A stretch of DNA of 64,000 nucleotides, taken from Patescibacteria group bacterium. Lineage in GTDB: Bacteria > Patescibacteriota > Patescibacteriia > JACRDY01. A program made the translations under genes and the position numbers. Within the stretch, counting starts at the first letter, position 1; each line of letters begins with the position of its first letter. Positions 1 to 64,000 of the stretch are shown here, in pieces. The stretch is from NCBI GenBank assembly GCA_041671565.1, contig JBAZBH010000003.1, positions 572 to 64,571 on the forward strand. The letters run 5' to 3'. Below the pieces are notes generated by a model. That model was not told where the DNA came from. It made no database searches and saw only the letters and a list, made by a program, of their open reading frames with translations.

Positions 1-208
1 TTTGAAATACGCGGTTGAGCCTTTCACCGGCACCGAGACTTTTTGGGGCGTTTTCTCTCAGGGGTTAATAGCCGGTTTGGGTGGGCTCCTGATTTTCGTT
101 CTAGTCAGCCTAGCCTTGAAATCCGAAGAAATGTTGGATTTCGCGGCATCGCTGAAACGGCGGTTTTTGAAAAAAGAGAAGGTGGTGGAGCTGGAGGAAG
201 GAGTTTAA
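1..208 (+). CDS. C-terminal fragment of a membrane protein, 5' end outside the window
   Basis: ORF runs from the window edge; hydrophobic segment GLIAGLGGLLIFVLVSLAL; no family recognised. Confidence 0.3.
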   Translation, partial: LKYAVEPFTGTETFWGVFSQGLIAGLGGLLIFVLVSLALKSEEMLDFAASLKRRFLKKEKVVELEEGV

Positions 209-407
209 AGGAGAATTAAAAATTAATAATTAATAATTAAGAATTAAAAGACGCGGTAAAGAAGGTCGGTTAAAAAAAGCAAAAAGGTCTTGTAGGGGCG
301 GACCTATGTGTCCGCCCGGAATTAGTAAAAAGCGAGGCTTATAGTCTCGTTTTTATCGTAAATAAGCCAAAATACAGTATTTTAATGGGATAAAATAGGT
401 CAAATGG

Positions 408-436
408 TTGACAAGATTTTAGTCTTATGCTATAGT
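408..436 (+). promoter_or_regulatory. sigma70-like promoter (TTGACA-17-TATAGT)
   Basis: TTGACA at 408-413, 17-nt spacer, TATAGT at 431-436; would drive the no-ORF transcript below. Confidence 0.35.
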
Positions 437-442
437 TTAATT

Positions 443-607
443 GCTGCTAGAGAAACCCGCCATTCCTTAATCTCAGGAAAGAGGGAATTCATTCCCTCTG
501 TTCCATCCCGGAAAGAGTGCCTTGGCATCAATCCTCGCCAAATCCACAATCATTAAGGCCTCTTTCCGGGCCACCCTTCCTCTCCCGAATTGACCAGGGA
601 GTTTTTT
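443..607 (+). ncRNA. candidate small RNA with its own promoter and intrinsic terminator; function unknown
   Basis: No ORF of 60 aa or more; internal hairpin gggaattcattccc; long-range complement ccggaaagag / ctctttccgg; terminal stem CTCCC..GGGAG followed by a run of 7 T. Confidence 0.3.
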
Positions 608-610
608 TAT

Positions 611-639
611 TGAAAAAATGGGGGAAATTTGGTAAGATA
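611..639 (+). promoter_or_regulatory. candidate promoter for lepA (TTGAAA-17-TAAGAT)
   Basis: -35/-10-like hexamers with 17-nt spacing just after the upstream terminator. Confidence 0.3.
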
Positions 640-702
640 GTGGCAAGTTCTTCTCTTTGTTTTTAATTCTTTGTTCTTATTTTAACTGCTAGACATCCAT
701 TT

Positions 703-768
703 AGTATATGGTATGTGGTATATGGTATGTCGAGTTGGCGAAATACCATATACCACATACGACATACC
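703..768. repeat. palindromic repeat tatggtatatggtatgtcg family (second copy at 29753-29826)
   Basis: Imperfect inverted repeat visible in the sequence; related copy after the GT-C gene. Confidence 0.55.
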
Positions 769-776
769 TTCATTCT

Positions 777-2543
777 ATGAACTCCATCATCCGCAATTTC
801 TGCATCATCGCTCACATCGACCACGGCAAGTCAACTCTCGCCGACCGTTTTTTGGAATTGACCGGCACGGTGGAGCGCCGTAAGATGCAGGACCAGCTTC
901 TAGACCAGATGGATTTGGAGCGGGAGAGGGGCATCACCATCAAACTCCAGCCGGTGAAAATGAATTACCAGGGTTACATGCTGAATCTGATCGACACGCC
1001 GGGCCATGTGGATTTTACCTATGAAGTTTCGCGGTCACTCGCCGCGGTGGAAGGCGCCATCCTTCTCGTTGACGCGGCGCAAGGCATTCAGGCGCAGACG
1101 CTTGCTAACCTCTATCTCGCCCTAGAACAAAACCTGGCGATTATCCCGGTGATCAATAAAATTGATCTGCCGGCCGCCGATGTGCCCGCGGTCAGCCGCG
1201 AGATTATTAACCTCCTTGGCTGCCAGCCCGAGGAAATCCTCAAAGTTTCCGCTAAAACCGGCGAGGGCGTCTTGGCGGTCCTCGGCGAAGTGATCAAGAA
1301 AGTGCCGCCGCCAATAATTATTGAGAACGCGCCACTGCAGGCTTTGATTTTTGACAGCAAATTTGATGAATACCGCGGCGTTGTCGCCGATATCCGCGTC
1401 ACTGCCGGCCAAGTCAAAAAAGGCGACCGGGTGCAATACCTCGCGACCGGCGCGGTCGGCGAAGTTTTGGAAGTCGGGGTTTTCCGGCCGCAGTTAATAC
1501 CGCAAAACAGTTTGGCGGCCGGCGAAATTGGTTATCTAGTCACTGGCCTGAAAACCGTGGCGGACTGTCGCGTCGGTGACACCATCGGCGTTAGTGACAG
1601 CCAGGCTTTGCCCGGTTACCGCGAGGTGAAGCCCATGGTCTTTGCCGGCATTTTTTGTAAAGAGGGTGACGACTACGCGCAGCTGCGCGAGGCCATGGAA
1701 AAACTTAAACTGAACGATGCCGCGTTGTCTTACGAGCCGGAAAACTCGCCGGCGCTCGGTTTTGGCTTCCGTTGCGGTTTTCTTGGCATGCTGCACTTAG
1801 ACATTGTCCAAGAGCGCTTGCGGCGGGAATATGATCTCAGCCTGATTATTACTGTGCCGTCGGTTGCTTACCGCTTATTTAAAACCAATGGGCAGGAGTC
1901 GATTATCAAAAGCCCGCAGGAGCTGCCCGACGGTTCGGCAATCGAGCGGGTAGAGGAGCCGCTGATGAAAGTCGATCTGGTGGCGCCAAAGACTTATTTG
2001 GGCGGGATTATGGAAATTGCCCAGCAAAAACGGGGCGTCTATCTGAACACCGAGTTTCTGGACGACAAAATCGCCATTCTCCATTATCAGATGCCGCTCG
2101 CTTCCTTGATTATTGATTTTTATGATAAACTAAAGAGCGTCTCGCAGGGTTATGCCTCGCTTAATTATGAATTCGCCGGTTATCAAGAGGCGGCGGTGTC
2201 GCGGCTGGATATCTTAGTCGGCGGGGACAAAGTTGAGGCGCTTTCCACCATTGTTTACCGCGACGAGGCTTACGCGGTGGGCAAAAAGATCGCCAAAGAA
2301 CTGAAAGAAGTCTTGCCGCGGCAGATGTTTGAGATTAAACTGCAGGCGGCGATTGGCGGCACGGTGATCGCCAGTGAAAGGATCGCGGCGATGCGTAAAG
2401 ATGTGACGGCGAAACTTTACGGCGGCGATGTGACGCGCAAACGGAAGCTCCTGGAAAAGCAGAAAAAAGGCAAGAAAAAGATGCGGACGATGGGCAAGGT
2501 GGATATCCCGCCGGAGGCGTTTATGGCAGTACTTAAAAGATAG
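777..2543 (+). CDS. lepA: elongation factor 4 (LepA)
   Basis: N-terminal NFCIIAHIDHGKSTLADR, DTPGHVDF and NKID G-motifs, characteristic LepA C-terminal region; start placed at the internal Met at 777 to avoid the palindrome-derived extension. Confidence 0.9.
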   Translation: MNSIIRNFCIIAHIDHGKSTLADRFLELTGTVERRKMQDQLLDQMDLERERGITIKLQPVKMNYQGYMLNLIDTPGHVDFTYEVSRSLAAVEGAILLVDAAQGIQAQTLANLYLALEQNLAIIPVINKIDLPAADVPAVSREIINLLGCQPEEILKVSAKTGEGVLAVLGEVIKKVPPPIIIENAPLQALIFDSKFDEYRGVVADIRVTAGQVKKGDRVQYLATGAVGEVLEVGVFRPQLIPQNSLAAGEIGYLVTGLKTVADCRVGDTIGVSDSQALPGYREVKPMVFAGIFCKEGDDYAQLREAMEKLKLNDAALSYEPENSPALGFGFRCGFLGMLHLDIVQERLRREYDLSLIITVPSVAYRLFKTNGQESIIKSPQELPDGSAIERVEEPLMKVDLVAPKTYLGGIMEIAQQKRGVYLNTEFLDDKIAILHYQMPLASLIIDFYDKLKSVSQGYASLNYEFAGYQEAAVSRLDILVGGDKVEALSTIVYRDEAYAVGKKIAKELKEVLPRQMFEIKLQAAIGGTVIASERIAAMRKDVTAKLYGGDVTRKRKLLEKQKKGKKKMRTMGKVDIPPEAFMAVLKR

Positions 2544-2650
2544 TTGAAAGTTATAAAGTTATAAAGTTGAAAGTTTAAAAAGGGATAAAGGGTTAAAAGC
2601 AGCGAAGTAACGAGGCCTTTGGCCTCGTTGGTTGAATGGTTAATGAGGAA

Positions 2651-2678
2651 TAAAAAAATCCCGCCGGTGGACGGCGGG
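2651..2678 (-). terminator. intrinsic terminator hairpin cccgccg-gtgga-cggcggg for the minus-strand gene 2712-3050
   Basis: GC hairpin plus an A-run on the plus strand, which is a T-run on the minus strand; near-identical copy at 3134-3171. Confidence 0.45.
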
Positions 2679-2711
2679 TTGAAGAATCGGCTGAATGTGA
2701 TGTGAGTAGGT

Positions 2712-3050
2712 TTATATCCCCTCGGACATCGGTACGGCGCCATCGCTCAGTCGTTCGCGGGCCCAAGGCCGGCCCGCCTGGTCCCAAAATTTACGGACCA
2801 GCTCGGCTTGCGCGATTGTTATGTTGGGCGAGCAGAGAATAGCGAGCAAGAGGATCTCCACCGGGGTGGCGGGAAAAAGTTTTTCCGAAACACTCATGCC
2901 CTTTACATTCTCAACGAGAGCCAAGGTGATCAGTGTTCGCTGATCATCGGGACCGTGGCGGTCGCAAGCTGCCGTTATTTCTTCTTCAGTCGGGCGGAAT
3001 TTTAACGGCAGATCCGCCAACATGGCATGGACTTGGTTCGAACTCGGCAT
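2712..3050 (-). CDS. hypothetical protein, tandem paralog A
   Basis: 112-aa ORF; shares an identical ~65-nt 5' flanking block with the next gene. Confidence 0.45.
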   Translation of the reverse strand: MPSSNQVHAMLADLPLKFRPTEEEITAACDRHGPDDQRTLITLALVENVKGMSVSEKLFPATPVEILLLAILCSPNITIAQAELVRKFWDQAGRPWARERLSDGAVPMSEGI

Positions 3051-3112
3051 TTGGATCTCCTCCCGGGTTGGTTGTGTGCTAGTATTTAAGTCTATTTTTA
3101 AAATAATGTCAA
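3040..3112. repeat. duplicated 5'-flank or promoter block ggttgtgtgctagtatttaagtctatttttaaaataatgtcaag (copy 1)
   Basis: Near-identical copy at 3711-3775, each immediately upstream (minus strand) of one of the two paralogous genes. Confidence 0.6.
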
Positions 3113-3133
3113 GCGGTGGTAAGTTGGTTTTAG

Positions 3134-3171
3134 TTGTTTTTTTAAAAAAACCCCGCCGGTGGACGGCGGGA
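3134..3171. terminator. hairpin terminator cccgccggtggacggcggg, possibly bidirectional
   Basis: Same GC hairpin as 2659-2677, flanked by a T-run upstream and an A-run. Confidence 0.4.
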
Positions 3172-3200
3172 AAGATTGGGTGGAAGAAAGCGGATGATGG

Positions 3201-3710
3201 TCAGTCGGGGCGGCGGTCGGCAATCCAGGGGCTGAAGACTTCCGCCATGAATTTCATAGAAATTGCGAGTTGTTCGTTTGTCAATATACTCTGCCAGGCA
3301 AGAGTATAAATGACACCGAAGATGAGACCGAGTAATTGAGGGAAGTCCATCACTTGGTCGGATTTGTTCTGTGAATCCTGTTTGGTTGTCGGCAGGTGTT
3401 TTATATGACTATACCAAGCCCGGCCGACTTTGTTCAGAAATTCATTGGCAACGGCGCCTTGTTCGGGTGTCAGTTTGTGCCAACAGGCGATGGCGAATAA
3501 GATCACTTCTACGGGGTTGGTTTGTGCGTCATCATCCAACGCATGTATTCCGATGGCGTCTTCACTGCAATAAAGGAAGAGCCTGACTCGCGGGTCGTCG
3601 ATAGAGCCGAGATCATTTACTGCCGTTATTTCGGCGCTCGTCGGTTGACAAAACGGTGGCAAATCTTTCAGTTGGAAATGAGTTGGTATCTCGTACATTT
3701 GGGCCTCCAA
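3201..3710 (-). CDS. hypothetical protein, tandem paralog B
   Basis: 169-aa ORF; same 5' block as paralog A at 3711-3775. Confidence 0.45.
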   Translation of the reverse strand: MEAQMYEIPTHFQLKDLPPFCQPTSAEITAVNDLGSIDDPRVRLFLYCSEDAIGIHALDDDAQTNPVEVILFAIACWHKLTPEQGAVANEFLNKVGRAWYSHIKHLPTTKQDSQNKSDQVMDFPQLLGLIFGVIYTLAWQSILTNEQLAISMKFMAEVFSPWIADRRPD

Positions 3711-3890
3711 TGGTTGTGTGCTAGTATTTAAGTCTATTTTTAAAATAATGTCAAGTGATGGTTACTAATTTTAATTCTATAATATGCATACCAAAGCCAA
3801 AAGAAAAATCATGAAAACCGTCTGGCTGGTGATTAATATCCTGGTGGTGGTTAGTATGGTTGCTTGGACCATGAGTTTTGCATTTTAATT

Positions 3891-3920
3891 TGTAGGGGCA
3901 ATTCATGAATTGCCCCTACC
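3891..3920. repeat. palindrome gtaggggcaattcatgaattgcccctac (family also at 18078-18103 and 24319-24345)
   Basis: Perfect hairpin; three copies in the window, each in an intergenic leader. Confidence 0.6.
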
Positions 3921-3931
3921 GTGGTTATACT

Positions 3932-5725
3932 ATGTCCAAAGTTTGGCAAATCCTGCCGCCCGCGCCGGCGGAGTTTAAAGAGAAATTTCCGGAACAAAAC
4001 CCGGTGGTTTTGCAGTTGTTGTATAACCGCGGGCTGGACACCCAAGGCAAAATCGACGAGTTTTTTAACCCGGACTACGAGACGGATATTCATGATCCGT
4101 TTATTTTCCAGGATATGCAGAAGGCGGTTGACCGGATTTTCCAAGCCGTGGAAAAGGGCGAGAAAATTGTGGTTCATGGCGACTACGACGCTGACGGCGT
4201 CAGCAGTTCAGCTCTAATGATGACGGTTTTAGGCCGGCTGATTGAGGTTTTCGGAGAGAAAGATAGGTTAAACGAGCTATTGAGTATTTATATCCCGCAC
4301 CGGGAAAAAGAAGGTTATGGCCTGAAATTGCCGACAGTTGAGAAGTTGGCAAAAGACAAGGTTAATCTTCTGATTACCGTGGACTGCGGCGTCGCTAACG
4401 CGGCCGAAGTGGTGGCGGCGACCGCGGCCGGGATTGAAGTGATTATCACCGACCACCACCAAGAGCCGCTAATTTTGCCAAAAGCTTTTGCTATTATCAA
4501 TCCGCAGTTAGCTCGCGAGAAATATCCGTTCCGGCCGCTCGCCGGTGTCGGGGTGGCGTTTAAAGTGGCGCAAGCGCTGGCCCGCGAAGCTGAGAAAAGA
4601 AAGCCGGAGGAAAATTGGGAAGGGTTTGTTAAGTGGTTACTCGACTTGGTGGCAATCGGCACGGTCGCTGATGTCATGCCGCTCCTTGGCGAGAATCGGA
4701 CGCTGGTTAAATACGGCCTGGTGGTTTTAAATAAAACGCCGCGTCTCGGCCTGCAGGCCTTGCTCTTCAAGGCCGGCATCAACGGCAACGGCAAGATGTC
4801 AGGTGCCGCGCGCGACGCTTTGCCTAAAAAAGGGCTAAACGCTTATTCCATCGCTTTTCAGATCGCGCCTCGGCTCAATGCCGCCGGCCGGATGGAGCAC
4901 GCCAACACCGCTTACGGCCTCTTGATGGCGACGGATATGGAGACCGCCGAACAACTCTCCGACCAAATTCAAGAAAGCAATGTGGCGCGTCAGAGTCTGA
5001 CCGAGACGATTGTGGAACAAGCGCAAGCTGAGTTTAGCCGCCAAGCCGCCGCCGGCCAAAAGCTCTTGATGGTTTTGGGTGAGGGCTGGCCGACCGGCAT
5101 TCTTGGTTTAGTCTCCGGCAAGTTGACGGACAAGTTTTGCCGGCCGTCGATTGTGGCTTCGGTTTTTGACGGTAAGGTGGTGGCGTCGGGCCGTTCAGTC
5201 GCCGAATTCAATATCTTCCGGGCGCTCCAGAAAGTCGATAAATATTTTGCCAATTACGGCGGCCATCCGGCGGCTTGCGGTTTTACGCTGAAAAATAACG
5301 CCGACTTTTCGGCTTTGCAGGCGGAACTGCAGGCGCTGGCCGCCACCGAACTTAAAACCGCTGATCTCAGTCCGGTTTTGGAGATCGCCGCGGCGGTTAA
5401 ACTCGACGAAATCAGCTGGGGCCTACTCGACGAACTGGAAAAAATGGAACCGTTCGGCGAGGAAAACCCGCGGCCGGTTTTAGCGGTTACCGGCGTGACC
5501 GTCAGCGGGGTGGAGAAAATGGGCCGTGACGGCGCGCATTTGAAAATTCTCGTTAAGCAAGACAACGGCCTGGTCCGCAAACTCATCGGCTTTAGCCTGA
5601 CCAACGGTTTTGGCAATTTACAGCCAGGTGCTAAAATAGATGTGGCGGTGGAGGTGGGGGTAAATGAGTGGAACGGGAATAGGGAACTGCAGTTGAAGAT
5701 AGTGGATATGAAGGTGAGTAGTTAG
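3932..5725 (+). CDS. recJ: single-stranded-DNA-specific exonuclease RecJ
   Basis: DHH motif VVHGDYDADGVSS, DHH/DHHA1 architecture, length about 600 aa; start moved to the Met at 3932, outside the palindrome. Confidence 0.85.
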   Translation: MSKVWQILPPAPAEFKEKFPEQNPVVLQLLYNRGLDTQGKIDEFFNPDYETDIHDPFIFQDMQKAVDRIFQAVEKGEKIVVHGDYDADGVSSSALMMTVLGRLIEVFGEKDRLNELLSIYIPHREKEGYGLKLPTVEKLAKDKVNLLITVDCGVANAAEVVAATAAGIEVIITDHHQEPLILPKAFAIINPQLAREKYPFRPLAGVGVAFKVAQALAREAEKRKPEENWEGFVKWLLDLVAIGTVADVMPLLGENRTLVKYGLVVLNKTPRLGLQALLFKAGINGNGKMSGAARDALPKKGLNAYSIAFQIAPRLNAAGRMEHANTAYGLLMATDMETAEQLSDQIQESNVARQSLTETIVEQAQAEFSRQAAAGQKLLMVLGEGWPTGILGLVSGKLTDKFCRPSIVASVFDGKVVASGRSVAEFNIFRALQKVDKYFANYGGHPAACGFTLKNNADFSALQAELQALAATELKTADLSPVLEIAAAVKLDEISWGLLDELEKMEPFGEENPRPVLAVTGVTVSGVEKMGRDGAHLKILVKQDNGLVRKLIGFSLTNGFGNLQPGAKIDVAVEVGVNEWNGNRELQLKIVDMKVSS

Positions 5726-5740
5726 TAGGCGGAGTTTTAA

Positions 5741-5875
5741 CCAATAACCGCGGTTAAAATGACAAAATCCAAATGACAAATGACAAATCAATACCAAATG
5801 CCAAAAGTCGGTTATTGGATATTGGTCATTTAGTCCGCCAACCGGCGGATGGACATTTGAGCTTTGGCATTTATT
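5741..5875. repeat. intergenic palindromic repeat, ccaatgacc / tggtcattgg family
   Basis: Related copies at 39645-39772 and 43219-43355; contains a gtccgccaaccggcggatggac hairpin. Confidence 0.5.
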
Positions 5876-5894
5876 TATTCTTAATTCTAAAAAT

Positions 5895-6278
5895 ATGAGC
5901 GAAAACGGCGAAAAGAACGGCATAGTTCTTCCATTTCCTAAAAAAGATCAGTCACTTCAAGAAAATGTTGACAGTCAGCAAAGACTTTTAAATAACCAAG
6001 CTTTTTATGTTAGGGTGGAGGAAAAAATTACGAAAGGCGACTATCAATTTTTTGAAAAAATCGATCAATTGCCGGCTGACGCGGAACAGCTTGGACAACA
6101 TGAAAGGTGGTTTTTTGGCAATATTAAGAATAGAAGCAAGGGTGAATTTGATTTATTTCGTTATAGCGGTTTATCTTGGGAAGAATTGGAGAAATTGGAG
6201 GCAGAATTAGCCGCTAGAGAAAAAGAAGTAAAGGTAGTAGAAATTGATTTTAAGAATAAAGGTGAAGCCAATGAATAA
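5895..6278 (+). CDS. hypothetical protein (AT-rich, charged)
   Basis: 127-aa ORF; no recognisable motif. Confidence 0.35.
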   Translation: MSENGEKNGIVLPFPKKDQSLQENVDSQQRLLNNQAFYVRVEEKITKGDYQFFEKIDQLPADAEQLGQHERWFFGNIKNRSKGEFDLFRYSGLSWEELEKLEAELAAREKEVKVVEIDFKNKGEANE

Positions 6279-6690
6279 AAAACTCATCATCTACACCGAC
6301 GGCGGGGCGCGCGGCAATCCGGGGCCGAGCGGCATTGGCGTGGTGATTTATGACGCCCATAAAAAGCCGGTCAAGGAATTCGGCCGGTATATCGGCGAAG
6401 GGACAAATAATCAGGCGGAGTATCAGGCGGTGATTGACGCGCTCGCCGCGGCCGAGAAACTGGGCGCCGAGGAGATTGATTTTTATCTGGACAGTGAGCT
6501 GGTGGTGATGCAACTCCGCGGCGAGTATAAAGTCAAAAACAAGGATCTCGGCTCGCTCTTTGTTAAAGTTTATAATTTAACCGGTAAATTTAAGAAAATC
6601 ACTTACCGCCACATCCGCCGCGAGGAGAACCGCGCGGCCGACCGGCTGGTCAATCAGGCCTTGGACGCGGCGATGACTTCGGGGAAGTAG
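6271..6690 (+). CDS. rnhA: ribonuclease HI
   Basis: IYTDGGARGNPGPSG and NNQAEYQAVIDAL catalytic motifs. Confidence 0.85.
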   Translation: MNKKLIIYTDGGARGNPGPSGIGVVIYDAHKKPVKEFGRYIGEGTNNQAEYQAVIDALAAAEKLGAEEIDFYLDSELVVMQLRGEYKVKNKDLGSLFVKVYNLTGKFKKITYRHIRREENRAADRLVNQALDAAMTSGK

Positions 6691-6724
6691 TCAATTTAGT
6701 CGAAATATTTATCAAAATTATTAA

Positions 6725-7468
6725 TTGTTAATGGATCTATTATTTATCAGTCTATTGGGTCTAGTGATGGGAATAGTAACCTCCATTTCTGGCGGGGCCG
6801 GAGTTTTTGCTGTTCCGACGATGCTGGCTTTTGGCATCCCACCCATTAATGTTTTAGCCCTTAATCGAACTTCTGATGTTGGGGTTGTGCTTGGGGCTTT
6901 AAAAAATTATCATCGCTCCAAAAACATCCAATGGCGGCTCGGTTTAATCGCCGCTTTGCCGATGGGGGTTGGGTCTTTTCTGGGTTCAAATTTTGTCGTC
7001 AATATATCGGAAAGATTTTTGAATTATATAATTTTATTGGGTGTGGTTGTGGGCATATTTTTTCTGCTAAAGCCGATAAAGCCATCCGAGAATTCTGAGA
7101 AGAAATCATTTAGTGTTTTAGGTTTATTTTTTCTGCTGTTGGTGGGATTCTGGAGTGGCGCTCTGGGAATGGCCGGAGCAACCTTTGCAGTGCTGGTATT
7201 AGTTTATTTCTTTAAACTATCTTTTCTTGAGGCGCGAAGCACTCATATCGCGGCGGCGATCCCAGAAACACTTATCTCGACGGCGGTTCTTTATCTAGGA
7301 TCAACGGTTTCCATTATTTTAATGCTGGTTATGTTTATTTCTAGCTTTGTTGGCGCTTGGATTGGCTCTCATCTGGCAGTCAAACACGGTAGTAGCTTCA
7401 TTAAAAGGGCCATGGTTGGCATTGCTATAATTATGATGATTAAGGTCGTTGTTAATTTATTGGCATAG
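6725..7468 (+). CDS. integral membrane protein, TauE/SafE (TSUP)-like
   Basis: 247 aa, about 8 hydrophobic helices, two-fold internal repeat with Gly-rich helices. Confidence 0.45.
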   Translation: MLMDLLFISLLGLVMGIVTSISGGAGVFAVPTMLAFGIPPINVLALNRTSDVGVVLGALKNYHRSKNIQWRLGLIAALPMGVGSFLGSNFVVNISERFLNYIILLGVVVGIFFLLKPIKPSENSEKKSFSVLGLFFLLLVGFWSGALGMAGATFAVLVLVYFFKLSFLEARSTHIAAAIPETLISTAVLYLGSTVSIILMLVMFISSFVGAWIGSHLAVKHGSSFIKRAMVGIAIIMMIKVVVNLLA

Positions 7469-7525
7469 AAAGGCGAATAGTCATTTGGCTAAACGGCGGT
7501 TTTTTTGGTATAATAAAAAGGCTTT

Positions 7526-8587
7526 ATGGGACTATTAACTAAAGAAACCAATTGCCTGGGGATTGATTTGGGGAGCCATAATGTTAAGGTGGTGGAACTC
7601 AAAAAAGAGGGCGGGCGGCCGAAGTTGGTCACCTATGGCTTTTCTGACCGGCAGATTGGCGAGAATGAACCAGAGTTGATTAGCGATTTGCCTGCCTGCG
7701 CCAGCGTGATTAACGAGATTTGCCGCGCCGCGGGCGCGACGACTCGGCGGGCGGTGTTCGCCTTGCCTTCCGCCGCGGTTTTTAGTTCGGTGATCACTTT
7801 GTCTGGTTTAGACAAAGCTTCGGGTACTGAGATTGACGCCGCGGTCCGCCATGAAGCCGCTAAAGTCATTCCTTTGCCTTTAGAGCAAACAACTTTGCAT
7901 TATTATCCGATCAACACCGGTACGCCGATTCCGCCGAACGGTCACGGCCAGACCAAAAATTATCTTTTGACCGCTGCGCCGCGGGAGCTGGTGGCTAAGT
8001 ATTTGGAGCTGATTAAACTCTGCCGGTTAGTCAATGTCGGGCTGGAGACCCAAAGCTTTGCCTTGATTCGTTCCTTGGTTGGCGCGGATAAAAGCGCGGT
8101 CATGCTTCTCGATATCGGCGAAGTTTCCTCCGGGCTAGTAATTGTCAAAGACGGCATCCCGATTTTTAAACGCAATTTGGATTTGGGCGGCCACGATTTT
8201 ACCAGAGTGTTCCAGACCACTTTGAAAGTTGATTGGGCGGCGGCCGAGCAGTTCAAGCGCGATTTAACCAGTTTGCCTGAGCTACAGACTTCAGCGCCGG
8301 TAAGGGGGCTCTTAGAAAACCTGGCTAAAGAAATTAACTACTGTTTTAAGCTTTACTTTGATAAAAACGGCGCCACGGGTGAGAAGATCGAGAAGATTAT
8401 TTTAACCGGCGGCGAAGCGGTCTTGCCTCAATTAGACAGCTATTTGTCAGAAATGCTGAAAATTCGGGTGTTTGTTGGTGATCCCTGGGCGCGCCTCCTC
8501 ACGCCGGCAGAATTGCGGCCGGTTTTGGACCGGGTTGGCCCGAAAATGGCCGCGGCGGTAGGACTGGCGCTTAGAGAAATGGACTAG
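7526..8587 (+). CDS. pilM: type IV pilus assembly protein PilM (actin-like ATPase fold)
   Basis: N-terminal GIDLGSHNVKVVEL, FtsA/PilM-like layout, adjacent to pilin and prepilin peptidase. Confidence 0.7.
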   Translation: MGLLTKETNCLGIDLGSHNVKVVELKKEGGRPKLVTYGFSDRQIGENEPELISDLPACASVINEICRAAGATTRRAVFALPSAAVFSSVITLSGLDKASGTEIDAAVRHEAAKVIPLPLEQTTLHYYPINTGTPIPPNGHGQTKNYLLTAAPRELVAKYLELIKLCRLVNVGLETQSFALIRSLVGADKSAVMLLDIGEVSSGLVIVKDGIPIFKRNLDLGGHDFTRVFQTTLKVDWAAAEQFKRDLTSLPELQTSAPVRGLLENLAKEINYCFKLYFDKNGATGEKIEKIILTGGEAVLPQLDSYLSEMLKIRVFVGDPWARLLTPAELRPVLDRVGPKMAAAVGLALREMD

Positions 8588-8621
8588 TTCAATTAATCGG
8601 GTTGATAATTTTCAATGGTTG

Positions 8622-8687
8622 TGTTAGCCGTCTGGTTGGAAGCGATGCGAATGCTACAAATTACATGCGAATGCTGCGAATAATTCG
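8622..8687 (+). promoter_or_regulatory. conserved ~60-nt upstream element (copy 1 of 3) ctggttggaagcgatgcgaatgctacaaattacatgcgaat...cgaataatt
   Basis: About 85-90% identical copies at 10744-10806 and 22921-22980, each upstream of a +strand gene. Confidence 0.45.
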
Positions 8688-8812
8688 TTGCATTCGCATG
8701 TCATTCGCAGATTAGTATCGCCTCCAGCCGGATGGATAAGTTGAATCCCGCGAATTGTTGGCAAATTTCATTAAACAATTAAAATTGGCATAAAAAATAA
8801 TTTTTAATATCT

Positions 8813-9238
8813 ATGGCAAAAGACAACAATCAAGGCACGATTTTACTGGTGGAGGACGACACTTTTTTGGCAGGGATGTATAAAACCAAGTTTGAGATGG
8901 AAGGCTTCACGATTATCACTGCTGAAGACGGGTTGAAGGGCTTTCAGCTGGCTAAAGAAAAAAAGCCGGATATTATCCTTTTGGACATACTCCTGCCTAA
9001 AATGGACGGTTTTGAAGTGCTGGAAAAAGTCCGCGCCAGCAAAGACACCAAAGACATTCCGGTGATCATGTTGACGAATTTGGGCCAAAAAGAAGATGTT
9101 AAAAAAGGCTTGGAGCGGGGCGCCAACGGTTATTTGATCAAGGCCCACTTTATGCCCTCGGAAGTGGTGGAAAAGGTGAAAATGGTGCTGAAAAACTCCG
9201 GCCAGCCGGTAGCCGAAGACCAAGCGGATTTAAAATAA
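8813..9238 (+). CDS. response regulator receiver domain protein (CheY-like, stand-alone)
   Basis: LLVEDD, phosphoacceptor Asp in ILLDILLP, and a conserved Lys region. Confidence 0.8.
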   Translation: MAKDNNQGTILLVEDDTFLAGMYKTKFEMEGFTIITAEDGLKGFQLAKEKKPDIILLDILLPKMDGFEVLEKVRASKDTKDIPVIMLTNLGQKEDVKKGLERGANGYLIKAHFMPSEVVEKVKMVLKNSGQPVAEDQADLK

Positions 9239-9325
9239 AATAAAAAATTATTCCATTTTAGCCCAATTTTTCCTTTAGCCCGGTTTTAGCGGGTTGAGCG
9301 AAAGATGGGCGAATGGCTAAAAACC

Positions 9326-9772
9326 ATGAATAAACAAAAAGGTTTTACTCTCGTCGAGCTTCTGGTGGTAATCGCGGTTATCGGCCTACTCGCCGTTTTG
9401 GCGGTGGCTTCGCTCAACAGCGGTCACAAAAAAGAGCGCGACTCGCGCCGGCTCGACCAGGTCAGCCAGATCAAGGCCGGTCTGGAAATGTATTTTCAAA
9501 AAAATAATGCTTATCCTCTTGCCACCGAGGCGATTGTCCTGGGCCAAGAGAGTTATGCTTGCCTCGGTCAAAAAGGCTTTACCACCGTGGCGGCTTGCGG
9601 CGAGAAACCGTATTTAGACTTGGTGCCAGCGGCGCCGACGCCGCCGTCGGATAGCGCTTATTATTACGGTTCCAGCGACGGCAGCAGTTACAGCGTGGGT
9701 TTTAACTTGGAAACCGGGTTGAATAACTTGAATTCTGGCGCGCATGTGTTGTCACCGGAGGGGATTCAGTAG
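9326..9772 (+). CDS. type IV pilin / pseudopilin with prepilin N-terminal methylation motif
   Basis: KGFTLVELLVVIAVIGLLA class III signal peptide motif. Confidence 0.75.
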   Translation: MNKQKGFTLVELLVVIAVIGLLAVLAVASLNSGHKKERDSRRLDQVSQIKAGLEMYFQKNNAYPLATEAIVLGQESYACLGQKGFTTVAACGEKPYLDLVPAAPTPPSDSAYYYGSSDGSSYSVGFNLETGLNNLNSGAHVLSPEGIQ

Positions 9773-9927
9773 GTGGTTAGAGAGCCAGACAGCCAGAGAG
9801 TTAGAGAGTTAGAAAATTAGAATCACATAACACATAACATGGAACAAGGAGCTAAGTCGGCGTTTTGTTCCATGTTATGTGTTATGTGATTTTTGAATTA
9901 TTTCAATAAAAATGCTAAAATACCCTC

Positions 9928-10686
9928 ATGAATTGGTTGATTTTCGCTTTAATTTTGGCTGCTGGTTTGGCAGTCGGCAGTTTTATTAGTTGCCTGATTT
10001 GGCGGCTTCGCGTTGGCCGAAGTATCTGGGAGCGTCATTCGGTTTGCCCGCGTTGTCTTCACCCTTTGGGTTTTAAGGACTTGTGGCCGATCTTAAGTTA
10101 TGCTCTGCAAAAAGGCCGTTGCCGTTATTGCCAAGAGTTTATTTCCTGGCAGTATCCGGTCGTGGAAGGCGCGACCGCGATTTTGTTCTGGCTCGCTTAT
10201 TGGCGTTTTGGTTTAAGCTGGCAACTGGCCGCCAATTGCTTGTTTCTGGTGATTTTACTGATAATTTTTATTTACGACCTGAAGTATTATCAGATTTTAG
10301 ATAAAGTGGTTTTACCGGCGATCGCGCTGGCTTTAGTTATTAATTTCTGGCTGGGAGCGGATATTTGGCGGTTGCTCCTCGGTGGACTGGTAGGCGGCGC
10401 CTGGTTTCTTTGGCAATGGCTGGTTTCCCGTGGCCGCTGGGTGGGGGATGGCGATATCCGTCTGGGCTTACTTCTTGGTGTGATGCTCGGCTGGCCGCAA
10501 GTTATTTTGGCGCTGTTTCTTGCTTATATTTCTGGCGCGGCGGTGAGCTTGGCTTTGCTGGCCGCCGGCAAGAAAAAACTGAAGTCGCCCATGCCGCTGG
10601 GCGTGTTTCTCGCCGCTGGCGGCGCGGTTGGTTTATTTTTTGGCGAGGAGATAATCAGTTGGTATTTAAAATTAAGCGGTTTTTAA
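9928..10686 (+). CDS. pilD: prepilin peptidase (A24 family, PilD-like)
   Basis: N-terminal CPRC...CRYC zinc motif, polytopic membrane protein, conserved Asp-containing segments. Confidence 0.8.
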   Translation: MNWLIFALILAAGLAVGSFISCLIWRLRVGRSIWERHSVCPRCLHPLGFKDLWPILSYALQKGRCRYCQEFISWQYPVVEGATAILFWLAYWRFGLSWQLAANCLFLVILLIIFIYDLKYYQILDKVVLPAIALALVINFWLGADIWRLLLGGLVGGAWFLWQWLVSRGRWVGDGDIRLGLLLGVMLGWPQVILALFLAYISGAAVSLALLAAGKKKLKSPMPLGVFLAAGGAVGLFFGEEIISWYLKLSGF

Positions 10687-10743
10687 TATACCAAATCGTG
10701 TTAGTCGCCTTTTATTTTTAGTTGGTAATTAGAGATAATCGGA

Positions 10744-10806
10744 TTAGCCAACTGGCTGGAATGCGATGCGAATGCTACAAATTACATACGAATACTACGA
10801 ATAATT
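10744..10806 (+). promoter_or_regulatory. conserved ~60-nt upstream element (copy 2 of 3)
   Basis: See 8622-8687; lies immediately 5' of the NUDIX gene start. Confidence 0.45.
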
Positions 10807-10812
10807 AATATA

Positions 10813-11325
10813 TTGAATATGCTTCCATATCGGTTTTGCCCCAAATGCGGTGGACGGTTAAAAACGGCCAAACCTTCGGCGCCAGAATGTCGGCAGTGCG
10901 GCTTTATTTTTTTTCAGAATTCGGCCTTAGCTTTCGGCGCGTTGATTATTGACGCTCGGGGCCGGATACTTCTCGCTCGGCGGAAGTTCGCGCCGCAGAA
11001 AGGCAAATGGGATCTGCTTGGCGGCTTTTTACTCTACGGCGAAGAAGCCGAAGACGCGGTGGCGCGAGAGCTAAAAGAGGAATTGGGGATTAAAGTTAAA
11101 GAGTCGCGGTTGATCGGCACAGAAGTAGGCGACTATCTTTTTCAGGGAATAAAGTTTAAAACCATGAATTTGTTTTATTTAGTCAGCGACTGGCGGGGAG
11201 AAATCCGGCCGCAGGATGATGTTGCCTCGGTTACTTGGTTTAACCGCAAAGATTTGCCCCGGACCGGCTGGGCTTTTGGCTGGATCACGAAAGCGATTAA
11301 GAAATGGCAGAGGGGCGAGCTTTAG
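10813..11325 (+). CDS. NUDIX hydrolase with N-terminal zinc ribbon
   Basis: CPKCGG...CRQCG zinc ribbon; Nudix box GGFLLYGEEAEDAVARELKEELG. Confidence 0.75.
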   Translation: MNMLPYRFCPKCGGRLKTAKPSAPECRQCGFIFFQNSALAFGALIIDARGRILLARRKFAPQKGKWDLLGGFLLYGEEAEDAVARELKEELGIKVKESRLIGTEVGDYLFQGIKFKTMNLFYLVSDWRGEIRPQDDVASVTWFNRKDLPRTGWAFGWITKAIKKWQRGEL

Positions 11326-11425
11326 ATTAGTTCATTAGTTCATTAGTTCATTAGTTTATTAGTTTATTAGTTCATTAGTTTATTAGTTCATTAGTTCATT
11401 AGTTTTTAGTTAATTAGTTTGTTGG
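11326..11425. repeat. tandem octamer repeat (cattagtt)n, about 11 units
   Basis: Direct tandem repeat between the NUDIX gene and ligA. Confidence 0.7.
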
Positions 11426-11428
11426 TTT

Positions 11429-13468
11429 ATGGCGAAAAATCTAAATAAAACCGAGGTGCAGGAACGGATGAGTAAGCTGGTTAAACAAATTGATGATCTT
11501 CGCTACCGCTACCATGTTTTGAATGACCCGACCGTTTCGGACGAGGTTTATGATTCGCTCCAGCGAGAGCTGAAATCTCTGGAAGCCGAATACCCCGAGT
11601 TGAAGTTAGCTGATTCGCCTTTATCCCGGATTGGCGGCCGGCCGCTCGATAAGTTTGTTAAAGTCCGCCACGCGGTGCGCCAGTGGTCGTTTGATGATAT
11701 TTTTGAAGAGGCGGAACTCGCCGACTGGGAAGAGCGGATTCTCAAGATTCTGGAAAAGGAAACCGGCGGCCGGCCGAGCCTAGAATATTGCTGTGAATTG
11801 AAAATCGACGGCCTGCATTTAGTTTTAACTTATGAAGGCGGCCGGTTGAAACTCGGCGCCACGCGCGGCGACGGGCTGGTGGGCGAGGATGTGACCCAAA
11901 ATGTAAAAACCATCCAAAGTTTGCCCTTAAAACTCAACCGTGAAGCCGATATTATCGTGGAAGGCGAGATTTGGCTCTCTGCCGAAGAGCTGAAAAAGAT
12001 TAATGAGAAAAGGAAGCAGGCGGGCGAGCCGGAGTTTGCCAATCCGCGCAACGCCGCCGCCGGCACCATCCGCCAGTTGGATTCGCAAGTGGTGGCTGAC
12101 CGGCATTTGGATTGCTTTATTTATGACTGGTCGGGCGGCAGGGAAGTGTTGCCGCGGTCGCAAGTGGAGGAGCTGGAAAGTTTAAAAAAACTGGGTTTTA
12201 AAGTTAATCCGTATTATCGTTTGTGTCACAACATCGCCGAAGTGGCGGACTATTGGCGGACTTGGGAAAAGCGGCGCGGCAGTGAGCCGTATTGGCTGGA
12301 TGGCGTAGTGATTAAGGTTAACCAAAAAGAATATCAAGACCGGTTGGGCTATATTGGCAAAGCGCCGCGTTGGGCTGTGGCTTTCAAATTCCCAGCCGAA
12401 AGGGTAACGACGGTGGTGGAAGACATCCAGATTCAGGTCGGGCGGCTGGGCACCATGACGCCGGTCGCTCATTTGCGGCCGGTCAAACTCGCCGGCACCA
12501 CGGTTAAGCGCGCCACCCTCCACAATGAAGACCAGATCAAAAAACTGGGCGTGAAAATCGGCGACACGGTGGTCATCCAAAAAGCCGGCGACATTATCCC
12601 GGAAGTGGTTGAAGTTTTGCCTGATCTGCGGACCGGCAAAGAAAGAAATTTTAAAATGCCGCAGAATTGCCCGATTTGCGGCTCGCCGGTAAAGAAGCAG
12701 GTGAGTAGCGACAAAAAGGCGGCTGAGAGCGTGGCTTATTTCTGTTCCAATAAGCAGTGCCTCGCCCAAGAGCAGGCGGCGGTGATTCATTTGGTTTCGC
12801 GGAAAGCTTTCAATATCGACGGTCTGGGCGAGAAAATCGTGGAGCAACTGATGGCGGCCGGCTTAGTCAAAGACGCGGCTGATATTTTTACTCTGAAAGT
12901 TGAAGATTTGGAGCCGCTGGAAAGGTTTGCCGAGAAGTCAGCTCAAAATCTAGTTGAGGCGATTGCCGTTGCCAAAACCACGACTTTAGCTAAGTTCATT
13001 TATGCCCTCGGCATCCGCCATGTGGGTGAAGAAACCGCGATTAATCTCGCCAGTCACTTTGGCAGTTTGGACAAATTAATTAAAGCCAGCGCGGAAGAGT
13101 TGCAAAAAGCCAAAGACATCGGCGCCGTGGTGGCAAAGTCGCTCCGGGATTACTTTGGCGCGGCGGTGAATTTGAAGTTGGTTGAGCGGCTACTCGGGGC
13201 CGGGGTGGTGATAAAACAGCCAGAAATAAAGAAACAAAGAAATAAAGAAATTGCCGGCAAAAAGTTTGTGGTAACGGGTACGCTCTCTAGTTTAAGCCGG
13301 GAAGAAGCCAAAGAGCGGATTCGGCAGGCCGGCGGGGAAGTGGCGGAGTCGGTGTCGCGGAAGACTGATTTTGTCGTCGTCGGCGAAAACCCGGGGAGTA
13401 AGGCGGAGAAGGCAAGGGAATTAGGGGTGAAGGTGTTGGATGAAAAGGGGTTTTTGGGGCTGTTATAA
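11429..13468 (+). CDS. ligA: NAD-dependent DNA ligase LigA
   Basis: KxDG adenylation motif (ELKIDGLHL), Cys4 zinc finger, HhH and C-terminal BRCT. Confidence 0.9.
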   Translation: MAKNLNKTEVQERMSKLVKQIDDLRYRYHVLNDPTVSDEVYDSLQRELKSLEAEYPELKLADSPLSRIGGRPLDKFVKVRHAVRQWSFDDIFEEAELADWEERILKILEKETGGRPSLEYCCELKIDGLHLVLTYEGGRLKLGATRGDGLVGEDVTQNVKTIQSLPLKLNREADIIVEGEIWLSAEELKKINEKRKQAGEPEFANPRNAAAGTIRQLDSQVVADRHLDCFIYDWSGGREVLPRSQVEELESLKKLGFKVNPYYRLCHNIAEVADYWRTWEKRRGSEPYWLDGVVIKVNQKEYQDRLGYIGKAPRWAVAFKFPAERVTTVVEDIQIQVGRLGTMTPVAHLRPVKLAGTTVKRATLHNEDQIKKLGVKIGDTVVIQKAGDIIPEVVEVLPDLRTGKERNFKMPQNCPICGSPVKKQVSSDKKAAESVAYFCSNKQCLAQEQAAVIHLVSRKAFNIDGLGEKIVEQLMAAGLVKDAADIFTLKVEDLEPLERFAEKSAQNLVEAIAVAKTTTLAKFIYALGIRHVGEETAINLASHFGSLDKLIKASAEELQKAKDIGAVVAKSLRDYFGAAVNLKLVERLLGAGVVIKQPEIKKQRNKEIAGKKFVVTGTLSSLSREEAKERIRQAGGEVAESVSRKTDFVVVGENPGSKAEKARELGVKVLDEKGFLGLL

Positions 13469-13477
13469 AGAGAATCA

Positions 13478-13612
13478 AAAAAATAATTCAAAATTCAAAA
13501 GGCAAAATTCAAAATTACAAGTAAAAAGTCAAAAGCGGTACCAACTACGACTTTTTACTTTTGACCTGTACTTTTGCCTTTTGAATTTTGACTTTTGACT
13601 TTATTCTTGGTT
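13478..13612. repeat. long AT-rich palindrome, likely a bidirectional terminator
   Basis: aaaattcaaaaggcaaa...tttgccttttgaatttt inverted repeat. Confidence 0.55.
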
Positions 13613-13670
13613 TGTCAATTAGTCGGCCTAGCTGGTATAATAAGGCTGCCTAAATTCAGGCATTTTTCCT

Positions 13671-13961
13671 ATGAAAATCAGCCAAAAAGAAATTGAACAT
13701 ATCGCTAGGCTTGCTCGGTTGGAGCTAACTTCGGCGGACAAGAAAAAATATGCCGGGCAACTCTCGGAGATTTTGGATTATATTGACCAATTAAAAACCG
13801 TTGATACTGCCGGCGTAACGCCGACTTATCAAGTCACCGGCCTCGGCGATGTGTCTCGCGCTGACGAAATTCAGCCGCTTGAAGCGGTTAAAGCGATTAA
13901 AGATAATTGGCCGGATCGGCAGGGTGATTATTTGAAGGTGCCGGGAGTTTTTGATAAATAA
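13671..13961 (+). CDS. gatC: Glu/Asp-tRNA amidotransferase subunit C
   Basis: 96 aa; ARLARLEL...IDQL motif typical of GatC; directly upstream of gatA. Confidence 0.8.
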   Translation: MKISQKEIEHIARLARLELTSADKKKYAGQLSEILDYIDQLKTVDTAGVTPTYQVTGLGDVSRADEIQPLEAVKAIKDNWPDRQGDYLKVPGVFDK

Positions 13962-13964
13962 AAT

Positions 13965-14060
13965 GAGTATTCAGGGAACAGTATGCAGTATTCAGGGGTT
14001 CAGATTAGCCGTTCGGGGATATAGTTCCCTGAATACTGCATACTGTTCCCCGAATACTCA
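13965..14060. repeat. palindromic repeat, gaatactgttccctgaatact family (copy 1 of 3)
   Basis: Inverted repeat cagggaacagtatgcagtattcagggg / cccctgaatactg...; related copies at 40268-40395 and 46271-46372. Confidence 0.65.
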
Positions 14061-14064
14061 AAAT

Positions 14065-15525
14065 ATGGATTTAAATCAACTGACAATCAAAGCAGCCCAT
14101 GAGGGCCTACGGAAAAAGGAATTTTCCGCGAGCGAACTTTTGGCGACTTGTTTTCAGCAACTGCAAAAATGGGAGCCGAAATTGAATGCTTATATTACTC
14201 TGAACGAAGCCGGCGCGGAAAAGGCGGCCCAGGCGGTTGACCGGCGGATTGCCAGTGGCGAAGAAATTTCTTATCTCGCCGGACTGCCGTTCGGGGTCAA
14301 AGACGCGATTTGTACTGAAGGGCTCCGTTCGACCGGTGGGGCGAAAATTTTGGATAATTATTTGCCGCCGTATGACGCGACGGTGATTCGGAAAATCAGA
14401 GCCAGCGGGGGAGTGATAATCGGCAAAAACAATTGTGATGCTTTTGGCCACGGCGCGTCGAACGAAAACAGCGATTACGGCCCGGTGAAAAACCCTTGGG
14501 ATCAGACTAAAGTGCCTGGCGGTTCGTCCGGCGGCTCAGCCGCGGCGGTGGCGACCGATTCTTGCTTTTACGCTGTGGCCGAAGACACCGGCGGTTCCAT
14601 TCGCCAACCGGCGTCATTTTGCGGCGTCACCGGCCTGAAACCGAGCTACGGCCGCAATTCCCGTTATGGTATTATGCCCATGGCTTCATCCCTGGACACC
14701 GTCGGCCCGATTGCCAAAACCGCTTGGGACGCGGCCGCGATTATGGAAACCATGGCGGGTTTTGATCCCCGTGACAGTACGACTTTTAACCAGCCGGCGC
14801 CGCGCTATACCAAGGAAATTGAACGACCGGTTAAAGGCTTGAAACTCGGACTGCCCAAAGAATACTTTGCCGCCGGCCTAGACGCCGAGCACGAGCGGGC
14901 GATTCGCGCCGCGATTAGCGAACTGGAAAGTTTGGGCGTTGAAGTCAAAGAAGTCAGCTTGCCGCACACCCGTTATGCCGTGGCGACTTATTATATTATT
15001 GTGCCGAGTGAAGACAGCGCCAATCTCGCGCGGCTGGACGGCATCCGTTATGGCGTCCGCGAGTCTGCCGACAGTTTGTTTGAAGTTTACGCCAATTCGC
15101 GCCAGAGCGGCCTGCCGGCGGAAGTGAAACGCCGGATTATGATTGGCACTTTTGCTTTGTCGCATGGTTATTATGATGCTTATTACACCCAGGCGGCCAA
15201 AGTCCGGACGCTCATCAAACGAGATTTTACCGAAGTATTTAAAGAAGTTGACGCTTTAGTTACGCCGGTTTCGCCGTTTTCACCCTTTCCGTTAGGCGCC
15301 AAAGCTGATGACCCGCTAGCCATGTACCTGGCTGATATTTATTTGATTCCGGCTAGCCTCTCCGGTGTGTGCGGTTTGTCCGTGCCTTGCGGCTTTACTG
15401 CCCGGAATCTGCCGATTGGTTTGCAGTTGATTGGTCCCTCGCTGGGCGAAGAAGTGGTTTTGCGCCTGGGCCACCAATATCAGGCGGTGACGGATTGGCA
15501 TCAACAGAAGCCCAAATTAAATTGA
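14065..15525 (+). CDS. gatA: Glu/Asp-tRNA amidotransferase subunit A (amidase signature family)
   Basis: Amidase signature GGSSGGSAAAVA...; start moved to the Met at 14065, beyond the repeat. Confidence 0.9.
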   Translation: MDLNQLTIKAAHEGLRKKEFSASELLATCFQQLQKWEPKLNAYITLNEAGAEKAAQAVDRRIASGEEISYLAGLPFGVKDAICTEGLRSTGGAKILDNYLPPYDATVIRKIRASGGVIIGKNNCDAFGHGASNENSDYGPVKNPWDQTKVPGGSSGGSAAAVATDSCFYAVAEDTGGSIRQPASFCGVTGLKPSYGRNSRYGIMPMASSLDTVGPIAKTAWDAAAIMETMAGFDPRDSTTFNQPAPRYTKEIERPVKGLKLGLPKEYFAAGLDAEHERAIRAAISELESLGVEVKEVSLPHTRYAVATYYIIVPSEDSANLARLDGIRYGVRESADSLFEVYANSRQSGLPAEVKRRIMIGTFALSHGYYDAYYTQAAKVRTLIKRDFTEVFKEVDALVTPVSPFSPFPLGAKADDPLAMYLADIYLIPASLSGVCGLSVPCGFTARNLPIGLQLIGPSLGEEVVLRLGHQYQAVTDWHQQKPKLN

Positions 15526-15526
15526 A

Positions 15527-15660
15527 ATGCAAAAATCAAAAATTAAAATGACAATTCAAAATTAAAAATGTCTGGTAGACTAGTTTATAGCTATAAACCG
15601 TTAAACAGCCACTAATTTTACATTTTTTCATTGTCATTTTCCATTTTGATTTTTAATTTT
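15527..15660. repeat. AT-rich palindrome family gtcattttccattttgatttttaatttt
   Basis: Related copy at 44445-44600 upstream of Cys-rich paralog 1. Confidence 0.5.
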
Positions 15661-15665
15661 TACAT

Positions 15666-16103
15666 TTGGTTATGTCCATTACCCTTGCCCCAATTGATTA
15701 TTTCTGGCTAATTTTACTGGTTGCCGTGGTTCTAGGTTTAGCCGTTTTTTTGGTTCGCCGCCGTCGGGCGGTTGAGCCGGAAACTTTAGCCGAGATTAAG
15801 CGGCAATGGCAGGGGATTGAGGATTTATTAAAACAGCCGGGTGGCAGTTCTTGGCAGGTGGCGGTAATGGAAGCGGATAAGCTGGTTGACTACGGTTTTA
15901 AGACTTTAGGCATTCCGGGCAAAGATTTTGGCGAACGGGTGCGGTTTTTCAGCTACCAGAATTCTAGCATCCGCGCGGTTTGGCCGGCGCATCAAATTCG
16001 CAACCGCCTAGTGCATGAGCCGAATTTTAAGCTGGATCAAAAGACGGCAGCGCGGGCGATTAGCCAGTTTAAAGCGGCGTTGAAGGTGATGAAGGTTTTA
16101 TAG
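15666..16103 (+). CDS. hypothetical membrane-anchored protein
   Basis: N-terminal transmembrane helix then a soluble domain; no family recognised. Confidence 0.4.
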   Translation: MVMSITLAPIDYFWLILLVAVVLGLAVFLVRRRRAVEPETLAEIKRQWQGIEDLLKQPGGSSWQVAVMEADKLVDYGFKTLGIPGKDFGERVRFFSYQNSSIRAVWPAHQIRNRLVHEPNFKLDQKTAARAISQFKAALKVMKVL

Positions 16104-16145
16104 CAATAAGCTTTAAGCTATAAGCAATAAGCAAATTCAAAAGTT

Positions 16146-16187
16146 ACAGCTTACAGCTTACAGCTTACAGCTTACAGCTTACAGCTT
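16146..16187. repeat. tandem heptamer repeat (cagctta)x6 inside a palindromic frame
   Basis: Direct repeats flanked by ataagcaataagc / gcttattgcttat. Confidence 0.7.
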
Positions 16188-16199
16188 ATTGCTTATAAC

Positions 16200-17387
16200 T
16201 TGTTTATGTTTAAAAAACTAGCCATCTTATTAGTTATTGCTTGTTTATTTCTACCGACCGTGGTGGCGGCCGCTTTTAAATATGACCTCGGCGTCCACCA
16301 TGAGGATATTAGAATCGTCGGTGGCCAGCTCATCGCTGGCAAAACCATGAACGCCGTGGCGCGAATCCATAATTACGGCTCCGAGGATGCCAAGGGTTAT
16401 TGCTCGTTTTATTTGGGCGAGGCGCTACTCAGCGATTCGCAGGTGATTTCCATTTTGTCTGGCACTTACGACGACGTCTGGGTGGAGTTGCCAGTGCCCA
16501 AAGCCGCTTTTAATATTCGGGTGGTAATCAACATTCAAGGCCAGACCGATGAACGGCCGGAAAATAACCAAGATCAAACTGGCATGCTTTATCCGGATAT
16601 TGATACTGACGGTGACGGCTCGGGCAACCAACAAGACACTGACGATGACAATGATGGCCTGATTGACACTGAAGAAACCAGAATTGGCACCAATCCGCTA
16701 CTTGCCGATACTGACGGCGACGGGCGGCCGGACGGGCAAGACGCTTTTCCGCTCGATCCGGCTCGCTGGCAAGTAGTGGTGGTTCCGCCGCCGGTCGTAA
16801 AACCGGTCGTGGCGCCGGTGGTTCCGGTAGTTGCCAAAACTCCGGCGGCAACTGTTGCCGCTAGTGAATCGGCGCCAAAGCCGGCCGAGCCAGCGCCGCT
16901 GGCTGAGGATAATTTACTTAGTAAAATCAAGCCGACAGTTTTGGGGCTAGAAACCGGTGAGAAAGTTAATATAATTTATCAGCCGCTCGGCTGGGGCAAG
17001 TACAAATTTCAAGCTGATTTGCCGGCCGCCGCAACGGGAGAGGCCAGTTATTTTTGGGATTTTGGCGATGGCGGCCAATCGGCCGACAGCCTCGCTGTCC
17101 ACCATTTTTGGCATGCCGGCCATTTTCAAGTTAAATTAAAGGTGATTGACCAGGCGGGCGCGGTTAAAACCGGAGACTTAAATTTAAGCATTTCTTGGTT
17201 TAATCCGGGCAATTACCAATTGTGGTTGATTGTCTTTTTGCTTTGTGCTATTATTTTTGGACTGCTCTTTAGCTTGCGGTTGGGGCATTTATCCCGCCCG
17301 GTAGAAGTTTTACCCGCGGAACCTGATAAATTAGACGATTTTAATAAATTAATAAATAAAAAATCATATGTCCGAAGAAAAAAATAA
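16200..17387 (+). CDS. secreted/membrane protein with thrombospondin-type-3-like Ca-binding Asp repeats, a PKD-like domain and a C-terminal transmembrane anchor
   Basis: Signal peptide; DTDGDGSGNQQDTDDDNDG and DTDGDGRPDGQD repeats; WDFGDGG PKD-like motif; Pro/Val-rich linker. Confidence 0.5.
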   Translation: MFMFKKLAILLVIACLFLPTVVAAAFKYDLGVHHEDIRIVGGQLIAGKTMNAVARIHNYGSEDAKGYCSFYLGEALLSDSQVISILSGTYDDVWVELPVPKAAFNIRVVINIQGQTDERPENNQDQTGMLYPDIDTDGDGSGNQQDTDDDNDGLIDTEETRIGTNPLLADTDGDGRPDGQDAFPLDPARWQVVVVPPPVVKPVVAPVVPVVAKTPAATVAASESAPKPAEPAPLAEDNLLSKIKPTVLGLETGEKVNIIYQPLGWGKYKFQADLPAAATGEASYFWDFGDGGQSADSLAVHHFWHAGHFQVKLKVIDQAGAVKTGDLNLSISWFNPGNYQLWLIVFLLCAIIFGLLFSLRLGHLSRPVEVLPAEPDKLDDFNKLINKKSYVRRKK

Positions 17388-17973
17388 GTGGTATCAAGAG
17401 GGCGGCTTTATGGCCGGACTGGCGGTCGGCGCGGCAGTAATCGCCGTGGCGGCGTTCGTCGGCATTTTTGTCATGCTCTCGGGTGACGACCAGGGAACAG
17501 TGAACACCAATCAGGCAGTCAATCAGCCAGCAGTCAATCAGCCAGCGGCGGCTATAACCACAGAAGCGCCGACAGCGGCTGGTATCAGCACTTTTTCCGT
17601 CAAAGCCGGAGCCGAAGTTTGTAAGCAAGATGGCAAGCCGGTGATCTACCTTTTCTCCACCACTTGGTGCCCTCATTGCCAGTGGATTAAAGAGACTTTT
17701 GACACCCTAGTGAAAAAATATGTCGCTGAAGGCAAAATTGTCGCTTATCACTGGGAACTGGACACTGGCGATGATACCTTGACCAGCGCGGTGGAAACTG
17801 CCGTCCCAGCCGAGATGGAAGCGGTTTATAAAGAATTTAATCCCAAAGGCTCAATCCCGACCTATGTCCTTGGTTGCAAGTATTTCCGCGTCGGTAATGG
17901 TTATGAGAGCCAGCAGGACCTCAAGGCCGAAGCCGCCGAAATCGAAGCGGCAATTGCGGATTTGTTGAAGTAA
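17368..17973 (+). CDS. thioredoxin-fold thiol-disulfide oxidoreductase, membrane anchored
   Basis: N-terminal transmembrane helix; WCPHC active-site motif. Confidence 0.6.
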   Translation: MSEEKNKWYQEGGFMAGLAVGAAVIAVAAFVGIFVMLSGDDQGTVNTNQAVNQPAVNQPAAAITTEAPTAAGISTFSVKAGAEVCKQDGKPVIYLFSTTWCPHCQWIKETFDTLVKKYVAEGKIVAYHWELDTGDDTLTSAVETAVPAEMEAVYKEFNPKGSIPTYVLGCKYFRVGNGYESQQDLKAEAAEIEAAIADLLK

Positions 17974-18149
17974 GACAAGAAGTTAAGATATCGTAATGAC
18001 CCCGTCGCGGCGGGGTCATTTAGTTTAATTAGATAGGCTTATTTAGCCATGAATGAGCGAGATTTAGTAGAACGATGTGTAGGGGCAATTCACGAATTGC
18101 CCCAAACAAATCATCTTAATTCTACTAATATGTTTTTTCATCGCCTGCG

Positions 18150-18410
18150 GCGGGCTTGTCACTTTTGTGACCAAAAGTAACCAAAAGTCCCGGGGTGGCA
18201 AAAAGCCCGAGCTCGTGGCTTCTACCTACTTCTCGCTCCGCCTCACCTCGCAGTCGCTATCTTTGGTTCTATTCCTAGATATATCGCTTTGCGGCAACAT
18301 ATACCTACTTGATACTCGGGCAGGTCGGCTCGTCTCGGGGCTTTGCCACCCCGGACCCCGATTCTGGTTGGCTTATGTCTTTGTAGCGGTTCTGTCTAGT
18401 AGTTATGGGA
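18150..18410 (+). ncRNA. candidate structured non-coding element, copy 1 of 2; the ORF called across it is probably spurious
   Basis: Shares conserved ends with 33265-33560: 5' ttttgtgaccaaaagtaaccaaaagtcccgg..ggggtggcaaaaagcccg, 3' cggggctttgccaccccggaccccgattctggttgg; long-range complementarity between the ends. Confidence 0.35.
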
Positions 18411-18555
18411 TCTTAAAAACTTATAACTTGTTGTCGGGTTGAAATTAAATCGGAAATCAGCTAGAATAGGGGGTGCCGATTAAAATCGGAATTTTTGTGT
18501 ATTTAAGGGGTTTTTGGAAGGTTGAGGGTTAGTTTAAAAAAATAATGCTGTCTAG

Positions 18556-18638
18556 CGCAGGGAGACCACATAGTGGTCGAGTGCGCTCGCTTGGCCACCG
18601 CCTCCGGCGGGGTCCCGCCGCAGGCGGGAAAAGCGAGA
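18556..18638 (+). repeat. partial tRNA-Ser-like copy with a 34-nt GC-rich insertion (direct repeat of 19033-19115)
   Basis: gcagggagaccacatagtggtcgagtgcgctcgcttgg[ccaccgcc..gcaggcggg]aaagcgag; lacks the T-arm and acceptor 3' strand. Confidence 0.6.
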
Positions 18639-18679
18639 CGATATCATGACATTTTAAAAAATAAGGAATGAGTCCAAAG

Positions 18680-18766
18680 CGGAGAGATCGCATAGTGGTC
18701 TAGTGCGCTCGCTTGGAAAGCGAGTGTGGGGAAACCCACCGGGGGTTCGAATCCCCCCCTCTCCGC
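18680..18766 (+). tRNA. tRNA-Ser (anticodon GGA), long variable arm
   Basis: Cloverleaf by eye: anticodon loop cTTGGAAa, variable arm GTGTGGGGAAACCCACC, T-loop GGTTCGAATCC. Confidence 0.7.
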
Positions 18767-18791
18767 TGTGGACTTATTAAGATGTGTGTTT

Positions 18792-19049
18792 ATGTACACA
18801 GTTTATATAATTGAAAGTTTGTCGAACGGTAGGCATTATATCGGCGTTACTTCTGATCTGGCTCAGCGTTTACGGCACCATAACAGTGGCGCCAACAGGT
18901 CAACTAAGAACAGGGGACCATGGAAAATAGTTTATTCTGAAGTTTTTCCCGATCAAAAAACGGCTTGGTTAAGAGAACGGCAAATTAAGAAATATAAAGG
19001 TGGCGAGGCGTTTAAAAAACTTTTGATAAAAAGCAGGGAGACCACATAG
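18792..19049 (+). CDS. small GIY-YIG nuclease family protein (YhbQ / COG2827-like)
   Basis: YTVYIIES..GRHYIGVT..L..RL..HN...WKIVYSE.F....A..RERQIKK; about 85 aa; stop codon lies inside the downstream tRNA-like repeat. Confidence 0.7.
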   Translation: MYTVYIIESLSNGRHYIGVTSDLAQRLRHHNSGANRSTKNRGPWKIVYSEVFPDQKTAWLRERQIKKYKGGEAFKKLLIKSRETT

Positions 19050-19153
19050 TGGTCGAGTGCGCTCGCTTGGCCACCGCCTCCGGCGGGGTCCCGCCGCAGG
19101 CGGGAAAAGCGAGTATATCGAAAGGTATCGGGGGTTCGAATCCCCCCTCTCTC
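19033..19153 (+). pseudogene. tRNA-Ser-like copy carrying a 34-nt insertion in the anticodon loop and an altered variable arm
   Basis: Complete cloverleaf-length copy ...gcttgg[34 nt]aaagcgag tatatcgaaaggtatc gggggttcgaatcccccctctctccgcc; direct repeat of 18556-18638. Confidence 0.45.
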
Positions 19154-19187
19154 CGCCATGGACTTATTGGGATTTAAAATAGCGACG

Positions 19188-19877
19188 ATGAATCTAAAGG
19201 ATAAAGTAATTGTAATAACTGGTGGTAGCCAGGGTTTTGGAAAAGCTCTTGCGGAGTCTTTTGTTGCCGAAAGATGCCGAGTGGTTATAAGTAGTCACGA
19301 TAAAGAGAATGTCGAGATTGCCTCAAAAAAATTATCTGCCGATTGTTTTTTAGCAGATGTTACTTCTTTTGAAGATGTACAAAAGCTTGGTAAATATGTC
19401 TATGAAAAATACGGAGCGATTGATATCTGGATTAACAACGCCGGAATTCAAATTGCACCGAGCTTGGTTGAGGAGGTTGATATCCAAAAATTGCATCATT
19501 TGTTTGATGTTAACTTCTTCGGGTATTTTTATGGATGCCAAGTCGCACTTTTCTATATGAAAAAGCGGGGCGAGGGCTTGATTATTAATATTAATTCCAC
19601 GGCTGGTCTTGACGGTAAGCCTGAAATTTCGGCATATTCTTCTTCGAAATTTGCAATAAAAGGCCTGACCGAATCGATCCGTAAGGAAATTAAGAACCTG
19701 AATATAAAAGTTTTTGAAATATTTCCCGGAGGCATGAGGACCGAAATATATAAAGAAAAATACCCTGCTGATTTAGATGAATACATGGAAGTAACCTCTG
19801 TCGCGAAAAAAGTAGTTGAAAATTTGAAAGTTGAAAATCCAGAAATAGACTTAGTGATTAAAAGACCAATTAAATAA
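19188..19877 (+). CDS. short-chain dehydrogenase/reductase (SDR) family oxidoreductase
   Basis: TGGSQGFGKALA NAD(P)-binding motif, NNAG, YSSSK catalytic motif; AT-richer than its neighbours. Confidence 0.8.
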   Translation: MNLKDKVIVITGGSQGFGKALAESFVAERCRVVISSHDKENVEIASKKLSADCFLADVTSFEDVQKLGKYVYEKYGAIDIWINNAGIQIAPSLVEEVDIQKLHHLFDVNFFGYFYGCQVALFYMKKRGEGLIININSTAGLDGKPEISAYSSSKFAIKGLTESIRKEIKNLNIKVFEIFPGGMRTEIYKEKYPADLDEYMEVTSVAKKVVENLKVENPEIDLVIKRPIK

Positions 19878-19939
19878 TATTTCAAGTCGTGTTCCTGGAT
19901 TGGAAAGTCTCCTAAAATCATTAAAACACCTTCAAATAA

Positions 19940-20878
19940 GTGGCACTTAACCCGATTTATTCACCAAATTTTATGAAACTAACCTTTAAAATCTTCCTCC
20001 TTACCGCCCTACTTTTAGCCCTAATTTTGGGCCTGCGCTTGGTTTTCGGCGGGCCGGAGGATGGTTGGCTGTGCCAAGACGGCAACTGGGTCAAACACGG
20101 TAATCCGAGCGCGCCGGCGCCGACGAGCGGTTGCGGGGCGGCAGTAAAGGGTTTAATAACCGACGAGCGGGTAAAGGTTGACGAACCGGCGATTAACGCC
20201 GAGGTCACTTCGCCTTTGACCGTCAAAGGTGAGGCGCGCGGCGTTTGGTTTTTTGAAGCTTCGTTTCCGGTCAAACTTCTCGCTGAAAATGGCGAGGTGC
20301 TCGCTAGCGGTATCGCCACGGCGGGCAGTAATTGGATGACTGAAGATTTTGTGCCGTTTGCGGCGTCACTAGAATTTACCGCGCCAGCCGGGACGGCCGG
20401 CAGTTTAGTGTTAGAGCGCGATAACCCGTCTGATTTGCCAGAGAATGACGCGCAGGTGGTGATTCCGGTGAAGTTTGGCGCCGCGGCTGAAACCACGGCG
20501 GTGAAAGTTTATTTTAATAATAACCAACTTGACCCGGAAGTTTCTTGCAATAAGGTTTTCAGTGTGGAAAGAAAAGTAGCCAAGACCGAAGCGATTGCCC
20601 GCGCGGCGTTGGAAGAGCTGTTAAAAGGACCGAGCGCGGCTGATCTCAGCGCCGGGTTCACCACCAGCCTGAATTTCGGGGTGAAAATCCAGCAGTTAAC
20701 TATTGTCGACGGTGTGGCAACAATTGATTTTGATAAAACCCTGGACCAAGCGGTTGGCGGCTCCTGCCGCGTCGGCGCCATCCGCGCCCAGATCACGGAA
20801 ACGCTGAAGCAATTTCCCACGGTTAAAAATGTAATAATTTCCATTGATGGCCGGACCGAAGACATTTTACAACCATAA
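19940..20878 (+). CDS. secreted protein with a GerMN-like C-terminal domain
   Basis: Signal peptide/transmembrane start; C-terminal region resembles the sporulation/germination GerMN domain (EELLKGP...TIDFD...). Confidence 0.45.
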   Translation: MALNPIYSPNFMKLTFKIFLLTALLLALILGLRLVFGGPEDGWLCQDGNWVKHGNPSAPAPTSGCGAAVKGLITDERVKVDEPAINAEVTSPLTVKGEARGVWFFEASFPVKLLAENGEVLASGIATAGSNWMTEDFVPFAASLEFTAPAGTAGSLVLERDNPSDLPENDAQVVIPVKFGAAAETTAVKVYFNNNQLDPEVSCNKVFSVERKVAKTEAIARAALEELLKGPSAADLSAGFTTSLNFGVKIQQLTIVDGVATIDFDKTLDQAVGGSCRVGAIRAQITETLKQFPTVKNVIISIDGRTEDILQP

Positions 20879-21040
20879 ATAAAAGAATTTTTAATTTAAA
20901 ATTTCTAATTTTTAATCAATTTTTAAGGACTAATTTCTAATTTTAAAGGCTACAATAGAGTTCGTGGTTATTTAAAATTAAAAATTATAAATTCATTAAA
21001 AATTAAGAATTTTAAATTAAAAATTGCAATTCTCCCTGTT

Positions 21041-22858
21041 ATGTTAACTCCCGTTGAAGAAATCAAATCCCGCCTCGACATCGTTGACCTACTCCAGGAA
21101 TACATCAAGGTCGCGCAGGCCGGCGCCAATTGGAAAGCGCGGTGCCCTTTTCATAATGAAAAAACGCCGTCGTTTATGATTTCGCGGGAAAAGCAAATTT
21201 GGCATTGTTTTGGTTGTGGCGAGGGCGGTGACATTTTTACTTTTGTGCAGAAAATAGAGGGCTTGGATTTTCCCGAAGCTCTGCGGCTCCTGGCTGACAA
21301 GGCCGGCGTGGTGGTGCAAAAGCAAGATCCCCAGATGTTGAGCCAGCGGGCGCGGCTGATTGATCTTAATGAACTGGCCGCCAAATACTATCAGCGGGTG
21401 CTTCATGATTCGTCGGTTGCCAAAGCCGCGCGGGATTATCTGGCGGGCCGCGGCGTGGACCAGCTGACGATCGATAACTGGCAACTGGGTTACGCGCCGG
21501 ACAGCTGGGACGAGACCGCTAATTTCCTCAAGAAAAAAGGCTACGGCGAGCAAGAAATTTTCCTCGCCGGTTTAACTGTTAAAAAAGACCCCGCCTCTTC
21601 AGGCGGGGCGAGCCGCGGCAGTGGTTTTTATGACCGTTTTCGCGGCCGACTGTCGTTTCCGATCCGCGACCAGCATGGTCAAGTGGTGGGATTCTCCGCT
21701 CGCTGCCTGGAGGCGGACGCCAAAACCGCTAAATATATCAATTCGCCACAGACCGCGATTTTTAACAAAGGCCAAATACTTTTTGGCCTGGACCGCGCCA
21801 AGCAGGAAATTCGTATAGCCAAGATGGCCGTTTTAGTTGAAGGCAATCTGGATGTGATCACTTCCCACCAGTATGGCGTCAAAAATGTGGTCGCCAGTTG
21901 CGGCACGGCGATGACCATTGACCAGGTAAAACTCCTTAAGCGTTACTCGGATAATTTGGCGCTTTGTTTTGACCCGGATGCGGCCGGCCGGCTCGCGGCG
22001 GACCGGGGGATTGAGGTGGCGCTTTCGGCCGGGATGAATGTTAAAGTGATTAAACTGCCGGCGGGCGAAGATCCTGATAAGTTTATTAAAAATCATTCGG
22101 CCGCGGTTTGGCAAGAAAAAATTAAAGCAGCGCGGCCGGTGATGGAGTATTATTTTTCGGAACAGCTGGACAACGCCGATCTCCGCGACCCGCAGGTCAA
22201 AAAAGCGGCCGCCCAGAAACTCCTGCCGGCGATTGCCCGGCTGACCGACTCGGTGGAGCAAACCCATTGGCTGCAAAAATTAGCCGAAAGCCTCTCGGTG
22301 CCGGAGAACATCTTGCGGGAAACGATCATCAAGCTCTTTAAAAAACCGGGCGCGCGCGAAGCGGAAAAGCCGGCTTTGCACGCTTCTTTAAACCGGCCGG
22401 CGGCGGAAAGCGAGCGGTTTTTGGCGATTTTATTTAAATATCCGGAAAATCTGCCTTACGCCATCGAGCAACTCTTGCCGGAAATGCTTTGGGGCGAGAA
22501 AGTGGTCAGGCTTTACACAGATTTGATTATTTATTATAATAGGGCCAAAGCCAATTGGCAGTCTGACAACCGCCTGTGGTGGCAGGATTTCAGCGCCACA
22601 CTGGACAAAGAACTGATCGATTACGCTAACCAGCTGGCTTTATTGATTGAACAGGAAGAAGACGAACTACCGGCTGACAAGGTCAAAGAAGAAATTATTA
22701 CTATCGTGAGAGACTTGAAGAAAGATTATTACACCTCTCAACTAAGAAAAATAGGCACAGAACTCAAACAAGCGGAAAGCGCCGGGCAGGCTGAGGCAGT
22801 GAAAGCCTTGGCGGGAAAATTTTCCCAAGTGGCCGGCCAGCTTTATAATTTGGGTTAA
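21041..22858 (+). CDS. dnaG: DNA primase DnaG
   Basis: CPFHNEKTPSF...CFGCG zinc-binding domain; TOPRIM region (EGNLDV, DPDAAG). Confidence 0.85.
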   Translation: MLTPVEEIKSRLDIVDLLQEYIKVAQAGANWKARCPFHNEKTPSFMISREKQIWHCFGCGEGGDIFTFVQKIEGLDFPEALRLLADKAGVVVQKQDPQMLSQRARLIDLNELAAKYYQRVLHDSSVAKAARDYLAGRGVDQLTIDNWQLGYAPDSWDETANFLKKKGYGEQEIFLAGLTVKKDPASSGGASRGSGFYDRFRGRLSFPIRDQHGQVVGFSARCLEADAKTAKYINSPQTAIFNKGQILFGLDRAKQEIRIAKMAVLVEGNLDVITSHQYGVKNVVASCGTAMTIDQVKLLKRYSDNLALCFDPDAAGRLAADRGIEVALSAGMNVKVIKLPAGEDPDKFIKNHSAAVWQEKIKAARPVMEYYFSEQLDNADLRDPQVKKAAAQKLLPAIARLTDSVEQTHWLQKLAESLSVPENILRETIIKLFKKPGAREAEKPALHASLNRPAAESERFLAILFKYPENLPYAIEQLLPEMLWGEKVVRLYTDLIIYYNRAKANWQSDNRLWWQDFSATLDKELIDYANQLALLIEQEEDELPADKVKEEIITIVRDLKKDYYTSQLRKIGTELKQAESAGQAEAVKALAGKFSQVAGQLYNLG

Positions 22859-22920
22859 TTTTTTGTTCAATCAATTGCGCTAATTATTTATTGTCTGTCA
22901 ATTATTCACGGAATTTGGTC

Positions 22921-22980
22921 TAACCATCTGGCTGGAAGCAATGCGAATGCTACAAATTACATGCGAATCTACGAATAATC
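22921..22980 (+). promoter_or_regulatory. conserved ~60-nt upstream element (copy 3 of 3)
   Basis: See 8622-8687; about 55 nt upstream of the rpoD start. Confidence 0.45.
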
Positions 22981-23038
22981 AAGCGTTTAATTAGTATAAT
23001 TGGTTTTTATTTATTTAATTTTGCCAACAAGGCAATTT

Positions 23039-24271
23039 ATGCCAAAGAAAGCCAAAAATTTTAAAAAGAAAGGCTTCCGCCGCCCGGCCAGTAAACAACG
23101 AAGGTTGTTTAGTCTGGCGGCTCGGCGGGGGAAGAAAGTCGTAGCCAAAAAGCCGGCTGGGGAAGAAAAAATCATTGAGCCGAGCGAGGCGGAGATGCAG
23201 GGTTTTTTGAAAAAAGGCCGGGCGCGCGGTTTTATCACCGAGGCGGAAGTTTTGCACTATTTTCCCCGGGTGGAGTATTATTTGGATAAATACGAAATGT
23301 TTTTGGATTGGCTCGACAAAAACGGCATTCAAATGATTGAAGTCAAGGGCGGCCTTTTAGGCAACCGCGGGCCGGCGGTTAAAGAAAAAAACAATAAAGA
23401 CGGCAAAACTTCGCTGGAAGAATCGCTCCATATTGATCTCAGCGAGATTTCCGCTGACTCGATTCAGATGTATTTGCGGGAGATCGGCAAGGTGCCGCTC
23501 CTGACCGCCGAAGAAGAGGTGTCACTCGCTAAACGAAAAGAAAAAAACGACAAAGAAGCCTCGATGCGGCTGATTGAAGCGAATTTGCGGTTGGTGGTTT
23601 CGATTGCCAAAAAATTCGTAGGCAAAAGCTTATCGCTTGCCGACTTGATCCAAGAAGGCAATATCGGCCTTTTCCGCGCGGTCGAAAAGTTTGAATACCG
23701 CAAAGGCTATAAATTTTCCACTTACGCCACTTGGTGGGTGCGCCAGGCGATTACCCGCGCGCTCGCCGACCAGTCGCGGACAATCCGCATTCCGGTGCAT
23801 ATGGTGGAGACGATTAACAAGTTCCAGCAGATTGAACGGCAGTTGATTCAGGACCTCGGTCGCGAGCCTCTGCCTGAGGAAATTTCGGCGGAAATGGGGG
23901 AAGACCTTGACAAAGTCCGCCATATCATTAAAATATCCCAAGATACCATCTCGCTTGAGACTTCGGTGGGCGAGGATGACGAGGACAGTACGCTCGAAGA
24001 CTTTATTGAGGATGTCCGTTCGGTCACGCCTGACCGCTCGGCCGCCCTCCAGCTCCTCCGCGACTATGTCAAAGATATTATTCGCGATTTGTCGCCTCGC
24101 GAACAGAAAATCCTGGAAATGCGTTTTGGTCTGGGCGACGGCGTCTCCCACACTTTGGAAGAGGTGGGCAAGGAATTTGATGTCACGCGCGAACGGATCC
24201 GGCAGATTGAAGCTAAGGCCCTGGAAAAAATGCGCCATAGCCAGGGGATAGAGAAGTTGATGGACTATTAG
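23039..24271 (+). CDS. rpoD: RNA polymerase sigma factor RpoD (sigma-70, group 1)
   Basis: Region 2 ([24 protein letters not shown]), 2.4/3.0 and region 4 ([20 protein letters not shown]) motifs. Confidence 0.85.
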
Positions 24272-24318
24272 AAAGAATTAAGAATTAAAAATTAATAATT
24301 AAGAATTGAAAGACCGTG

Positions 24319-24345
24319 TTGTAGGGGCAATTCATGAATTGCCCT
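24319..24345. repeat. palindrome gtaggggcaattcatgaattgccc (family copy)
   Basis: See 3891-3920. Confidence 0.6.
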
Positions 24346-24428
24346 CAAGGATTGAAAGTAGCGGAGTGACACAGCCTCTGGCTGTGTTATAGTAAAGGCA
24401 GTAATTTTCTAAAAATAATTTTGAGTAT

Positions 24429-24500
24429 TCGGGGGTAGCTCAGTGGTAGAGCAGGTGGCTGTTAACCACCTTGTCGCAGGTTCGATCCCTGTCCCCCGAG
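24429..24500 (+). tRNA. tRNA-Asn (anticodon GTT)
   Basis: Cloverleaf by eye: acceptor TCGGGGG/CCCCCGA, D-arm GCTCAGTGGTAGAGC, anticodon loop CTGTTAA, T-loop GGTTCGATCC. Confidence 0.7.
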
Positions 24501-24524
24501 TTCTCAGAATTATTTTTTTTGCTC

Positions 24525-24600
24525 AGTGGTAGAGTCCGCCGCGGCGGATTAACCACCTTGTCGTCCGCCGATTCGGCGGATCCCCCGAGTTCTATCGCGG
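24525..24600 (+). repeat. degenerate tRNA-Asn fragment in which arms are replaced by tccgccgcggcgga and tccgccgattcggcgga hairpins
   Basis: gctcagtggtagag[tccgccgcggcgga]ttaaccaccttgtcg[tccgccgattcggcgga]tcccccgag aligned to the intact tRNA upstream. Confidence 0.6.
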
Positions 24601-24811
24601 ATTTTTTGTTTTGAAAAATATAGCCGGTGGCTGCTTGTCCCGCTTCAGCGAGCGCCAGCGAGCTGAGGCGGGATTAACCATCTGGTTATCTCCTACGGAA
24701 CCTTCTGAGTTTTAATGAAAAACATCAGCAAAACTGGTATTTTATGATGAGAGTTACATTAATAACTTAAAAGTGTTATACTGTTTATATAATTCATAAC
24801 TATAAATCACT

Positions 24812-25285
24812 ATGAAAAACAAAGAAATTGTTTGGCTGGTAGTGGCTATTCTGGTTATCGCGGTAATTGTCGGGGTTGTTTACTATGAGCTAAACAAAGA
24901 ACAATTGCCACCGTCGCCAATTAACATGGCTGATAATCAAGTGGAGATTTTGGTTGGTACTGAAAAAACCGGTGTGGTACTAGCGCCAAAGACAGAGGCG
25001 GGTTTGAGCTATCAACAAGTAGTTGATAAATATAAAGGTTACCGCTTCCAATTTAACGACCAGTGCGCCACCATTCCTAGCACTCAGACTTTTAAAAATG
25101 GAACGCGGGTGATGTTTGACAATCGAACAGCAGAACAAAAAACCATTGCTCTTGATGGTAAAGGCTATACCATCGGGTCGTATGGATTTATTATCTTGCC
25201 TTTGTCTGCTAGAACTCTACCCCATACCATCAAAGTGGATTGCGACCAACAATATAACACCGCTCAAATTTACTTACAAAAATAA
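24812..25285 (+). CDS. hypothetical secreted/membrane-anchored protein
   Basis: N-terminal transmembrane/signal segment; no family recognised. Confidence 0.4.
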   Translation: MKNKEIVWLVVAILVIAVIVGVVYYELNKEQLPPSPINMADNQVEILVGTEKTGVVLAPKTEAGLSYQQVVDKYKGYRFQFNDQCATIPSTQTFKNGTRVMFDNRTAEQKTIALDGKGYTIGSYGFIILPLSARTLPHTIKVDCDQQYNTAQIYLQK

Positions 25286-25359
25286 TTTCGAGCCTTGAGT
25301 ATTAGTTTAAATAAAAAATCGTTCAAAAGGCGATTTTTTATTTTTTATCAACCTAGTTT

Positions 25360-25445
25360 GTTGGTGGTCGTACCCCGCTAGGGAGAGTTAGTGAACTGTA
25401 CTGGATTAGCCACCTTGTCGCCCGCCGCGGTGAATCCCCCGAGCC
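25360..25445 (+). repeat. second degenerate tRNA-like fragment with a GC hairpin substitution
   Basis: ...ttagccaccttgtcg[cccgccgcggtga]atcccccgag; followed by hairpin terminators at 25448-25490. Confidence 0.45.
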
Positions 25446-25558
25446 TTGAAAAAAGCCAGGTTTAAGCCTGGTCTTTTTCTTTTTTAAGATAAAAAAGACC
25501 GCGGTGCCCAGAGTGTGGGCGCGGCGGTCGGGGGTTAAATGTGAGGATTGAAATGATG

Positions 25559-26878
25559 TCATCCGTCCAGTTTTTCAATCGCTTGTTGTATCAGTGCATA
25601 AGCAATCGGATTTTTTTGCGCCAGAATGTTCAGCGCGAATTGAATGGCATTTTTTTCCGAACAGATGGTGGCCATGGGCACATCTGAAGGCAGGCGGAGG
25701 CTGCTCCAAATGTCTTCGGGGTGGCTGTCCAAAGTTGCCGGCACGCTGATCACCGGCCAGGAGGTGCGGGCAGCGAGCATGGGCCCGAGGCCGTTGCTCA
25801 TGCCGACTTGGGCGATAATGACGCCACCGTCCGGGTATTGGCCGAGCAGTTTTTCCAGAGTTTCCAGGCAATGGGCGGGTGATTTGTGACCTGAGGCGAC
25901 GATGTCGTTGACCGAGATCCCGTTTATCTTCGGCAATTCGCCCCACTTGTCTTTATCCGAACCGCGCCAGAAAATCAGCGCTTGCTGGGGCAGGCGGAAG
26001 CGGCTGATGAGATCCGCCACGAGCTGGTAATTTTTTTCCACTTCGGCCGTCAGGCCGTTTTGCCGAAAGACTTCTTTGCTCAGCTCTTTCCAGGGGAAAT
26101 TGCGCAGGCGCCAGCTGTCGTTGTCAATGACATCAGCGAGCCGTAATTTGCCATCGGCGTCCAATCCGAATTCGATTTTGAAGTCGATCAGGCGGCAACC
26201 GAGTATTGCCCAGACGCCCTCCAGCACCAAGAAGGTCTGGCGCAGGTATTGTTCCAGTTGATTGAGATTGATTCCGCGGAGGACAGTATTGGCCGGGTTG
26301 ATGCCGACGCTCAGTATTGACGCGCCATCCCAGTGCGGTTTTTTGGAGTGCAACAGCGTCCACTTCGGCGCATATGGATTTAGGATGAGGGGATCTTCCT
26401 CACCTTTTTCCGGATCCAGCCCTTCAATTACGATTTGGCCGCCAGCAGTTAGGCGACCTTTAGTGGTTTTGAGGAAAAATTCGGTTACGAGCCGATGAAA
26501 GCGGTGGGGCGGTGAGTCGGTCGGCAGAGTGAGTTCAGGTCGCCGTTTGGTATAGCTACCGACGGCATGGCGGCGCGCCACGACTTCCAGTGGAATCATA
26601 ACGCAATTGTTCGCCACGAATTCGGTCGGCGAAATTTGCTCGATATAGGCCACGGGGATGCCGGCTTGCTGGAGTAATTCGAATACCCGGCAAGTGGTGG
26701 CGGTCGCGCTGGTTGCTTTACTGGCGAATTGTCTGGTCAGTTTGGAATTGTCGTTGGCGGTGATGTCATTTTTATTTTCAACAATCACCAGGTCGGGCTG
26801 ACCGACGACCCCCCAGACCTTTTTCGTTTTTCCTTCAGATAATAGCTGTCCTTTTTCGTATTCCATCGTTTTCTCCAT
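25559..26878 (-). CDS. fusion protein: SAICAR synthetase (PurC) N-terminal domain plus PurE-like (AIR carboxylase / N5-CAIR mutase) C-terminal domain
   Basis: N-terminus GKTKKVW..LVIVENKNDITANDNSKL and C-terminus QVGMSNGLGPMLAARTSWPVISVP recognised by motif; start moved to the internal Met (MEKTMEYEKGQ). Confidence 0.55.
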   Translation of the reverse strand: MEKTMEYEKGQLLSEGKTKKVWGVVGQPDLVIVENKNDITANDNSKLTRQFASKATSATATTCRVFELLQQAGIPVAYIEQISPTEFVANNCVMIPLEVVARRHAVGSYTKRRPELTLPTDSPPHRFHRLVTEFFLKTTKGRLTAGGQIVIEGLDPEKGEEDPLILNPYAPKWTLLHSKKPHWDGASILSVGINPANTVLRGINLNQLEQYLRQTFLVLEGVWAILGCRLIDFKIEFGLDADGKLRLADVIDNDSWRLRNFPWKELSKEVFRQNGLTAEVEKNYQLVADLISRFRLPQQALIFWRGSDKDKWGELPKINGISVNDIVASGHKSPAHCLETLEKLLGQYPDGGVIIAQVGMSNGLGPMLAARTSWPVISVPATLDSHPEDIWSSLRLPSDVPMATICSEKNAIQFALNILAQKNPIAYALIQQAIEKLDG

Positions 26879-27036
26879 TTTCGTAGTGTTTTCAGTTGTC
26901 AATTTGCGGCCTACTGTTGCTGGGTTTATCTTAGATAAAGCCGCGGTTTTAGTCAAGGCGAGCCTAGGCTATCCAGTTCAGGCTATTTTCTGCTATAATT
27001 AGGGTATTATTTATAATTTAACTAAAAAATCATTTT

Positions 27037-27465
27037 ATGGAGAAAAACCACTTAATTCGCACAATTTATTTGTATTTGTTTTCTTTGGTCGGGTTAGTCT
27101 TGTTGGTGATTGGGGGAGTCGGCCTCGTTAATCTGGGGCTAAAAACCTATATTTTTACGGCCGCCTATAGCGACCAGTATTATGGTCGGACCGTGCCAAT
27201 GCCGGCGGTTACCGAGAAAGCCGTTCTTGATAGCCAAACTTCGGGCAAAAAAGTGGAGGTGACGGCGGCGGAGCAGCAGCAGTTGGAATACTGGCTGGTG
27301 GACTATAAAAATTGGCAAGAGACGGATAGTAAAGTTGACTATGCCAAAGCCCAACGCCAGCGCGACGCGGCTAATGACATCGCCATGATCATCATCGGTT
27401 TGCCGCTTTACTTGATCCATTGGTCAATTATCAAGAAAGAAACCAAAAAAGCCAGTTTAGCTTAA
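27037..27465 (+). CDS. hypothetical membrane protein
   Basis: Two transmembrane helices; no family recognised. Confidence 0.4.
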   Translation: MEKNHLIRTIYLYLFSLVGLVLLVIGGVGLVNLGLKTYIFTAAYSDQYYGRTVPMPAVTEKAVLDSQTSGKKVEVTAAEQQQLEYWLVDYKNWQETDSKVDYAKAQRQRDAANDIAMIIIGLPLYLIHWSIIKKETKKASLA

Positions 27466-27561
27466 AAGCAGATAAAACGGTCGCTCGCGGGCGGTCGTTT
27501 TGTTTTATGCCTGACTTGCGGCGAGGAAGGGGAAAGGCTATAATTTTAGCATTAAAACGAT

Positions 27562-28272
27562 ATGCCCAACCGGATTTGCTTAGTTATTCCGACTTATAAC
27601 GAGGCCGCCAATATTAAAACCTTGCTAGCGCGGATTTTTGCTTTAAAGATTAATGAGTTATCGGTGATTATTGTGGATGACGGTTCACCCGACGGCACCG
27701 GTCAGCTGGTTAGCCAGTTGATGATGGAGTGGCCGATTTTTTTAATTTCCCGGCCAGGTAAATTGGGTCTCGGCACGGCTTACATTGTCGGCTTTCAGAA
27801 AGCCTTGGCGCTCGGCGCCGAGCTGATTTTTGGACTGGACGCCGATTTGTCGCACGATCCGGCAGCCATCCCGGAATTTCTCTCGGCCGCCGAAAGCGCT
27901 GATTTGGTGATTGGTTCGCGGCGGGTGGCCGGCGGGCGGATTATCGGCTGGAACGGTTGGCGGCATTTTTGCAGCGCCGGCGCTATGTGGTTCGCTCGGA
28001 CGATGCTAAACCTAAAAACTCGCGATGTCACCAGCGGTTACCGCTGTTACCGCCGAGTCGTCTTGGAAAAAATTGATTTAAACGGCATTCAAAGTAACGG
28101 TTACGCTTTTTTGGAGGAAGTGCTCTATCGCGTCGCCGAAGCCGGTTGGCGGATTAAGGAAATCCCGATTGTCTTCCATGACCGGCGGCAAGGCCAGTCC
28201 AAGCTATCCGGGCGCGAAATCTTCAGTTTTTTTCTGACAATTTTAAGATTAAAGTTTAGCCGCCATGATTAA
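27562..28272 (+). CDS. family 2 glycosyltransferase (dolichol/polyprenol-phosphate mannosyltransferase-like)
   Basis: VIPTYNEAANI, VDDGSPDGT, DADLSHDP motifs. Confidence 0.8.
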   Translation: MPNRICLVIPTYNEAANIKTLLARIFALKINELSVIIVDDGSPDGTGQLVSQLMMEWPIFLISRPGKLGLGTAYIVGFQKALALGAELIFGLDADLSHDPAAIPEFLSAAESADLVIGSRRVAGGRIIGWNGWRHFCSAGAMWFARTMLNLKTRDVTSGYRCYRRVVLEKIDLNGIQSNGYAFLEEVLYRVAEAGWRIKEIPIVFHDRRQGQSKLSGREIFSFFLTILRLKFSRHD

Positions 28273-29752
28273 GCAGTTTTATCAAAAACATCACACTGGC
28301 ATAATCTTGGCGGTTTTAGTTTTGGCCGCTTTGCCGCTGCGGCTCTATCTCCTCCTGCACCGCGGTTCGTTTTGGTTTGACGAGGCGTTTAGTATCCATT
28401 TTGCCGCCCTGGACTGGGGTCGGATTTGGTATTACATGCTCAATGAAAACAACCCGCCCCTGCATATTTTTATTTTGCATTTATTCAGTTTTATTTTTCC
28501 TTTATCCGAGGTGGCGACGCGGCTGCTGTCAATAATCTTTAGCTTGATTTCAATCCCGGTGATTTACGCGCTGGGCAAAAAGATGTTCGCCAGCCGCGAG
28601 GTGGGCTATTGGGCAGCCGGTTTTGTCTCAATTTCGGTTTTACAGCTGCTTTTTAGCGTGGAGGCGAGGCCTTATTCTTTACTATTTCTGCTCTCACTCC
28701 TGTCCACTTACTTCTATTGGGATTTTCTCGGTGGGAAGATAAAATCGAAGTCTTGGTGGCTGTATCTATTTTTTACCCTCGCCTTAGTTTACACCCATCT
28801 TTTCGGCTGGTTGATTGTCGGCACGCAGATTTTAGTTTTAATGATTAATTGGCGCCGTTCGGATTGGCGGAAATTTTTGCCGGCCGTGGCCGCGGTGCTC
28901 GGGGGTTTTCTGATTTGGTATTGGCCGGCCTTTAGCTTAAAAATACAGATGCCTATTAGTCAGGGTTGGTTTTTTAGCACCGATAATTGTTGGTATTTTG
29001 GCTTAAAAAGGATTCAGCAGGCGTTGGTATTTATCGGCGACGGCTGGTGGTATAATCTGATTTTTGGCGGGTTGATTGCCGGGCTCCTGATTTTGGCGCT
29101 ATTTCATTTGCCGCCTAAAAATCAGCGCCCGCCTTTATTTACCGCCGCGATTTGGTATTGTCTGATTCCCTTGATTTTCCCCCTGACTCTTGGTTTTTTG
29201 CCGGCTAAATATTATATTGGCTGTTTTCTCGGCTTATATCTGCTTTTAGCCTTGGGCGCGGTTAATCTGAAATTATCTTGGCGACGACAGCTAATTGCCG
29301 GTGTTTTTCTCTGGCTACTGTTTTTCAACTTTGGTTATAGTATGGCGACTTTTGTCCATCATGACTGGTCGGCCGTCGGCGACTATTTAGCCGAAGAACA
29401 AGCGGTCGGCGCGGAAAAGGTAATTGTCAGCCGGTTTCATTATGGTTTGATGCTGGATTATTACTATCACGGCGATTTGCCGGTGATTGAATTTTTACCG
29501 CTGAAAGGCAAATCAGCCGACGACGATCTGAATTTAATCAAATACAACTGGCTCCATTATTTAAACCAAGATAATATCAATGAACTAACCGCGATTGTTG
29601 GTGACAGTCGGCGAGTGGTGCTGGCGCAAAAAGAAATTAGCACAGAAAAGCTGGTAGAGGAGTGGTTTCGGCAAAACGGCTGGCGGCAATTATCGCGCAA
29701 GAATTTTTTGTTTATGGACGGGTTAGAGGTTTTTCTCTGGGAGAAGCCGTAG
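28265..29752 (+). CDS. GT-C fold membrane glycosyltransferase (ArnT / PMT / GT39-like)
   Basis: Polytopic; first-loop FDEAFSIHFA (DE motif) typical of ArnT/PMT-type transferases; gene overlaps the GT2 gene. Confidence 0.6.
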   Translation: MIKQFYQKHHTGIILAVLVLAALPLRLYLLLHRGSFWFDEAFSIHFAALDWGRIWYYMLNENNPPLHIFILHLFSFIFPLSEVATRLLSIIFSLISIPVIYALGKKMFASREVGYWAAGFVSISVLQLLFSVEARPYSLLFLLSLLSTYFYWDFLGGKIKSKSWWLYLFFTLALVYTHLFGWLIVGTQILVLMINWRRSDWRKFLPAVAAVLGGFLIWYWPAFSLKIQMPISQGWFFSTDNCWYFGLKRIQQALVFIGDGWWYNLIFGGLIAGLLILALFHLPPKNQRPPLFTAAIWYCLIPLIFPLTLGFLPAKYYIGCFLGLYLLLALGAVNLKLSWRRQLIAGVFLWLLFFNFGYSMATFVHHDWSAVGDYLAEEQAVGAEKVIVSRFHYGLMLDYYYHGDLPVIEFLPLKGKSADDDLNLIKYNWLHYLNQDNINELTAIVGDSRRVVLAQKEISTEKLVEEWFRQNGWRQLSRKNFLFMDGLEVFLWEKP

Positions 29753-29826
29753 AATGTGGAATATGGTATATGGTATGTCGTATGCCGCTATATACTATAT
29801 ACCACATGCCATATTCCACATTCCAA
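29753..29826. repeat. palindromic repeat tatggtatatggtatgtcg family (copy 2)
   Basis: See 703-768. Confidence 0.55.
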
Positions 29827-29951
29827 TAGGTTAATAGTAATAAAATTATAAATAAAGCTGATTTTATTAAACAGCAACTGGCTAGATTTTACAAAGGTTT
29901 TATGTTAAACTAAGCTTAAATCCGCCTGTCTGGCGGGATAAATGAAAAATT

Positions 29952-31109
29952 ATGAAAAAGACCTTAATTGGCTTGCTGGTTTTTACCTTATTTTCCTGTT
30001 TAGCGCCAATCAATTCTAGTTTGGCGGCCGTGGATTTAACGCCGGGCGATTTGGTCAAAACGGCTGGCAATTCCACGGTTTATTATTACGGCTATGACGG
30101 CAACCGCCACGCTTTTCCCCTGGAAAAAGTCTTTTATTCCTGGTATGCCGGTTTTGACAGCGTCAGGACGATTAGCGCCAATGATCTAGCTGCTTTGCCT
30201 CTTGGTAAAAGTATTTTAATGAAACCGGGCACTTATTTACTTAAACTAGTGACTGACCCTAAGGTTTACGCAGTGGAACCAGAGGGTAAATTAAGATATA
30301 TCTCGTCGCCGTCTCAAGCCAGCCAGCTTTATGGCGGGTCTTGGGAAAGTTTGATTGTTGATTTACCTGATTCGTTTTACGGTGATTATCAGGACGGCGG
30401 GGCTTTGGAGCTGAACCGCCACCCGACCGGCACGGTTTTTCGCTGGCAAGGCGAGCCGGACAATTATTATTATTTGGTTAATGGCTATGCCCGCAAGTTT
30501 GTTTCTTCGGCTTATTGGCACAGTTACCATTTTAATCCGCGATTTATTAAGGATTTAGCTTATCAGAATTTTCATTACCGCGGTGGCGACAGTATTACTC
30601 AATATCAAGTGGCTTTAGGCGACACAGCCCAGACTCTAATCGGCGCGGAAGCGAAAACCCTAATTAATTATGCCAAGGGTGGCAGTGGCGGCGATGGGTT
30701 GTGGGGTACCTATTATAGCGGCAAAGATTTAACTAATCGGGCCTTTGAACGGCTGGATGGGCAAGTTAATTTTGACTGGGCTAGCGGTTCGCCGGGCAGT
30801 GGACTCGGTAGTGATAATTTCTCTGTCCGCTGGGAAGGCCAAGTAAATGTTAATAGCGACAGCACGGTGACATTTTTTGTCCAGTCCGATGACGGCGCCC
30901 GGCTTTATCTGGATGGCAGTTTGGTGATTGACAGTTGGCAGAATTATCAGCCGAAAGTCAACGGTTGGCATCAGGGCAGTGTTTATTTGACCAGCGGCTC
31001 GCATGATATTAAGCTGGAATATTTTGAAGTGACCGGCGGGGCTTATGTCAAATTATGTTGGAATAAACAAGGCGAGCTAATCCCCCAGGGTAATTTATTC
31101 AGCCGCTAG
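29952..31109 (+). CDS. secreted protein with C-terminal PA14 domain
   Basis: Signal peptide; GLWGTYYSG..FDWASGSPG..FSVRWEGQV..GARLYLDG pattern typical of PA14. Confidence 0.55.
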   Translation: MKKTLIGLLVFTLFSCLAPINSSLAAVDLTPGDLVKTAGNSTVYYYGYDGNRHAFPLEKVFYSWYAGFDSVRTISANDLAALPLGKSILMKPGTYLLKLVTDPKVYAVEPEGKLRYISSPSQASQLYGGSWESLIVDLPDSFYGDYQDGGALELNRHPTGTVFRWQGEPDNYYYLVNGYARKFVSSAYWHSYHFNPRFIKDLAYQNFHYRGGDSITQYQVALGDTAQTLIGAEAKTLINYAKGGSGGDGLWGTYYSGKDLTNRAFERLDGQVNFDWASGSPGSGLGSDNFSVRWEGQVNVNSDSTVTFFVQSDDGARLYLDGSLVIDSWQNYQPKVNGWHQGSVYLTSGSHDIKLEYFEVTGGAYVKLCWNKQGELIPQGNLFSR

Positions 31110-31111
31110 TT

Positions 31112-31528
31112 ATGTATTTACTGATTAATACCACGGTTAATGACCATTTGCTGCTCGGTTTAGCGGACGCCAAAGGTCGCGTCGTCAGCTGGCAAGGCAA
31201 AGAGGTCGGCCGTGAACAAGCGGAAAAGTTGTTGCCGTTCCTTGACCAGTTGCTCCGCGCGCAAAAGTTAAAGCTAAAAAATCTAAAAGGCATAATCGTG
31301 GTCGCCGGTCCGGGCGGCTTTAGCTCGGTGCGACTGGGTCTGGCGCTCGCTAATACCTTGGGTTATAGCTTAAAAATTCCGGTGATAGGTTTAAAAAGCA
31401 GCCAGTTTCCCGATTTAGAAAGTTTATTTCAAGCGGGGATCAAAAAGCTAATTGGCAAGAAATCGTTCGCCTTTGTTCAGCCATTTTACGGCGCTCCACC
31501 ACGGATTACTAAGCCAATTAAGAGATAG
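31112..31528 (+). CDS. tRNA t6A biosynthesis protein TsaB (YeaZ)-like, short form
   Basis: N-terminal LLINTT..LLLGL and VVAGPGGFSSVRLGLALANTL motif. Confidence 0.5.
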   Translation: MYLLINTTVNDHLLLGLADAKGRVVSWQGKEVGREQAEKLLPFLDQLLRAQKLKLKNLKGIIVVAGPGGFSSVRLGLALANTLGYSLKIPVIGLKSSQFPDLESLFQAGIKKLIGKKSFAFVQPFYGAPPRITKPIKR

Positions 31529-31533
31529 TTATT

Positions 31534-33144
31534 ATGGCGCAAGACAAACTATACATTCCTAATTTTATCGTCAAAATGGCGGCGACTTTTAAGGTGGCAG
31601 AAAAGGAAGAGAAAGAGTCATTGGACGACGACACCAAAATTAAAGTCAGCCGGGTGGTCGGCAAGGTTTCGTTGATTTACGAGAAATTACGGAATGTGGT
31701 GGACTATAATGACGAGCATTTACTGCGGAAAAACGCCATTTTTCGGATCCTTAAGCGGTTAATGCTCCTCGAACGCCGGACCGATAAAATCGGCCTGATT
31801 CTTTTGCAAGAGCTGATCCGGATTAATTATCTGCCCAATAACACCATTCCTGAATCGCGGACCAAAGAAGTCGACACGATTATCAAGAAATATCTGGTTC
31901 TGGACGAGATTGGCCACCGGGCCTACAAGTCGCAGGCCGCTTACAAACTGAATGTTTGGTTTTTGCACATTGCCGCTTGCGAGATTGAAGACCTGCTGTT
32001 TGACTTCCATCAGCGCCAGGCGTTGACCCTGGCGATGGTCAAAGTCTTGCGCCAAGATGTCGGCCTGCCGGAGACGATCAATGAAAAAGACCAGCAATTG
32101 CTGTTTAATTTGGCGGTTCTGCGGAGCCTTTTGAAGTCCGACGAAGTGATTTTGTATTATTATCTTTTGTCCGAGCTTTACCCTAATTTTTTGTCGGTCG
32201 AGCCCAATCGCGAAGAATTGACTAAAATGGTTTGTAGCTGGCAGGCGGTGAAGGGGAAAATGGACTATTACCTCAATCACCCTTTCCGTAACAAGCTGGG
32301 CCGGATTGCCAGAAAATACGCCGTGTACTTTTTAATTTTGCGGGATGTCCTGCAGGATGATCCCAAGCAGATTGACCAGATTTTAACCCACCCCAAAGTG
32401 CTGGAAGCTAAAGTCGCCGAGATTTGCCAGCGCCGGTACAAAGAGATCCGCGCCAAAGTGGTGCGCTCGGTGTTTCGCAGTATCGTTTATATTTTTATCA
32501 CCAAAATGGCTTTAGCTTTAGTCTTGGAGGTCCCGGTCGATTACTTTTTGGAGCAGAGCCTAAATTATACGGCCTTGCTGGTGAACATCACTTTTCCGCC
32601 GTTTTTGATGCTGGCGATCAGTTTGTTTATCGTTTTGCCTAAAAAGAAAAACACCGAAAAAATTGCCCAAAAAATCAATGAAATCGTTTACCAATCGGGT
32701 AGCGGCGAGCAAAAATATCAGCTGAAGCCGAAAGAAGGCCGGGGCTCGGTACTCAATCTTTTTTTCCACCTTTTTTACTTTTTGGTTTACGGCCTGACTT
32801 TTGGCGCCGTGGTTTGGTTCTTGCGGTTAATTAATTTTAATTACCTTTCCGGCGCGATTTTCATTTTTTTCCTCTGCGTGGTCAGCTTTTTTGCCGTCAA
32901 TATTCGTTACAAAGCCCGTGAGCTGATTGTCTTGGACCGGAAAGAGGGTTTGATTAACTTTCTTTTCGACCTGTTTTCCTTGCCGATTGTCCGCATCGGC
33001 CAGTGGCTGTCGATTAAAATTTCCAAGATCAATATTTTTGTTTATTTTCTGGATTTCATCGTCGAGGCGCCGTTGAAGATAATTTTGGAGGTGATTGAAC
33101 GGTGGTTTTCGTTTATCAGGGAGAAGAAAGAAGAGATTTACTAA
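31534..33144 (+). CDS. hypothetical polytopic membrane protein (536 aa)
   Basis: Large soluble N-terminal region followed by 4 or more transmembrane helices; no family recognised. Confidence 0.4.
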   Translation: MAQDKLYIPNFIVKMAATFKVAEKEEKESLDDDTKIKVSRVVGKVSLIYEKLRNVVDYNDEHLLRKNAIFRILKRLMLLERRTDKIGLILLQELIRINYLPNNTIPESRTKEVDTIIKKYLVLDEIGHRAYKSQAAYKLNVWFLHIAACEIEDLLFDFHQRQALTLAMVKVLRQDVGLPETINEKDQQLLFNLAVLRSLLKSDEVILYYYLLSELYPNFLSVEPNREELTKMVCSWQAVKGKMDYYLNHPFRNKLGRIARKYAVYFLILRDVLQDDPKQIDQILTHPKVLEAKVAEICQRRYKEIRAKVVRSVFRSIVYIFITKMALALVLEVPVDYFLEQSLNYTALLVNITFPPFLMLAISLFIVLPKKKNTEKIAQKINEIVYQSGSGEQKYQLKPKEGRGSVLNLFFHLFYFLVYGLTFGAVVWFLRLINFNYLSGAIFIFFLCVVSFFAVNIRYKARELIVLDRKEGLINFLFDLFSLPIVRIGQWLSIKISKINIFVYFLDFIVEAPLKIILEVIERWFSFIREKKEEIY

Positions 33145-33264
33145 GATTAAGGAAATTAAATAGCGGAGTAACGGGGCATCTGCCCCGTTGTGCTTTTCGG
33201 AATGACACAGCCTCTGGCTGTGTTTTTTAGTTTGGTAGGATAAATTTTCTTTAGCCCTCGCCGG

Positions 33265-33560
33265 GCAGGCGTTACTTTTGTGACCAAAAGTAACCAAAAG
33301 TCCCGGCCTGCCCGCAATGCTTCGCATAGCAAAGCAGGCGGGGGTGGCAAAAAGCCCGATCTTCGTGGCACCTTTCTACTGCTCGCCCCGCTTCATCCCG
33401 CCAGTCGCGACTGGCGGGACGAGCCTCGCAGTCGCTACCTTTGGTTCTATTACCCCTATATATCGCTTTGCGGCAACATATATTTACTAGTTAGCCGAAA
33501 GGGTCGGTTCGTCTCGGGGCTTTGCCACCCCGGACCCCGATTCTGGTTGGTTTTGTACTT
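33265..33560 (+). ncRNA. candidate structured non-coding element, copy 2 of 2
   Basis: See 18150-18410; differs by internal insertions while the 5' and 3' conserved blocks are near-identical. Confidence 0.35.
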
Positions 33561-33770
33561 TTGAAGGAAAGACACTGTAGAGGAGTGCTCTAATAAAAGT
33601 CACCTTACAGCCTAACCGGCTGTTTTTTTGTTAGCTTTAGCCTAATTTAATTGTGGATAAATCCGAGTGGTTGCTTTTTATAGTTTGGTGGTGTATAATG
33701 GTATGTAGTGGAGGAATGTGGATAAAGGTGGGGAGAACTTAGACAAAGGGGGATAATAAAAATAAGGCTT

Positions 33771-34199
33771 ATGTTTATTGGGGAATATCAGCACAGTTTG
33801 GATGAAAAGGGCCGTTTAGCCATACCGGTTAAGTTTCGCCGCGAACTGGCTAAAGCGGTGGTGACCAAAGGCCTGGACGACTGCTTGGTGATTTATCCGG
33901 CGGCGGAGTGGAAGAAGCTCGCCGATAAACTTGCTTCCTTGCCAATTTCCCAAGCCAATACCCGGGCGTTCTCGCGGCTAATGCTCGCCGGCGCCATGGA
34001 TGTGGCAGTTGACGGCCAGGGGAGAGTCGGCCTGCCGGATTATCTGCGCGAATTTGCCGGCTTAAACAAAAAAGTGATTATTACCGGCCTATATAATCGG
34101 GTGGAAATCTGGGATCAAGCCAAATGGGAGAAATATCGCCAGGGCGTGGAAGGCCAGAGCGGCGAGATTGCCGAGAAACTGGGCGAACTAGGGGTTTAA
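33771..34199 (+). CDS. mraZ: transcriptional regulator MraZ
   Basis: MFIGEYQHSLDEKGRLAIP and a second SpoVT/AbrB-like repeat. Confidence 0.85.
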   Translation: MFIGEYQHSLDEKGRLAIPVKFRRELAKAVVTKGLDDCLVIYPAAEWKKLADKLASLPISQANTRAFSRLMLAGAMDVAVDGQGRVGLPDYLREFAGLNKKVIITGLYNRVEIWDQAKWEKYRQGVEGQSGEIAEKLGELGV

Positions 34200-34219
34200 G
34201 ATCTTTTAAACAAGTTTTT

Positions 34220-35158
34220 ATGCCTAATGTGCATGTGCCGGTGCTTTTGCAGGAGGTAATGGCAGGGTTAGGGCCCCAGGCTGGCCAGTTAATCGTTGAC
34301 GGCACTTTGGGCGGCGGCGGTTACACTCTTGCCATAGCGGCGGCCGGCGCCAAGGTGCTAGCGATTGACCTGGACCAGAGCGCGATTGAAGAATTTAAAA
34401 TCAATAAAGAATATCAAAAGTTTAAAAAACAAATCACACTAGCAAGCGGCAATTTTGCCGATTTAAAAAGCCTTTGCCATGAAAACGGATTTAATCCAAT
34501 CAACGGGTTGGTTCTTGACCTGGGCCTATCATCTAATCAACTGGCAGATCCAGAGCGGGGATTTTCTTTCCAAAGTGAAGGATCTCTGGACTTAAGGTTT
34601 AATCCGGCGGCGAGCCCTTTAACCGCGTTTGAGATAATCAACAGTTATAAAACCGAAGAGTTACAGCAGATTTTTGCGGAATTTGGCGAGGAAACCTTGG
34701 CCCGACCTATCTCCCAGAAAATCGACGAGATGAGGCAATCGGCCAAGATTTCAACGCCAAAAGAGCTAGCCGAGATTGTCAGCGGTGTTTACCACCGGCA
34801 CTTTAAAAAACCGAGCCGCCTGCATCCCGCCACCAAGGTTTTCCAAGCCTTGCGGATTGCGGTCAACGGCGAACTGGACAATTTAATGGCGGTGTTGCCG
34901 GCCGCGCTGGAGCTGTTAACTCCGGGCGGACGGCTGGCAGTTGTCAGTTTTCATTCGTTGGAAGACCGGATCGTGAAAAACTTCTTTCGGACCGCGGCGC
35001 GCGACTGTATATGTCCGGTGGAAGCGCCGGTCTGCCAATGCCACCATACGCCGGAGCTGAAAATATTAACCAAACGACCATTGACTGCCAGCGCTGAAGA
35101 GATCCAGGCCAATCCGCGGGCGCGGAGCGCCAAACTCCGAGTCGCCGAGAAAATTTAG
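34220..35158 (+). CDS. rsmH: 16S rRNA m4C1402 methyltransferase RsmH (MraW)
   Basis: HVPVLLQEV, DGTLGGGGY, LDLGLSSNQL motifs; follows mraZ. Confidence 0.85.
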   Translation: MPNVHVPVLLQEVMAGLGPQAGQLIVDGTLGGGGYTLAIAAAGAKVLAIDLDQSAIEEFKINKEYQKFKKQITLASGNFADLKSLCHENGFNPINGLVLDLGLSSNQLADPERGFSFQSEGSLDLRFNPAASPLTAFEIINSYKTEELQQIFAEFGEETLARPISQKIDEMRQSAKISTPKELAEIVSGVYHRHFKKPSRLHPATKVFQALRIAVNGELDNLMAVLPAALELLTPGGRLAVVSFHSLEDRIVKNFFRTAARDCICPVEAPVCQCHHTPELKILTKRPLTASAEEIQANPRARSAKLRVAEKI

Positions 35159-35185
35159 TCCTAGGGTAACGGGAACTGTCACTTA

Positions 35186-35605
35186 GTGAGAATTCCCGTT
35201 ACTTTGGGCCTAACTATGACCACCTACATCCAAAACAAAAAAACCCACCTTCTCCGCCAAATCGGCGGATTCGGCGGGCAAGCAAAACAAAAAGACAACG
35301 GGCGCGAGACAAGTCGGGTTTTTAGTTATCGGCATTTAAATATCGGTTTAATCTGCCTGATAATTTTGACCGGATTTTTTTATTTAACCCAAGTCAACGC
35401 TTCGGCGGTCAAAGGCTATATTATTGCTGACCTAGGCGCGAAACTGGAAGCGGCCCAGACCGAGAACCGGAAACTGGAGTTAACCAGCCAGTCTTTGCAG
35501 TCAGTTGGTGATTTGGCAGAGAAAACCAAGGAGCTCGGTTTAGTGGACGCCGGTCAGGTGGAATATCTGCAAGCGCCGGGCGGGGTGGTGGCGGTGGCGA
35601 GGTAG
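35186..35605 (+). CDS. FtsL-like cell division protein (single transmembrane helix plus coiled coil)
   Basis: Position after mraZ-rsmH, single transmembrane helix, periplasmic coiled coil. Confidence 0.5.
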   Translation: MRIPVTLGLTMTTYIQNKKTHLLRQIGGFGGQAKQKDNGRETSRVFSYRHLNIGLICLIILTGFFYLTQVNASAVKGYIIADLGAKLEAAQTENRKLELTSQSLQSVGDLAEKTKELGLVDAGQVEYLQAPGGVVAVAR

Positions 35606-35608
35606 GGG

Positions 35609-35690
35609 GTAGCTTGTAGCTTGTAGCTTGTAGCTTGTAGCTTGTAGGTGGTAGGTGGTAGACGGACTAGGTCCGTTTTTTTGTTTGGTA
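35609..35690 (+). terminator. tandem (gtagctt)x5 repeat followed by hairpin acggactaggtccgt plus a T-run
   Basis: Direct repeat then stem-loop and TTTTTTT after ftsL. Confidence 0.5.
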
Positions 35691-35746
35691 AAATAATCAA
35701 AATTGTTATAAAATGTCTAAAATTAGAGTAAAAATAGCTAAAATCA

Positions 35747-35775
35747 TTGACAGAAATATAGTTTTACGCTATGAT
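35747..35775 (+). promoter_or_regulatory. near-consensus promoter TTGACA-17-TATGAT upstream of the DGR target gene
   Basis: Hexamers at 35747-35752 and 35770-35775; AGGAGG ribosome-binding site at 35957-35962 before the ATG at 35970. Confidence 0.5.
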
Positions 35776-35969
35776 AACCAGTTAGTACTTTCAACAAAGA
35801 CAAATTGGTCCTGGCTTTCTTTTGGTTATATTTATACAATAAGTTAATCAAAAGAAGGCCAAGGACAACCCTTTGGCCATTTGTCGTGTCTGTCTGTTAT
35901 TGGCAGTAATATGCTCGGCAATGGGGTCGAGTGTAAAACTGTTTGACAGCAGATGCAGGAGGAAGTCAG

Positions 35970-36584
35970 ATGTCCGATATCACTGTGGAACAGTTGGGCG
36001 AACTTATCGCCCAGGCAAAGTCTAAGGACGGGAAGCCGCCGCGAGTTACTCGCGAAAATCTGCAAACCTTCTTGCGCAATCCAGACGGATTCGTCGCGGG
36101 CGGCACGCAGTATCTCCGTCTCCTCCCAGGCCAGCCGCTCACCATCGGTCCGACCAGCGGTTCCCGAATCATCGCCAATGCGGTCGATGTGTTCAAGGCT
36201 GGTATTGACGGCGATTTCAACAACTGGGGAGTTAACCGACCGGCGAAAGAGACCGAAGAAATGGTGATCAGCCCTCCCTACGAGCTGGTGACCAACGGCA
36301 AATTCGCCGAGATTTTTGGCTCGTTGTCGGCAGACCCGCGCCGACTGTGCTGGACGCAGGACCAGATCATTAAATATGTGGTCACGCACCCTGACCAACT
36401 CGGCGCCAACAGGAACTTTTTTCTGACCGAATCGGGTGGGGAGTTCTTCGTGGTCGATGTGTATGTGTACGACGACGGTCGGCTCAACGCCGATGTCGGC
36501 CGGTTCGACCTTGCCCGTGTCTGGCGCGCCGAGGACCGGCATCGGTTCTTCGCTCCGCAACTGGCGAATCCTTTGGCCGTTTAG
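35970..36584 (+). CDS. DGR target (variable) protein; the variable repeat encodes its C-terminal ~40 residues
   Basis: Last 122 nt of the coding sequence form the VR; good ribosome-binding site; C-terminal FFVVDVYVYDDGRLNADVGRFDLARVWRAEDRHRFFAPQL is the diversified segment. Confidence 0.7.
   Translation: MSDITVEQLGELIAQAKSKDGKPPRVTRENLQTFLRNPDGFVAGGTQYLRLLPGQPLTIGPTSGSRIIANAVDVFKAGIDGDFNNWGVNRPAKETEEMVISPPYELVTNGKFAEIFGSLSADPRRLCWTQDQIIKYVVTHPDQLGANRNFFLTESGGEFFVVDVYVYDDGRLNADVGRFDLARVWRAEDRHRFFAPQLANPLAV
36444..36565 (+). repeat. DGR variable repeat (VR)
   Basis: 122-nt match to 36908-37029 with 16 mismatches, each at a TR adenine (11 A->G, 3 A->C, 2 A->T). Confidence 0.85.
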
Positions 36585-36907
36585 GCCCCTGGACGCTTTG
36601 TCACTCTTTCCCTTGGGCTCTCAAGATGCACATGCACTTGAAGTCCAAGGGATTTTTTTATACAATAACTATGCAGTTTGGAAAATTTGCGGCTACGGCT
36701 TCAAATCAAAACTGTTGAAGATCATTATTCCAGAATTTCGTTGGATATGTCTTGCGAAAGAGTGAAAATGCTTTCCATAATAAAAAACAGCCAGTTGGTG
36801 CCAGCAGCTAGTGGACTTCTATGTCCCAAATAAAATTCAACCCTAAGTCCGTCCGCCAACCGGCGGACGGACAAGGGGCGGTGACTAAAGACGGCTGGTG
36901 GCACATT

Positions 36908-37029
36908 TTCTTCGTGGTCAATGTGAATGTGTACGACGACGGTCAGCTCAACGCCAATGTCAACCGGTTCGACAATGCCAATGTCTGGAACGCCGAGAAC
37001 CGGCATCGGTTCTTCGCTCCACAACTAAC
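36908..37029 (+). repeat. DGR template repeat (TR), rich in AAC/AAT codons in the VR frame
   Basis: Invariant non-A positions and adenine-only differences versus the VR; not inside a credible gene. Confidence 0.85.
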
Positions 37030-37038
37030 TGTTTTCTC

Positions 37039-37422
37039 TCATCTATTATTAGGGGTGGGAGTTTTTTGTAAAAGACCTTTCTTCCACCCGCCCAGCATCC
37101 GACCGATCTCATCTAGTTTTTGAGACAACTCCGTATATTTATCGGTATGGATACATTTGTTTTCCCAAGCCAATTGGATGAAAAATTTCAGAATATCCAG
37201 TCGCGGTATAACCTTACCCAGTCCGACTATTTTTTGTTCTGGCGGCAAGTAGGAAGTGGCATAAGTTAATTCCAGTAAATTAAGAAAAACCGAGTCAATT
37301 TTTTGACCCAGGCCGAAACGCTCTACCTTGGGAAAATTACGATGTAAGACCTGCCAATATTGATAAGCTTCTTTTTCCTTGGTTATTACCACGGGTAATC
37401 CCCGGTTAGTACTAAAAGTCAT
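37039..37422 (-). CDS. avd: Avd-like accessory variability determinant (four-helix-bundle / 23S rRNA IVS protein family)
   Basis: 127 aa; ..YQYWQVLHRNFPKVERFGLGQKIDSVF..LAWENKCI..LSQKLDEIGRMLGGW matches the four-helix-bundle family pattern; lies between the TR and the RT. Confidence 0.6.
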   Translation of the reverse strand: MTFSTNRGLPVVITKEKEAYQYWQVLHRNFPKVERFGLGQKIDSVFLNLLELTYATSYLPPEQKIVGLGKVIPRLDILKFFIQLAWENKCIHTDKYTELSQKLDEIGRMLGGWKKGLLQKTPTPNNR

Positions 37423-38474
37423 ATGAATAAACAGTTAGTTAATTATGATCAAATTATCTCAATAGATAACCTCCTAGCTGCTTGGCGAGGATTTATTACT
37501 GATAAGAAATCACGGCCGGATGTTCAAGAGTTCTCCTTAAAACTGATGGATAATATTTTTCAGCTCCACGACGAATTGTCATCCGGCCGTTATCGCCACG
37601 GCCCTTATTCAACTTTCCATATTTATGACCCTAAACATAGGGTTATCAGCAAGGCATTGGTTAGAGATAGGTTAGTCCACCATGTAGTTTTTAATGAGCT
37701 TTATCGCATTTTTGATCCCGTATTCATTTACCATTCCTATTCTTCCCGGGTCGCTAAGGGCACACATTTGGCGGTTCTTAACTTATTCCATTGCCTGCGC
37801 CAAGTCAGCCATAATTACACCCAGACCGTCTATATCCTCAAATGCGATGTTAAAAAGTTCTTCTGGAGTGTGAATCACCAGAAGCTTTTGGCCATAATCC
37901 AAAACAAAATTAAAGACGAGAAGTTCTTTTGGCTAATCAACGAGATAATAGGTAGTTTTTCGTCGGCAGGTGAAATTGCTAAGGGGGGGGGGGATTAAAG
38001 GGACTGCCCATTGGCAATGCTACTTCGCAGATTTTTGCTAACATATATTTAAATCAACTAGATCAATTTATTAAGCATCGACTTAAAGCCCAGCACTATT
38101 TTCGCTACGCCGATGACTTTGTTATTGTTAATAAAAGTTCGGATGATTTAAACTCCACCTTAACACAAATTAGAGAGTTTTTACAGCGGGAATTATTACT
38201 CGAGCTTCATCCCGGCAAGGTTTCCATTCAAAAGTTTAGGCAAGGCGTAGATTTCCTTGGCTATGTTATTTTGCCGCGTTATCTTGTCCTGCGGACTAAA
38301 ACCAAAAAACGGATGCTAAAGAAAATTCCTTTGAGAAAGTTGGCGTTAGAGCAGGGTTTAATTACCCCAGAATCATTTAACCAATCTTTGCAGTCATATT
38401 TGGGAATTTTAAAGCACTGCCGGGGACGCAAGATAGAGCAAATAATACGGAGAATTATTGATTTACAGCCATAG
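37423..38474 (+). CDS. DGR reverse transcriptase, reading frame interrupted by a +1 shift at an 11-G tract
   Basis: RT motifs across two frames: RHGPY..FHIYDPKHRVIS..RDRLVHH (frame 1) then GLPIGNATSQIFANIYLNQLD and YFRYADDFVIV (frame 0, to 38474); the two frames join at the G11 run at 37983-37993. Confidence 0.75.
37983..37993 (+). repeat. poly-G homopolymer (11 nt) inside the RT gene
   Basis: 9 or 12 G would give a continuous ~350-aa RT; 11 G truncates it after ...IAKGGGD. Confidence 0.9.
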
Positions 38475-39617
<1,143 letters not shown>

Positions 39618-39644
39618 GAATGTCGGTATCCGGTGTTTAAACCT

Positions 39645-39772
39645 CTAACCACGGTTAAAATGCCCAATGACCAAATCCCAATGTCCAATCAATGCCCAAT
39701 GACCAAAGGTGGTAATTGGACATTGGTCATTGAAATTTGATTGGTCATTGGAGCTTGGGCATTGGGCATTAT
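39645..39772. repeat. intergenic palindromic repeat, ccaatgacc family
   Basis: See 5741-5875. Confidence 0.5.
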
Positions 39773-39896
39773 TCTTAAATTTTTTCTATAAAAAAACCGC
39801 CCTACGGCCATCCGCGGGGTATTTTTAGTTAGTCCGCCAAGTTACCGCCGGTCGGCTATTTAAAGTTCGCTCTTTTTGTGTTAAAATAAAATCGCC

Positions 39897-40265
39897 ATGA
39901 AAAGTCAAAATCTACTCTTACTTTCAGGTAAATTTATCGCCAAAGACATCGTTGGTAATGTTTTATATTGGCCAGTTTGGTGGTATTCCGCCGGACTGGC
40001 GATTTTTGTTAAAGAGCGCTGGCAGAGCCTGCGGGATTTTGAAGGTGAAGTGGGGCTGACAGTTTGGATTGTTAACTGGTTCAAGCCAATGTATGGCGAG
40101 TCAGATCTGGTTGGCAAGGCGATCAGTTTTGTCATGCGGACGGTGATGATTGTTTTTAAGGCTTGGCAAATCGCGCTTTATTTCTTTTGCCAGGTGGCGG
40201 TGGTGGCTATCTGGCTACTTTTGCCGCCGGTCGCGGTTTGGCAGGTGGTTAAAGGGTTGATTTAA
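39897..40265 (+). CDS. hypothetical small membrane protein
   Basis: Three hydrophobic segments; no family recognised. Confidence 0.35.
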   Translation: MKSQNLLLLSGKFIAKDIVGNVLYWPVWWYSAGLAIFVKERWQSLRDFEGEVGLTVWIVNWFKPMYGESDLVGKAISFVMRTVMIVFKAWQIALYFFCQVAVVAIWLLLPPVAVWQVVKGLI

Positions 40266-40267
40266 AT

Positions 40268-40395
40268 AAGTATTCAGGGATCAGTATTCAGTATTCAGGG
40301 AACTATATCCGCGAACGGTGAATTTGAATCCCTCCCTGATCCCCGAATACTGTTCCCTGAATACTAATGCTTGAATACTGTTCCCTGAATACTCA
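40268..40395. repeat. palindromic repeat, gaatactgttccctgaatact family (copy 2)
   Basis: See 13965-14060; immediately upstream of the clpC-like gene. Confidence 0.65.
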
Positions 40396-40401
40396 TTCAA
40401 T

Positions 40402-43188
40402 ATGGTTGATAAAATTCAAAAATCCAACTTCTTCCCCGTGGTCTGCCCCGACTGCGGCGGGCGCGGTTGTCCCGGTTGCCATGAACTGGGCCTGCTTTAC
40501 TGGTATTCTGACCTGGACCCGGACCAGCCGGAGCAGTATATTCTGGCTTGGCATAAAGCGATTGACTGGCAGCATATCGCAGGGCGCCAGATCGAGTTTT
40601 GGTTTATCAAAATTGTCAGTTTTTTACTCTTGGTTTTTGGCGCTCTGGGGCTGATCGCCGGCCTCTGGTGGCTCGGTGAAATAATTATCTCGCCGGGTTT
40701 AAGTTTATCCGACCAGCTGGATTTTTGGGGCAAGAGGGAATTCGGCGGTGACGGCCGAGTGGAGTTTTTTTGGCTCAGTATTCTCATTGATTTATATTCA
40801 TATTATCGCTATGCCCGAGCGAGCCGAGTCAGAAGCCAGGTGATTAAAAAAGTTTGGCATGAGGGCGCGCCGGCGGTTGAGGGCGCGGCGCTGGCGGCGC
40901 CGGCTTGGTCCACGGTGGTTGATTCTCCAGCCGAGAAGATTGATATTAGTTTAAGTTATGATCCGGAAGCGCTGAAAGCCGTGGAGCAAGCTTGGCGGAT
41001 TGCCAAAAACTGGCATCACGCCGAAGTTTTGCCGATTCACCTTTTGGCCGGATCTTTTAGCAGTAAAAAGCTGGGGGTGATTTTTGGCCGGTTGGGCGCG
41101 GACTGGGAAAAGTTGGCAAGTGGAGTTAAAACCACTTTAAGCAAAATTCCCCGCGGAGCGGCTAGCCCGGTCCTCTCACTTAGCTTTAAAAAAGTTTTGT
41201 TTGCCGCTTATCAAGAAGCCTACCTGGGGCGCCAAGCTAAGGTGACGATCGCCGAACTTTTGATGGCGATTGACAGCGAGAAAAGCTCGGCCGCGAGCCT
41301 GCTTTATAATCTGGAAATCGAAAACGACCAAATCCGCAATGTCGTGGTTTGGCTGCAGATTAATGATAAATTGCGTCGCCAGTGGCAGAAATATCATCGC
41401 CTGGGCCATCGGCGGCCGCGGGGCGAGGTCAACAAGTCCTATACCGCCGTGATGACCCAGTATTTGGACAAATTTGCCGTTGATTTGACGCGCCAGGCCG
41501 CTTACGGGCTGTTTCCGGCGAGCATCGGCCAGGAAGAGGAAATTGATGAAGTTTTCCGGGTTTTACAGGGCAGCAGCGAGAGTGTGATTTTGATTGGTTG
41601 GGCGGGCGTGGGCAAGACGACAATTCTCGAAGAAATTGCCCAGCGGATGATTGCCGACGAAGTGCCAAAAATTCTGCAAGATAAAAGGCTAGTGTCGCTG
41701 AGTGTGCCGAAATTGACGGCCGGCGCCACGCCGGCGGAAGCCAATCAGCGGCTCCTGCGGATTTTCGATGAAATCCAGCGCGCCGGCAATGTGATTTTGG
41801 TGATCGAAGAAGTGCATGATTTGGTCGGCATCTCCACCGGCACCGAAGAAAGCTTGGATCTCGCCGAAGCGTTAATCAATTATTTAGCCAAATACCGAGT
41901 TTCCGCCATTACCACCACCACACCCAAAGATTACAGTTATTTGGAAGCGAAAACCAGCCTCGGCAATTATTTACATAAAATCACTGTTGACGAACCGCAG
42001 GGCAATGAGGCGATTCAGATTGTGGAGAGCCGGATCGGGCCGATTGAATACACCAATAAAGTTTTCTTTTCTTATGCCGCGGTAGCCGCCTCAGTCACTC
42101 TTTCCACCCGCTATATCCATGAGCGGTATCTGCCGGCAAAAGCGATTGATCTTCTGAAAGAAGCGGCCGTCCAAACCGCCGGCAGCCGTGGCCGTGGCGC
42201 GACCGTCATGCCCGAAGATGTGGCTTTGGTAGTTTCACAGAAAACCAAAATTCCCCTGACTAAAATCGGCGCCGCGGAGTCCAAAAAACTGGTTAACCTG
42301 GAAGCGGAAATCCATGAGCGGATGGTGGACCAAGCCGAGTCAGTCAAAGAAGTGGCGGCGGCGCTCCGCCGGGCGCGCGCCGGTCTCCGCGACCAGAAGC
42401 GGCCGATTGCCAATTTTCTGTTCCTCGGCCCCACCGGCGTCGGCAAAACCGAGCTCGCCAAAACCATTGCCGAAGTCTATTTTGGCAGTGAAACCAACAT
42501 GGTCCGTTTAGACATGTCCGAATATCAAACCAAAGAAAGCCTTTACCGCTTGATCGGCGCGCCCACCGGCGAGCAGGCCGGCGGTTATCTGACCGAGGCG
42601 ATTCGCCGCCAGCCCTTTGCTTTGGTGCTTTTTGACGAAGTAGAAAAGGCGCACCCGGATATTCTTAACTTGTTTCTCCAAGTCATGGATGACGGCCGCC
42701 TGACTGACAACGCTGGGCGGACGGTGGACTTTACCAACGCGATTATTATCATGACCTCGAATGCCGGCACCAAATATATTCAGGAGCAAGTTAAGGCCGG
42801 CGTGGATATGGCAGCGATCAGAGCCGAGATGATCAATAACCGCCTCGGCGAGTTCTTCCGGCCGGAGTTTCTCAACCGTTTTGACGCCATCAATGTCTTT
42901 AAACCGTTAACCATCGCCGAGGTCAATCAAATTGCCAGTCTAATGATCAAAAAAGCCGCCAAGAATCTCCTGCAAGACGGGGTGGAGTTAGAGGTGACTC
43001 CAGCCGCGGTCGCTGAGCTCGCCGCCGCCGGCTTTGACCCGCAATTCGGCGCCCGGCCGCTCCGCCGCGTGATTCAGGAGCGGATTGACAATACGCTTGC
43101 CAATTTGAAATTGGAAAATAAGTTTAAAAGGGGGGACAAGGTGGTGTTTGATGTTGGGGGGAAGGTGGAGGTGGTGGGAGGGAATTAA
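40402..43188 (+). CDS. Clp/Hsp100 AAA+ chaperone (ClpC/ClpB-like, two nucleotide-binding domains) with an N-terminal zinc ribbon and transmembrane segments
   Basis: CPDCGGRGCPGC; two hydrophobic helices; Clp-N repeats; Walker A GWAGVGKTT and GPTGVGKTELAK; sensor and C-terminal D2-small domain. Confidence 0.75.
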   Translation: MVDKIQKSNFFPVVCPDCGGRGCPGCHELGLLYWYSDLDPDQPEQYILAWHKAIDWQHIAGRQIEFWFIKIVSFLLLVFGALGLIAGLWWLGEIIISPGLSLSDQLDFWGKREFGGDGRVEFFWLSILIDLYSYYRYARASRVRSQVIKKVWHEGAPAVEGAALAAPAWSTVVDSPAEKIDISLSYDPEALKAVEQAWRIAKNWHHAEVLPIHLLAGSFSSKKLGVIFGRLGADWEKLASGVKTTLSKIPRGAASPVLSLSFKKVLFAAYQEAYLGRQAKVTIAELLMAIDSEKSSAASLLYNLEIENDQIRNVVVWLQINDKLRRQWQKYHRLGHRRPRGEVNKSYTAVMTQYLDKFAVDLTRQAAYGLFPASIGQEEEIDEVFRVLQGSSESVILIGWAGVGKTTILEEIAQRMIADEVPKILQDKRLVSLSVPKLTAGATPAEANQRLLRIFDEIQRAGNVILVIEEVHDLVGISTGTEESLDLAEALINYLAKYRVSAITTTTPKDYSYLEAKTSLGNYLHKITVDEPQGNEAIQIVESRIGPIEYTNKVFFSYAAVAASVTLSTRYIHERYLPAKAIDLLKEAAVQTAGSRGRGATVMPEDVALVVSQKTKIPLTKIGAAESKKLVNLEAEIHERMVDQAESVKEVAAALRRARAGLRDQKRPIANFLFLGPTGVGKTELAKTIAEVYFGSETNMVRLDMSEYQTKESLYRLIGAPTGEQAGGYLTEAIRRQPFALVLFDEVEKAHPDILNLFLQVMDDGRLTDNAGRTVDFTNAIIIMTSNAGTKYIQEQVKAGVDMAAIRAEMINNRLGEFFRPEFLNRFDAINVFKPLTIAEVNQIASLMIKKAAKNLLQDGVELEVTPAAVAELAAAGFDPQFGARPLRRVIQERIDNTLANLKLENKFKRGDKVVFDVGGKVEVVGGN

Positions 43189-43218
43189 TAATTAAAAATT
43201 AAGAATTAAGAATTAAAA

Positions 43219-43355
43219 TGTCCAATATCCAAGCCCCAATGACCAATAACTCCCTGGTTCGGGTTTTAAACTTTTAACTTTTGAACTTGATTGGGATTTG
43301 AAAATTGGTCATTGATTGGTTATTGGGATTTGGTCATTGGTCATTAATCACAAGA
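43219..43355. repeat. intergenic palindromic repeat, ccaatgacc family
   Basis: See 5741-5875; overlaps the 5' end of the ORF called at 43305, which argues for the later start. Confidence 0.5.
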
Positions 43356-43361
43356 TTATTC

Positions 43362-44486
43362 ATGCTTGGTTTATATATTAATTATTTCCTCGCCTTCTCC
43401 GCCGCGTTCATCCTGGCGGTTGTTTTTACTTGGGCGGCGCGGGCTTTGGCGCTTCACTGGGGAGTCGTTGACCGGCCGGACGGCGGGCGGAAGTTGCACT
43501 TGGAGCCGGTGCCGCTGCTCGGCGGACTCGGAGTTTTTTTGGCTTTTTTCGCGGTGGTGTTTTATTTTGCCTATGGCACTGACATGCTGGTCGGCCAGAA
43601 TATTTTGCTGAAATACCTTTGGGCTTTGCTGGCGGCCGGCGGGCTCCTGATGATCGGCGGCGTTCTGGATGACAAGTTTAATCTCAAGCCGAAGTGGCAG
43701 ATCGTTTGGCCGATACTCGCGATTCTCGCGGTCATCGCCGGCGGCATCGGCGTCAGCAAAATCACCAATCCGTTTGGCGGTTTATTGTATTTGGACCAAT
43801 ATCAGTGGATTTTCTTTTGGCATAACGGCATTGCTTACAAGTTGACATTATTCGCCGATTTGTTAACCTTTTTTTGGCTCCTCGGCATGATGTACACGGT
43901 GAAACTCCTCGACGGGTTGGACGGCCTGGTGTCGGGTTTTGGCGCGATTGGCGCTTTGATTATTTTTCTTCTGTCCACGGCGACCCGTTGGTGGCAGCCG
44001 GACACGGCGCTCCTCGCGATCATTCTTTGCGGGGCAGCCTCCGGGTTTCTGGTCTGGAACCGCCATCCGGCTAAGATTTTCCTAGGCGAAGGCGGGCCGC
44101 TCTTTATTGGTTTTATGCTGGGAGTTTTGTCAATCATCGCCGGCGGCAAAATCGCCACCGCGCTACTGATCATGGGCGTGCCGATCTTGGATGTTCTCTG
44201 GGTGATTTTGCGGCGGCTGTTCTGGGAAAAGAAAAATCCTTTCCGCTCCGCCGACCGCGGCCATTTGCATTTCCGCCTTCTGGATATCGGCCTATCGCAC
44301 CGCCAAGCAGTCTGGGTGCTCTACCTTTTTGCCGCCGGGTTTGGCTCACTCGCGCTTTTTCTCCAAAGCCAGGACAAATTGATCGCGCTGGGCGCGGTGG
44401 CGGGGGTGATGATAGTACTCGGTGGAACTTTAGCAGTCGTTAGTCGTGAAAAAAATGTAAAAATAAAAAATCAAAATGGAAAATGA
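43362..44486 (+). CDS. polyprenol-phosphate N-acetylhexosamine-1-phosphate transferase (MraY/WecA family)
   Basis: DRPDGGRKLH..P.LGG, DDKFNLKP, VKLLDGLDGL, NRHPAKIFLGEGG motifs; start uncertain (43305 or 43362). Confidence 0.7.
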   Translation: MLGLYINYFLAFSAAFILAVVFTWAARALALHWGVVDRPDGGRKLHLEPVPLLGGLGVFLAFFAVVFYFAYGTDMLVGQNILLKYLWALLAAGGLLMIGGVLDDKFNLKPKWQIVWPILAILAVIAGGIGVSKITNPFGGLLYLDQYQWIFFWHNGIAYKLTLFADLLTFFWLLGMMYTVKLLDGLDGLVSGFGAIGALIIFLLSTATRWWQPDTALLAIILCGAASGFLVWNRHPAKIFLGEGGPLFIGFMLGVLSIIAGGKIATALLIMGVPILDVLWVILRRLFWEKKNPFRSADRGHLHFRLLDIGLSHRQAVWVLYLFAAGFGSLALFLQSQDKLIALGAVAGVMIVLGGTLAVVSREKNVKIKNQNGK

Positions 44487-44600
44487 CAATGAAAAATGTA
44501 AAATTAGTTCTTTACCCCTGATACCCCGGCTTATAGTAAGTAGTCAATCTACTAGACATTTTTAATTTTAAATTGTCATTTTCCATTTTGATTTTTCCAT
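44445..44600. repeat. AT-rich palindrome family gtcattttccattttgattttt
   Basis: See 15527-15660. Confidence 0.5.
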
Positions 44601-44614
44601 TTTCAATTATTTCT

Positions 44615-46270
44615 ATGCCTGCCTGTAAAAACTGCCAATCCGCCTTCACTATCTATCCCGAGGATATTAAGTTCTACGGCCGGATTGGCGTGCCCGAGCC
44701 GACACTCTGTCCGGATTGCCGAGCGCAAGAACGGCTGGCTTGGCGCTCGGAGCGGAGCTTACACTATCGGCAGTGCGATCTCTGCGGCCGCGATCATATG
44801 TCCAGTTACGCTGAGAGTGCGCCGTTCCCGGTATATTGTTTGGATTGCTGGTATTCGGATAAATGGGACCAACTGCAAAACGGCCGGGAGTTTGATTTTA
44901 ATCGGCCATTTTTTCCGCAATTTCACGAGCTACAACTACTTTCTCCGCGCGGCAGCCTATTTGTCAGCCAAGGCACGATTTTTAACAGCGATTACACCAA
45001 TACTGTCACCAATGTCAAAAATTGTTATCTGATTTTTGGCAGCAATGATTGCGAGGATTGCTATTATTCCAGTTTTCTCAAGAAATGTTTCAGCGTTAGC
45101 GATTGCACCGAAGTCTATCAATCGGAAAAATGTTATGACTCGGTTAATTGCGAGCAGTGTTATAATGTCGTCGGTTCCAATAATTCCCGCGGTTGCCGCG
45201 ACAGCGCTTTCCTCGAAGATTGTTCCGGCTGTTCTGACTGCTTTGGTTGCGTTAACCTCCGCAACCAGAAATTTTGCCTCTGGAATGAGCAACTGTCAGA
45301 ATCGGAATATCGCCGCCAGGTAGGGGAAATAGACTTGCATTCCCGTAAAGCGTATGAAAGGAATTGGGATATCTTCAATCAGTTGAGAATCGCCAAAGGC
45401 GTGTATAAATATTATCACGGCGTGCAAAATATCAATTCAACCGGGGATTATCTCTCGCGTTGTAAAAATGCCTTTCATGCTTTTGATTGCTACGATGTCG
45501 AAGATTGCCGCTATGTTACCCGGTTAACCGGCTCAAAGGATTGTTTTGATGTCGACCATTTCGGCTGGGCCGGGCTGGAGTCAGTTTATTACAGCGCCAG
45601 TTGTGGCAACAGCGCCAGTAATTTAAAGTTTGTCAGCCAAGTTTGGGGTAGTTGCCGTAATATAGAGTATTCTAATCTTTGCCTTAACAATTGCCACGAC
45701 TGCTTTGGTTGTGTGGCACTGACGCATAAACAATTCTGTATTTTTAACCGGCAATATGAGGAAGAAGAATACCTAAAATTAAAAGAGAAGATTATTGAGC
45801 ACATGAAAAAGTCCGGCGAGTACGGCCAGTTTTTTCCGAAAAGCTTTTCTCATGTGCCATACCACGATTCACTGGCTCAAGATTATTATCCGTTGACCGC
45901 CGAACAGGCGCAAGAGCAGGGTTGGCGCTGGGAAGAAGAGGATAAGAAATATCAACCGGCCACGGTGCAACTGCTGGATAATTTAGCTGAAGTTAAAGAC
46001 GAGATTATTAAAGAGGTTTTAGTTTGTGCCGAGTGCGGGCGGAATTATAAGATTGTTAGCCAGGAGTTAAAAGTTTATCGGGCAATGGACCTGCCCTTGC
46101 CAGCCAAATGTTTTGATTGCCGCCTGCGAACCAGACTAAACCGAAAGAATCCACGGCGATTTTATAATCGGCAATGCGCCAAATGCGGCACGGAAATCAA
46201 AACCACCTACGCTCCCGACCGGCCGGAGAAGGTTTATTGCGAGGAGTGCTACCGCAAGGAAATATACTAA
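44615..46270 (+). CDS. Cys-rich paralog 1 (about 550 aa): conserved zinc-ribbon-like N and C termini, variable CxxC-rich centre
   Basis: N-terminus MPACKNCQSAFTIYPEDIKFYGRIGVPEPTLCPDCR; C-terminus ...RPEKVYCEECYRKEIY; both shared with the genes at 58922 and 60673. Confidence 0.6.
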   Translation: MPACKNCQSAFTIYPEDIKFYGRIGVPEPTLCPDCRAQERLAWRSERSLHYRQCDLCGRDHMSSYAESAPFPVYCLDCWYSDKWDQLQNGREFDFNRPFFPQFHELQLLSPRGSLFVSQGTIFNSDYTNTVTNVKNCYLIFGSNDCEDCYYSSFLKKCFSVSDCTEVYQSEKCYDSVNCEQCYNVVGSNNSRGCRDSAFLEDCSGCSDCFGCVNLRNQKFCLWNEQLSESEYRRQVGEIDLHSRKAYERNWDIFNQLRIAKGVYKYYHGVQNINSTGDYLSRCKNAFHAFDCYDVEDCRYVTRLTGSKDCFDVDHFGWAGLESVYYSASCGNSASNLKFVSQVWGSCRNIEYSNLCLNNCHDCFGCVALTHKQFCIFNRQYEEEEYLKLKEKIIEHMKKSGEYGQFFPKSFSHVPYHDSLAQDYYPLTAEQAQEQGWRWEEEDKKYQPATVQLLDNLAEVKDEIIKEVLVCAECGRNYKIVSQELKVYRAMDLPLPAKCFDCRLRTRLNRKNPRRFYNRQCAKCGTEIKTTYAPDRPEKVYCEECYRKEIY

Positions 46271-46372
46271 GGGATCAGGGAACAGTATGCAGTATTCAGG
46301 GGTTCTTATTTGCCGTCCGTGGATATAGCCCCTGAATACTGAATACTGTTCCCTGAATACTAATTATTAAAA
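46271..46372. repeat. palindromic repeat, gaatactgttccctgaatact family (copy 3)
   Basis: See 13965-14060; directly 3' of Cys-rich paralog 1. Confidence 0.65.
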
Positions 46373-46378
46373 ATATCT

Positions 46379-47626
46379 ATGTACAATAAACGAACTCTAC
46401 CCAGCGGCCTCACCGTCCTCACCGCGCCGCTCCGCGAGACCCAGACCGTCACGGTTTTGCTTTTAGTCAAAGTCGGCTCGCGCTATGAGGAGAAGACGAG
46501 CAACGGCTACTCGCATTTTCTGGAGCATTTGATGTTTAAGGGCACGACGAAACGGCCATCAACTTTGGTTCTCAGCCGCGAGTTGGATGCCGTTGGCGCG
46601 GATTACAACGCCTTTACCGGCAAGGACCACACCGGCTATTACATTAAAGTTAACGCCGCCAAGTTGGAGCTGGCTTTAGATCTACTTGCCGACATGATTT
46701 TTAATTCGCTCTACGACGGGGCGGAGATTGAACGCGAAAAAGGCGTGATTGGCGAGGAAATCAATATGTACCAGGATAATCCGCTGATGTTTGTGGAAGA
46801 CATGGCCGAGGAAATGATTTTTAGCGGCAACCACTTGGGCTGGTTGATTAGTGGCAGTAAACAGACAGTTCAGGCCGCCAGCCGGCAGAAACTGCTCGCT
46901 TATCGCAGCCAGTTTTACCAGCCGGCGAATATGGTTTTGACGCTCGCGGGTAAAGTGAATCCCGGCGCAAATAAACTGATTAACAAATACTTTGGCGGCG
47001 AAACGGAAAAACACCAGCCGAAAAAGTTTGAGGCTTTTAAAACCAAGCAAACCGCGCCGCGGATTAAAAACTTAAACAAAAAAACCGATCAAGTGCAGGC
47101 GGTTATAGGTTGGCCCGGGATCGGTTACGACCACCCGGATGTCTACGCCGCTTATCTTCTCGCAATAATTCTCGGCGGCAATATGAGCTCGCGGCTGTTT
47201 ATTGAGGTGCGGGAACGGCGAGGGCTGTGTTACTACATTCGGGCGATGAATAATGTTTATCAAGACACCGGCTGTTTTCTGATCCAGGCTGGCCTCGACA
47301 AAAAGCGCGTGCCTGAGGCGGTTAAAGTTATTCTTGGTGAAGTGGAAAAATTGAAAAACCAAGCCGTCAAGCCGGACGAACTGAAACGGGCGCAGGAGTT
47401 TCTCCGCGGCAAGCTGGCAATTGAGCTGGAAGACTCGGAAAAGCTGGCTGACTGGTATGGCAAGCAAGAGTTGCTCTCCGGCGAGGCGCTGGCGCCGGAA
47501 GAAAAGATTAAAAAGATTTTGGCGGTTAAGCCCGGTGATATCAGCCGCCTTGCCAAAAAACTGCTGGTAAAATCAAGATTAAATATCGCGACGATTGGCG
47601 GACCGCAACGGTTGCGGCTAAGCTAG
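46379..47626 (+). CDS. M16 family zinc metallopeptidase (pitrilysin/insulinase-like)
   Basis: Inverted zincin motif HFLEHLMFKGT (HxxEH). Confidence 0.75.
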   Translation: MYNKRTLPSGLTVLTAPLRETQTVTVLLLVKVGSRYEEKTSNGYSHFLEHLMFKGTTKRPSTLVLSRELDAVGADYNAFTGKDHTGYYIKVNAAKLELALDLLADMIFNSLYDGAEIEREKGVIGEEINMYQDNPLMFVEDMAEEMIFSGNHLGWLISGSKQTVQAASRQKLLAYRSQFYQPANMVLTLAGKVNPGANKLINKYFGGETEKHQPKKFEAFKTKQTAPRIKNLNKKTDQVQAVIGWPGIGYDHPDVYAAYLLAIILGGNMSSRLFIEVRERRGLCYYIRAMNNVYQDTGCFLIQAGLDKKRVPEAVKVILGEVEKLKNQAVKPDELKRAQEFLRGKLAIELEDSEKLADWYGKQELLSGEALAPEEKIKKILAVKPGDISRLAKKLLVKSRLNIATIGGPQRLRLS

Positions 47627-47654
47627 CCATTTGCTATACTAGTGTGGAATTATT

Positions 47655-48416
47655 ATGGTGCAAAAATTAGTAATTTTAGCTAATTGGAAGATGAATCTAA
47701 CGCTCCGAGAAAGCGCTCTGTTGGCGCAACAGTTCAGAGCTATCAAGCCAGTTAAACCGGCAGAATTAGCGATCTGCCCGTCATTTATTGCGTTAGAAGC
47801 GGTCGTTAAAGCCTTGAAAGGCAGCGCCATCAAACTCGGCGCGCAGAATTGCGCGGTTAAAGAGTCTGGCGCCTTGACCGGCGAAGTTTCGGCGCGGTCG
47901 TTGAAGGCGCTCGGTTGTCAATATGTTATCCTTGGCCACTCAGAACGGCGGCAGATATTAGGCGAAGGTATGGCAACGGTTGGGCAAAAAGCGGCGCTGG
48001 TGCTGGCGGCCGGCTTAACTCCGGTTATTTGTGTCGGCGAGAGCTTCCGCGAACGGCAAAAAGGGGAGACCGTGAAAATTATTGCCAGACAGTTAGCCGA
48101 AGCTTTAAAGACGATAAAAAAATTGCCTGCCCGGCGGATATTAATCGCTTACGAGCCGGTTTGGGCCATCAGTACCGCCGGTCGACGGCCGGCAACCGGC
48201 GTTGAAGCCGAAGCGGTGTGTCGTCAGATTCAAAAGATGCTGGTTAAAATCTTTGGCCCGAAGGCGGCGGCAAAGCATTTTCAAATCATTTACGGCGGCA
48301 CGGTGAATGGCCAAAATATCAAAGAGTTCGCCGGTTCAGCTGTGATTAGCGGCTTTCTAGTTGGCGCGGCGTCATTGACTGTCAAGGCTTGGCGGGCACT
48401 AGTTAACAATATTTAA
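47655..48416 (+). CDS. tpiA: triosephosphate isomerase
   Basis: ANWKMN, GHSERR, YEPVWAIGTG-like YEPVWAISTAG, IIYGGTV motifs. Confidence 0.85.
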   Translation: MVQKLVILANWKMNLTLRESALLAQQFRAIKPVKPAELAICPSFIALEAVVKALKGSAIKLGAQNCAVKESGALTGEVSARSLKALGCQYVILGHSERRQILGEGMATVGQKAALVLAAGLTPVICVGESFRERQKGETVKIIARQLAEALKTIKKLPARRILIAYEPVWAISTAGRRPATGVEAEAVCRQIQKMLVKIFGPKAAAKHFQIIYGGTVNGQNIKEFAGSAVISGFLVGAASLTVKAWRALVNNI

Positions 48417-48417
48417 T

Positions 48418-49305
48418 ATGACTCTATTTAATATTATAATCTTCGGGATAATTATTGTTTGTCTTTTGGTGATTATTTTTATTGTCGGGCGGAAGTTTTC
48501 CAAATTAGCCCAAATTAATCTAGAAACTTTACCGGAAGTAAAGGCGAGCGCGACCAAAGAAAGAATTGTCCGGGCGAAGTTGGAAAGAAATATCTTAATT
48601 CCTTTTAGGCATTTTCTGAAAAAAGCCAAACCGGCGGCGGTGGTGGCAGGGGAGATTGTGCGGCGGTTAGTGGAGAAGACATTAGAATGGGAAAAGAAAT
48701 ACAGCCGACCGCTTAAAACCGGCGGGAAAACCGCCGAAACATCAGCGCAGAAAGTTGCCTTGGTGGCGGCGGGTTATGACCTGCTGGCGGCGGGTAAAGA
48801 AGCCGAGGCGGAAAAGAAGTTTATTGACGCCATTGCTCTGGATCCGCAGGCGGTTGAAGCCTACCATGGCCTGGGCGAGCTTTATTGGGAACAAGGCAAG
48901 TTAGCCGAAGCGCAAGAAACTTTTGAATATATTATTAAACTTAACGCCGATAATTACGACGCTCATTCGCACCTGGGCAATATCGCCGCGGCCAAAGGCG
49001 ACTGGGCGAAAGCGCGTGATTATCACCAGAAATCAATTAGCCTAGACTCTCAAGCGGCGGTGCATTATTTGGATATCGCCCGGGTTTATCAAGAAATGGG
49101 GGAGCCGGCTAAAGCCTATGAATCCCTGGAAAAAGCGGTTGGCCTGGAGCCGAATAACCCGCGAAACCTTGACGCTTTATTAAATTTGAGTATAATGATG
49201 AACAAGAAAAAGGAAGCTCGCGATCTTTTAAAAAAGTTGAGAGAAGTTAATCCGGAAAACCAGAAATTGGACGAGTTTGAAGGAATGATTCGGAAGATGA
49301 AATAA
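48418..49305 (+). CDS. membrane-anchored TPR-repeat protein
   Basis: N-terminal transmembrane helix; several 34-residue TPR-like repeats (AEA..KF..A..LDP, A...LG..Y). Confidence 0.55.
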   Translation: MTLFNIIIFGIIIVCLLVIIFIVGRKFSKLAQINLETLPEVKASATKERIVRAKLERNILIPFRHFLKKAKPAAVVAGEIVRRLVEKTLEWEKKYSRPLKTGGKTAETSAQKVALVAAGYDLLAAGKEAEAEKKFIDAIALDPQAVEAYHGLGELYWEQGKLAEAQETFEYIIKLNADNYDAHSHLGNIAAAKGDWAKARDYHQKSISLDSQAAVHYLDIARVYQEMGEPAKAYESLEKAVGLEPNNPRNLDALLNLSIMMNKKKEARDLLKKLREVNPENQKLDEFEGMIRKMK

Positions 49306-49306
49306 T

Positions 49307-49375
49307 GCCGTCGTAGCTCAGACCCGGCCCTAGCGGGCCGTAGGCCCGGGGCTGGTAGAGCAATCCCATGGCTCG
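49307..49375 (+). repeat. tRNA-Thr 5'-half pseudo-copy with a GC-rich insertion in the D-loop
   Basis: gccgtcgtagctcag[acccggccctagcgggccgtaggcccggggc]tggtagagcaatcccatgg aligned to the intact tRNA-Thr at 49413. Confidence 0.55.
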
Positions 49376-49412
49376 TTTCGTCTTTTAAGTAGTAAGTATA
49401 ATTTATAATTAC

Positions 49413-49488
49413 GCCGTCGTAGCTCAGTTGGTAGAGCAATTCCATGGTAAGGAATAGGTCCGCGGTTCAATTCCGCGCGACGGCTCCA
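49413..49488 (+). tRNA. tRNA-Thr (anticodon GGT), CCA encoded
   Basis: Acceptor GCCGTCG/CGACGGC, D-arm GCTCAGTTGGTAGAGC, anticodon loop ATGGTAA, T-arm CGCGGTTCAATTCCGCG, CCA at the 3' end. Confidence 0.75.
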
Positions 49489-49527
49489 GTTTTAATAACT
49501 GGTATTAGCAGTTGCAGTAAATAACTT

Positions 49528-49785
49528 ATGTATAATGTTTATATCTTAAAATTAGCCAATGCCGATTTGTATGTTGGGTCAACCGGTAACATTAAAAATA
49601 GAATAAAACAACATCAGGCGGGGCAGAGCCAATATACTAAGAAATGTTTGCCGGTTAAGTTAATATACTTCGAATGTTATTGTAGTAAGAAAGACGCTTT
49701 AATTAGAGAAAAGTTTTTAAAAAGCGGCAGAGGCAGGGAAGTAATCAAAAAACAATTAGAAAACACCCTTAAGGTCAAAAGATAA
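49528..49785 (+). CDS. small GIY-YIG nuclease family protein (YhbQ/COG2827-like), second copy
   Basis: MYNVYILKLANADLYVGSTGN..NR..QH; same family and length as 18792-19049; embedded between tRNAs. Confidence 0.65.
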   Translation: MYNVYILKLANADLYVGSTGNIKNRIKQHQAGQSQYTKKCLPVKLIYFECYCSKKDALIREKFLKSGRGREVIKKQLENTLKVKR

Positions 49786-49884
49786 TTTGAGGTAGTGCCA
49801 GTTTGTCAACTGGGGCTGATCCGCCGAATCGGCGGACTGGCTTTGCCTTCGGGGCCGACGAATGATATTTTAATAGTTATATAA

Positions 49885-49966
49885 GGGTCGGTACCAAAGC
49901 GGTCAACTGGGGCTGACTGTAAATCAGCTGGCTTTGCCTTCGGGGGTTCGAATCCCTCCCGGCCCA
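49885..49966 (+). tRNA. tRNA-Tyr (anticodon GTA), long variable arm
   Basis: Acceptor GGGTCGG/CCGGCCC, anticodon loop CTGTAAA, variable arm TGGCTTTGCCTTCG, T-loop GGTTCGAATCC. Confidence 0.7.
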
Positions 49967-50342
49967 TATCAGAGAGAACGAATTAGTTAGTTCGTTCTTT
50001 TTGATTTATAACTGGGGCTGATCCGCCGAATCGGCGGACTGGCTTTGCCTTCGGGGGTTCGAATCCCTCCCGGCCCATATCAGAGAGAACGAATTAGTTA
50101 GTTCGTTCTTTTTGATTTATAACTGGGGCTGATCCGCCGAATCGGCGGACTGGCTTTGCCTTCGGGGGTTCGAATCCCTCCCGGCCCATATCAGAGAGAA
50201 CGAATTAGTTAGTTCGTTCTTTTTGATTTATAACTGGGGCTGATCCGCCGAATCGGCGGACTGGCTTTGCCTTCGGGGGTTCGGACCTGTCCGCCGTAGC
50301 ATCCGCCAGCAGGCGGAGCGGTGGCGGATCCCTCCCGGCCCA
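49967..50342 (+). repeat. three tandem ~111-nt units: terminator-like hairpin plus a tRNA-Tyr 3' fragment with the anticodon arm replaced by tccgccgaatcggcgga; the last unit has a 44-nt T-loop insertion
   Basis: Units at 49967-50077, 50078-50188 and 50189-50342; a partial unit also at 49806-49856 upstream of tRNA-Tyr. Confidence 0.8.
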
Positions 50343-50867
50343 AATTAAAAACATCTCAAACAGTCAGAGGTGTTTTTTTGTAACATTCTTAGTTAACCCG
50401 CGTCTAATTAGTTAGTAGACACTTTTTTTATGACAATTAATGGCCAAAATTTATCCAGCCTCGCGGCCGGTCTGCGGCCGAGCCGTTTTAGCCCCCGCGC
50501 CAAATATGCCTTGGCCGCGGCGACTTGCCTTAAGTTCGGCGGGCTGATTTTTTGGCTAATAATCAGGGGTTAAGCTAAAAAATAGCAAATTATTTTTAAA
50601 TGCCTGGTTTTAAAACAGCCGGGTTTTTTAACTGTCATAATTCGCTAGAAAATGCCCGTCTTGGCCGGCAAACGGTTAAAATAAGGCATTAATCCATTTA
50701 TCCACAATTTCCTTGACGGCAGCCGTTAAACTGCTATACTACAGCCAGTTTACCGCAGACCACGGGCAATCAATAAGCCCCGTGCAGGTAAAAGAGCCAG
50801 ATTTTGGCTAAATTTATGTCTGCGGCTAGATCCGCAGATTTTTATTTTATATTGAAACATTATATTT

Positions 50868-51395
50868 ATGCCAAAATCTAAACAACAGAAGGAAGTAGAA
50901 GTTAAGGAATTAACTGAGAAATTCAGTAAAGTTAAGTCCGTGGTTTTTGCCGATTTGCAAAAACTTCGCGTCGCGGAAAACACCGAGCTTCGCCGGCTCT
51001 GCCGCAACGAAAAAATTGACTGCGTGGTCGCCAAAAAAACTTTATTGAAGCGGGTTTTGGACAGCCATGGCTTGGGTGAAGTCGACACCAGCGTGCTTAC
51101 CGGCAGTGTGGCGACCGTCATCAGTTATGGCGATGAAGTGGCGCCAGCCAAAATTTTGAGCAAGTTTAATAAAGAACATGAAAAACTGCTCATTTTGGGC
51201 GGTATTTTGGAAAAGAAATTTGTCGGTCTGGATGTCATCAAAAGCTTGGCGCAATTGCCGTCTAAAGACGAATTGATCGCCAAAGTCGTGGGCAGTATTG
51301 CCGCGCCGCTTTCCGGCTTCGTCAATGTTTTGCAGGGTAATCTCCGGGGTTTGGTCTATACCTTACAAGCGATCAAAGACAAAAAAAGCAATTAG
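50868..51395 (+). CDS. rplJ: 50S ribosomal protein L10
   Basis: Length, sequence pattern and position directly upstream of rplL. Confidence 0.85.
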   Translation: MPKSKQQKEVEVKELTEKFSKVKSVVFADLQKLRVAENTELRRLCRNEKIDCVVAKKTLLKRVLDSHGLGEVDTSVLTGSVATVISYGDEVAPAKILSKFNKEHEKLLILGGILEKKFVGLDVIKSLAQLPSKDELIAKVVGSIAAPLSGFVNVLQGNLRGLVYTLQAIKDKKSN

Positions 51396-51621
51396 AACCC
51401 ATCTCAAAAAATAATTTATGGCTCATTTTCATCCGGTTTTGGCTGCAAAAAGTTCAGATTTCGTCGTCATAACACCGTTATACCTCCTCAATCTTCACTT
51501 TTTTCGCTCAAAACCGTTCTGAAACTGACTCAAAATTATTTTTAAGATGGATTCTAATAATTTAAATAATCAAAATTTGGTTCTTTGGCCAAACGGCCTT
51601 GAGCCCTAATCAATAAAATCT

Positions 51622-52029
51622 ATGTCAGACGAACAAAAGAAAGAAGTTGAGGTTCCGGCTAAATTCAAAACTTTGGTGGAAACCATCGAACAGTTGTCAG
51701 TTTTGGATCTCGCCGAGTTAGTTAAGATTTTAGAAGAAAAGTTCGGCGTCTCGGCGGCGGCTCCGGTGGCCATGATGGCGGCTGGTCCGGTTGCGGGCGC
51801 GGAAGCGGCGGAAGAAAAAACCAGCTTTGATGTCGAGTTGACTGCCTCTGGCGCCAACAAAATCGCGGTGATCAAAGCGGTTCGCGAAGTGACCGAGATT
51901 GGCCTCAAAGACGCCAAAGACTTGGTTGATGGCGCGCCGAAGATGATCAAAGAAGGTGTGAGCAAGGAAGACGCCGCTAAGATTAAGGCTAAAATTGAAG
52001 AGGCTGGCGGTAAAGTCACCTTGAAGTAA
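51622..52029 (+). CDS. rplL: 50S ribosomal protein L7/L12
   Basis: Ala-rich hinge and C-terminal [32 protein letters not shown]. Confidence 0.9.
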
Positions 52030-52154
52030 GATTAAAACTTTCAGTTATTTTAAAAGCCGTTCTCAACTGAGAGCGGTTTTTGTTTATTAATTTTATGATT
52101 TATTTTAATTATTTTGCTATATAGATAGTAAGTAAGTTTTAAAGAATATAGATA

Positions 52155-52195
52155 AAAAATGTGGCCGTGGTACTAGTACCACGGCCGATGTTCAA
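52155..52195 (-). terminator. perfect palindrome tggccgtggtactagtaccacggcca downstream of the minus-strand gene
   Basis: 26-nt perfect inverted repeat after the stop of 52202-52936 (minus strand). Confidence 0.45.
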
Positions 52196-52201
52196 GCGTG
52201 A

Positions 52202-52936
52202 TTAGTTGGTGCGCCGCGGGCGACAGAAGATGTAGGTGGCATCGTGACCACACGAAGATCCCATGCCTCCGAAATCCGCCGAGAGTCGCAGAATCCGATT
52301 ATTGACGCCGTTGCGCGCGTTTTCGACGACAAACACGGCCGGCCCAACATCGTTATAACGTTGATCTTTGATGGGTCTCATGGCGACATGAAGATACTGT
52401 TCAATGCCAGGTCGTTGGTCTGGCCATTGTAGCCGTAGTTGGGGACCAACTTCGGGAAGGCAAATTTCCAGACCAAACTCTTTGGCGCGGGCGAACATGT
52501 CGCTCAGTCTCGCATCACCGTTCAGAACCAGATCTTTACTTGAGGCCAACACCAAGTCGACTTCACATTCATGATCAGAGATTTGGAAGTCAGCTTGGCA
52601 CATGATGCCACCCGCGGAGGAATCAATAGCGAAACCCCTCTCCTCGAGAACGATGCGGAAGTCATCCTCAATTCGGAGGCCCGTGCCGAGTTTAATCGTC
52701 TTCCACGGTGGACAGGTCGCGAAGTGTTCCTTTGCTCGCCTCATTCTCAGGCTGTCGGCAGGTGCGGCTGAAAATTTATCCAGTCGTGGCCTGGTTCTGA
52801 CCGCCTCGACGAATAGAGCGATCGCCTCCCTTGTGTGTTGAATTACCCACTGGGCGTCCTGGTTTGAAAGAGCGAAGAACGCTTTCTTGCACATCTGCAA
52901 GGCTGCCAAGAAACGGTCAATCTGTTCTGTAGTCAT
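52202..52936 (-). CDS. hypothetical protein in a compositionally atypical, GC-richer segment
   Basis: 244-aa ORF; local GC visibly higher than its neighbours; palindromes on both flanks; no family recognised. Confidence 0.4.
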   Translation of the reverse strand: MTTEQIDRFLAALQMCKKAFFALSNQDAQWVIQHTREAIALFVEAVRTRPRLDKFSAAPADSLRMRRAKEHFATCPPWKTIKLGTGLRIEDDFRIVLEERGFAIDSSAGGIMCQADFQISDHECEVDLVLASSKDLVLNGDARLSDMFARAKEFGLEICLPEVGPQLRLQWPDQRPGIEQYLHVAMRPIKDQRYNDVGPAVFVVENARNGVNNRILRLSADFGGMGSSCGHDATYIFCRPRRTN

Positions 52937-53184
52937 GGCTAACTCCTTTCTGACTATTTGTACAGACTGATACTGTTGGGCTACGCCGTTTTGGCTTTGC
53001 CACAGCAGAAAAAAGCCTTAAAAGGGCTACTTTCTTCTGTGGCAAAATAATTAACCAATCTCATCGCATTGATATCCTTTCTTACCATATCTAAACTAAA
53101 AAATCAACTGGCGGTGAGCCAGTTCAAGAAACTAGAGTAGTTCTGGAAAAACAAAAACCTCTGGCGGGGAGGCGGCGGGCGGTT

Positions 53185-54192
53185 TTAATAGTAATTGGTC
53201 TCCACATTAGGTTGCCAGTATTTTCTATAGGCTTTATCGGTAGCTGCGCGGCAAACGCTGGCAAAAATGCATTGGTCGTGGTGGGGTAAATTAACCACCA
53301 AAGTGAGAGTGCAGGGTTTTTTATTGCAGGTTTGGTCTTGGCAAAGAATTTTTTGGTTGCAGCAACTTCGGCCTAGCGACCAAAAAAGATAGTCCAGTTG
53401 ATTGTAGTCGCGCCCGGAAGCCGGCGCCAGGCTTTTTATCGCCGCGACGGTAGCCGCCCTCAGTTCATAGTCAGATTTAACCTTTTTTCGGTTTTGCAGT
53501 TTGATTTTCAAATTATTATTTAATATCTCAATGCACCCTAGCCGGAGCAATACTCTTTGCAGGTGATAGTCTACCGGGGGAATTATATTTTGCGGGTCTT
53601 TAATTTTTAATAACTTGGCGCTGGCCGCTAATTGGATAAAAACCGTGCTTTTCTTTTTCAGCGGGTCATTATACGGCTTGATCTCTGCCAATAACTCGTA
53701 TAATCCTTGGCCGTTATTAATCAGCCGGTTGCCGCTCTGTTTTACTAGATTGCTGACTTTATTTTGGTATTTTTGATTTAAGACTTTTGCCACCTCTAGA
53801 ATAATTTTTGACCTTTCGGCCAGCCGGTCAAGCGTGCAATGTTTTGGGTTGCCATCTTCAGAAAAAATAATTTTAAGCTCTTTAGCTAAACTGCCGGTTG
53901 ACAGATTAACTAAATAAGCCGGATCGATTAACCGAGAGTTATTTTTAGCTAAACCGGCAAAAGCGGATTCTAAATAATCCCAGCCTTTAAGATTGAGTTT
54001 TTTGTTTATTAGCGTATGGGTTTGATGGCAAATGGCAACGCAAAAAATATAAGCCCTTAATTTTATTTCTCGGTCGGCCGCCAAGGTTATAAACTCGCGG
54101 CGAGAAAAGGTTTTTTTGAAATTAAGACAGCCGATCAATTTACTGACCCGCTGGCATTGCTGACAGTTAATTTTTAAGGCTGTTTTGGTCAT
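53185..54192 (-). CDS. hypothetical Cys-rich protein, possibly metal/Fe-S binding
   Basis: N-terminal CQQCQ..C and C-terminal CCNQKILCQDQTCNKKPC..C clusters; 4-nt overlap with the upstream gene. Confidence 0.4.
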   Translation of the reverse strand: MTKTALKINCQQCQRVSKLIGCLNFKKTFSRREFITLAADREIKLRAYIFCVAICHQTHTLINKKLNLKGWDYLESAFAGLAKNNSRLIDPAYLVNLSTGSLAKELKIIFSEDGNPKHCTLDRLAERSKIILEVAKVLNQKYQNKVSNLVKQSGNRLINNGQGLYELLAEIKPYNDPLKKKSTVFIQLAASAKLLKIKDPQNIIPPVDYHLQRVLLRLGCIEILNNNLKIKLQNRKKVKSDYELRAATVAAIKSLAPASGRDYNQLDYLFWSLGRSCCNQKILCQDQTCNKKPCTLTLVVNLPHHDQCIFASVCRAATDKAYRKYWQPNVETNYY

Positions 54193-56633
54193 TGCAAATC
54201 AATCTGGTAAATCAAATTGCCGCTAAGGAGGTAAGCGGCTTTATTTTTTTCGTTGATGGCAAAATCTTTGAGCTGGCCAAAGCTGTCGGCTGAGTATTGG
54301 GCGGCCAGGCGGCCGTTGGTTTTATTGATGACCACTAAGCGGCGATTTTGCGGGTCAAGGATGTAGAGATAATCGGTCGCGGCATTGGTCCAGATTTTAG
54401 TGGCGGTAGCGAGCGACGGTTCGACAGTGTCATATTGCCAATCGCGATTTTTGCCGCTGGACATTTTTTTGATCTCCGCGGTGTTGGTCAAAAGATAGAC
54501 ATCGCCGTCGGCAGCGATAGCAGTGGCTGTTTTAAGGTCGCTATCGTCTCTGACCCAAGGGCTAGCGGCGCCAAAGCCGCTGCCAGCCGGTTGATAGCGG
54601 TAAATTTGGCTCGCGGCGCTATTCAAAATATACAGCCGATTATTGTAAATCGCCAAATCGTTAATTTTATTTTCTTGCCCGGCTAAGTTAATCGGCGCCT
54701 CGGTCAGCGAATTGGCCGCCGGGTCCAGCCGGACTAGGCCATTGCCGCCGTGATAATAGGTAATGGTTTTTTGATTAATAAAGCTAAATTTAATTTGCGG
54801 GTTAGTTGAGATCAGATTAAGCGGCGTTACTTTTTTGTCCGCCAAATCCAGGCGATAAAAGGCGCCGGTTAAGTCGTTAATCGTATAGAGTTTTTGGTCA
54901 ATCAGGTTTAGAGAATTGGCCGTGAACGGCTGGCCAATTGCTTGCGGCAAGTCGGCCAGAAGCTGGGGGGTAACGGTGACGCGCCGTTGCAGTTTGTTGT
55001 CTAGGGCAAGGAGCTGGGCTTCAAGCGTGGCGGTGTTTTTTTGCCGTTTGGCAGCGGGGGTGAATTGGCTGTCCAAAACTTTCGCGGCGGCCAAAAGCTG
55101 CCCGGCGCGGGCAGTATCGTTATAAATTAGGGCGCTTTCCGCTTCGCTGTATTTTTGTTGAATTTCCGCCGTTAGCCGATTATAAGTTTTTTGTTCCTCG
55201 CCGCTGAGGCGATTTTGCCCGAGCCAGACCAGGCTTTCAGCGAGAATAATAAATAAAATTAAGCAAGCGACCACCAAAATTTGGCTTTGGCGGGGCCAGG
55301 CTTTGACGCGGTTTATGCCTCGGGCGAGAAGCGTTAGGCTGCGGCTGTAAATAATTTTGCCGTTTTCGCGCCACCGCCGTTTTTGATTAATTAACCCGCG
55401 CTGGAAGCCCAAGCCGGCGGCTTTGACAGAGCGGACGCCAGCAATGCCCCGGAGCAGGATTTTTTGTCCCTCGAGTTTAGCTGCCGCCAGCGGTTGGATT
55501 TTGTTAGCCGGGGTTTTGATTCTAGCCGGTTCTTTGGCGGGCTGAATTTGAGGTTTTCTCGCCACTAAGCCAGAAGCCTGGTCAGCCAGCCGAGAAAGCT
55601 CAGACCTTTTTTGGTCAGCCCTTTTCTTTTGCTGATATGCCTGATAGCCGCGGTAAGCGGTTTGGGCCGTGGTTTTGGTCTTAGCCACCAGCCAAGCGGA
55701 GTATTTTTTAACATTAAATTTTAACGGGGGAGAGAGATATTCTTCGGTTGTCTTTTCGGTGACGACCAGATGTTCTAGTGATTTTTGGGGCAGGCGGATC
55801 TCGGATTCGCCGCGGACTTCGGCCGGGCCGGGATTAAGTTTGATAATAATGCTGGAAAAAGTGGTGTTAATGCTGGCTTCCAGGAGCAGGTCTTTAAGGT
55901 GGCGGGTGGCGGCGGCGGGCTCCAAAGTGGTCAGGGTTTGTTTGATTTTATCGAGCGAAAGGTAGTCTAAGAGGCTGTTGGTGCAAAAAAGCAGCGAGTC
56001 GTTTTTGTTAATCTGGCCGTTAACGATATGCGAGAGGATTTTGAACGGGTTGATTTTTTCTTCCCGGCCGCCGGCGGTATCCAGGATGTTGACTAAGCGG
56101 TATTCCTGGCTTTTGAGCTGATGAATCAGAAAAGCGCTGGCATTGCCGACAGCGGCAAAGTGGACGGTCTCGTCTTTAAAAACACCCAAAATAATGTTAA
56201 TTTTCTGGAGGAGATTAGCGAGCTTGCCGCCCTTGATCAGTTCAATCAGCCGGTCGTTAAAAACTTGAATGGATTTTTCAAAAGTTTCTTCCACCGAAAT
56301 GGCGCGATTGGGCCGGCCGAGGGTCAACTGAATATTGCTTTCGCCGTAATAATATTTTTCCATTTCTTCGGCGAGGTGGCTGACCGTGTCCCAAAGGGCG
56401 CGATCCGGCGATTCAATCTCAATAATGCCAAAAAGCCGCCCCAAAGTTTGTTCTTTATCCAAACTCGGCGTGGCAATAAAAATTTTGCAAGTAGAATTGT
56501 TTTTATCCGGTGAGTAAATGAAGAGTTGGCTGAATTGAGGAATCATAAGAGTGCAGAGTGCAGAGTGCAGAGTGCAGAGCTGAGAAAGTAATTTTTTCTC
56601 TGTACTCTGCTCTTCGTACTTCGCACTAATCAA
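54189..56633 (-). CDS. PP2C-type Ser/Thr phosphatase fused through a transmembrane segment to a C-terminal beta-propeller
   Basis: N-terminal PP2C/SpoIIE-like motifs (..IEIESPD..FAAVGNASAF..); a hydrophobic helix around residue 440; repeated LYILN/VYLLT/LYILD blades. Confidence 0.55.
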   Translation of the reverse strand: MISAKYEEQSTEKKLLSQLCTLHSALCTLMIPQFSQLFIYSPDKNNSTCKIFIATPSLDKEQTLGRLFGIIEIESPDRALWDTVSHLAEEMEKYYYGESNIQLTLGRPNRAISVEETFEKSIQVFNDRLIELIKGGKLANLLQKINIILGVFKDETVHFAAVGNASAFLIHQLKSQEYRLVNILDTAGGREEKINPFKILSHIVNGQINKNDSLLFCTNSLLDYLSLDKIKQTLTTLEPAAATRHLKDLLLEASINTTFSSIIIKLNPGPAEVRGESEIRLPQKSLEHLVVTEKTTEEYLSPPLKFNVKKYSAWLVAKTKTTAQTAYRGYQAYQQKKRADQKRSELSRLADQASGLVARKPQIQPAKEPARIKTPANKIQPLAAAKLEGQKILLRGIAGVRSVKAAGLGFQRGLINQKRRWRENGKIIYSRSLTLLARGINRVKAWPRQSQILVVACLILFIILAESLVWLGQNRLSGEEQKTYNRLTAEIQQKYSEAESALIYNDTARAGQLLAAAKVLDSQFTPAAKRQKNTATLEAQLLALDNKLQRRVTVTPQLLADLPQAIGQPFTANSLNLIDQKLYTINDLTGAFYRLDLADKKVTPLNLISTNPQIKFSFINQKTITYYHGGNGLVRLDPAANSLTEAPINLAGQENKINDLAIYNNRLYILNSAASQIYRYQPAGSGFGAASPWVRDDSDLKTATAIAADGDVYLLTNTAEIKKMSSGKNRDWQYDTVEPSLATATKIWTNAATDYLYILDPQNRRLVVINKTNGRLAAQYSADSFGQLKDFAINEKNKAAYLLSGNLIYQIDLQ
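56536..56578. repeat. tandem heptamer (cagagtg)x4 with a complementary downstream arm
   Basis: Direct repeat in the leader of the minus-strand operon. Confidence 0.6.
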
Positions 56634-56708
56634 GGAATTGCGATTTTTGCTGGTTTGTATTATACTATAGATAAGGAAAAGATAAAATAGCAGTCAAGAT
56701 TTAAACTT

Positions 56709-57350
56709 ATGCTTGAACACTTATTTGGTTCAGGGGCGCGGGTCAAACTTTTACGGTTGTTTTTGAACCACCCGCAAAGTTCTTATTATGTCCGCGAGTT
56801 GACGCGCCTCGCTAAACTGCAAATTAATGCGGTCCGGCGCGAATTGGAAAACCTGGAAGAGTTGGGGATTATTGTTGGCTCGCAAAAAAATCCCAATCCG
56901 GTTATCAGTGAAGGCGCCAAGGCGCCAGCGAAAGGCCGGCCGGTAAAAGCCGCCAAGGGCTCTGGCGGGCAAGAAAAAAAGTATTATCAAGCCAATGTTA
57001 ATTATGTCCTTTTTCCGGAGCTGAAAGCCTTGATGCTGAAAGCTCAACTGCTTCTGGAGCACGATTTGATCAAAAAAATCGGCAGCCTGGGAGCGGTTAA
57101 GTATTTGGCTTTGACCGGCATCTTCGTCGGCTTTATCGGCGCGCCGACCGACCTGTTTATTGTCGGCAGTGTCAATAAAGACAAACTGACCAAACTCATC
57201 CGCCGGTTTGAGCGCGAGCTGAACTACGAAATTAATTTTACCCTGATGCCGCTCTCGGAGTATCAGTACCGCAAAGATATTACTGACCGTTTTCTTTATA
57301 GTATTTTGGAAAACAAAAAAATTGTGGTGGTTGATAATTTTAAAACTTAA
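56709..57350 (+). CDS. winged-helix transcriptional regulator (ArsR-like N-terminal domain)
   Basis: ARVKLLRLFLNHPQSSYYVRELTRLAKLQINAVRRELENLEELGII HTH region. Confidence 0.5.
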   Translation: MLEHLFGSGARVKLLRLFLNHPQSSYYVRELTRLAKLQINAVRRELENLEELGIIVGSQKNPNPVISEGAKAPAKGRPVKAAKGSGGQEKKYYQANVNYVLFPELKALMLKAQLLLEHDLIKKIGSLGAVKYLALTGIFVGFIGAPTDLFIVGSVNKDKLTKLIRRFERELNYEINFTLMPLSEYQYRKDITDRFLYSILENKKIVVVDNFKT

Positions 57351-57387
57351 GGAGGATTGAAGGAGAGTTAATTCATAACTACAATAT

Positions 57388-57738
57388 ATGGAAATCAAAC
57401 AGCCCAAAGACGGTTCATTTCTCAATGATTTTGAGAAAAAGCATATTCCGGAGGTTAAATTACCTCGGACAATCCGTCTGGGCAAAGAGATTAAAATTAA
57501 GGTTCAAGTCGGCGAAATGGTCCACCCAATGATCCCGGAACACTATATTATTTGGGTAGCGCTTTATCGCGGCGAAGAGTTGATCCAAAAAAATCAGCTG
57601 GCGCCGGGCAATCAACCGGAAACCGTTTTTTTGTATCAAGTGACCGGCGGCGAAGAGTTGCGTTGCCTCGCTGAATGCAATATCCACGGCATTTGGGAAA
57701 AGAAATTTGAGATAAAAATTTCCAAAGTTAAAAAATAA
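57388..57738 (+). CDS. superoxide reductase (neelaredoxin-type 1Fe-SOR domain)
   Basis: [22 protein letters not shown] and CNIHGIWE align with the SOR motifs EKHVPVIE, HP..EHHI.WIEL and CNIHGLW. Confidence 0.65.
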
Positions 57739-57748
57739 GCTAAATTTT

Positions 57749-57871
57749 ATGGCAGTACAAAATGTCGGTGAAAAATATCATTGCAATGTTTGCGGTAACG
57801 AGGTGGAGGTCACCACGGTTGGTGGCGGCACTTTGGTTTGCTGCGGGCAGGAGATGGAACTAAAACAATAG
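57749..57871 (+). CDS. desulforedoxin-like small rubredoxin-type iron protein (40 aa, absent from the ORF track)
   Basis: [40 protein letters not shown]: CxxC...CC pattern and GGGTLVCCG identical in style to desulforedoxin. Confidence 0.55.
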
Positions 57872-57912
57872 TTATAAAGTTATAAAGTTCGCTATCAGCC
57901 AACTTTCAACTT

Positions 57913-58587
57913 ATGTTATATATCGTGGCGACGCCGATTGGCAATTTACAGGATATAACCGCGCGGGCGCTGGAAATACTCGCGGGCGTTGATTTGATTT
58001 TATGCGAAGACACGCGCCAGACACAGAAACTACTTAACCACTATCAAATCAAAGTCCCAACGCTGAGCTACCATCAGCACAGCCAGCTGACCAAGATTGA
58101 TTTGATTCTGAAGCAACTCGCCGACGGCAAAAATCTGGCTTTAGTCAGCGACGCTGGCACGCCCGGTGTTTCCGACCCAGGCAGTTTTTTGGTCAAAAAA
58201 GTAGTGGAACGATTTGGCGCTGAAATAAAAATTATTCCCGTGCCCGGAGCGACAGCTTTGGGCGCTTTGTTTTCAGTTGCGGGTCTGTCGGGTGACGACT
58301 TTTTATTCCTCGGATTTTTGCCGCACAAAAAAGGCCGGCAGACGCTGGTTAAAGAAATTATCGCGAGCGAGCGGACGGTTATCCTGTACGAATCGCCGCA
58401 CCGGATTAAAAAGTTGTTGCAAGAATTAATTGAGTTTGGTCTTGCCGACCGGCCGCTGGTCGTCGGCCGCGAGCTGACCAAGATGTTTGAAACCATTTAC
58501 CGCGGCACCGCGGCGGAGATTGACGGGCAATTGACGGCGGACCAGGTGAGGGGGGAGTTTGTGGTGGCGGTTGGGAGAAGTAATTAA
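57913..58587 (+). CDS. rsmI: 16S rRNA (cytidine1402-2'-O)-methyltransferase RsmI
   Basis: LYIVATPIGNLQDIT, CEDTR, tetrapyrrole-methylase fold motifs. Confidence 0.85.
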   Translation: MLYIVATPIGNLQDITARALEILAGVDLILCEDTRQTQKLLNHYQIKVPTLSYHQHSQLTKIDLILKQLADGKNLALVSDAGTPGVSDPGSFLVKKVVERFGAEIKIIPVPGATALGALFSVAGLSGDDFLFLGFLPHKKGRQTLVKEIIASERTVILYESPHRIKKLLQELIEFGLADRPLVVGRELTKMFETIYRGTAAEIDGQLTADQVRGEFVVAVGRSN

Positions 58588-58846
58588 TAATTAAAAATTA
58601 AGAATTAATAATTAAGGTGCTAGGCCGTCGGAACTGGGATTAAGGATTAGGAGCTAAGATCCGTCAGCTGACGGACTTAATTCTTAATTCTTAATTCTTA
58701 ATTCTTTTTTTGTGCAACCTAATCTCGCTCAAACTTATTATCGGGATGAACAGCAAAAAAACCGTCAGCCGCGGCCGTGGCTGTATTGGCTGATTTTCGC
58801 CGGGGTGGCGGCCGTCGCCGCAATTGCGATTGAATTGGTTTAAAAG

Positions 58847-58918
58847 CACAGATTTACACAGATTAACACAGATTAGCACGGATCTGTGAGTATCTGTGTT
58901 AATTTGTGAAGATTTGTG
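58847..58918. repeat. palindromic hairpin cacagatttacacagattaacacagat... bracketing the 5' side of Cys-rich paralogs 2-3
   Basis: Near-identical element at 62351-62421 on the 3' side of paralog 3. Confidence 0.7.
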
Positions 58919-58921
58919 TTT

Positions 58922-60571
58922 ATGCAATGTAAAAACTGCCAATCCATCTTCACTATCTACCCCGAGGACCAAAAGTTCTACGCTAAAATTGGCGTGCCCG
59001 AGCCGACAAGCTGCCCGGATTGCCGGCAACAAAACCGTTTAGCTTGGCGCAACGAGCGGTTTTTGTATAAAAGAAAATGCGATCTCTGTCAAAAAGATAT
59101 TATTTCTTTTTATTCGCCGGACAAGCCTTATATTCAATATTGCCCGGAATGTTGGTGGAGCGACAAATGGGAAACGCCGGCGTTAGACTACGATCCCAAT
59201 CGGCCATTCTTTGAGCAATGGGCTGAACTTTTACGCCAGACGCCGCACTTAGCATTGATTATTTCCCATGGGGAAAACAGCGATTACTGCCCACACTCGG
59301 TTTATTACAAAAATTGTTATCTCTGTGTTTCCGGAGTGACGGGTGAAAATATTTTTTATTCTTATTGGGTTAATAATTCTTTTGAATGTTTGGATTGTAG
59401 TTTATGTTTTGATTTGCAACAGTGCTATGAATGTCTATATTGTCGGAATCTTTTTTCTTCTTATTATTGTTTAGATTGCGAGAACTCGTCGGAGTTGGCG
59501 TTTTGCCGTGATTGCGTTAGTTGTCATAATTGCCTTGGTTGTGTTGGTCTCCGTCATCAGGAGTATCAAATTTTTAATCAAAAAGTCAGCTCAGAGGAAT
59601 ATCAACGGCAATTGGCCGAGGTCAAAGCTAATCCGCAATTATTTGCCAAAAAATTTCGTGAGTTTAGTCTTAAATTCCCCTGTCTTTTTGCTGACATTCA
59701 ACATAGTGAAAATTCCACCGGTGATCGTTTGACTAGTTGTAAAAATTCCCATAATTGTTTTGACGCGGAAAATTTGGAGGACTGTGCTTATATTTGGAAT
59801 CTACCACAAGGCGCAAGCGCCTGTCAGGATATTAATTACTCACCAAAAGCAGAAATGAGTTATGACGCCATGAGTATTGTGAATAGTAAATACATATTAA
59901 ATAGCGTCAGTTGCTGGGATTGCTCTTTTGTTAGTTATTCTTGGCAATGTTTTTACGGTCAAAATCTTTTTGGTTGCATCGGCTTAAAACACGGCAATTA
60001 TCAGATTTTGAATAAAAAATATTCCGAGGAAGAGTATAACCAGTTGAAGAAAAAAATTATTGACGACATGGTCGCGCAAGGAATTTACGGAAAACTTTTT
60101 TCAATAGAGTATTCGCCGTTTGCTTATAATGAGACCAGCGCGGCGGAGCATTTTCCTTTAACCAAGGAGGGGATTTTGCGGCGCGGCTGGAGTTGGCAGG
60201 ATAATTTACCGGGTACTTTTGGTCAGGGCACGGTTGGCAATCAACATTTAACCTTAGTTGATATTGATGAGAAAATCTTAAACGCGGTTTTCACTTGTAG
60301 TTTATGCCAAAAAAATTATAAACTGATTAAGCCGGAATTAAAATTTTATCGCCTGCATGGCTTAATCTTACCTCATCATTGCCATGATTGCCGTTATGCT
60401 TTAAGAATGAAACTGCGTAATCCGCACCGGCTGTGGCATCGGCAATGTATGTGCGAGAATGCTGAACATAATCATCAAGAGCGGTGTCAGAACGAATTTG
60501 AAACCACCTATTCTCCCGACCGGCCGGAAAAGGTTTATTGCGAGGAGTGCTACCGGAAGGAGATCTATTAA
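58922..60571 (+). CDS. Cys-rich paralog 2
   Basis: MQCKNCQSIFTIYPEDQKFYAKIGVPEPTSCPDCRQQNRLAWRNER...; C-terminus RPEKVYCEECYRKEIY. Confidence 0.6.
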   Translation: MQCKNCQSIFTIYPEDQKFYAKIGVPEPTSCPDCRQQNRLAWRNERFLYKRKCDLCQKDIISFYSPDKPYIQYCPECWWSDKWETPALDYDPNRPFFEQWAELLRQTPHLALIISHGENSDYCPHSVYYKNCYLCVSGVTGENIFYSYWVNNSFECLDCSLCFDLQQCYECLYCRNLFSSYYCLDCENSSELAFCRDCVSCHNCLGCVGLRHQEYQIFNQKVSSEEYQRQLAEVKANPQLFAKKFREFSLKFPCLFADIQHSENSTGDRLTSCKNSHNCFDAENLEDCAYIWNLPQGASACQDINYSPKAEMSYDAMSIVNSKYILNSVSCWDCSFVSYSWQCFYGQNLFGCIGLKHGNYQILNKKYSEEEYNQLKKKIIDDMVAQGIYGKLFSIEYSPFAYNETSAAEHFPLTKEGILRRGWSWQDNLPGTFGQGTVGNQHLTLVDIDEKILNAVFTCSLCQKNYKLIKPELKFYRLHGLILPHHCHDCRYALRMKLRNPHRLWHRQCMCENAEHNHQERCQNEFETTYSPDRPEKVYCEECYRKEIY

Positions 60572-60672
60572 ATATATTAAAAATTAAAAATCAAATAGCA
60601 AAAAGACATAGTAAAAATTAAAAATAGCCATCCAAATTTTTACTATTTGATTTTTAATTTTTTATATATTTC
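60572..60672. repeat. AT-rich palindrome between paralogs 2 and 3
   Basis: aaaaattaaaaatcaaatagcaaaaag..aatttttactatttgatttttaatttt. Confidence 0.55.
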
Positions 60673-62349
60673 ATGCCTAGCTGTAAAAACTGTAATCAAT
60701 TTTTCACCATCTACCCCGAGGACCAAAAGTTCTACGCTAAGATTGGCGTGCCCGAGCCGACCGAATGCCCGGACTGTCGGCAACAACGGCGTATTGGCTG
60801 GCGGAATTTTTTTAATTTGTATGAACGAAAGTGTGAGCTGACTGGCGCGAAAATTATCTCGATGTTCGGCCCGGAGCCGGGGTATAAAGTAATCAACCCG
60901 AAAGACTGGTACTCGGATAAATGGAATCCGCTGGATTACGGTCGCGATTATGATTTTAGTAAATCCTTTTTCAGCCAGTTTGCCGAGCTTTACCGGGCGA
61001 TACCGCATATGGCGCTGATCCAATTAAATTGTTATAACAGCGATTATTGCAATATCATCGGCAACGCTAAAGGTTGTTATATGATGTTTGGTTGTGTGAA
61101 TTCGGAAAACTGCCTTTACGGCCATGTCGTTTGGCAGTGCCACGATTGTTATGATTGCTTGTATTTGCGGAAATGCGAGCTTTGTTATCAGGCGATTGAC
61201 TGCGACGAGTCTTACGGTTTGTTTTACTGTAGCGATTGCGCTGGTTGTAATAACTGCCGCTATACTTACCACTGCAAGGGTTGCCAGGATTGTGTTGGTT
61301 GTTACGGCCTGATCAATCAGCGGAATTATGTCTTGAACCAACCGACGGCCAATGGCGATGATTTCCAGGTTAAGGCGGCGGCATTCATGGCTTTAGGCGA
61401 AAAAGAAAAAGCCGCCAGAATCGCGGAATTAAAACGAACCGTGCCGGTTAAAGAAAGGGAAATGGTGGGCGCAGTGAATTGTAGCGGCAATTATATCTAT
61501 CACAGCAAAAATTGCCACGATGCTTATGATGTTAAAGATTGCGAGGATTGCCGTTATGCCTCTTCGATGGAGTTTCATAAAGACGCTTACGATGTCAGTT
61601 TTACCGCTTGGCGCGGGGAACTAATGTACAATAATCTGACCACTCATGGCCGCAAGATGATCGGCTGCCACCATTGCTTTAGCCAGACGGAAAATTTGTG
61701 TTATTGCCAAGAAACCAACTCGGTTAAAGATTGCTTCGGTTGTATAGGCCTACACAACAAAGAGCAGTATTGCATTTTGAATAAAAAATATTCCGAAGGC
61801 GAATACAATAGTTTGAAAGAAAAGATTATTAAACAAATGACGGCAGCCCCAGCATCCCAGCATGCGCGGGACAAGTCCGCGGGGCAAGTGGGGGAATGGG
61901 GCGAATTTTTTCCGCTCGCTGACTCGCCTTACAGTTATAATGAAAGTATTGTTAATGAATACTTTCCCTTAACTAAAGAGCAGGCGACAGCCAAAGGCTA
62001 CCGCTGGTTGGACCGCAACCAGCGCGAATACCAGCCGCAGAGTTACCAAATGCCGGCCGATATTAAAGAAGTAAAAGACGAAATTTTGCAAGAAGTTTTG
62101 GCTTGCGTTAAATGCGGACGGAATTATAAACTGGTTAAGCCCGAGTTGGATTTTTATCGCCAATATAATCTGCTGGCGCCGACGGAATGCTTCTACTGCC
62201 GGAACGAGGCCAGGCTAGCAAAACGCAACCCGCGCAAGTTATTTATTCGGCAATGCGGTTTTTGCGGCAAAGAAATCAACACCACCTACGCGCCGGACCG
62301 GCCGGAGAAGGTTTATTGCGAGGAGTGCTATCGGAAAGAAATATATTAA
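60673..62349 (+). CDS. Cys-rich paralog 3
   Basis: MPSCKNCNQFFTIYPEDQKFYAKIGVPEPTECPDCRQQRR...; C-terminus identical in style. Confidence 0.6.
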   Translation: MPSCKNCNQFFTIYPEDQKFYAKIGVPEPTECPDCRQQRRIGWRNFFNLYERKCELTGAKIISMFGPEPGYKVINPKDWYSDKWNPLDYGRDYDFSKSFFSQFAELYRAIPHMALIQLNCYNSDYCNIIGNAKGCYMMFGCVNSENCLYGHVVWQCHDCYDCLYLRKCELCYQAIDCDESYGLFYCSDCAGCNNCRYTYHCKGCQDCVGCYGLINQRNYVLNQPTANGDDFQVKAAAFMALGEKEKAARIAELKRTVPVKEREMVGAVNCSGNYIYHSKNCHDAYDVKDCEDCRYASSMEFHKDAYDVSFTAWRGELMYNNLTTHGRKMIGCHHCFSQTENLCYCQETNSVKDCFGCIGLHNKEQYCILNKKYSEGEYNSLKEKIIKQMTAAPASQHARDKSAGQVGEWGEFFPLADSPYSYNESIVNEYFPLTKEQATAKGYRWLDRNQREYQPQSYQMPADIKEVKDEILQEVLACVKCGRNYKLVKPELDFYRQYNLLAPTECFYCRNEARLAKRNPRKLFIRQCGFCGKEINTTYAPDRPEKVYCEECYRKEIY

Positions 62350-62350
62350 A

Positions 62351-62421
62351 CACAGATTTACACAGATTAACACAGATACTCACGGATCTGTGCTGATCTG
62401 TGTAAATCTGTGAAATCTGTG
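62351..62421. repeat. palindromic hairpin cacagattta... (3' bracket)
   Basis: See 58847-58918. Confidence 0.7.
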
Positions 62422-62425
62422 TTTT

Positions 62426-64000
62426 ATGAATGATCCTTTTGTCATCCGCGGGGATAAAATCAAGGGCGCCAGCTTGTCGCGCGATAAGCGGCTAAGTTGG
62501 ACCGAAGGGATTTTTGAAACCGCCGGCTCGGGCCAAATGACGCTCGGTTCGGAACGGAGCCAATTTTTGGGTTCGGCGATTTCGGAAAAGAAGATTAAGT
62601 TGTTTTTAGTTATCAGTTTATTGCTTCTGGCTTCGCTTCTGGGGCGGAGTTTTTATTTGCAGACGGTCAAAGGCGCCTATTACCACAATCTGGCCGAGGG
62701 CAATCGGCTGAGAATTTCTTCGCTACCGGCTTCGCGCGGCGTGATTTTTGACCGGACCGGTCAGCAACTAGTTAAAAATGTTCCGGATTTTAATTTATTA
62801 ATCACCCCGGCCGATTTGCCGGCTGACACCGTGGCGCGCCTCAAAGTTTTGACGGAAGTTTCTAGCTTGGTTAATTTGTCGGTGGCGGAAATCAATAATT
62901 TAATCAGCGAACACGAGCCTTATATTTATCAGCCGATTTTGATCAAATCCGGTTTGGATTATCAAGCGACGCTGCGCGGCAAACTGAAAGAAGCCGAGTG
63001 GCCGGGTGTTAGCCTGACCACCGGTTCGCGGCGCGATTATCTTTTGGCTTCAGGCGAGGAAACGGCTTATTCTTTGGCGCATGTCCTTGGTTATAACGGC
63101 CAACTGTCCAAAACTGAATACGAAAAGCACGCCGGCGAAGGCTATTTTCTTAACGATCAAATCGGCAAAACCGGGCTGGAGTTATATTATGAAAAAGAGC
63201 TCAAGGGTTATAATGGCCAAAAACAAGTGGAAGTTGACGCGCTGGGCCGGGAGAAGGAGATTATCGGCCAAACCGAAGCCATCGCCGGCCAAGATTTAAT
63301 TTTAAATATTGATTACGGTTTGCAAAAGGAAGCCGAGAAGGCTCTCAGCGCCGCTTTAAAATCTTTTAATAAGCGCCGCGGAGCGGTGGTGGCGCTAAAT
63401 CCGCAAAACGGCGAAATTTTGGCTTTAGTGTCACTGCCGGCCTATGACAGCAATAAGTTTTCCGCCGGCATTTCCGTGGCCGATTATAGTCTCTTAAGCA
63501 ATAATCCAGAGCGGCCGCTCTTTAACCGCGTTGTTAGCGGCGCTTATCCGTCCGGTTCCACCATCAAGCCGGTGATGGCGACAGCGGCTTTAGCCGAAGG
63601 TGTAATCACGCCGCAGACGACATTCAATAGCGTGGGCGGGATAAAAATTTTGGATTGGTTTTTTCCGGATTGGAAAGCCGGCGGCCATGGCATTACTAAT
63701 GTTTATAAGGCGATTGCCGAATCAGTCAACACTTTTTTTTACATGATTGGCGGCGGTTATCCGGCAGATGGCAATCCGACGCACCCTTATCAGTTTAATG
63801 GCTTGGGGCCGGAGAAAATTACCGCCTGGCTGAAAAAATTTGGCCTGGGGACGGCGACGGGGATTGATTTGAACGGCGAAGCCGACGGCTTTGTGCCATC
63901 GGTGGAGTGGAAAAATAAAACTACCGGCGAGCAGTGGTATATCGGCGACACTTACAATTTGTCCATTGGCCAGGGCAACTTACTGGTGACGCCTTTGCAA
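62426..64000 (+). CDS. penicillin-binding protein 2 / FtsI-type transpeptidase (3' end outside the window)
   Basis: N-terminal transmembrane helix, dimerisation domain, SxxK-region context (..GSTIKP..), frame open to the window edge. Confidence 0.75.
   Translation, partial: MNDPFVIRGDKIKGASLSRDKRLSWTEGIFETAGSGQMTLGSERSQFLGSAISEKKIKLFLVISLLLLASLLGRSFYLQTVKGAYYHNLAEGNRLRISSLPASRGVIFDRTGQQLVKNVPDFNLLITPADLPADTVARLKVLTEVSSLVNLSVAEINNLISEHEPYIYQPILIKSGLDYQATLRGKLKEAEWPGVSLTTGSRRDYLLASGEETAYSLAHVLGYNGQLSKTEYEKHAGEGYFLNDQIGKTGLELYYEKELKGYNGQKQVEVDALGREKEIIGQTEAIAGQDLILNIDYGLQKEAEKALSAALKSFNKRRGAVVALNPQNGEILALVSLPAYDSNKFSAGISVADYSLLSNNPERPLFNRVVSGAYPSGSTIKPVMATAALAEGVITPQTTFNSVGGIKILDWFFPDWKAGGHGITNVYKAIAESVNTFFYMIGGGYPADGNPTHPYQFNGLGPEKITAWLKKFGLGTATGIDLNGEADGFVPSVEWKNKTTGEQWYIGDTYNLSIGQGNLLVTPLQ

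Follow-up and report, generated by a model that had tools for sequence, protein, structure and literature searches.

The tRNA-Thr/tRNA-Tyr locus of the window (the whole 64,000-nt stretch of Patescibacteria DNA analyzed here) is read, with moderate confidence, as a tRNA operon in which a minimal selfish element of Slx1-like GIY-YIG type resides, the tandem array at its end being a probable by-product of the element's repeats. The parts listed by the first-pass annotation, namely a pseudo-tRNA-Thr, tRNA-Thr, a GIY-YIG ORF, tRNA-Tyr and 111-nt units into which TCCGCCGAATCGGCGGA has been swapped, were all recovered in place by repeat searches (among them TRF), ARAGORN, Rfam and Pfam (Table 1).

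Table 1. tRNA genes, pseudo-tRNAs, GIY-YIG ORFs and repeats, by position in the window
Feature	Position	Strand	Basis
Pseudo-tRNA-Ser 5' part, 35-nt double GC hairpin in anticodon loop	18557..18637	+	Left copy of 81-nt perfect direct repeat
Intact tRNA-Ser(GGA)	18681..18766	+	ARAGORN, Rfam
Other 85-aa GIY-YIG ORF, tRNA-Ser locus	18792..19049	+	PF01541 E 1.7e-18
Full-length pseudo-tRNA-Ser, same anticodon-loop hairpin insert	19033..19158	+	Right copy of 81-nt repeat, 3' part included
Pseudo-tRNA-Asn without ORF	24521..24592	+	Just 3' of tRNA-Asn (24428-24501)
Promoter-like site TTGACG-16-TATAAT	49169..49196	+	Consensus scan, 11/12; pattern match only
Pseudo-tRNA-Thr 5' half	49307..49371	+	Equals tRNA-Thr positions 1-15 and 17-35; repeat families
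Intact tRNA-Thr(GGT)	49413..49488	+	ARAGORN; Rfam 69 bits
85-aa domain-only GIY-YIG gene (UPF0213 / prokaryotic Slx1-like)	49528..49785	+	Pfam PF01541 E 1.4e-13
Upstream pseudo-tRNA-Tyr 'A'	49789..49862	+	Repeat search, alignment, fold
Intact tRNA-Tyr(GTA)	49885..49966	+	ARAGORN; Rfam 52.7 bits
Tandem array, 111-nt unit	49928..50283	+	TRF: period 111, 3.2 copies, 100% matches, score 712
Last unit 'C3', hairpin-patched like the others, with an added T-loop insertion	50232..50342	+	Sequence, alignment; fold -61.9 kcal/mol
Terminal terminator-like hairpin CATCTC...GAGGTG + T7	50350..50379	+	Sequence reading

The promoter-like site could, judging by its pattern, drive the whole tRNA-Thr/ORF/tRNA-Tyr unit. 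In the pseudo-tRNA-Thr, a 31-nt GC-rich hairpin (49322-49352) replaces one T of the D-loop; the predicted fold reaches -35.8 kcal/mol, and the sequence is matched at 100% identity in an independent Logan contig (L049). Pseudo-tRNA-Tyr 'A', directly 3' of the ORF, runs from a degenerate acceptor and D region through AACTGGGGCTGA and the hairpin TCCGCCGAATCGGCGGA (49820-49836) to a variable arm ending at 49854. It holds a fourth copy of the 47-nt hairpin-patched segment (49808-49854), which the initial inventory, with its three units, had overlooked.

In the register chosen here, each array unit opens with a spacer that holds a terminator-like hairpin (49967-50009, 50078-50120, 50189-50231) and continues into a hairpin-patched tRNA-Tyr 3' fragment (50010-50077, 50121-50188). 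The spacer hairpin with its T5 run, present in each unit as first described, folds at -19.4 kcal/mol (z -7.4), and the tRNA-Tyr 3' portion has TCCGCCGAATCGGCGGA in place of CTGTAAATCAG while retaining the variable arm. The 44-nt GC-rich insertion noted in the last unit is likewise present: nested hairpins (50284-50327) split the 'C3' T-loop between GGTTCG and ATCCC, replacing one A. On sequence, 'C3' appears to match a GC-patched pseudo-Tyr fragment of relative L052, and aaaacatctcgctggaggtgttttttt, which resembles the terminal hairpin, lies directly 3' of tRNA-Tyr in relative L055. ARAGORN calls only four tRNAs in the whole window. The Infernal check advised at first pass gave no RF00005 match for the array units, the best tRNA-like scores being 18.4 bits (mascRNA) and 13.7 bits (tmRNA 3' end); by covariance-model score, array units and pseudo-copies do not qualify as functional tRNAs.

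The window contains two further loci with hairpin-patched pseudo-tRNAs. At tRNA-Ser, the other GIY-YIG ORF is 35% identical to the one studied here, and its stop codon falls inside the downstream pseudo-tRNA-Ser. The insert of that pseudogene was considered as a group I or archaeal-type intron and rejected, being 35 nt long, without an Rfam intron match and in a copy with a degenerate acceptor stem. The pseudo-tRNA-Ser 5' part, the pseudo-tRNA-Thr and pseudo-tRNA-Tyr 'A' are all tRNA 5' parts. At tRNA-Asn, hairpin-patched pseudo-copies follow the intact gene, one of them with the same 17-mer as the Tyr units in reverse orientation; in the pseudo-tRNA-Asn, the 5' side of the anticodon stem is swapped for TCCGCCGCGGCGGA and the T-arm for TCCGCCGATTCGGCGGA, and a six-frame HMM search detected no GIY-YIG gene or remnant nearby.

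By sequence profile and predicted structure, the window protein is a member of the GIY-YIG nuclease superfamily. A PDB profile search ranks 1ZG2 (E 2.5e-13) and 1YWL (2.6e-9) ahead of SLX1 (~1e-4), I-TevI (0.07) and UvrC (0.4), and the AlphaFold2 model (pLDDT 87) shows the expected beta-beta-alpha-beta-alpha core, with 1ZG2 and Slx1 as top Foldseek matches in agreement with this ranking. The same profiles and model place the protein in the prokaryotic Slx1-like / UPF0213 standalone type, nearer BH0048, EF2693 and SLX1 than UvrC or I-TevI. Residues Y5, Y15, R25, H29 and E49 are invariant in 18/18 homologues, and the subfamily has a distinctive C-terminal REKFLKSGRGRE motif. The catalytic domain accounts for all 85 residues, leaving no separate DNA-binding module. 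The PADLOC and PHROGs libraries returned only weak generic or partial GIY-YIG or homing-endonuclease matches. The family comprises 27,827 clusters (50% identity) at E<=1e-3 and 7,787 at E<=1e-10, with a single match among 2.9 million viral contigs scanned. Many called family ORFs extend into tRNA sequence, as clear individual cases show, the count of T-arm tripeptides in the extensions of the 150 best representatives being too noisy to quantify.

Among 44 homologous loci from MAGs of Patescibacteria, Elusimicrobiota, Omnitrophota, Bacteroidota, Verrucomicrobiota, Planctomycetota, Chloroflexota and Pseudomonadota, a same-strand tRNA lies within 150 nt of the ORF in 35, representing at least 14 amino-acid identities, and the ORF always lies on the tRNA strand. 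At least 27 of the 44 contain an exact 16-54-nt fragment of the neighboring tRNA outside annotated tRNA genes, mostly on the opposite side of the ORF from that tRNA. Gapped alignments distinguish two layouts: in type A (~15 loci), a tRNA 5' fragment lies upstream of the ORF and the tRNA downstream; in type B (~12 loci), the tRNA lies upstream and a 3' fragment downstream. Tandem arrays also recur elsewhere (L031, 386 nt x3.5, 93%; L024, 370 nt x3.8, 95%, with four intact ORFs; L039, 385 nt x2.2; L022, 77 nt x2.5, without ORFs). Their units have diverged, and these arrays are real; those of ORFs include decaying copies. Family contigs are typically short and broken around the GIY-YIG genes. The mechanistic link between GIY-YIG ORF and tRNA fragments that was initially proposed from this window is thus strongly supported beyond it, by recurrence in the 44 loci and in the ORF's closest relatives, and a package recurring beside many tRNA genes across phyla points to a widespread tRNA-targeting selfish element. 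No description of an architecture combining GIY-YIG genes with hairpin-patched pseudo-tRNAs was found in the open-access full-text literature.

The first description recorded the hairpin without recognizing the GC hairpin as a feature conserved throughout the family. Canonical hairpins of the form NNNGCC-N3-GGCNNN have a density of 2.07 per kb at up to 250 nt from the ORFs vs 0.04 per kb elsewhere in the same loci, and the CGCC-N3-GGCG type is ~50-fold enriched beside ORFs; any perfect GC hairpin is found within 150 nt of the ORF in 33/44 loci (5.07 vs 0.37 per kb). Comparison with REP/MITE-type palindromic repeats, which lie scattered between genes in many copies without regard to tRNAs, gives a mixed picture: in the window, similar hairpins also occur away from tRNAs (5834, 35253, 36847), whereas across the 44 other loci their concentration beside ORFs is raised 14- to 50-fold, and there they sit at tRNA loops and arms. 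Compensatory variants preserve pairing (TCCGCCG/CGGCGGA vs CCCTCCG/CGGAGGG; CTTG/CAAG vs CTGG/CCAG). Canonical stems are nearly all perfect, so a count of G:T against A:C mismatches does not tell RNA from DNA structure. Within the clade of the window ORF, CCGCCGAWTCGGCGG stands beside Tyr (window, L055, L058), His (L005), Cys (L004) and Leu (L012); it also stands beside Gly in L056 and L057, whose ORFs, 63% and 60% identical to the window ORF, lie outside the ORF tree. Other ORF clades have GTCGCC..GGCGAC, or a TGCGCC/CCCGCC pair around TTCGAA. On sequence comparison, hairpin type tracks ORF clade, in a tree of ~85 residues that is poorly resolved, and the tRNA-like flanks copy the local tRNA. 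Palindromic repair filler (P-nucleotide-like) was rejected as a source of the hairpins, the same 17-mer being found beside different tRNAs and in different phyla.

Comparison with relatives reveals both occupied and empty sites. In L052, which shares the TPR-tRNA synteny, tRNA-Thr and tRNA-Tyr are 1 nt apart with no ORF between them; this sole empty site belongs to a distant relative, not to a sister strain, L052 and L055 both being distant (L10 58% identical). A search for a sister-strain empty site via L10 homologues yielded none, the nearest L10 being 62% identical and L050 showing no synteny, which left L052 as the one informative relative. L055 contains the ORF in the order pseudo-Tyr with hairpin, ORF, tRNA-Tyr, and L058 shows the same order for the same ORF lineage in another neighborhood (Ile-Tyr-Val); both of these closest relatives have a single pseudo-copy and no array. 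An orthologous GC-patched pseudo-Thr is found in L055 and is absent from L052. The idea that the intact tRNA is a foreign rescue copy was discarded: the window tRNA-Tyr closely resembles that of L052, and the pseudo-copy is the degenerate one.

The anatomy, the family-wide link of ORF and tRNA, the joint inheritance of hairpin and ORF and the empty site of a relative are direct observations; from them we infer a nuclease activity, its target, a repair-based copying step and a route of mobility, as follows. The element would consist of the 85-residue GIY-YIG gene and a short conserved GC-rich palindromic hairpin, here CCGCCGAWTCGGCGG. Lying inside tRNA operons on the tRNA strand, it is probably transcribed from their promoter. 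Its companion is a partial or disabled copy of the neighboring tRNA, with the anticodon arm, D-loop or T-loop replaced or split by the hairpin. The nuclease would break the tRNA gene, or stimulate recombination there; the two tRNA copies that flank the ORF, one intact and one partial, could then act as portable homology arms, which would predict the fragment polarity seen in types A and B. Repair would carry ORF and hairpin over to any copy of the same tRNA gene and leave a working tRNA. The hairpin patch may take the sensitive stretch out of the duplicate, and may also shorten the unbroken homology through which the ORF could be deleted. Repetition of such events, ORF loss and unequal crossing-over among tRNA, pseudo-tRNA and hairpin repeats could produce solo patched pseudo-tRNAs, such as pseudo-Thr and pseudo-Asn, as well as tandem arrays. 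In the window, the ancestral order was probably pseudo-Tyr with hairpin, ORF and tRNA-Tyr, like L055 and L058, with later rearrangement; the identical 111-nt units would stem from unequal recombination between tRNA-Tyr and a downstream pseudo-Tyr, which share 12 nt and 23 nt around the swapped stretch. Among the candidates first put forward, a tRNA-derived miniature element comes closest, with the correction that the element would be the nuclease gene plus hairpin and that its tRNA-like parts copy the local target.

Several observations count against this selfish-element reading. A bare catalytic domain without a DNA-binding module would have to serve tRNA genes of at least 14 identities. The intact tRNA beside the element would still carry whatever site the patch removes from the duplicate, and tandem arrays may be a symptom of self-cutting there. 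In addition, the pseudo-Thr and the pseudo-Tyr 3' fragment are kept in relatives whose neighboring proteins are only 58-68% identical, a retention that could mean function rather than debris. Finally, earlier phylogenomic work interpreted prokaryotic Slx1-like proteins as repair factors passed on by vertical descent (PMC1564403).

Such retention would suit patched pseudo-tRNAs that are functional RNAs working with or against the GIY-YIG protein, as decoys for tRNA-cleaving defense nucleases, RNA antitoxins or mRNA processing or stability elements, with the array raising the dose. We regard this as unlikely. Pairing is preserved by compensatory changes, the loop-proximal core CGCC/GGCG is conserved across phyla, cloverleaf-like layouts are kept with arm-for-hairpin swaps of similar length, and ORF and tRNA always share a strand. 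The tRNA-Tyr variable arm, the cut site of the Septu defense system (PMC13096335), is retained in the units, and there is a report of a prokaryotic Slx1-like domain fused to the tRNA methyltransferase TrmH (PMC1564403). However, a strong terminator-like hairpin precedes each unit, so that expression would need read-through, and the closest relatives, with their single pseudo-copy, have no array. These two points leave the initially suggested tRNA-fragment decoys weakly placed. Most pseudo-copies are also partial and without a complete acceptor stem, only the tRNA family reaches its Rfam gathering score (at the intact genes for tRNA-Thr and tRNA-Tyr), the hairpins, as perfect palindromes without G-U bias, bear no mark of RNA over DNA structure, and characterized GIY-YIG enzymes act on DNA. 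A type III toxin-antitoxin system (ToxIN-like) was rejected on the position of the array downstream of tRNA-Tyr behind terminator-like hairpins, the GIY-YIG fold, PADLOC matches that are only weak and partial and, again, the single pseudo-copy of the closest relatives.

The array, and possibly the position of tRNA-Tyr, might instead be an assembly artefact, in which the assembler expanded or wrongly resolved a repeat loop at a locus with one tRNA-Tyr and one pseudo-copy; we consider this improbable. Copy number rests on one assembly, and the units are 100% identical, beyond what short reads can count. A MEGAHIT contig from the same population (L001, flanks 100% identical) joins 49854 to 50232 via the 47-nt repeat and is therefore without tRNA-Tyr and any array unit; Logan contig L003 begins within the last unit and L049 breaks within the tRNA-Thr repeat. 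The proposed check of copy-number variation was thus limited to these three contigs, exact-match scans of JGI metagenome contigs for the array and last-unit sequences having returned nothing; L055, the closest relative, is also without an array. Against an artefact, the junction of hairpin, variable arm and intact T-arm requires at least one extra unit, and inventing it would mean crossing the 23-nt stretch shared by tRNA-Tyr and pseudo-copy, with a k-mer of 23 or less. Arrays with diverged units in other genomes could be neither collapsed nor invented. An artefact would touch copy number only, as the pseudo-tRNAs, hairpins and ORF are reproduced in other contigs.

A role of the GIY-YIG protein in host maintenance is decidedly improbable. 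On this view it would be a bacterial Slx1 that resolves stalled forks, R-loops or cruciforms where tRNA genes are heavily transcribed, duplications and hairpins would be its side-effects or barriers upon which it acts, and there would be no selfish element. In favor, rDNA repeat number is maintained by the protein's closest characterized relative, the structure-specific nuclease Slx1 (PMC1564403), GC palindromes are able to form extruded cruciforms, and the family is very large and almost entirely cellular. Yet its distribution is patchy, being absent at the L052 locus, beside different tRNAs from one genome to another and present in multiple diverged copies per genome. Copies decay in tandem ORF arrays, contigs are typically short and broken around the genes, and hairpin inheritance follows the ORF, not the host.

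Very unlikely, though it would account for the missing DNA-binding module, is nucleic-acid-guided homing by the bare GIY-YIG domain, with the hairpin as the handle that brings in the 85-residue nuclease. Transcribed along with the tRNA operon, the patched pseudo-tRNA would bind the protein through its hairpin and pair with tRNA-gene DNA through its 16-54-nt segments identical to the neighboring tRNA, a logic analogous to that of transposon-encoded TnpB/IscB with omega RNAs. If true, this would explain how a protein without a DNA-binding domain serves at least 14 tRNA targets, why hairpin and ORF are inherited together but the flanks vary by target, and why the retained segments stay identical to the local tRNA.

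Hardly credible is a view of the fragments as attL/attR-type scars of integrase-bearing elements with the GIY-YIG gene as incidental cargo or neighbor: integrative elements are classically recognized by direct repeats of tRNA 3' fragments (PMC9897764 and references therein), type B loci show that polarity and a large serine recombinase gene adjoins the locus in relative L057, but the repeat-bounded segments span only ~110-480 nt with the GIY-YIG ORF as the only one to match a family, and the space between the repeats is too short for an ORF of recombinase size. Among the genes called in the surroundings of the locus in L001/L002 (TIM, TPR, L10, L7/L12, Q_salvage and one 244-aa product without a Pfam match), none matched a recombinase family. 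Classical tRNA-targeting integrases do not yield tRNA 5'-part duplications, and about half of the family loci (type A) duplicate the 5' part upstream. The ORF/tRNA association in 35/44 loci also speaks against att scars, and conserved hairpin patches and their co-inheritance with the ORF have no place in that model. The early proposal of repeated integration/excision at tRNA 3' ends finds no support, given the short segments, their lack of a recombinase and the 5' duplications.

If the selfish-element reading is true, a very large family (~7,800 clusters, 50% identity, E<=1e-10), whose closest solved members are annotated only as 'UPF0213' hypothetical proteins, would consist of minimal tRNA-gene selfish elements, not repair factors. 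It would explain the hairpin-patched tRNA-like fragments beside tRNA genes in Patescibacteria and several other phyla, as well as contig breaks at GIY-YIG/tRNA loci. An essential target would be preserved via duplication, not by splicing (introns, inteins) or site-specific recombination (islands), and a 15-17-nt hairpin with an 85-residue nuclease would form a compact, directly testable protein-nucleic-acid recognition system.

Known systems resemble the locus in part. Integrase islands and prophages in tRNA genes are inserts of 5-100 kb (PMC9897764), against 0.25-0.4 kb here without a recombinase; 5'-part duplications are here as common as 3'-part ones, and the partial copies have conserved hairpin patches. 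Homing-endonuclease group I introns in Patescibacteria tRNA genes, for which the anticodon region is a preferred site (PMC13011429), are likewise selfish nuclease-associated insertions in tRNA genes of the same phylum. Here, however, there is no Rfam intron match, the hairpin inserts measure 15-44 nt, and tRNA function is kept by duplication, not splicing. The UPF0213 / Slx1-like proteins (BH0048, 1ZG2; EF2693, 1YWL) share the minimal domain-only architecture of ~85-105 aa; they have been treated as repair-related proteins of vertical inheritance, and the cited paper reports no tRNA linkage, pseudo-tRNA or hairpin association for them (PMC1564403).

The nearest functional parallel is SegB, a free-standing GIY-YIG homing endonuclease of phages T4/T6 that lies in tRNA clusters, cuts within tRNA genes at a preferred motif, RAWTSGAAC, equal to the other-strand T-loop sequence GTTCSAWTY, and drives recombination-dependent tandem amplification of a tRNA-Tyr+segB unit (PMC13096335; PMC2330249). 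Shared features are a GIY-YIG gene among tRNA genes, with a statistical association with many tRNA isotypes, arrays that start in or near the T-loop and pseudo-copy T-loops split by inserts. Because it has no separate DNA-binding domain, the window protein is not classed with the SegB family and is likened to it only in its presumed mode of action. SegB is a longer protein of phages, with a 28-residue C-terminal truncation in amplified copies, whereas the window protein is a chromosomal, 85-aa bare Slx1-like domain from a subfamily nearly absent from viral contigs (one locus). Hairpin-patched pseudo-tRNAs are not described in the parts of the SegB literature consulted, and amplified SegB units contain a full tRNA and the nuclease gene, while the 111-nt units contain neither. 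By analogy with phage SegB amplification, the array is best read as a recent product of unequal recombination, which, if true, would extend the experimentally demonstrated SegB principle of nuclease-driven tandem amplification at tRNA genes from phages to bacterial chromosomes.

The window derives from a Patescibacteria MAG, in keeping with the source's naming of its GIY-YIG and L10 proteins. The Thr-Tyr locus lies between a TPR-protein gene and rplJ and reads, on the + strand, promoter-like site, pseudo-tRNA-Thr, tRNA-Thr, GIY-YIG ORF, pseudo-tRNA-Tyr, tRNA-Tyr and tandem repeats. The pseudo-tRNAs are partial or disabled tRNA copies in which a GC-rich hairpin (the patch) replaces or splits an arm or loop. 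Each array unit comprises a terminator-like hairpin with T5, followed by AACTGGGGCTGA, the hairpin TCCGCCGAATCGGCGGA, the variable arm, the T-arm and the 3' acceptor strand, and a second terminator-like hairpin follows the last copy. The first-pass annotation described the locus correctly, as pseudo-tRNA-Thr, both tRNAs, the ORF, the 111-nt units and the 44-nt insert are all present; it overlooked the patched pseudo-tRNA-Tyr upstream of tRNA-Tyr. By Infernal, the array units are not tRNAs (≤18 bits). In the predicted MFE fold of each unit (50010-50077), pairing of the retained GGGCUG to CGGCCC of the 3' acceptor strand closes a miniature tRNA-like shape with pseudo-acceptor stem, GC hairpin, variable arm and T-arm, a marginal signal (z -1.97) that may be coincidental.

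Features of the Thr-Tyr locus and of the other tRNA and repeat loci of the window (window coordinates)
Feature	Position	Strand	Source or detail
tRNA-Ser(GGA)	18681-18766		ARAGORN, Rfam
Second GIY-YIG ORF	18792-19049		at the tRNA-Ser locus
tRNA-Asn(GTT)	24428-24501		ARAGORN, Rfam
Pseudo-tRNA-Asn	24521-24592		ORF-less; patches TCCGCCGCGGCGGA and TCCGCCGATTCGGCGGA
Third possible pseudo-tRNA-Asn	~24640-24712		more degenerate
Pseudo-tRNA-Asn	~25406-25444		ORF-less; patch CCCGCCGCGGTGA
TPR-protein gene	48418-49305		left border of locus
Promoter-like site	49169-49196	+	
Pseudo-tRNA-Thr, 5' half	49307-49371	+	31-nt GC hairpin in place of one D-loop T
tRNA-Thr(GGT)	49413-49488	+	ARAGORN, Rfam
GIY-YIG ORF	49528-49785	+	85 codons; between tRNA-Thr and pseudo-tRNA-Tyr
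Pseudo-tRNA-Tyr, degenerate	49789-49862	+	anticodon stretch CTGTAAATCAG swapped for perfect hairpin TCCGCCGAATCGGCGGA
tRNA-Tyr(GTA)	49885-49966	+	ARAGORN, Rfam
Tandem array	49928-50283	+	TRF; period 111, 3.2 copies, 100% identity
Insert of last copy	50284-50327	+	44 nt; nested GC hairpins that interrupt the T-loop
rplJ	50868-51395		right border of locus
Repeat-built palindromes	704-768; 13959-14060; 20886-21025		
Related palindrome pair	15520-15667; 44453-44608		
Related palindrome pair	40265-40365; 46275-46369		
Related palindrome pair	58841-58929; 62347-62432		

The two GIY-YIG ORFs both match the Pfam GIY-YIG domain, are 35% identical to each other and are the only ones in the window when all six frames are searched. 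A profile of 18 homologues compared with known structures finds BH0048 (1ZG2, E 2.5e-13) first, EF2693 (1YWL) next and then eukaryotic SLX1, with I-TevI and UvrC matched weakly; the Foldseek ranking of the AlphaFold2 model (pLDDT 87) agrees. Residues Y5, Y15, R25, H29 and E49 are invariant. The window protein consists of the catalytic domain alone, belongs to the prokaryotic Slx1-like/UPF0213 branch and has a conserved, apparently intact active site. The family is large, with 27,827 clusters at E≤1e-3 and 7,787 at E≤1e-10 among 1.84 billion representatives searched, while 2.9 million viral contigs yield a single locus of the window-ORF subfamily. Some database proteins, P0138 among them, carry two GIY-YIG stretches (e.g. 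two in 214 aa); presumably these are either true fusions or gene calls that read across tandem copies of the element.

The association of nuclease and tRNA fragments extends beyond the window to the whole family. Scanning one genome per GTDB species for the family's C-terminal motif gave 44 loci, hosted by Patescibacteria, Elusimicrobiota, Omnitrophota, Bacteroidota, Verrucomicrobiota, Planctomycetota, Chloroflexota, Calditrichota, Bdellovibrionota and MAGs labelled Gammaproteobacteria. In 35 of them the ORF has a same-strand tRNA gene no more than 150 nt away, mostly at 3-40 nt, and the remainder are mostly tandem arrays or contig ends. The adjoining tRNAs include Ala, Arg, Asp, Cys, Glu, Gly, His, Ile, Leu, Met, Phe, Pro, Ser and Val. 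At least 27 of the 44 loci contain, outside annotated tRNA genes, an exact 16-54-nt piece of the adjoining tRNA, mostly on the opposite side of the ORF from the intact gene, and gapped alignments raise this number. The fragments are polar: where the tRNA follows the ORF, the fragment upstream is a 5' part (~15 loci), and where it precedes the ORF, the fragment downstream is a 3' part (~12 loci). At the window tRNA-Ser locus and seven comparison loci (L007, L011, L013, L019, L021, L027 and L033), the ORF and intact tRNA are flanked by both 5' and 3' pseudo-halves, which carry the same hairpin in L007, L011, L019 and the tRNA-Ser locus. We conclude that the tRNA-like flanks are copies of whichever tRNA adjoins.

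Decay of these copies is non-random, with short perfect GC hairpins replacing or splitting tRNA arms and loops. The commonest form has a 6-bp stem, a 3-nt loop and a CGCC/GGCG core, with variants TCCGCC-nnn-GGCGGA, CCCGCC-nnn-GGCGGG, TGCGCC-nnn-GGCGCA and GTCGCC-n-GGCGAC; the other common form is the 17-mer YCCGCCGAWTCGGCGGR. Canonical 15-mers number 44 in the 21.3 kb beside ORFs versus 6 in the other 164 kb of the same loci (2.07 versus 0.04 per kb), and under a looser definition hairpins occur within 150 nt of the ORF in 33 of 44 loci (5.07 versus 0.37 per kb). In His, Gly, Tyr, Cys, Leu, Pro, Asp and Val copies they follow the D-arm or occupy the anticodon arm, and in Pro, Ser, Glu, Val, Ile, Gly and Phe copies they flank the T-loop TTCGAA on either side. 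Compensatory changes preserve pairing in stems (TCCGCCG/CGGCGGA versus CCCTCCG/CGGAGGG) and in stem extensions (CTTG/CAAG versus CTGG/CCAG). Hairpin class tracks the ORF clade, and neither the tRNA nor the host: in the window-ORF clade, CCGCCGAWTCGGCGG stands next to tRNA-Tyr (window, L055, L058), His (L005), Cys (L004) and Leu (L012), and next to tRNA-Gly in L056 and L057, close homologues outside the ORF tree. Hairpin and ORF are therefore inherited as one element. Slx1 is a structure-specific nuclease and GC palindromes can form cruciforms; the hairpin may be a recognition site, an immunity patch or an RNA element.

Hairpins of the TCCGCC...GGCGGA type also occur in intergenic DNA of the window away from tRNAs, at 5834-5849, 35253-35269 and 36847-36872 (TCCGCCAACCGGCGGA, TCCGCCAAATCGGCGGA and GTCCGTCCGCCAACCGGCGGACGGAC), and the motif may also be a dispersed small palindromic repeat in this genome. 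Downstream of L057's pseudo-Gly/GIY-YIG ORF/tRNA-Gly unit directly follows a gene for a 459-aa large serine recombinase (757-2136, - strand), with Resolvase, Recombinase and Zn_ribbon_recom domains; it may mark a second, independently integrated element at the same tRNA.

Three relatives indicate how the window locus arose. L058, whose ORF is 72% identical to the window ORF, has the order tRNA-Ile, patched pseudo-Tyr, ORF, intact tRNA-Tyr, tRNA-Val, its pseudo-Tyr being tRNA-Tyr positions 1-32 followed by TCCGCCGAATCGGCGGA and CTGGCTTTCGCCT. L055 (68% identity) has the synteny of the window: TPR gene, GC-patched pseudo-Thr, tRNA-Thr, patched pseudo-Tyr (GGGTCGGTACC, CCGCCGAATCGGCGG, variable arm), ORF and tRNA-Tyr, directly followed by a terminator-like sequence resembling the one at the end of the window array, and no array. 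The more distant L052 shares the TPR-tRNA synteny and is an empty site, with a 1-nt gap between tRNA-Thr and tRNA-Tyr and neither ORF nor pseudo-Thr; downstream of tRNA-Tyr it carries GC-patched 3' fragments of pseudo-Tyr that lack an ORF and are each accompanied by a terminator. From these layouts it follows that the ORF was inserted between two tRNA genes that normally abut, that its lineage stays with tRNA-Tyr across different neighborhoods, and that the window order, with the ORF before the pseudo-copy and identical 111-nt units, arose by recent rearrangement at this locus. Elsewhere in L058 (1480-1750), tRNA-Val lies between 5' and 3' pseudo-Val pieces with GC-rich inserts and no ORF, an arrangement that resembles a solo footprint left by this type of element.

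The tRNA-Tyr gene and the downstream pseudo-Tyr share AACTGGGGCTGA and CTGGCTTTGCCTTCGGGGGTTCG, and the 111-nt units would be the expected product of unequal crossing-over between them, internal units taking the intact T-arm from tRNA-Tyr and the last retaining the old 44-nt insert. The count of three units is an assembly-derived figure resting on one assembly, and an assembly artefact may affect this copy number, though only that. A junction of hairpin, variable arm and intact T-arm requires that at least one extra unit be real. Among Logan contigs, the independent L049 covers pseudo-Thr and the start of tRNA-Thr at 100% identity and ends inside the repeat, and L003 starts within the last unit; exact-match scans of JGI contigs found no array sequences. 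A MEGAHIT contig from the same population (L001, flanks 100% identical) joins 49854 to 50232 via a shared 47-mer, without tRNA-Tyr or any array unit. It is either an assembler shortcut or a real deletion haplotype in which the 47-nt repeats recombined, and could represent a reciprocal-type event between the upstream and last pseudo-Tyr copies.

Arrays are a recurrent outcome in the family. Four further loci carry them: L031 (tRNA-Phe; 386-nt unit, 3.5 copies, 93%; four ORF copies, three truncated to 73, 73 and 44 aa), L024 (tRNA-Met; 370-nt unit, 3.8 copies, 95%; four intact ORFs), L039 (tRNA-Pro; 385-nt unit, 2.2 copies, 94%; two ORFs) and L022 (tRNA-Ile; 77-nt unit, 2.5 copies, 94%), the last without ORFs, as in the window. 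Unit boundaries lie in the T-loop, and these arrays are not assembly artefacts because their units have diverged.

Elsewhere in the window, at least two GC-patched pseudo-Asn copies with no ORF lie downstream of tRNA-Asn(GTT) (24502-24720, 25370-25447), so that patched pseudo-copies occur at all four window tRNA genes. Between them lies a 157-aa unannotated ORF (24812-25285) with no Pfam match. The window also contains many intergenic long imperfect palindromes built of tandem 7-10-nt repeats (many TRF rows), such as GTATATG followed by its complement, TTACAGC x6.4 at 16144 and GTAGCTT x5.6 at 35609; they look like a genome-wide hairpin family, possibly terminators. A ~250-300-nt non-coding element with ACCAAAAGTA repeats and GC-rich stems, without an Rfam family at threshold, occurs twice (18141-18382 and 33258-33561, ~86% identity), one copy just upstream of the tRNA-Ser/GIY-YIG locus.

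Mechanistically, the nuclease would provoke breaks or recombination at tRNA genes, with the intact tRNA and its partial copy serving as homology arms that tRNA-gene conservation makes portable between genomes. Repair would copy the ORF and hairpin and leave a functional tRNA behind, and the patch would take the sensitive stretch out of the duplicate while interrupting homology. It is also possible that the pseudo-tRNAs act as functional RNA (decoy, antitoxin or processing element), consistent with their conserved structure, their strand, which is always that of the tRNA, and the retention of fragments in relatives; however, the array units lie downstream of terminators, and no array is present in the closest relatives. 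A host Slx1-like maintenance factor would agree with the fold but is at odds with a distribution that is patchy, multi-copy and target-hopping. Integrase scars are disfavored by the tiny segments, which hold no recombinase, by the frequent 5'-part duplications and by the conserved patches.

A survey of GIY-YIG proteins treats prokaryotic Slx1-like members as vertically inherited repair factors and derives selfish ones from the UvrC-like branch (PMC1564403). Neither this survey nor a tRNA-fragment paper and a Patescibacteria tRNA-intron paper describe the present architecture; searches of open-access full texts found no description, and an earlier one outside open access is possible. The best experimental precedent is phage SegB, a GIY-YIG endonuclease encoded in tRNA clusters, whose cuts have been mapped genome-wide with SITE-seq; it cleaves inside tRNA genes and prefers RAWTSGAAC (PMC13096335; PMC2330249), a motif that on the other strand is, in our reading, the T-loop sequence. 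Tandem amplification of a 718-bp tRNA-Tyr+segB unit requires SegB nuclease activity and the phage recombination proteins UvsX and UvsY (PMC13096335; PMC2330249). The locus described here is probably a nuclease-based selfish element at tRNA genes, with an unusual mode of target preservation and a conserved hairpin partner.
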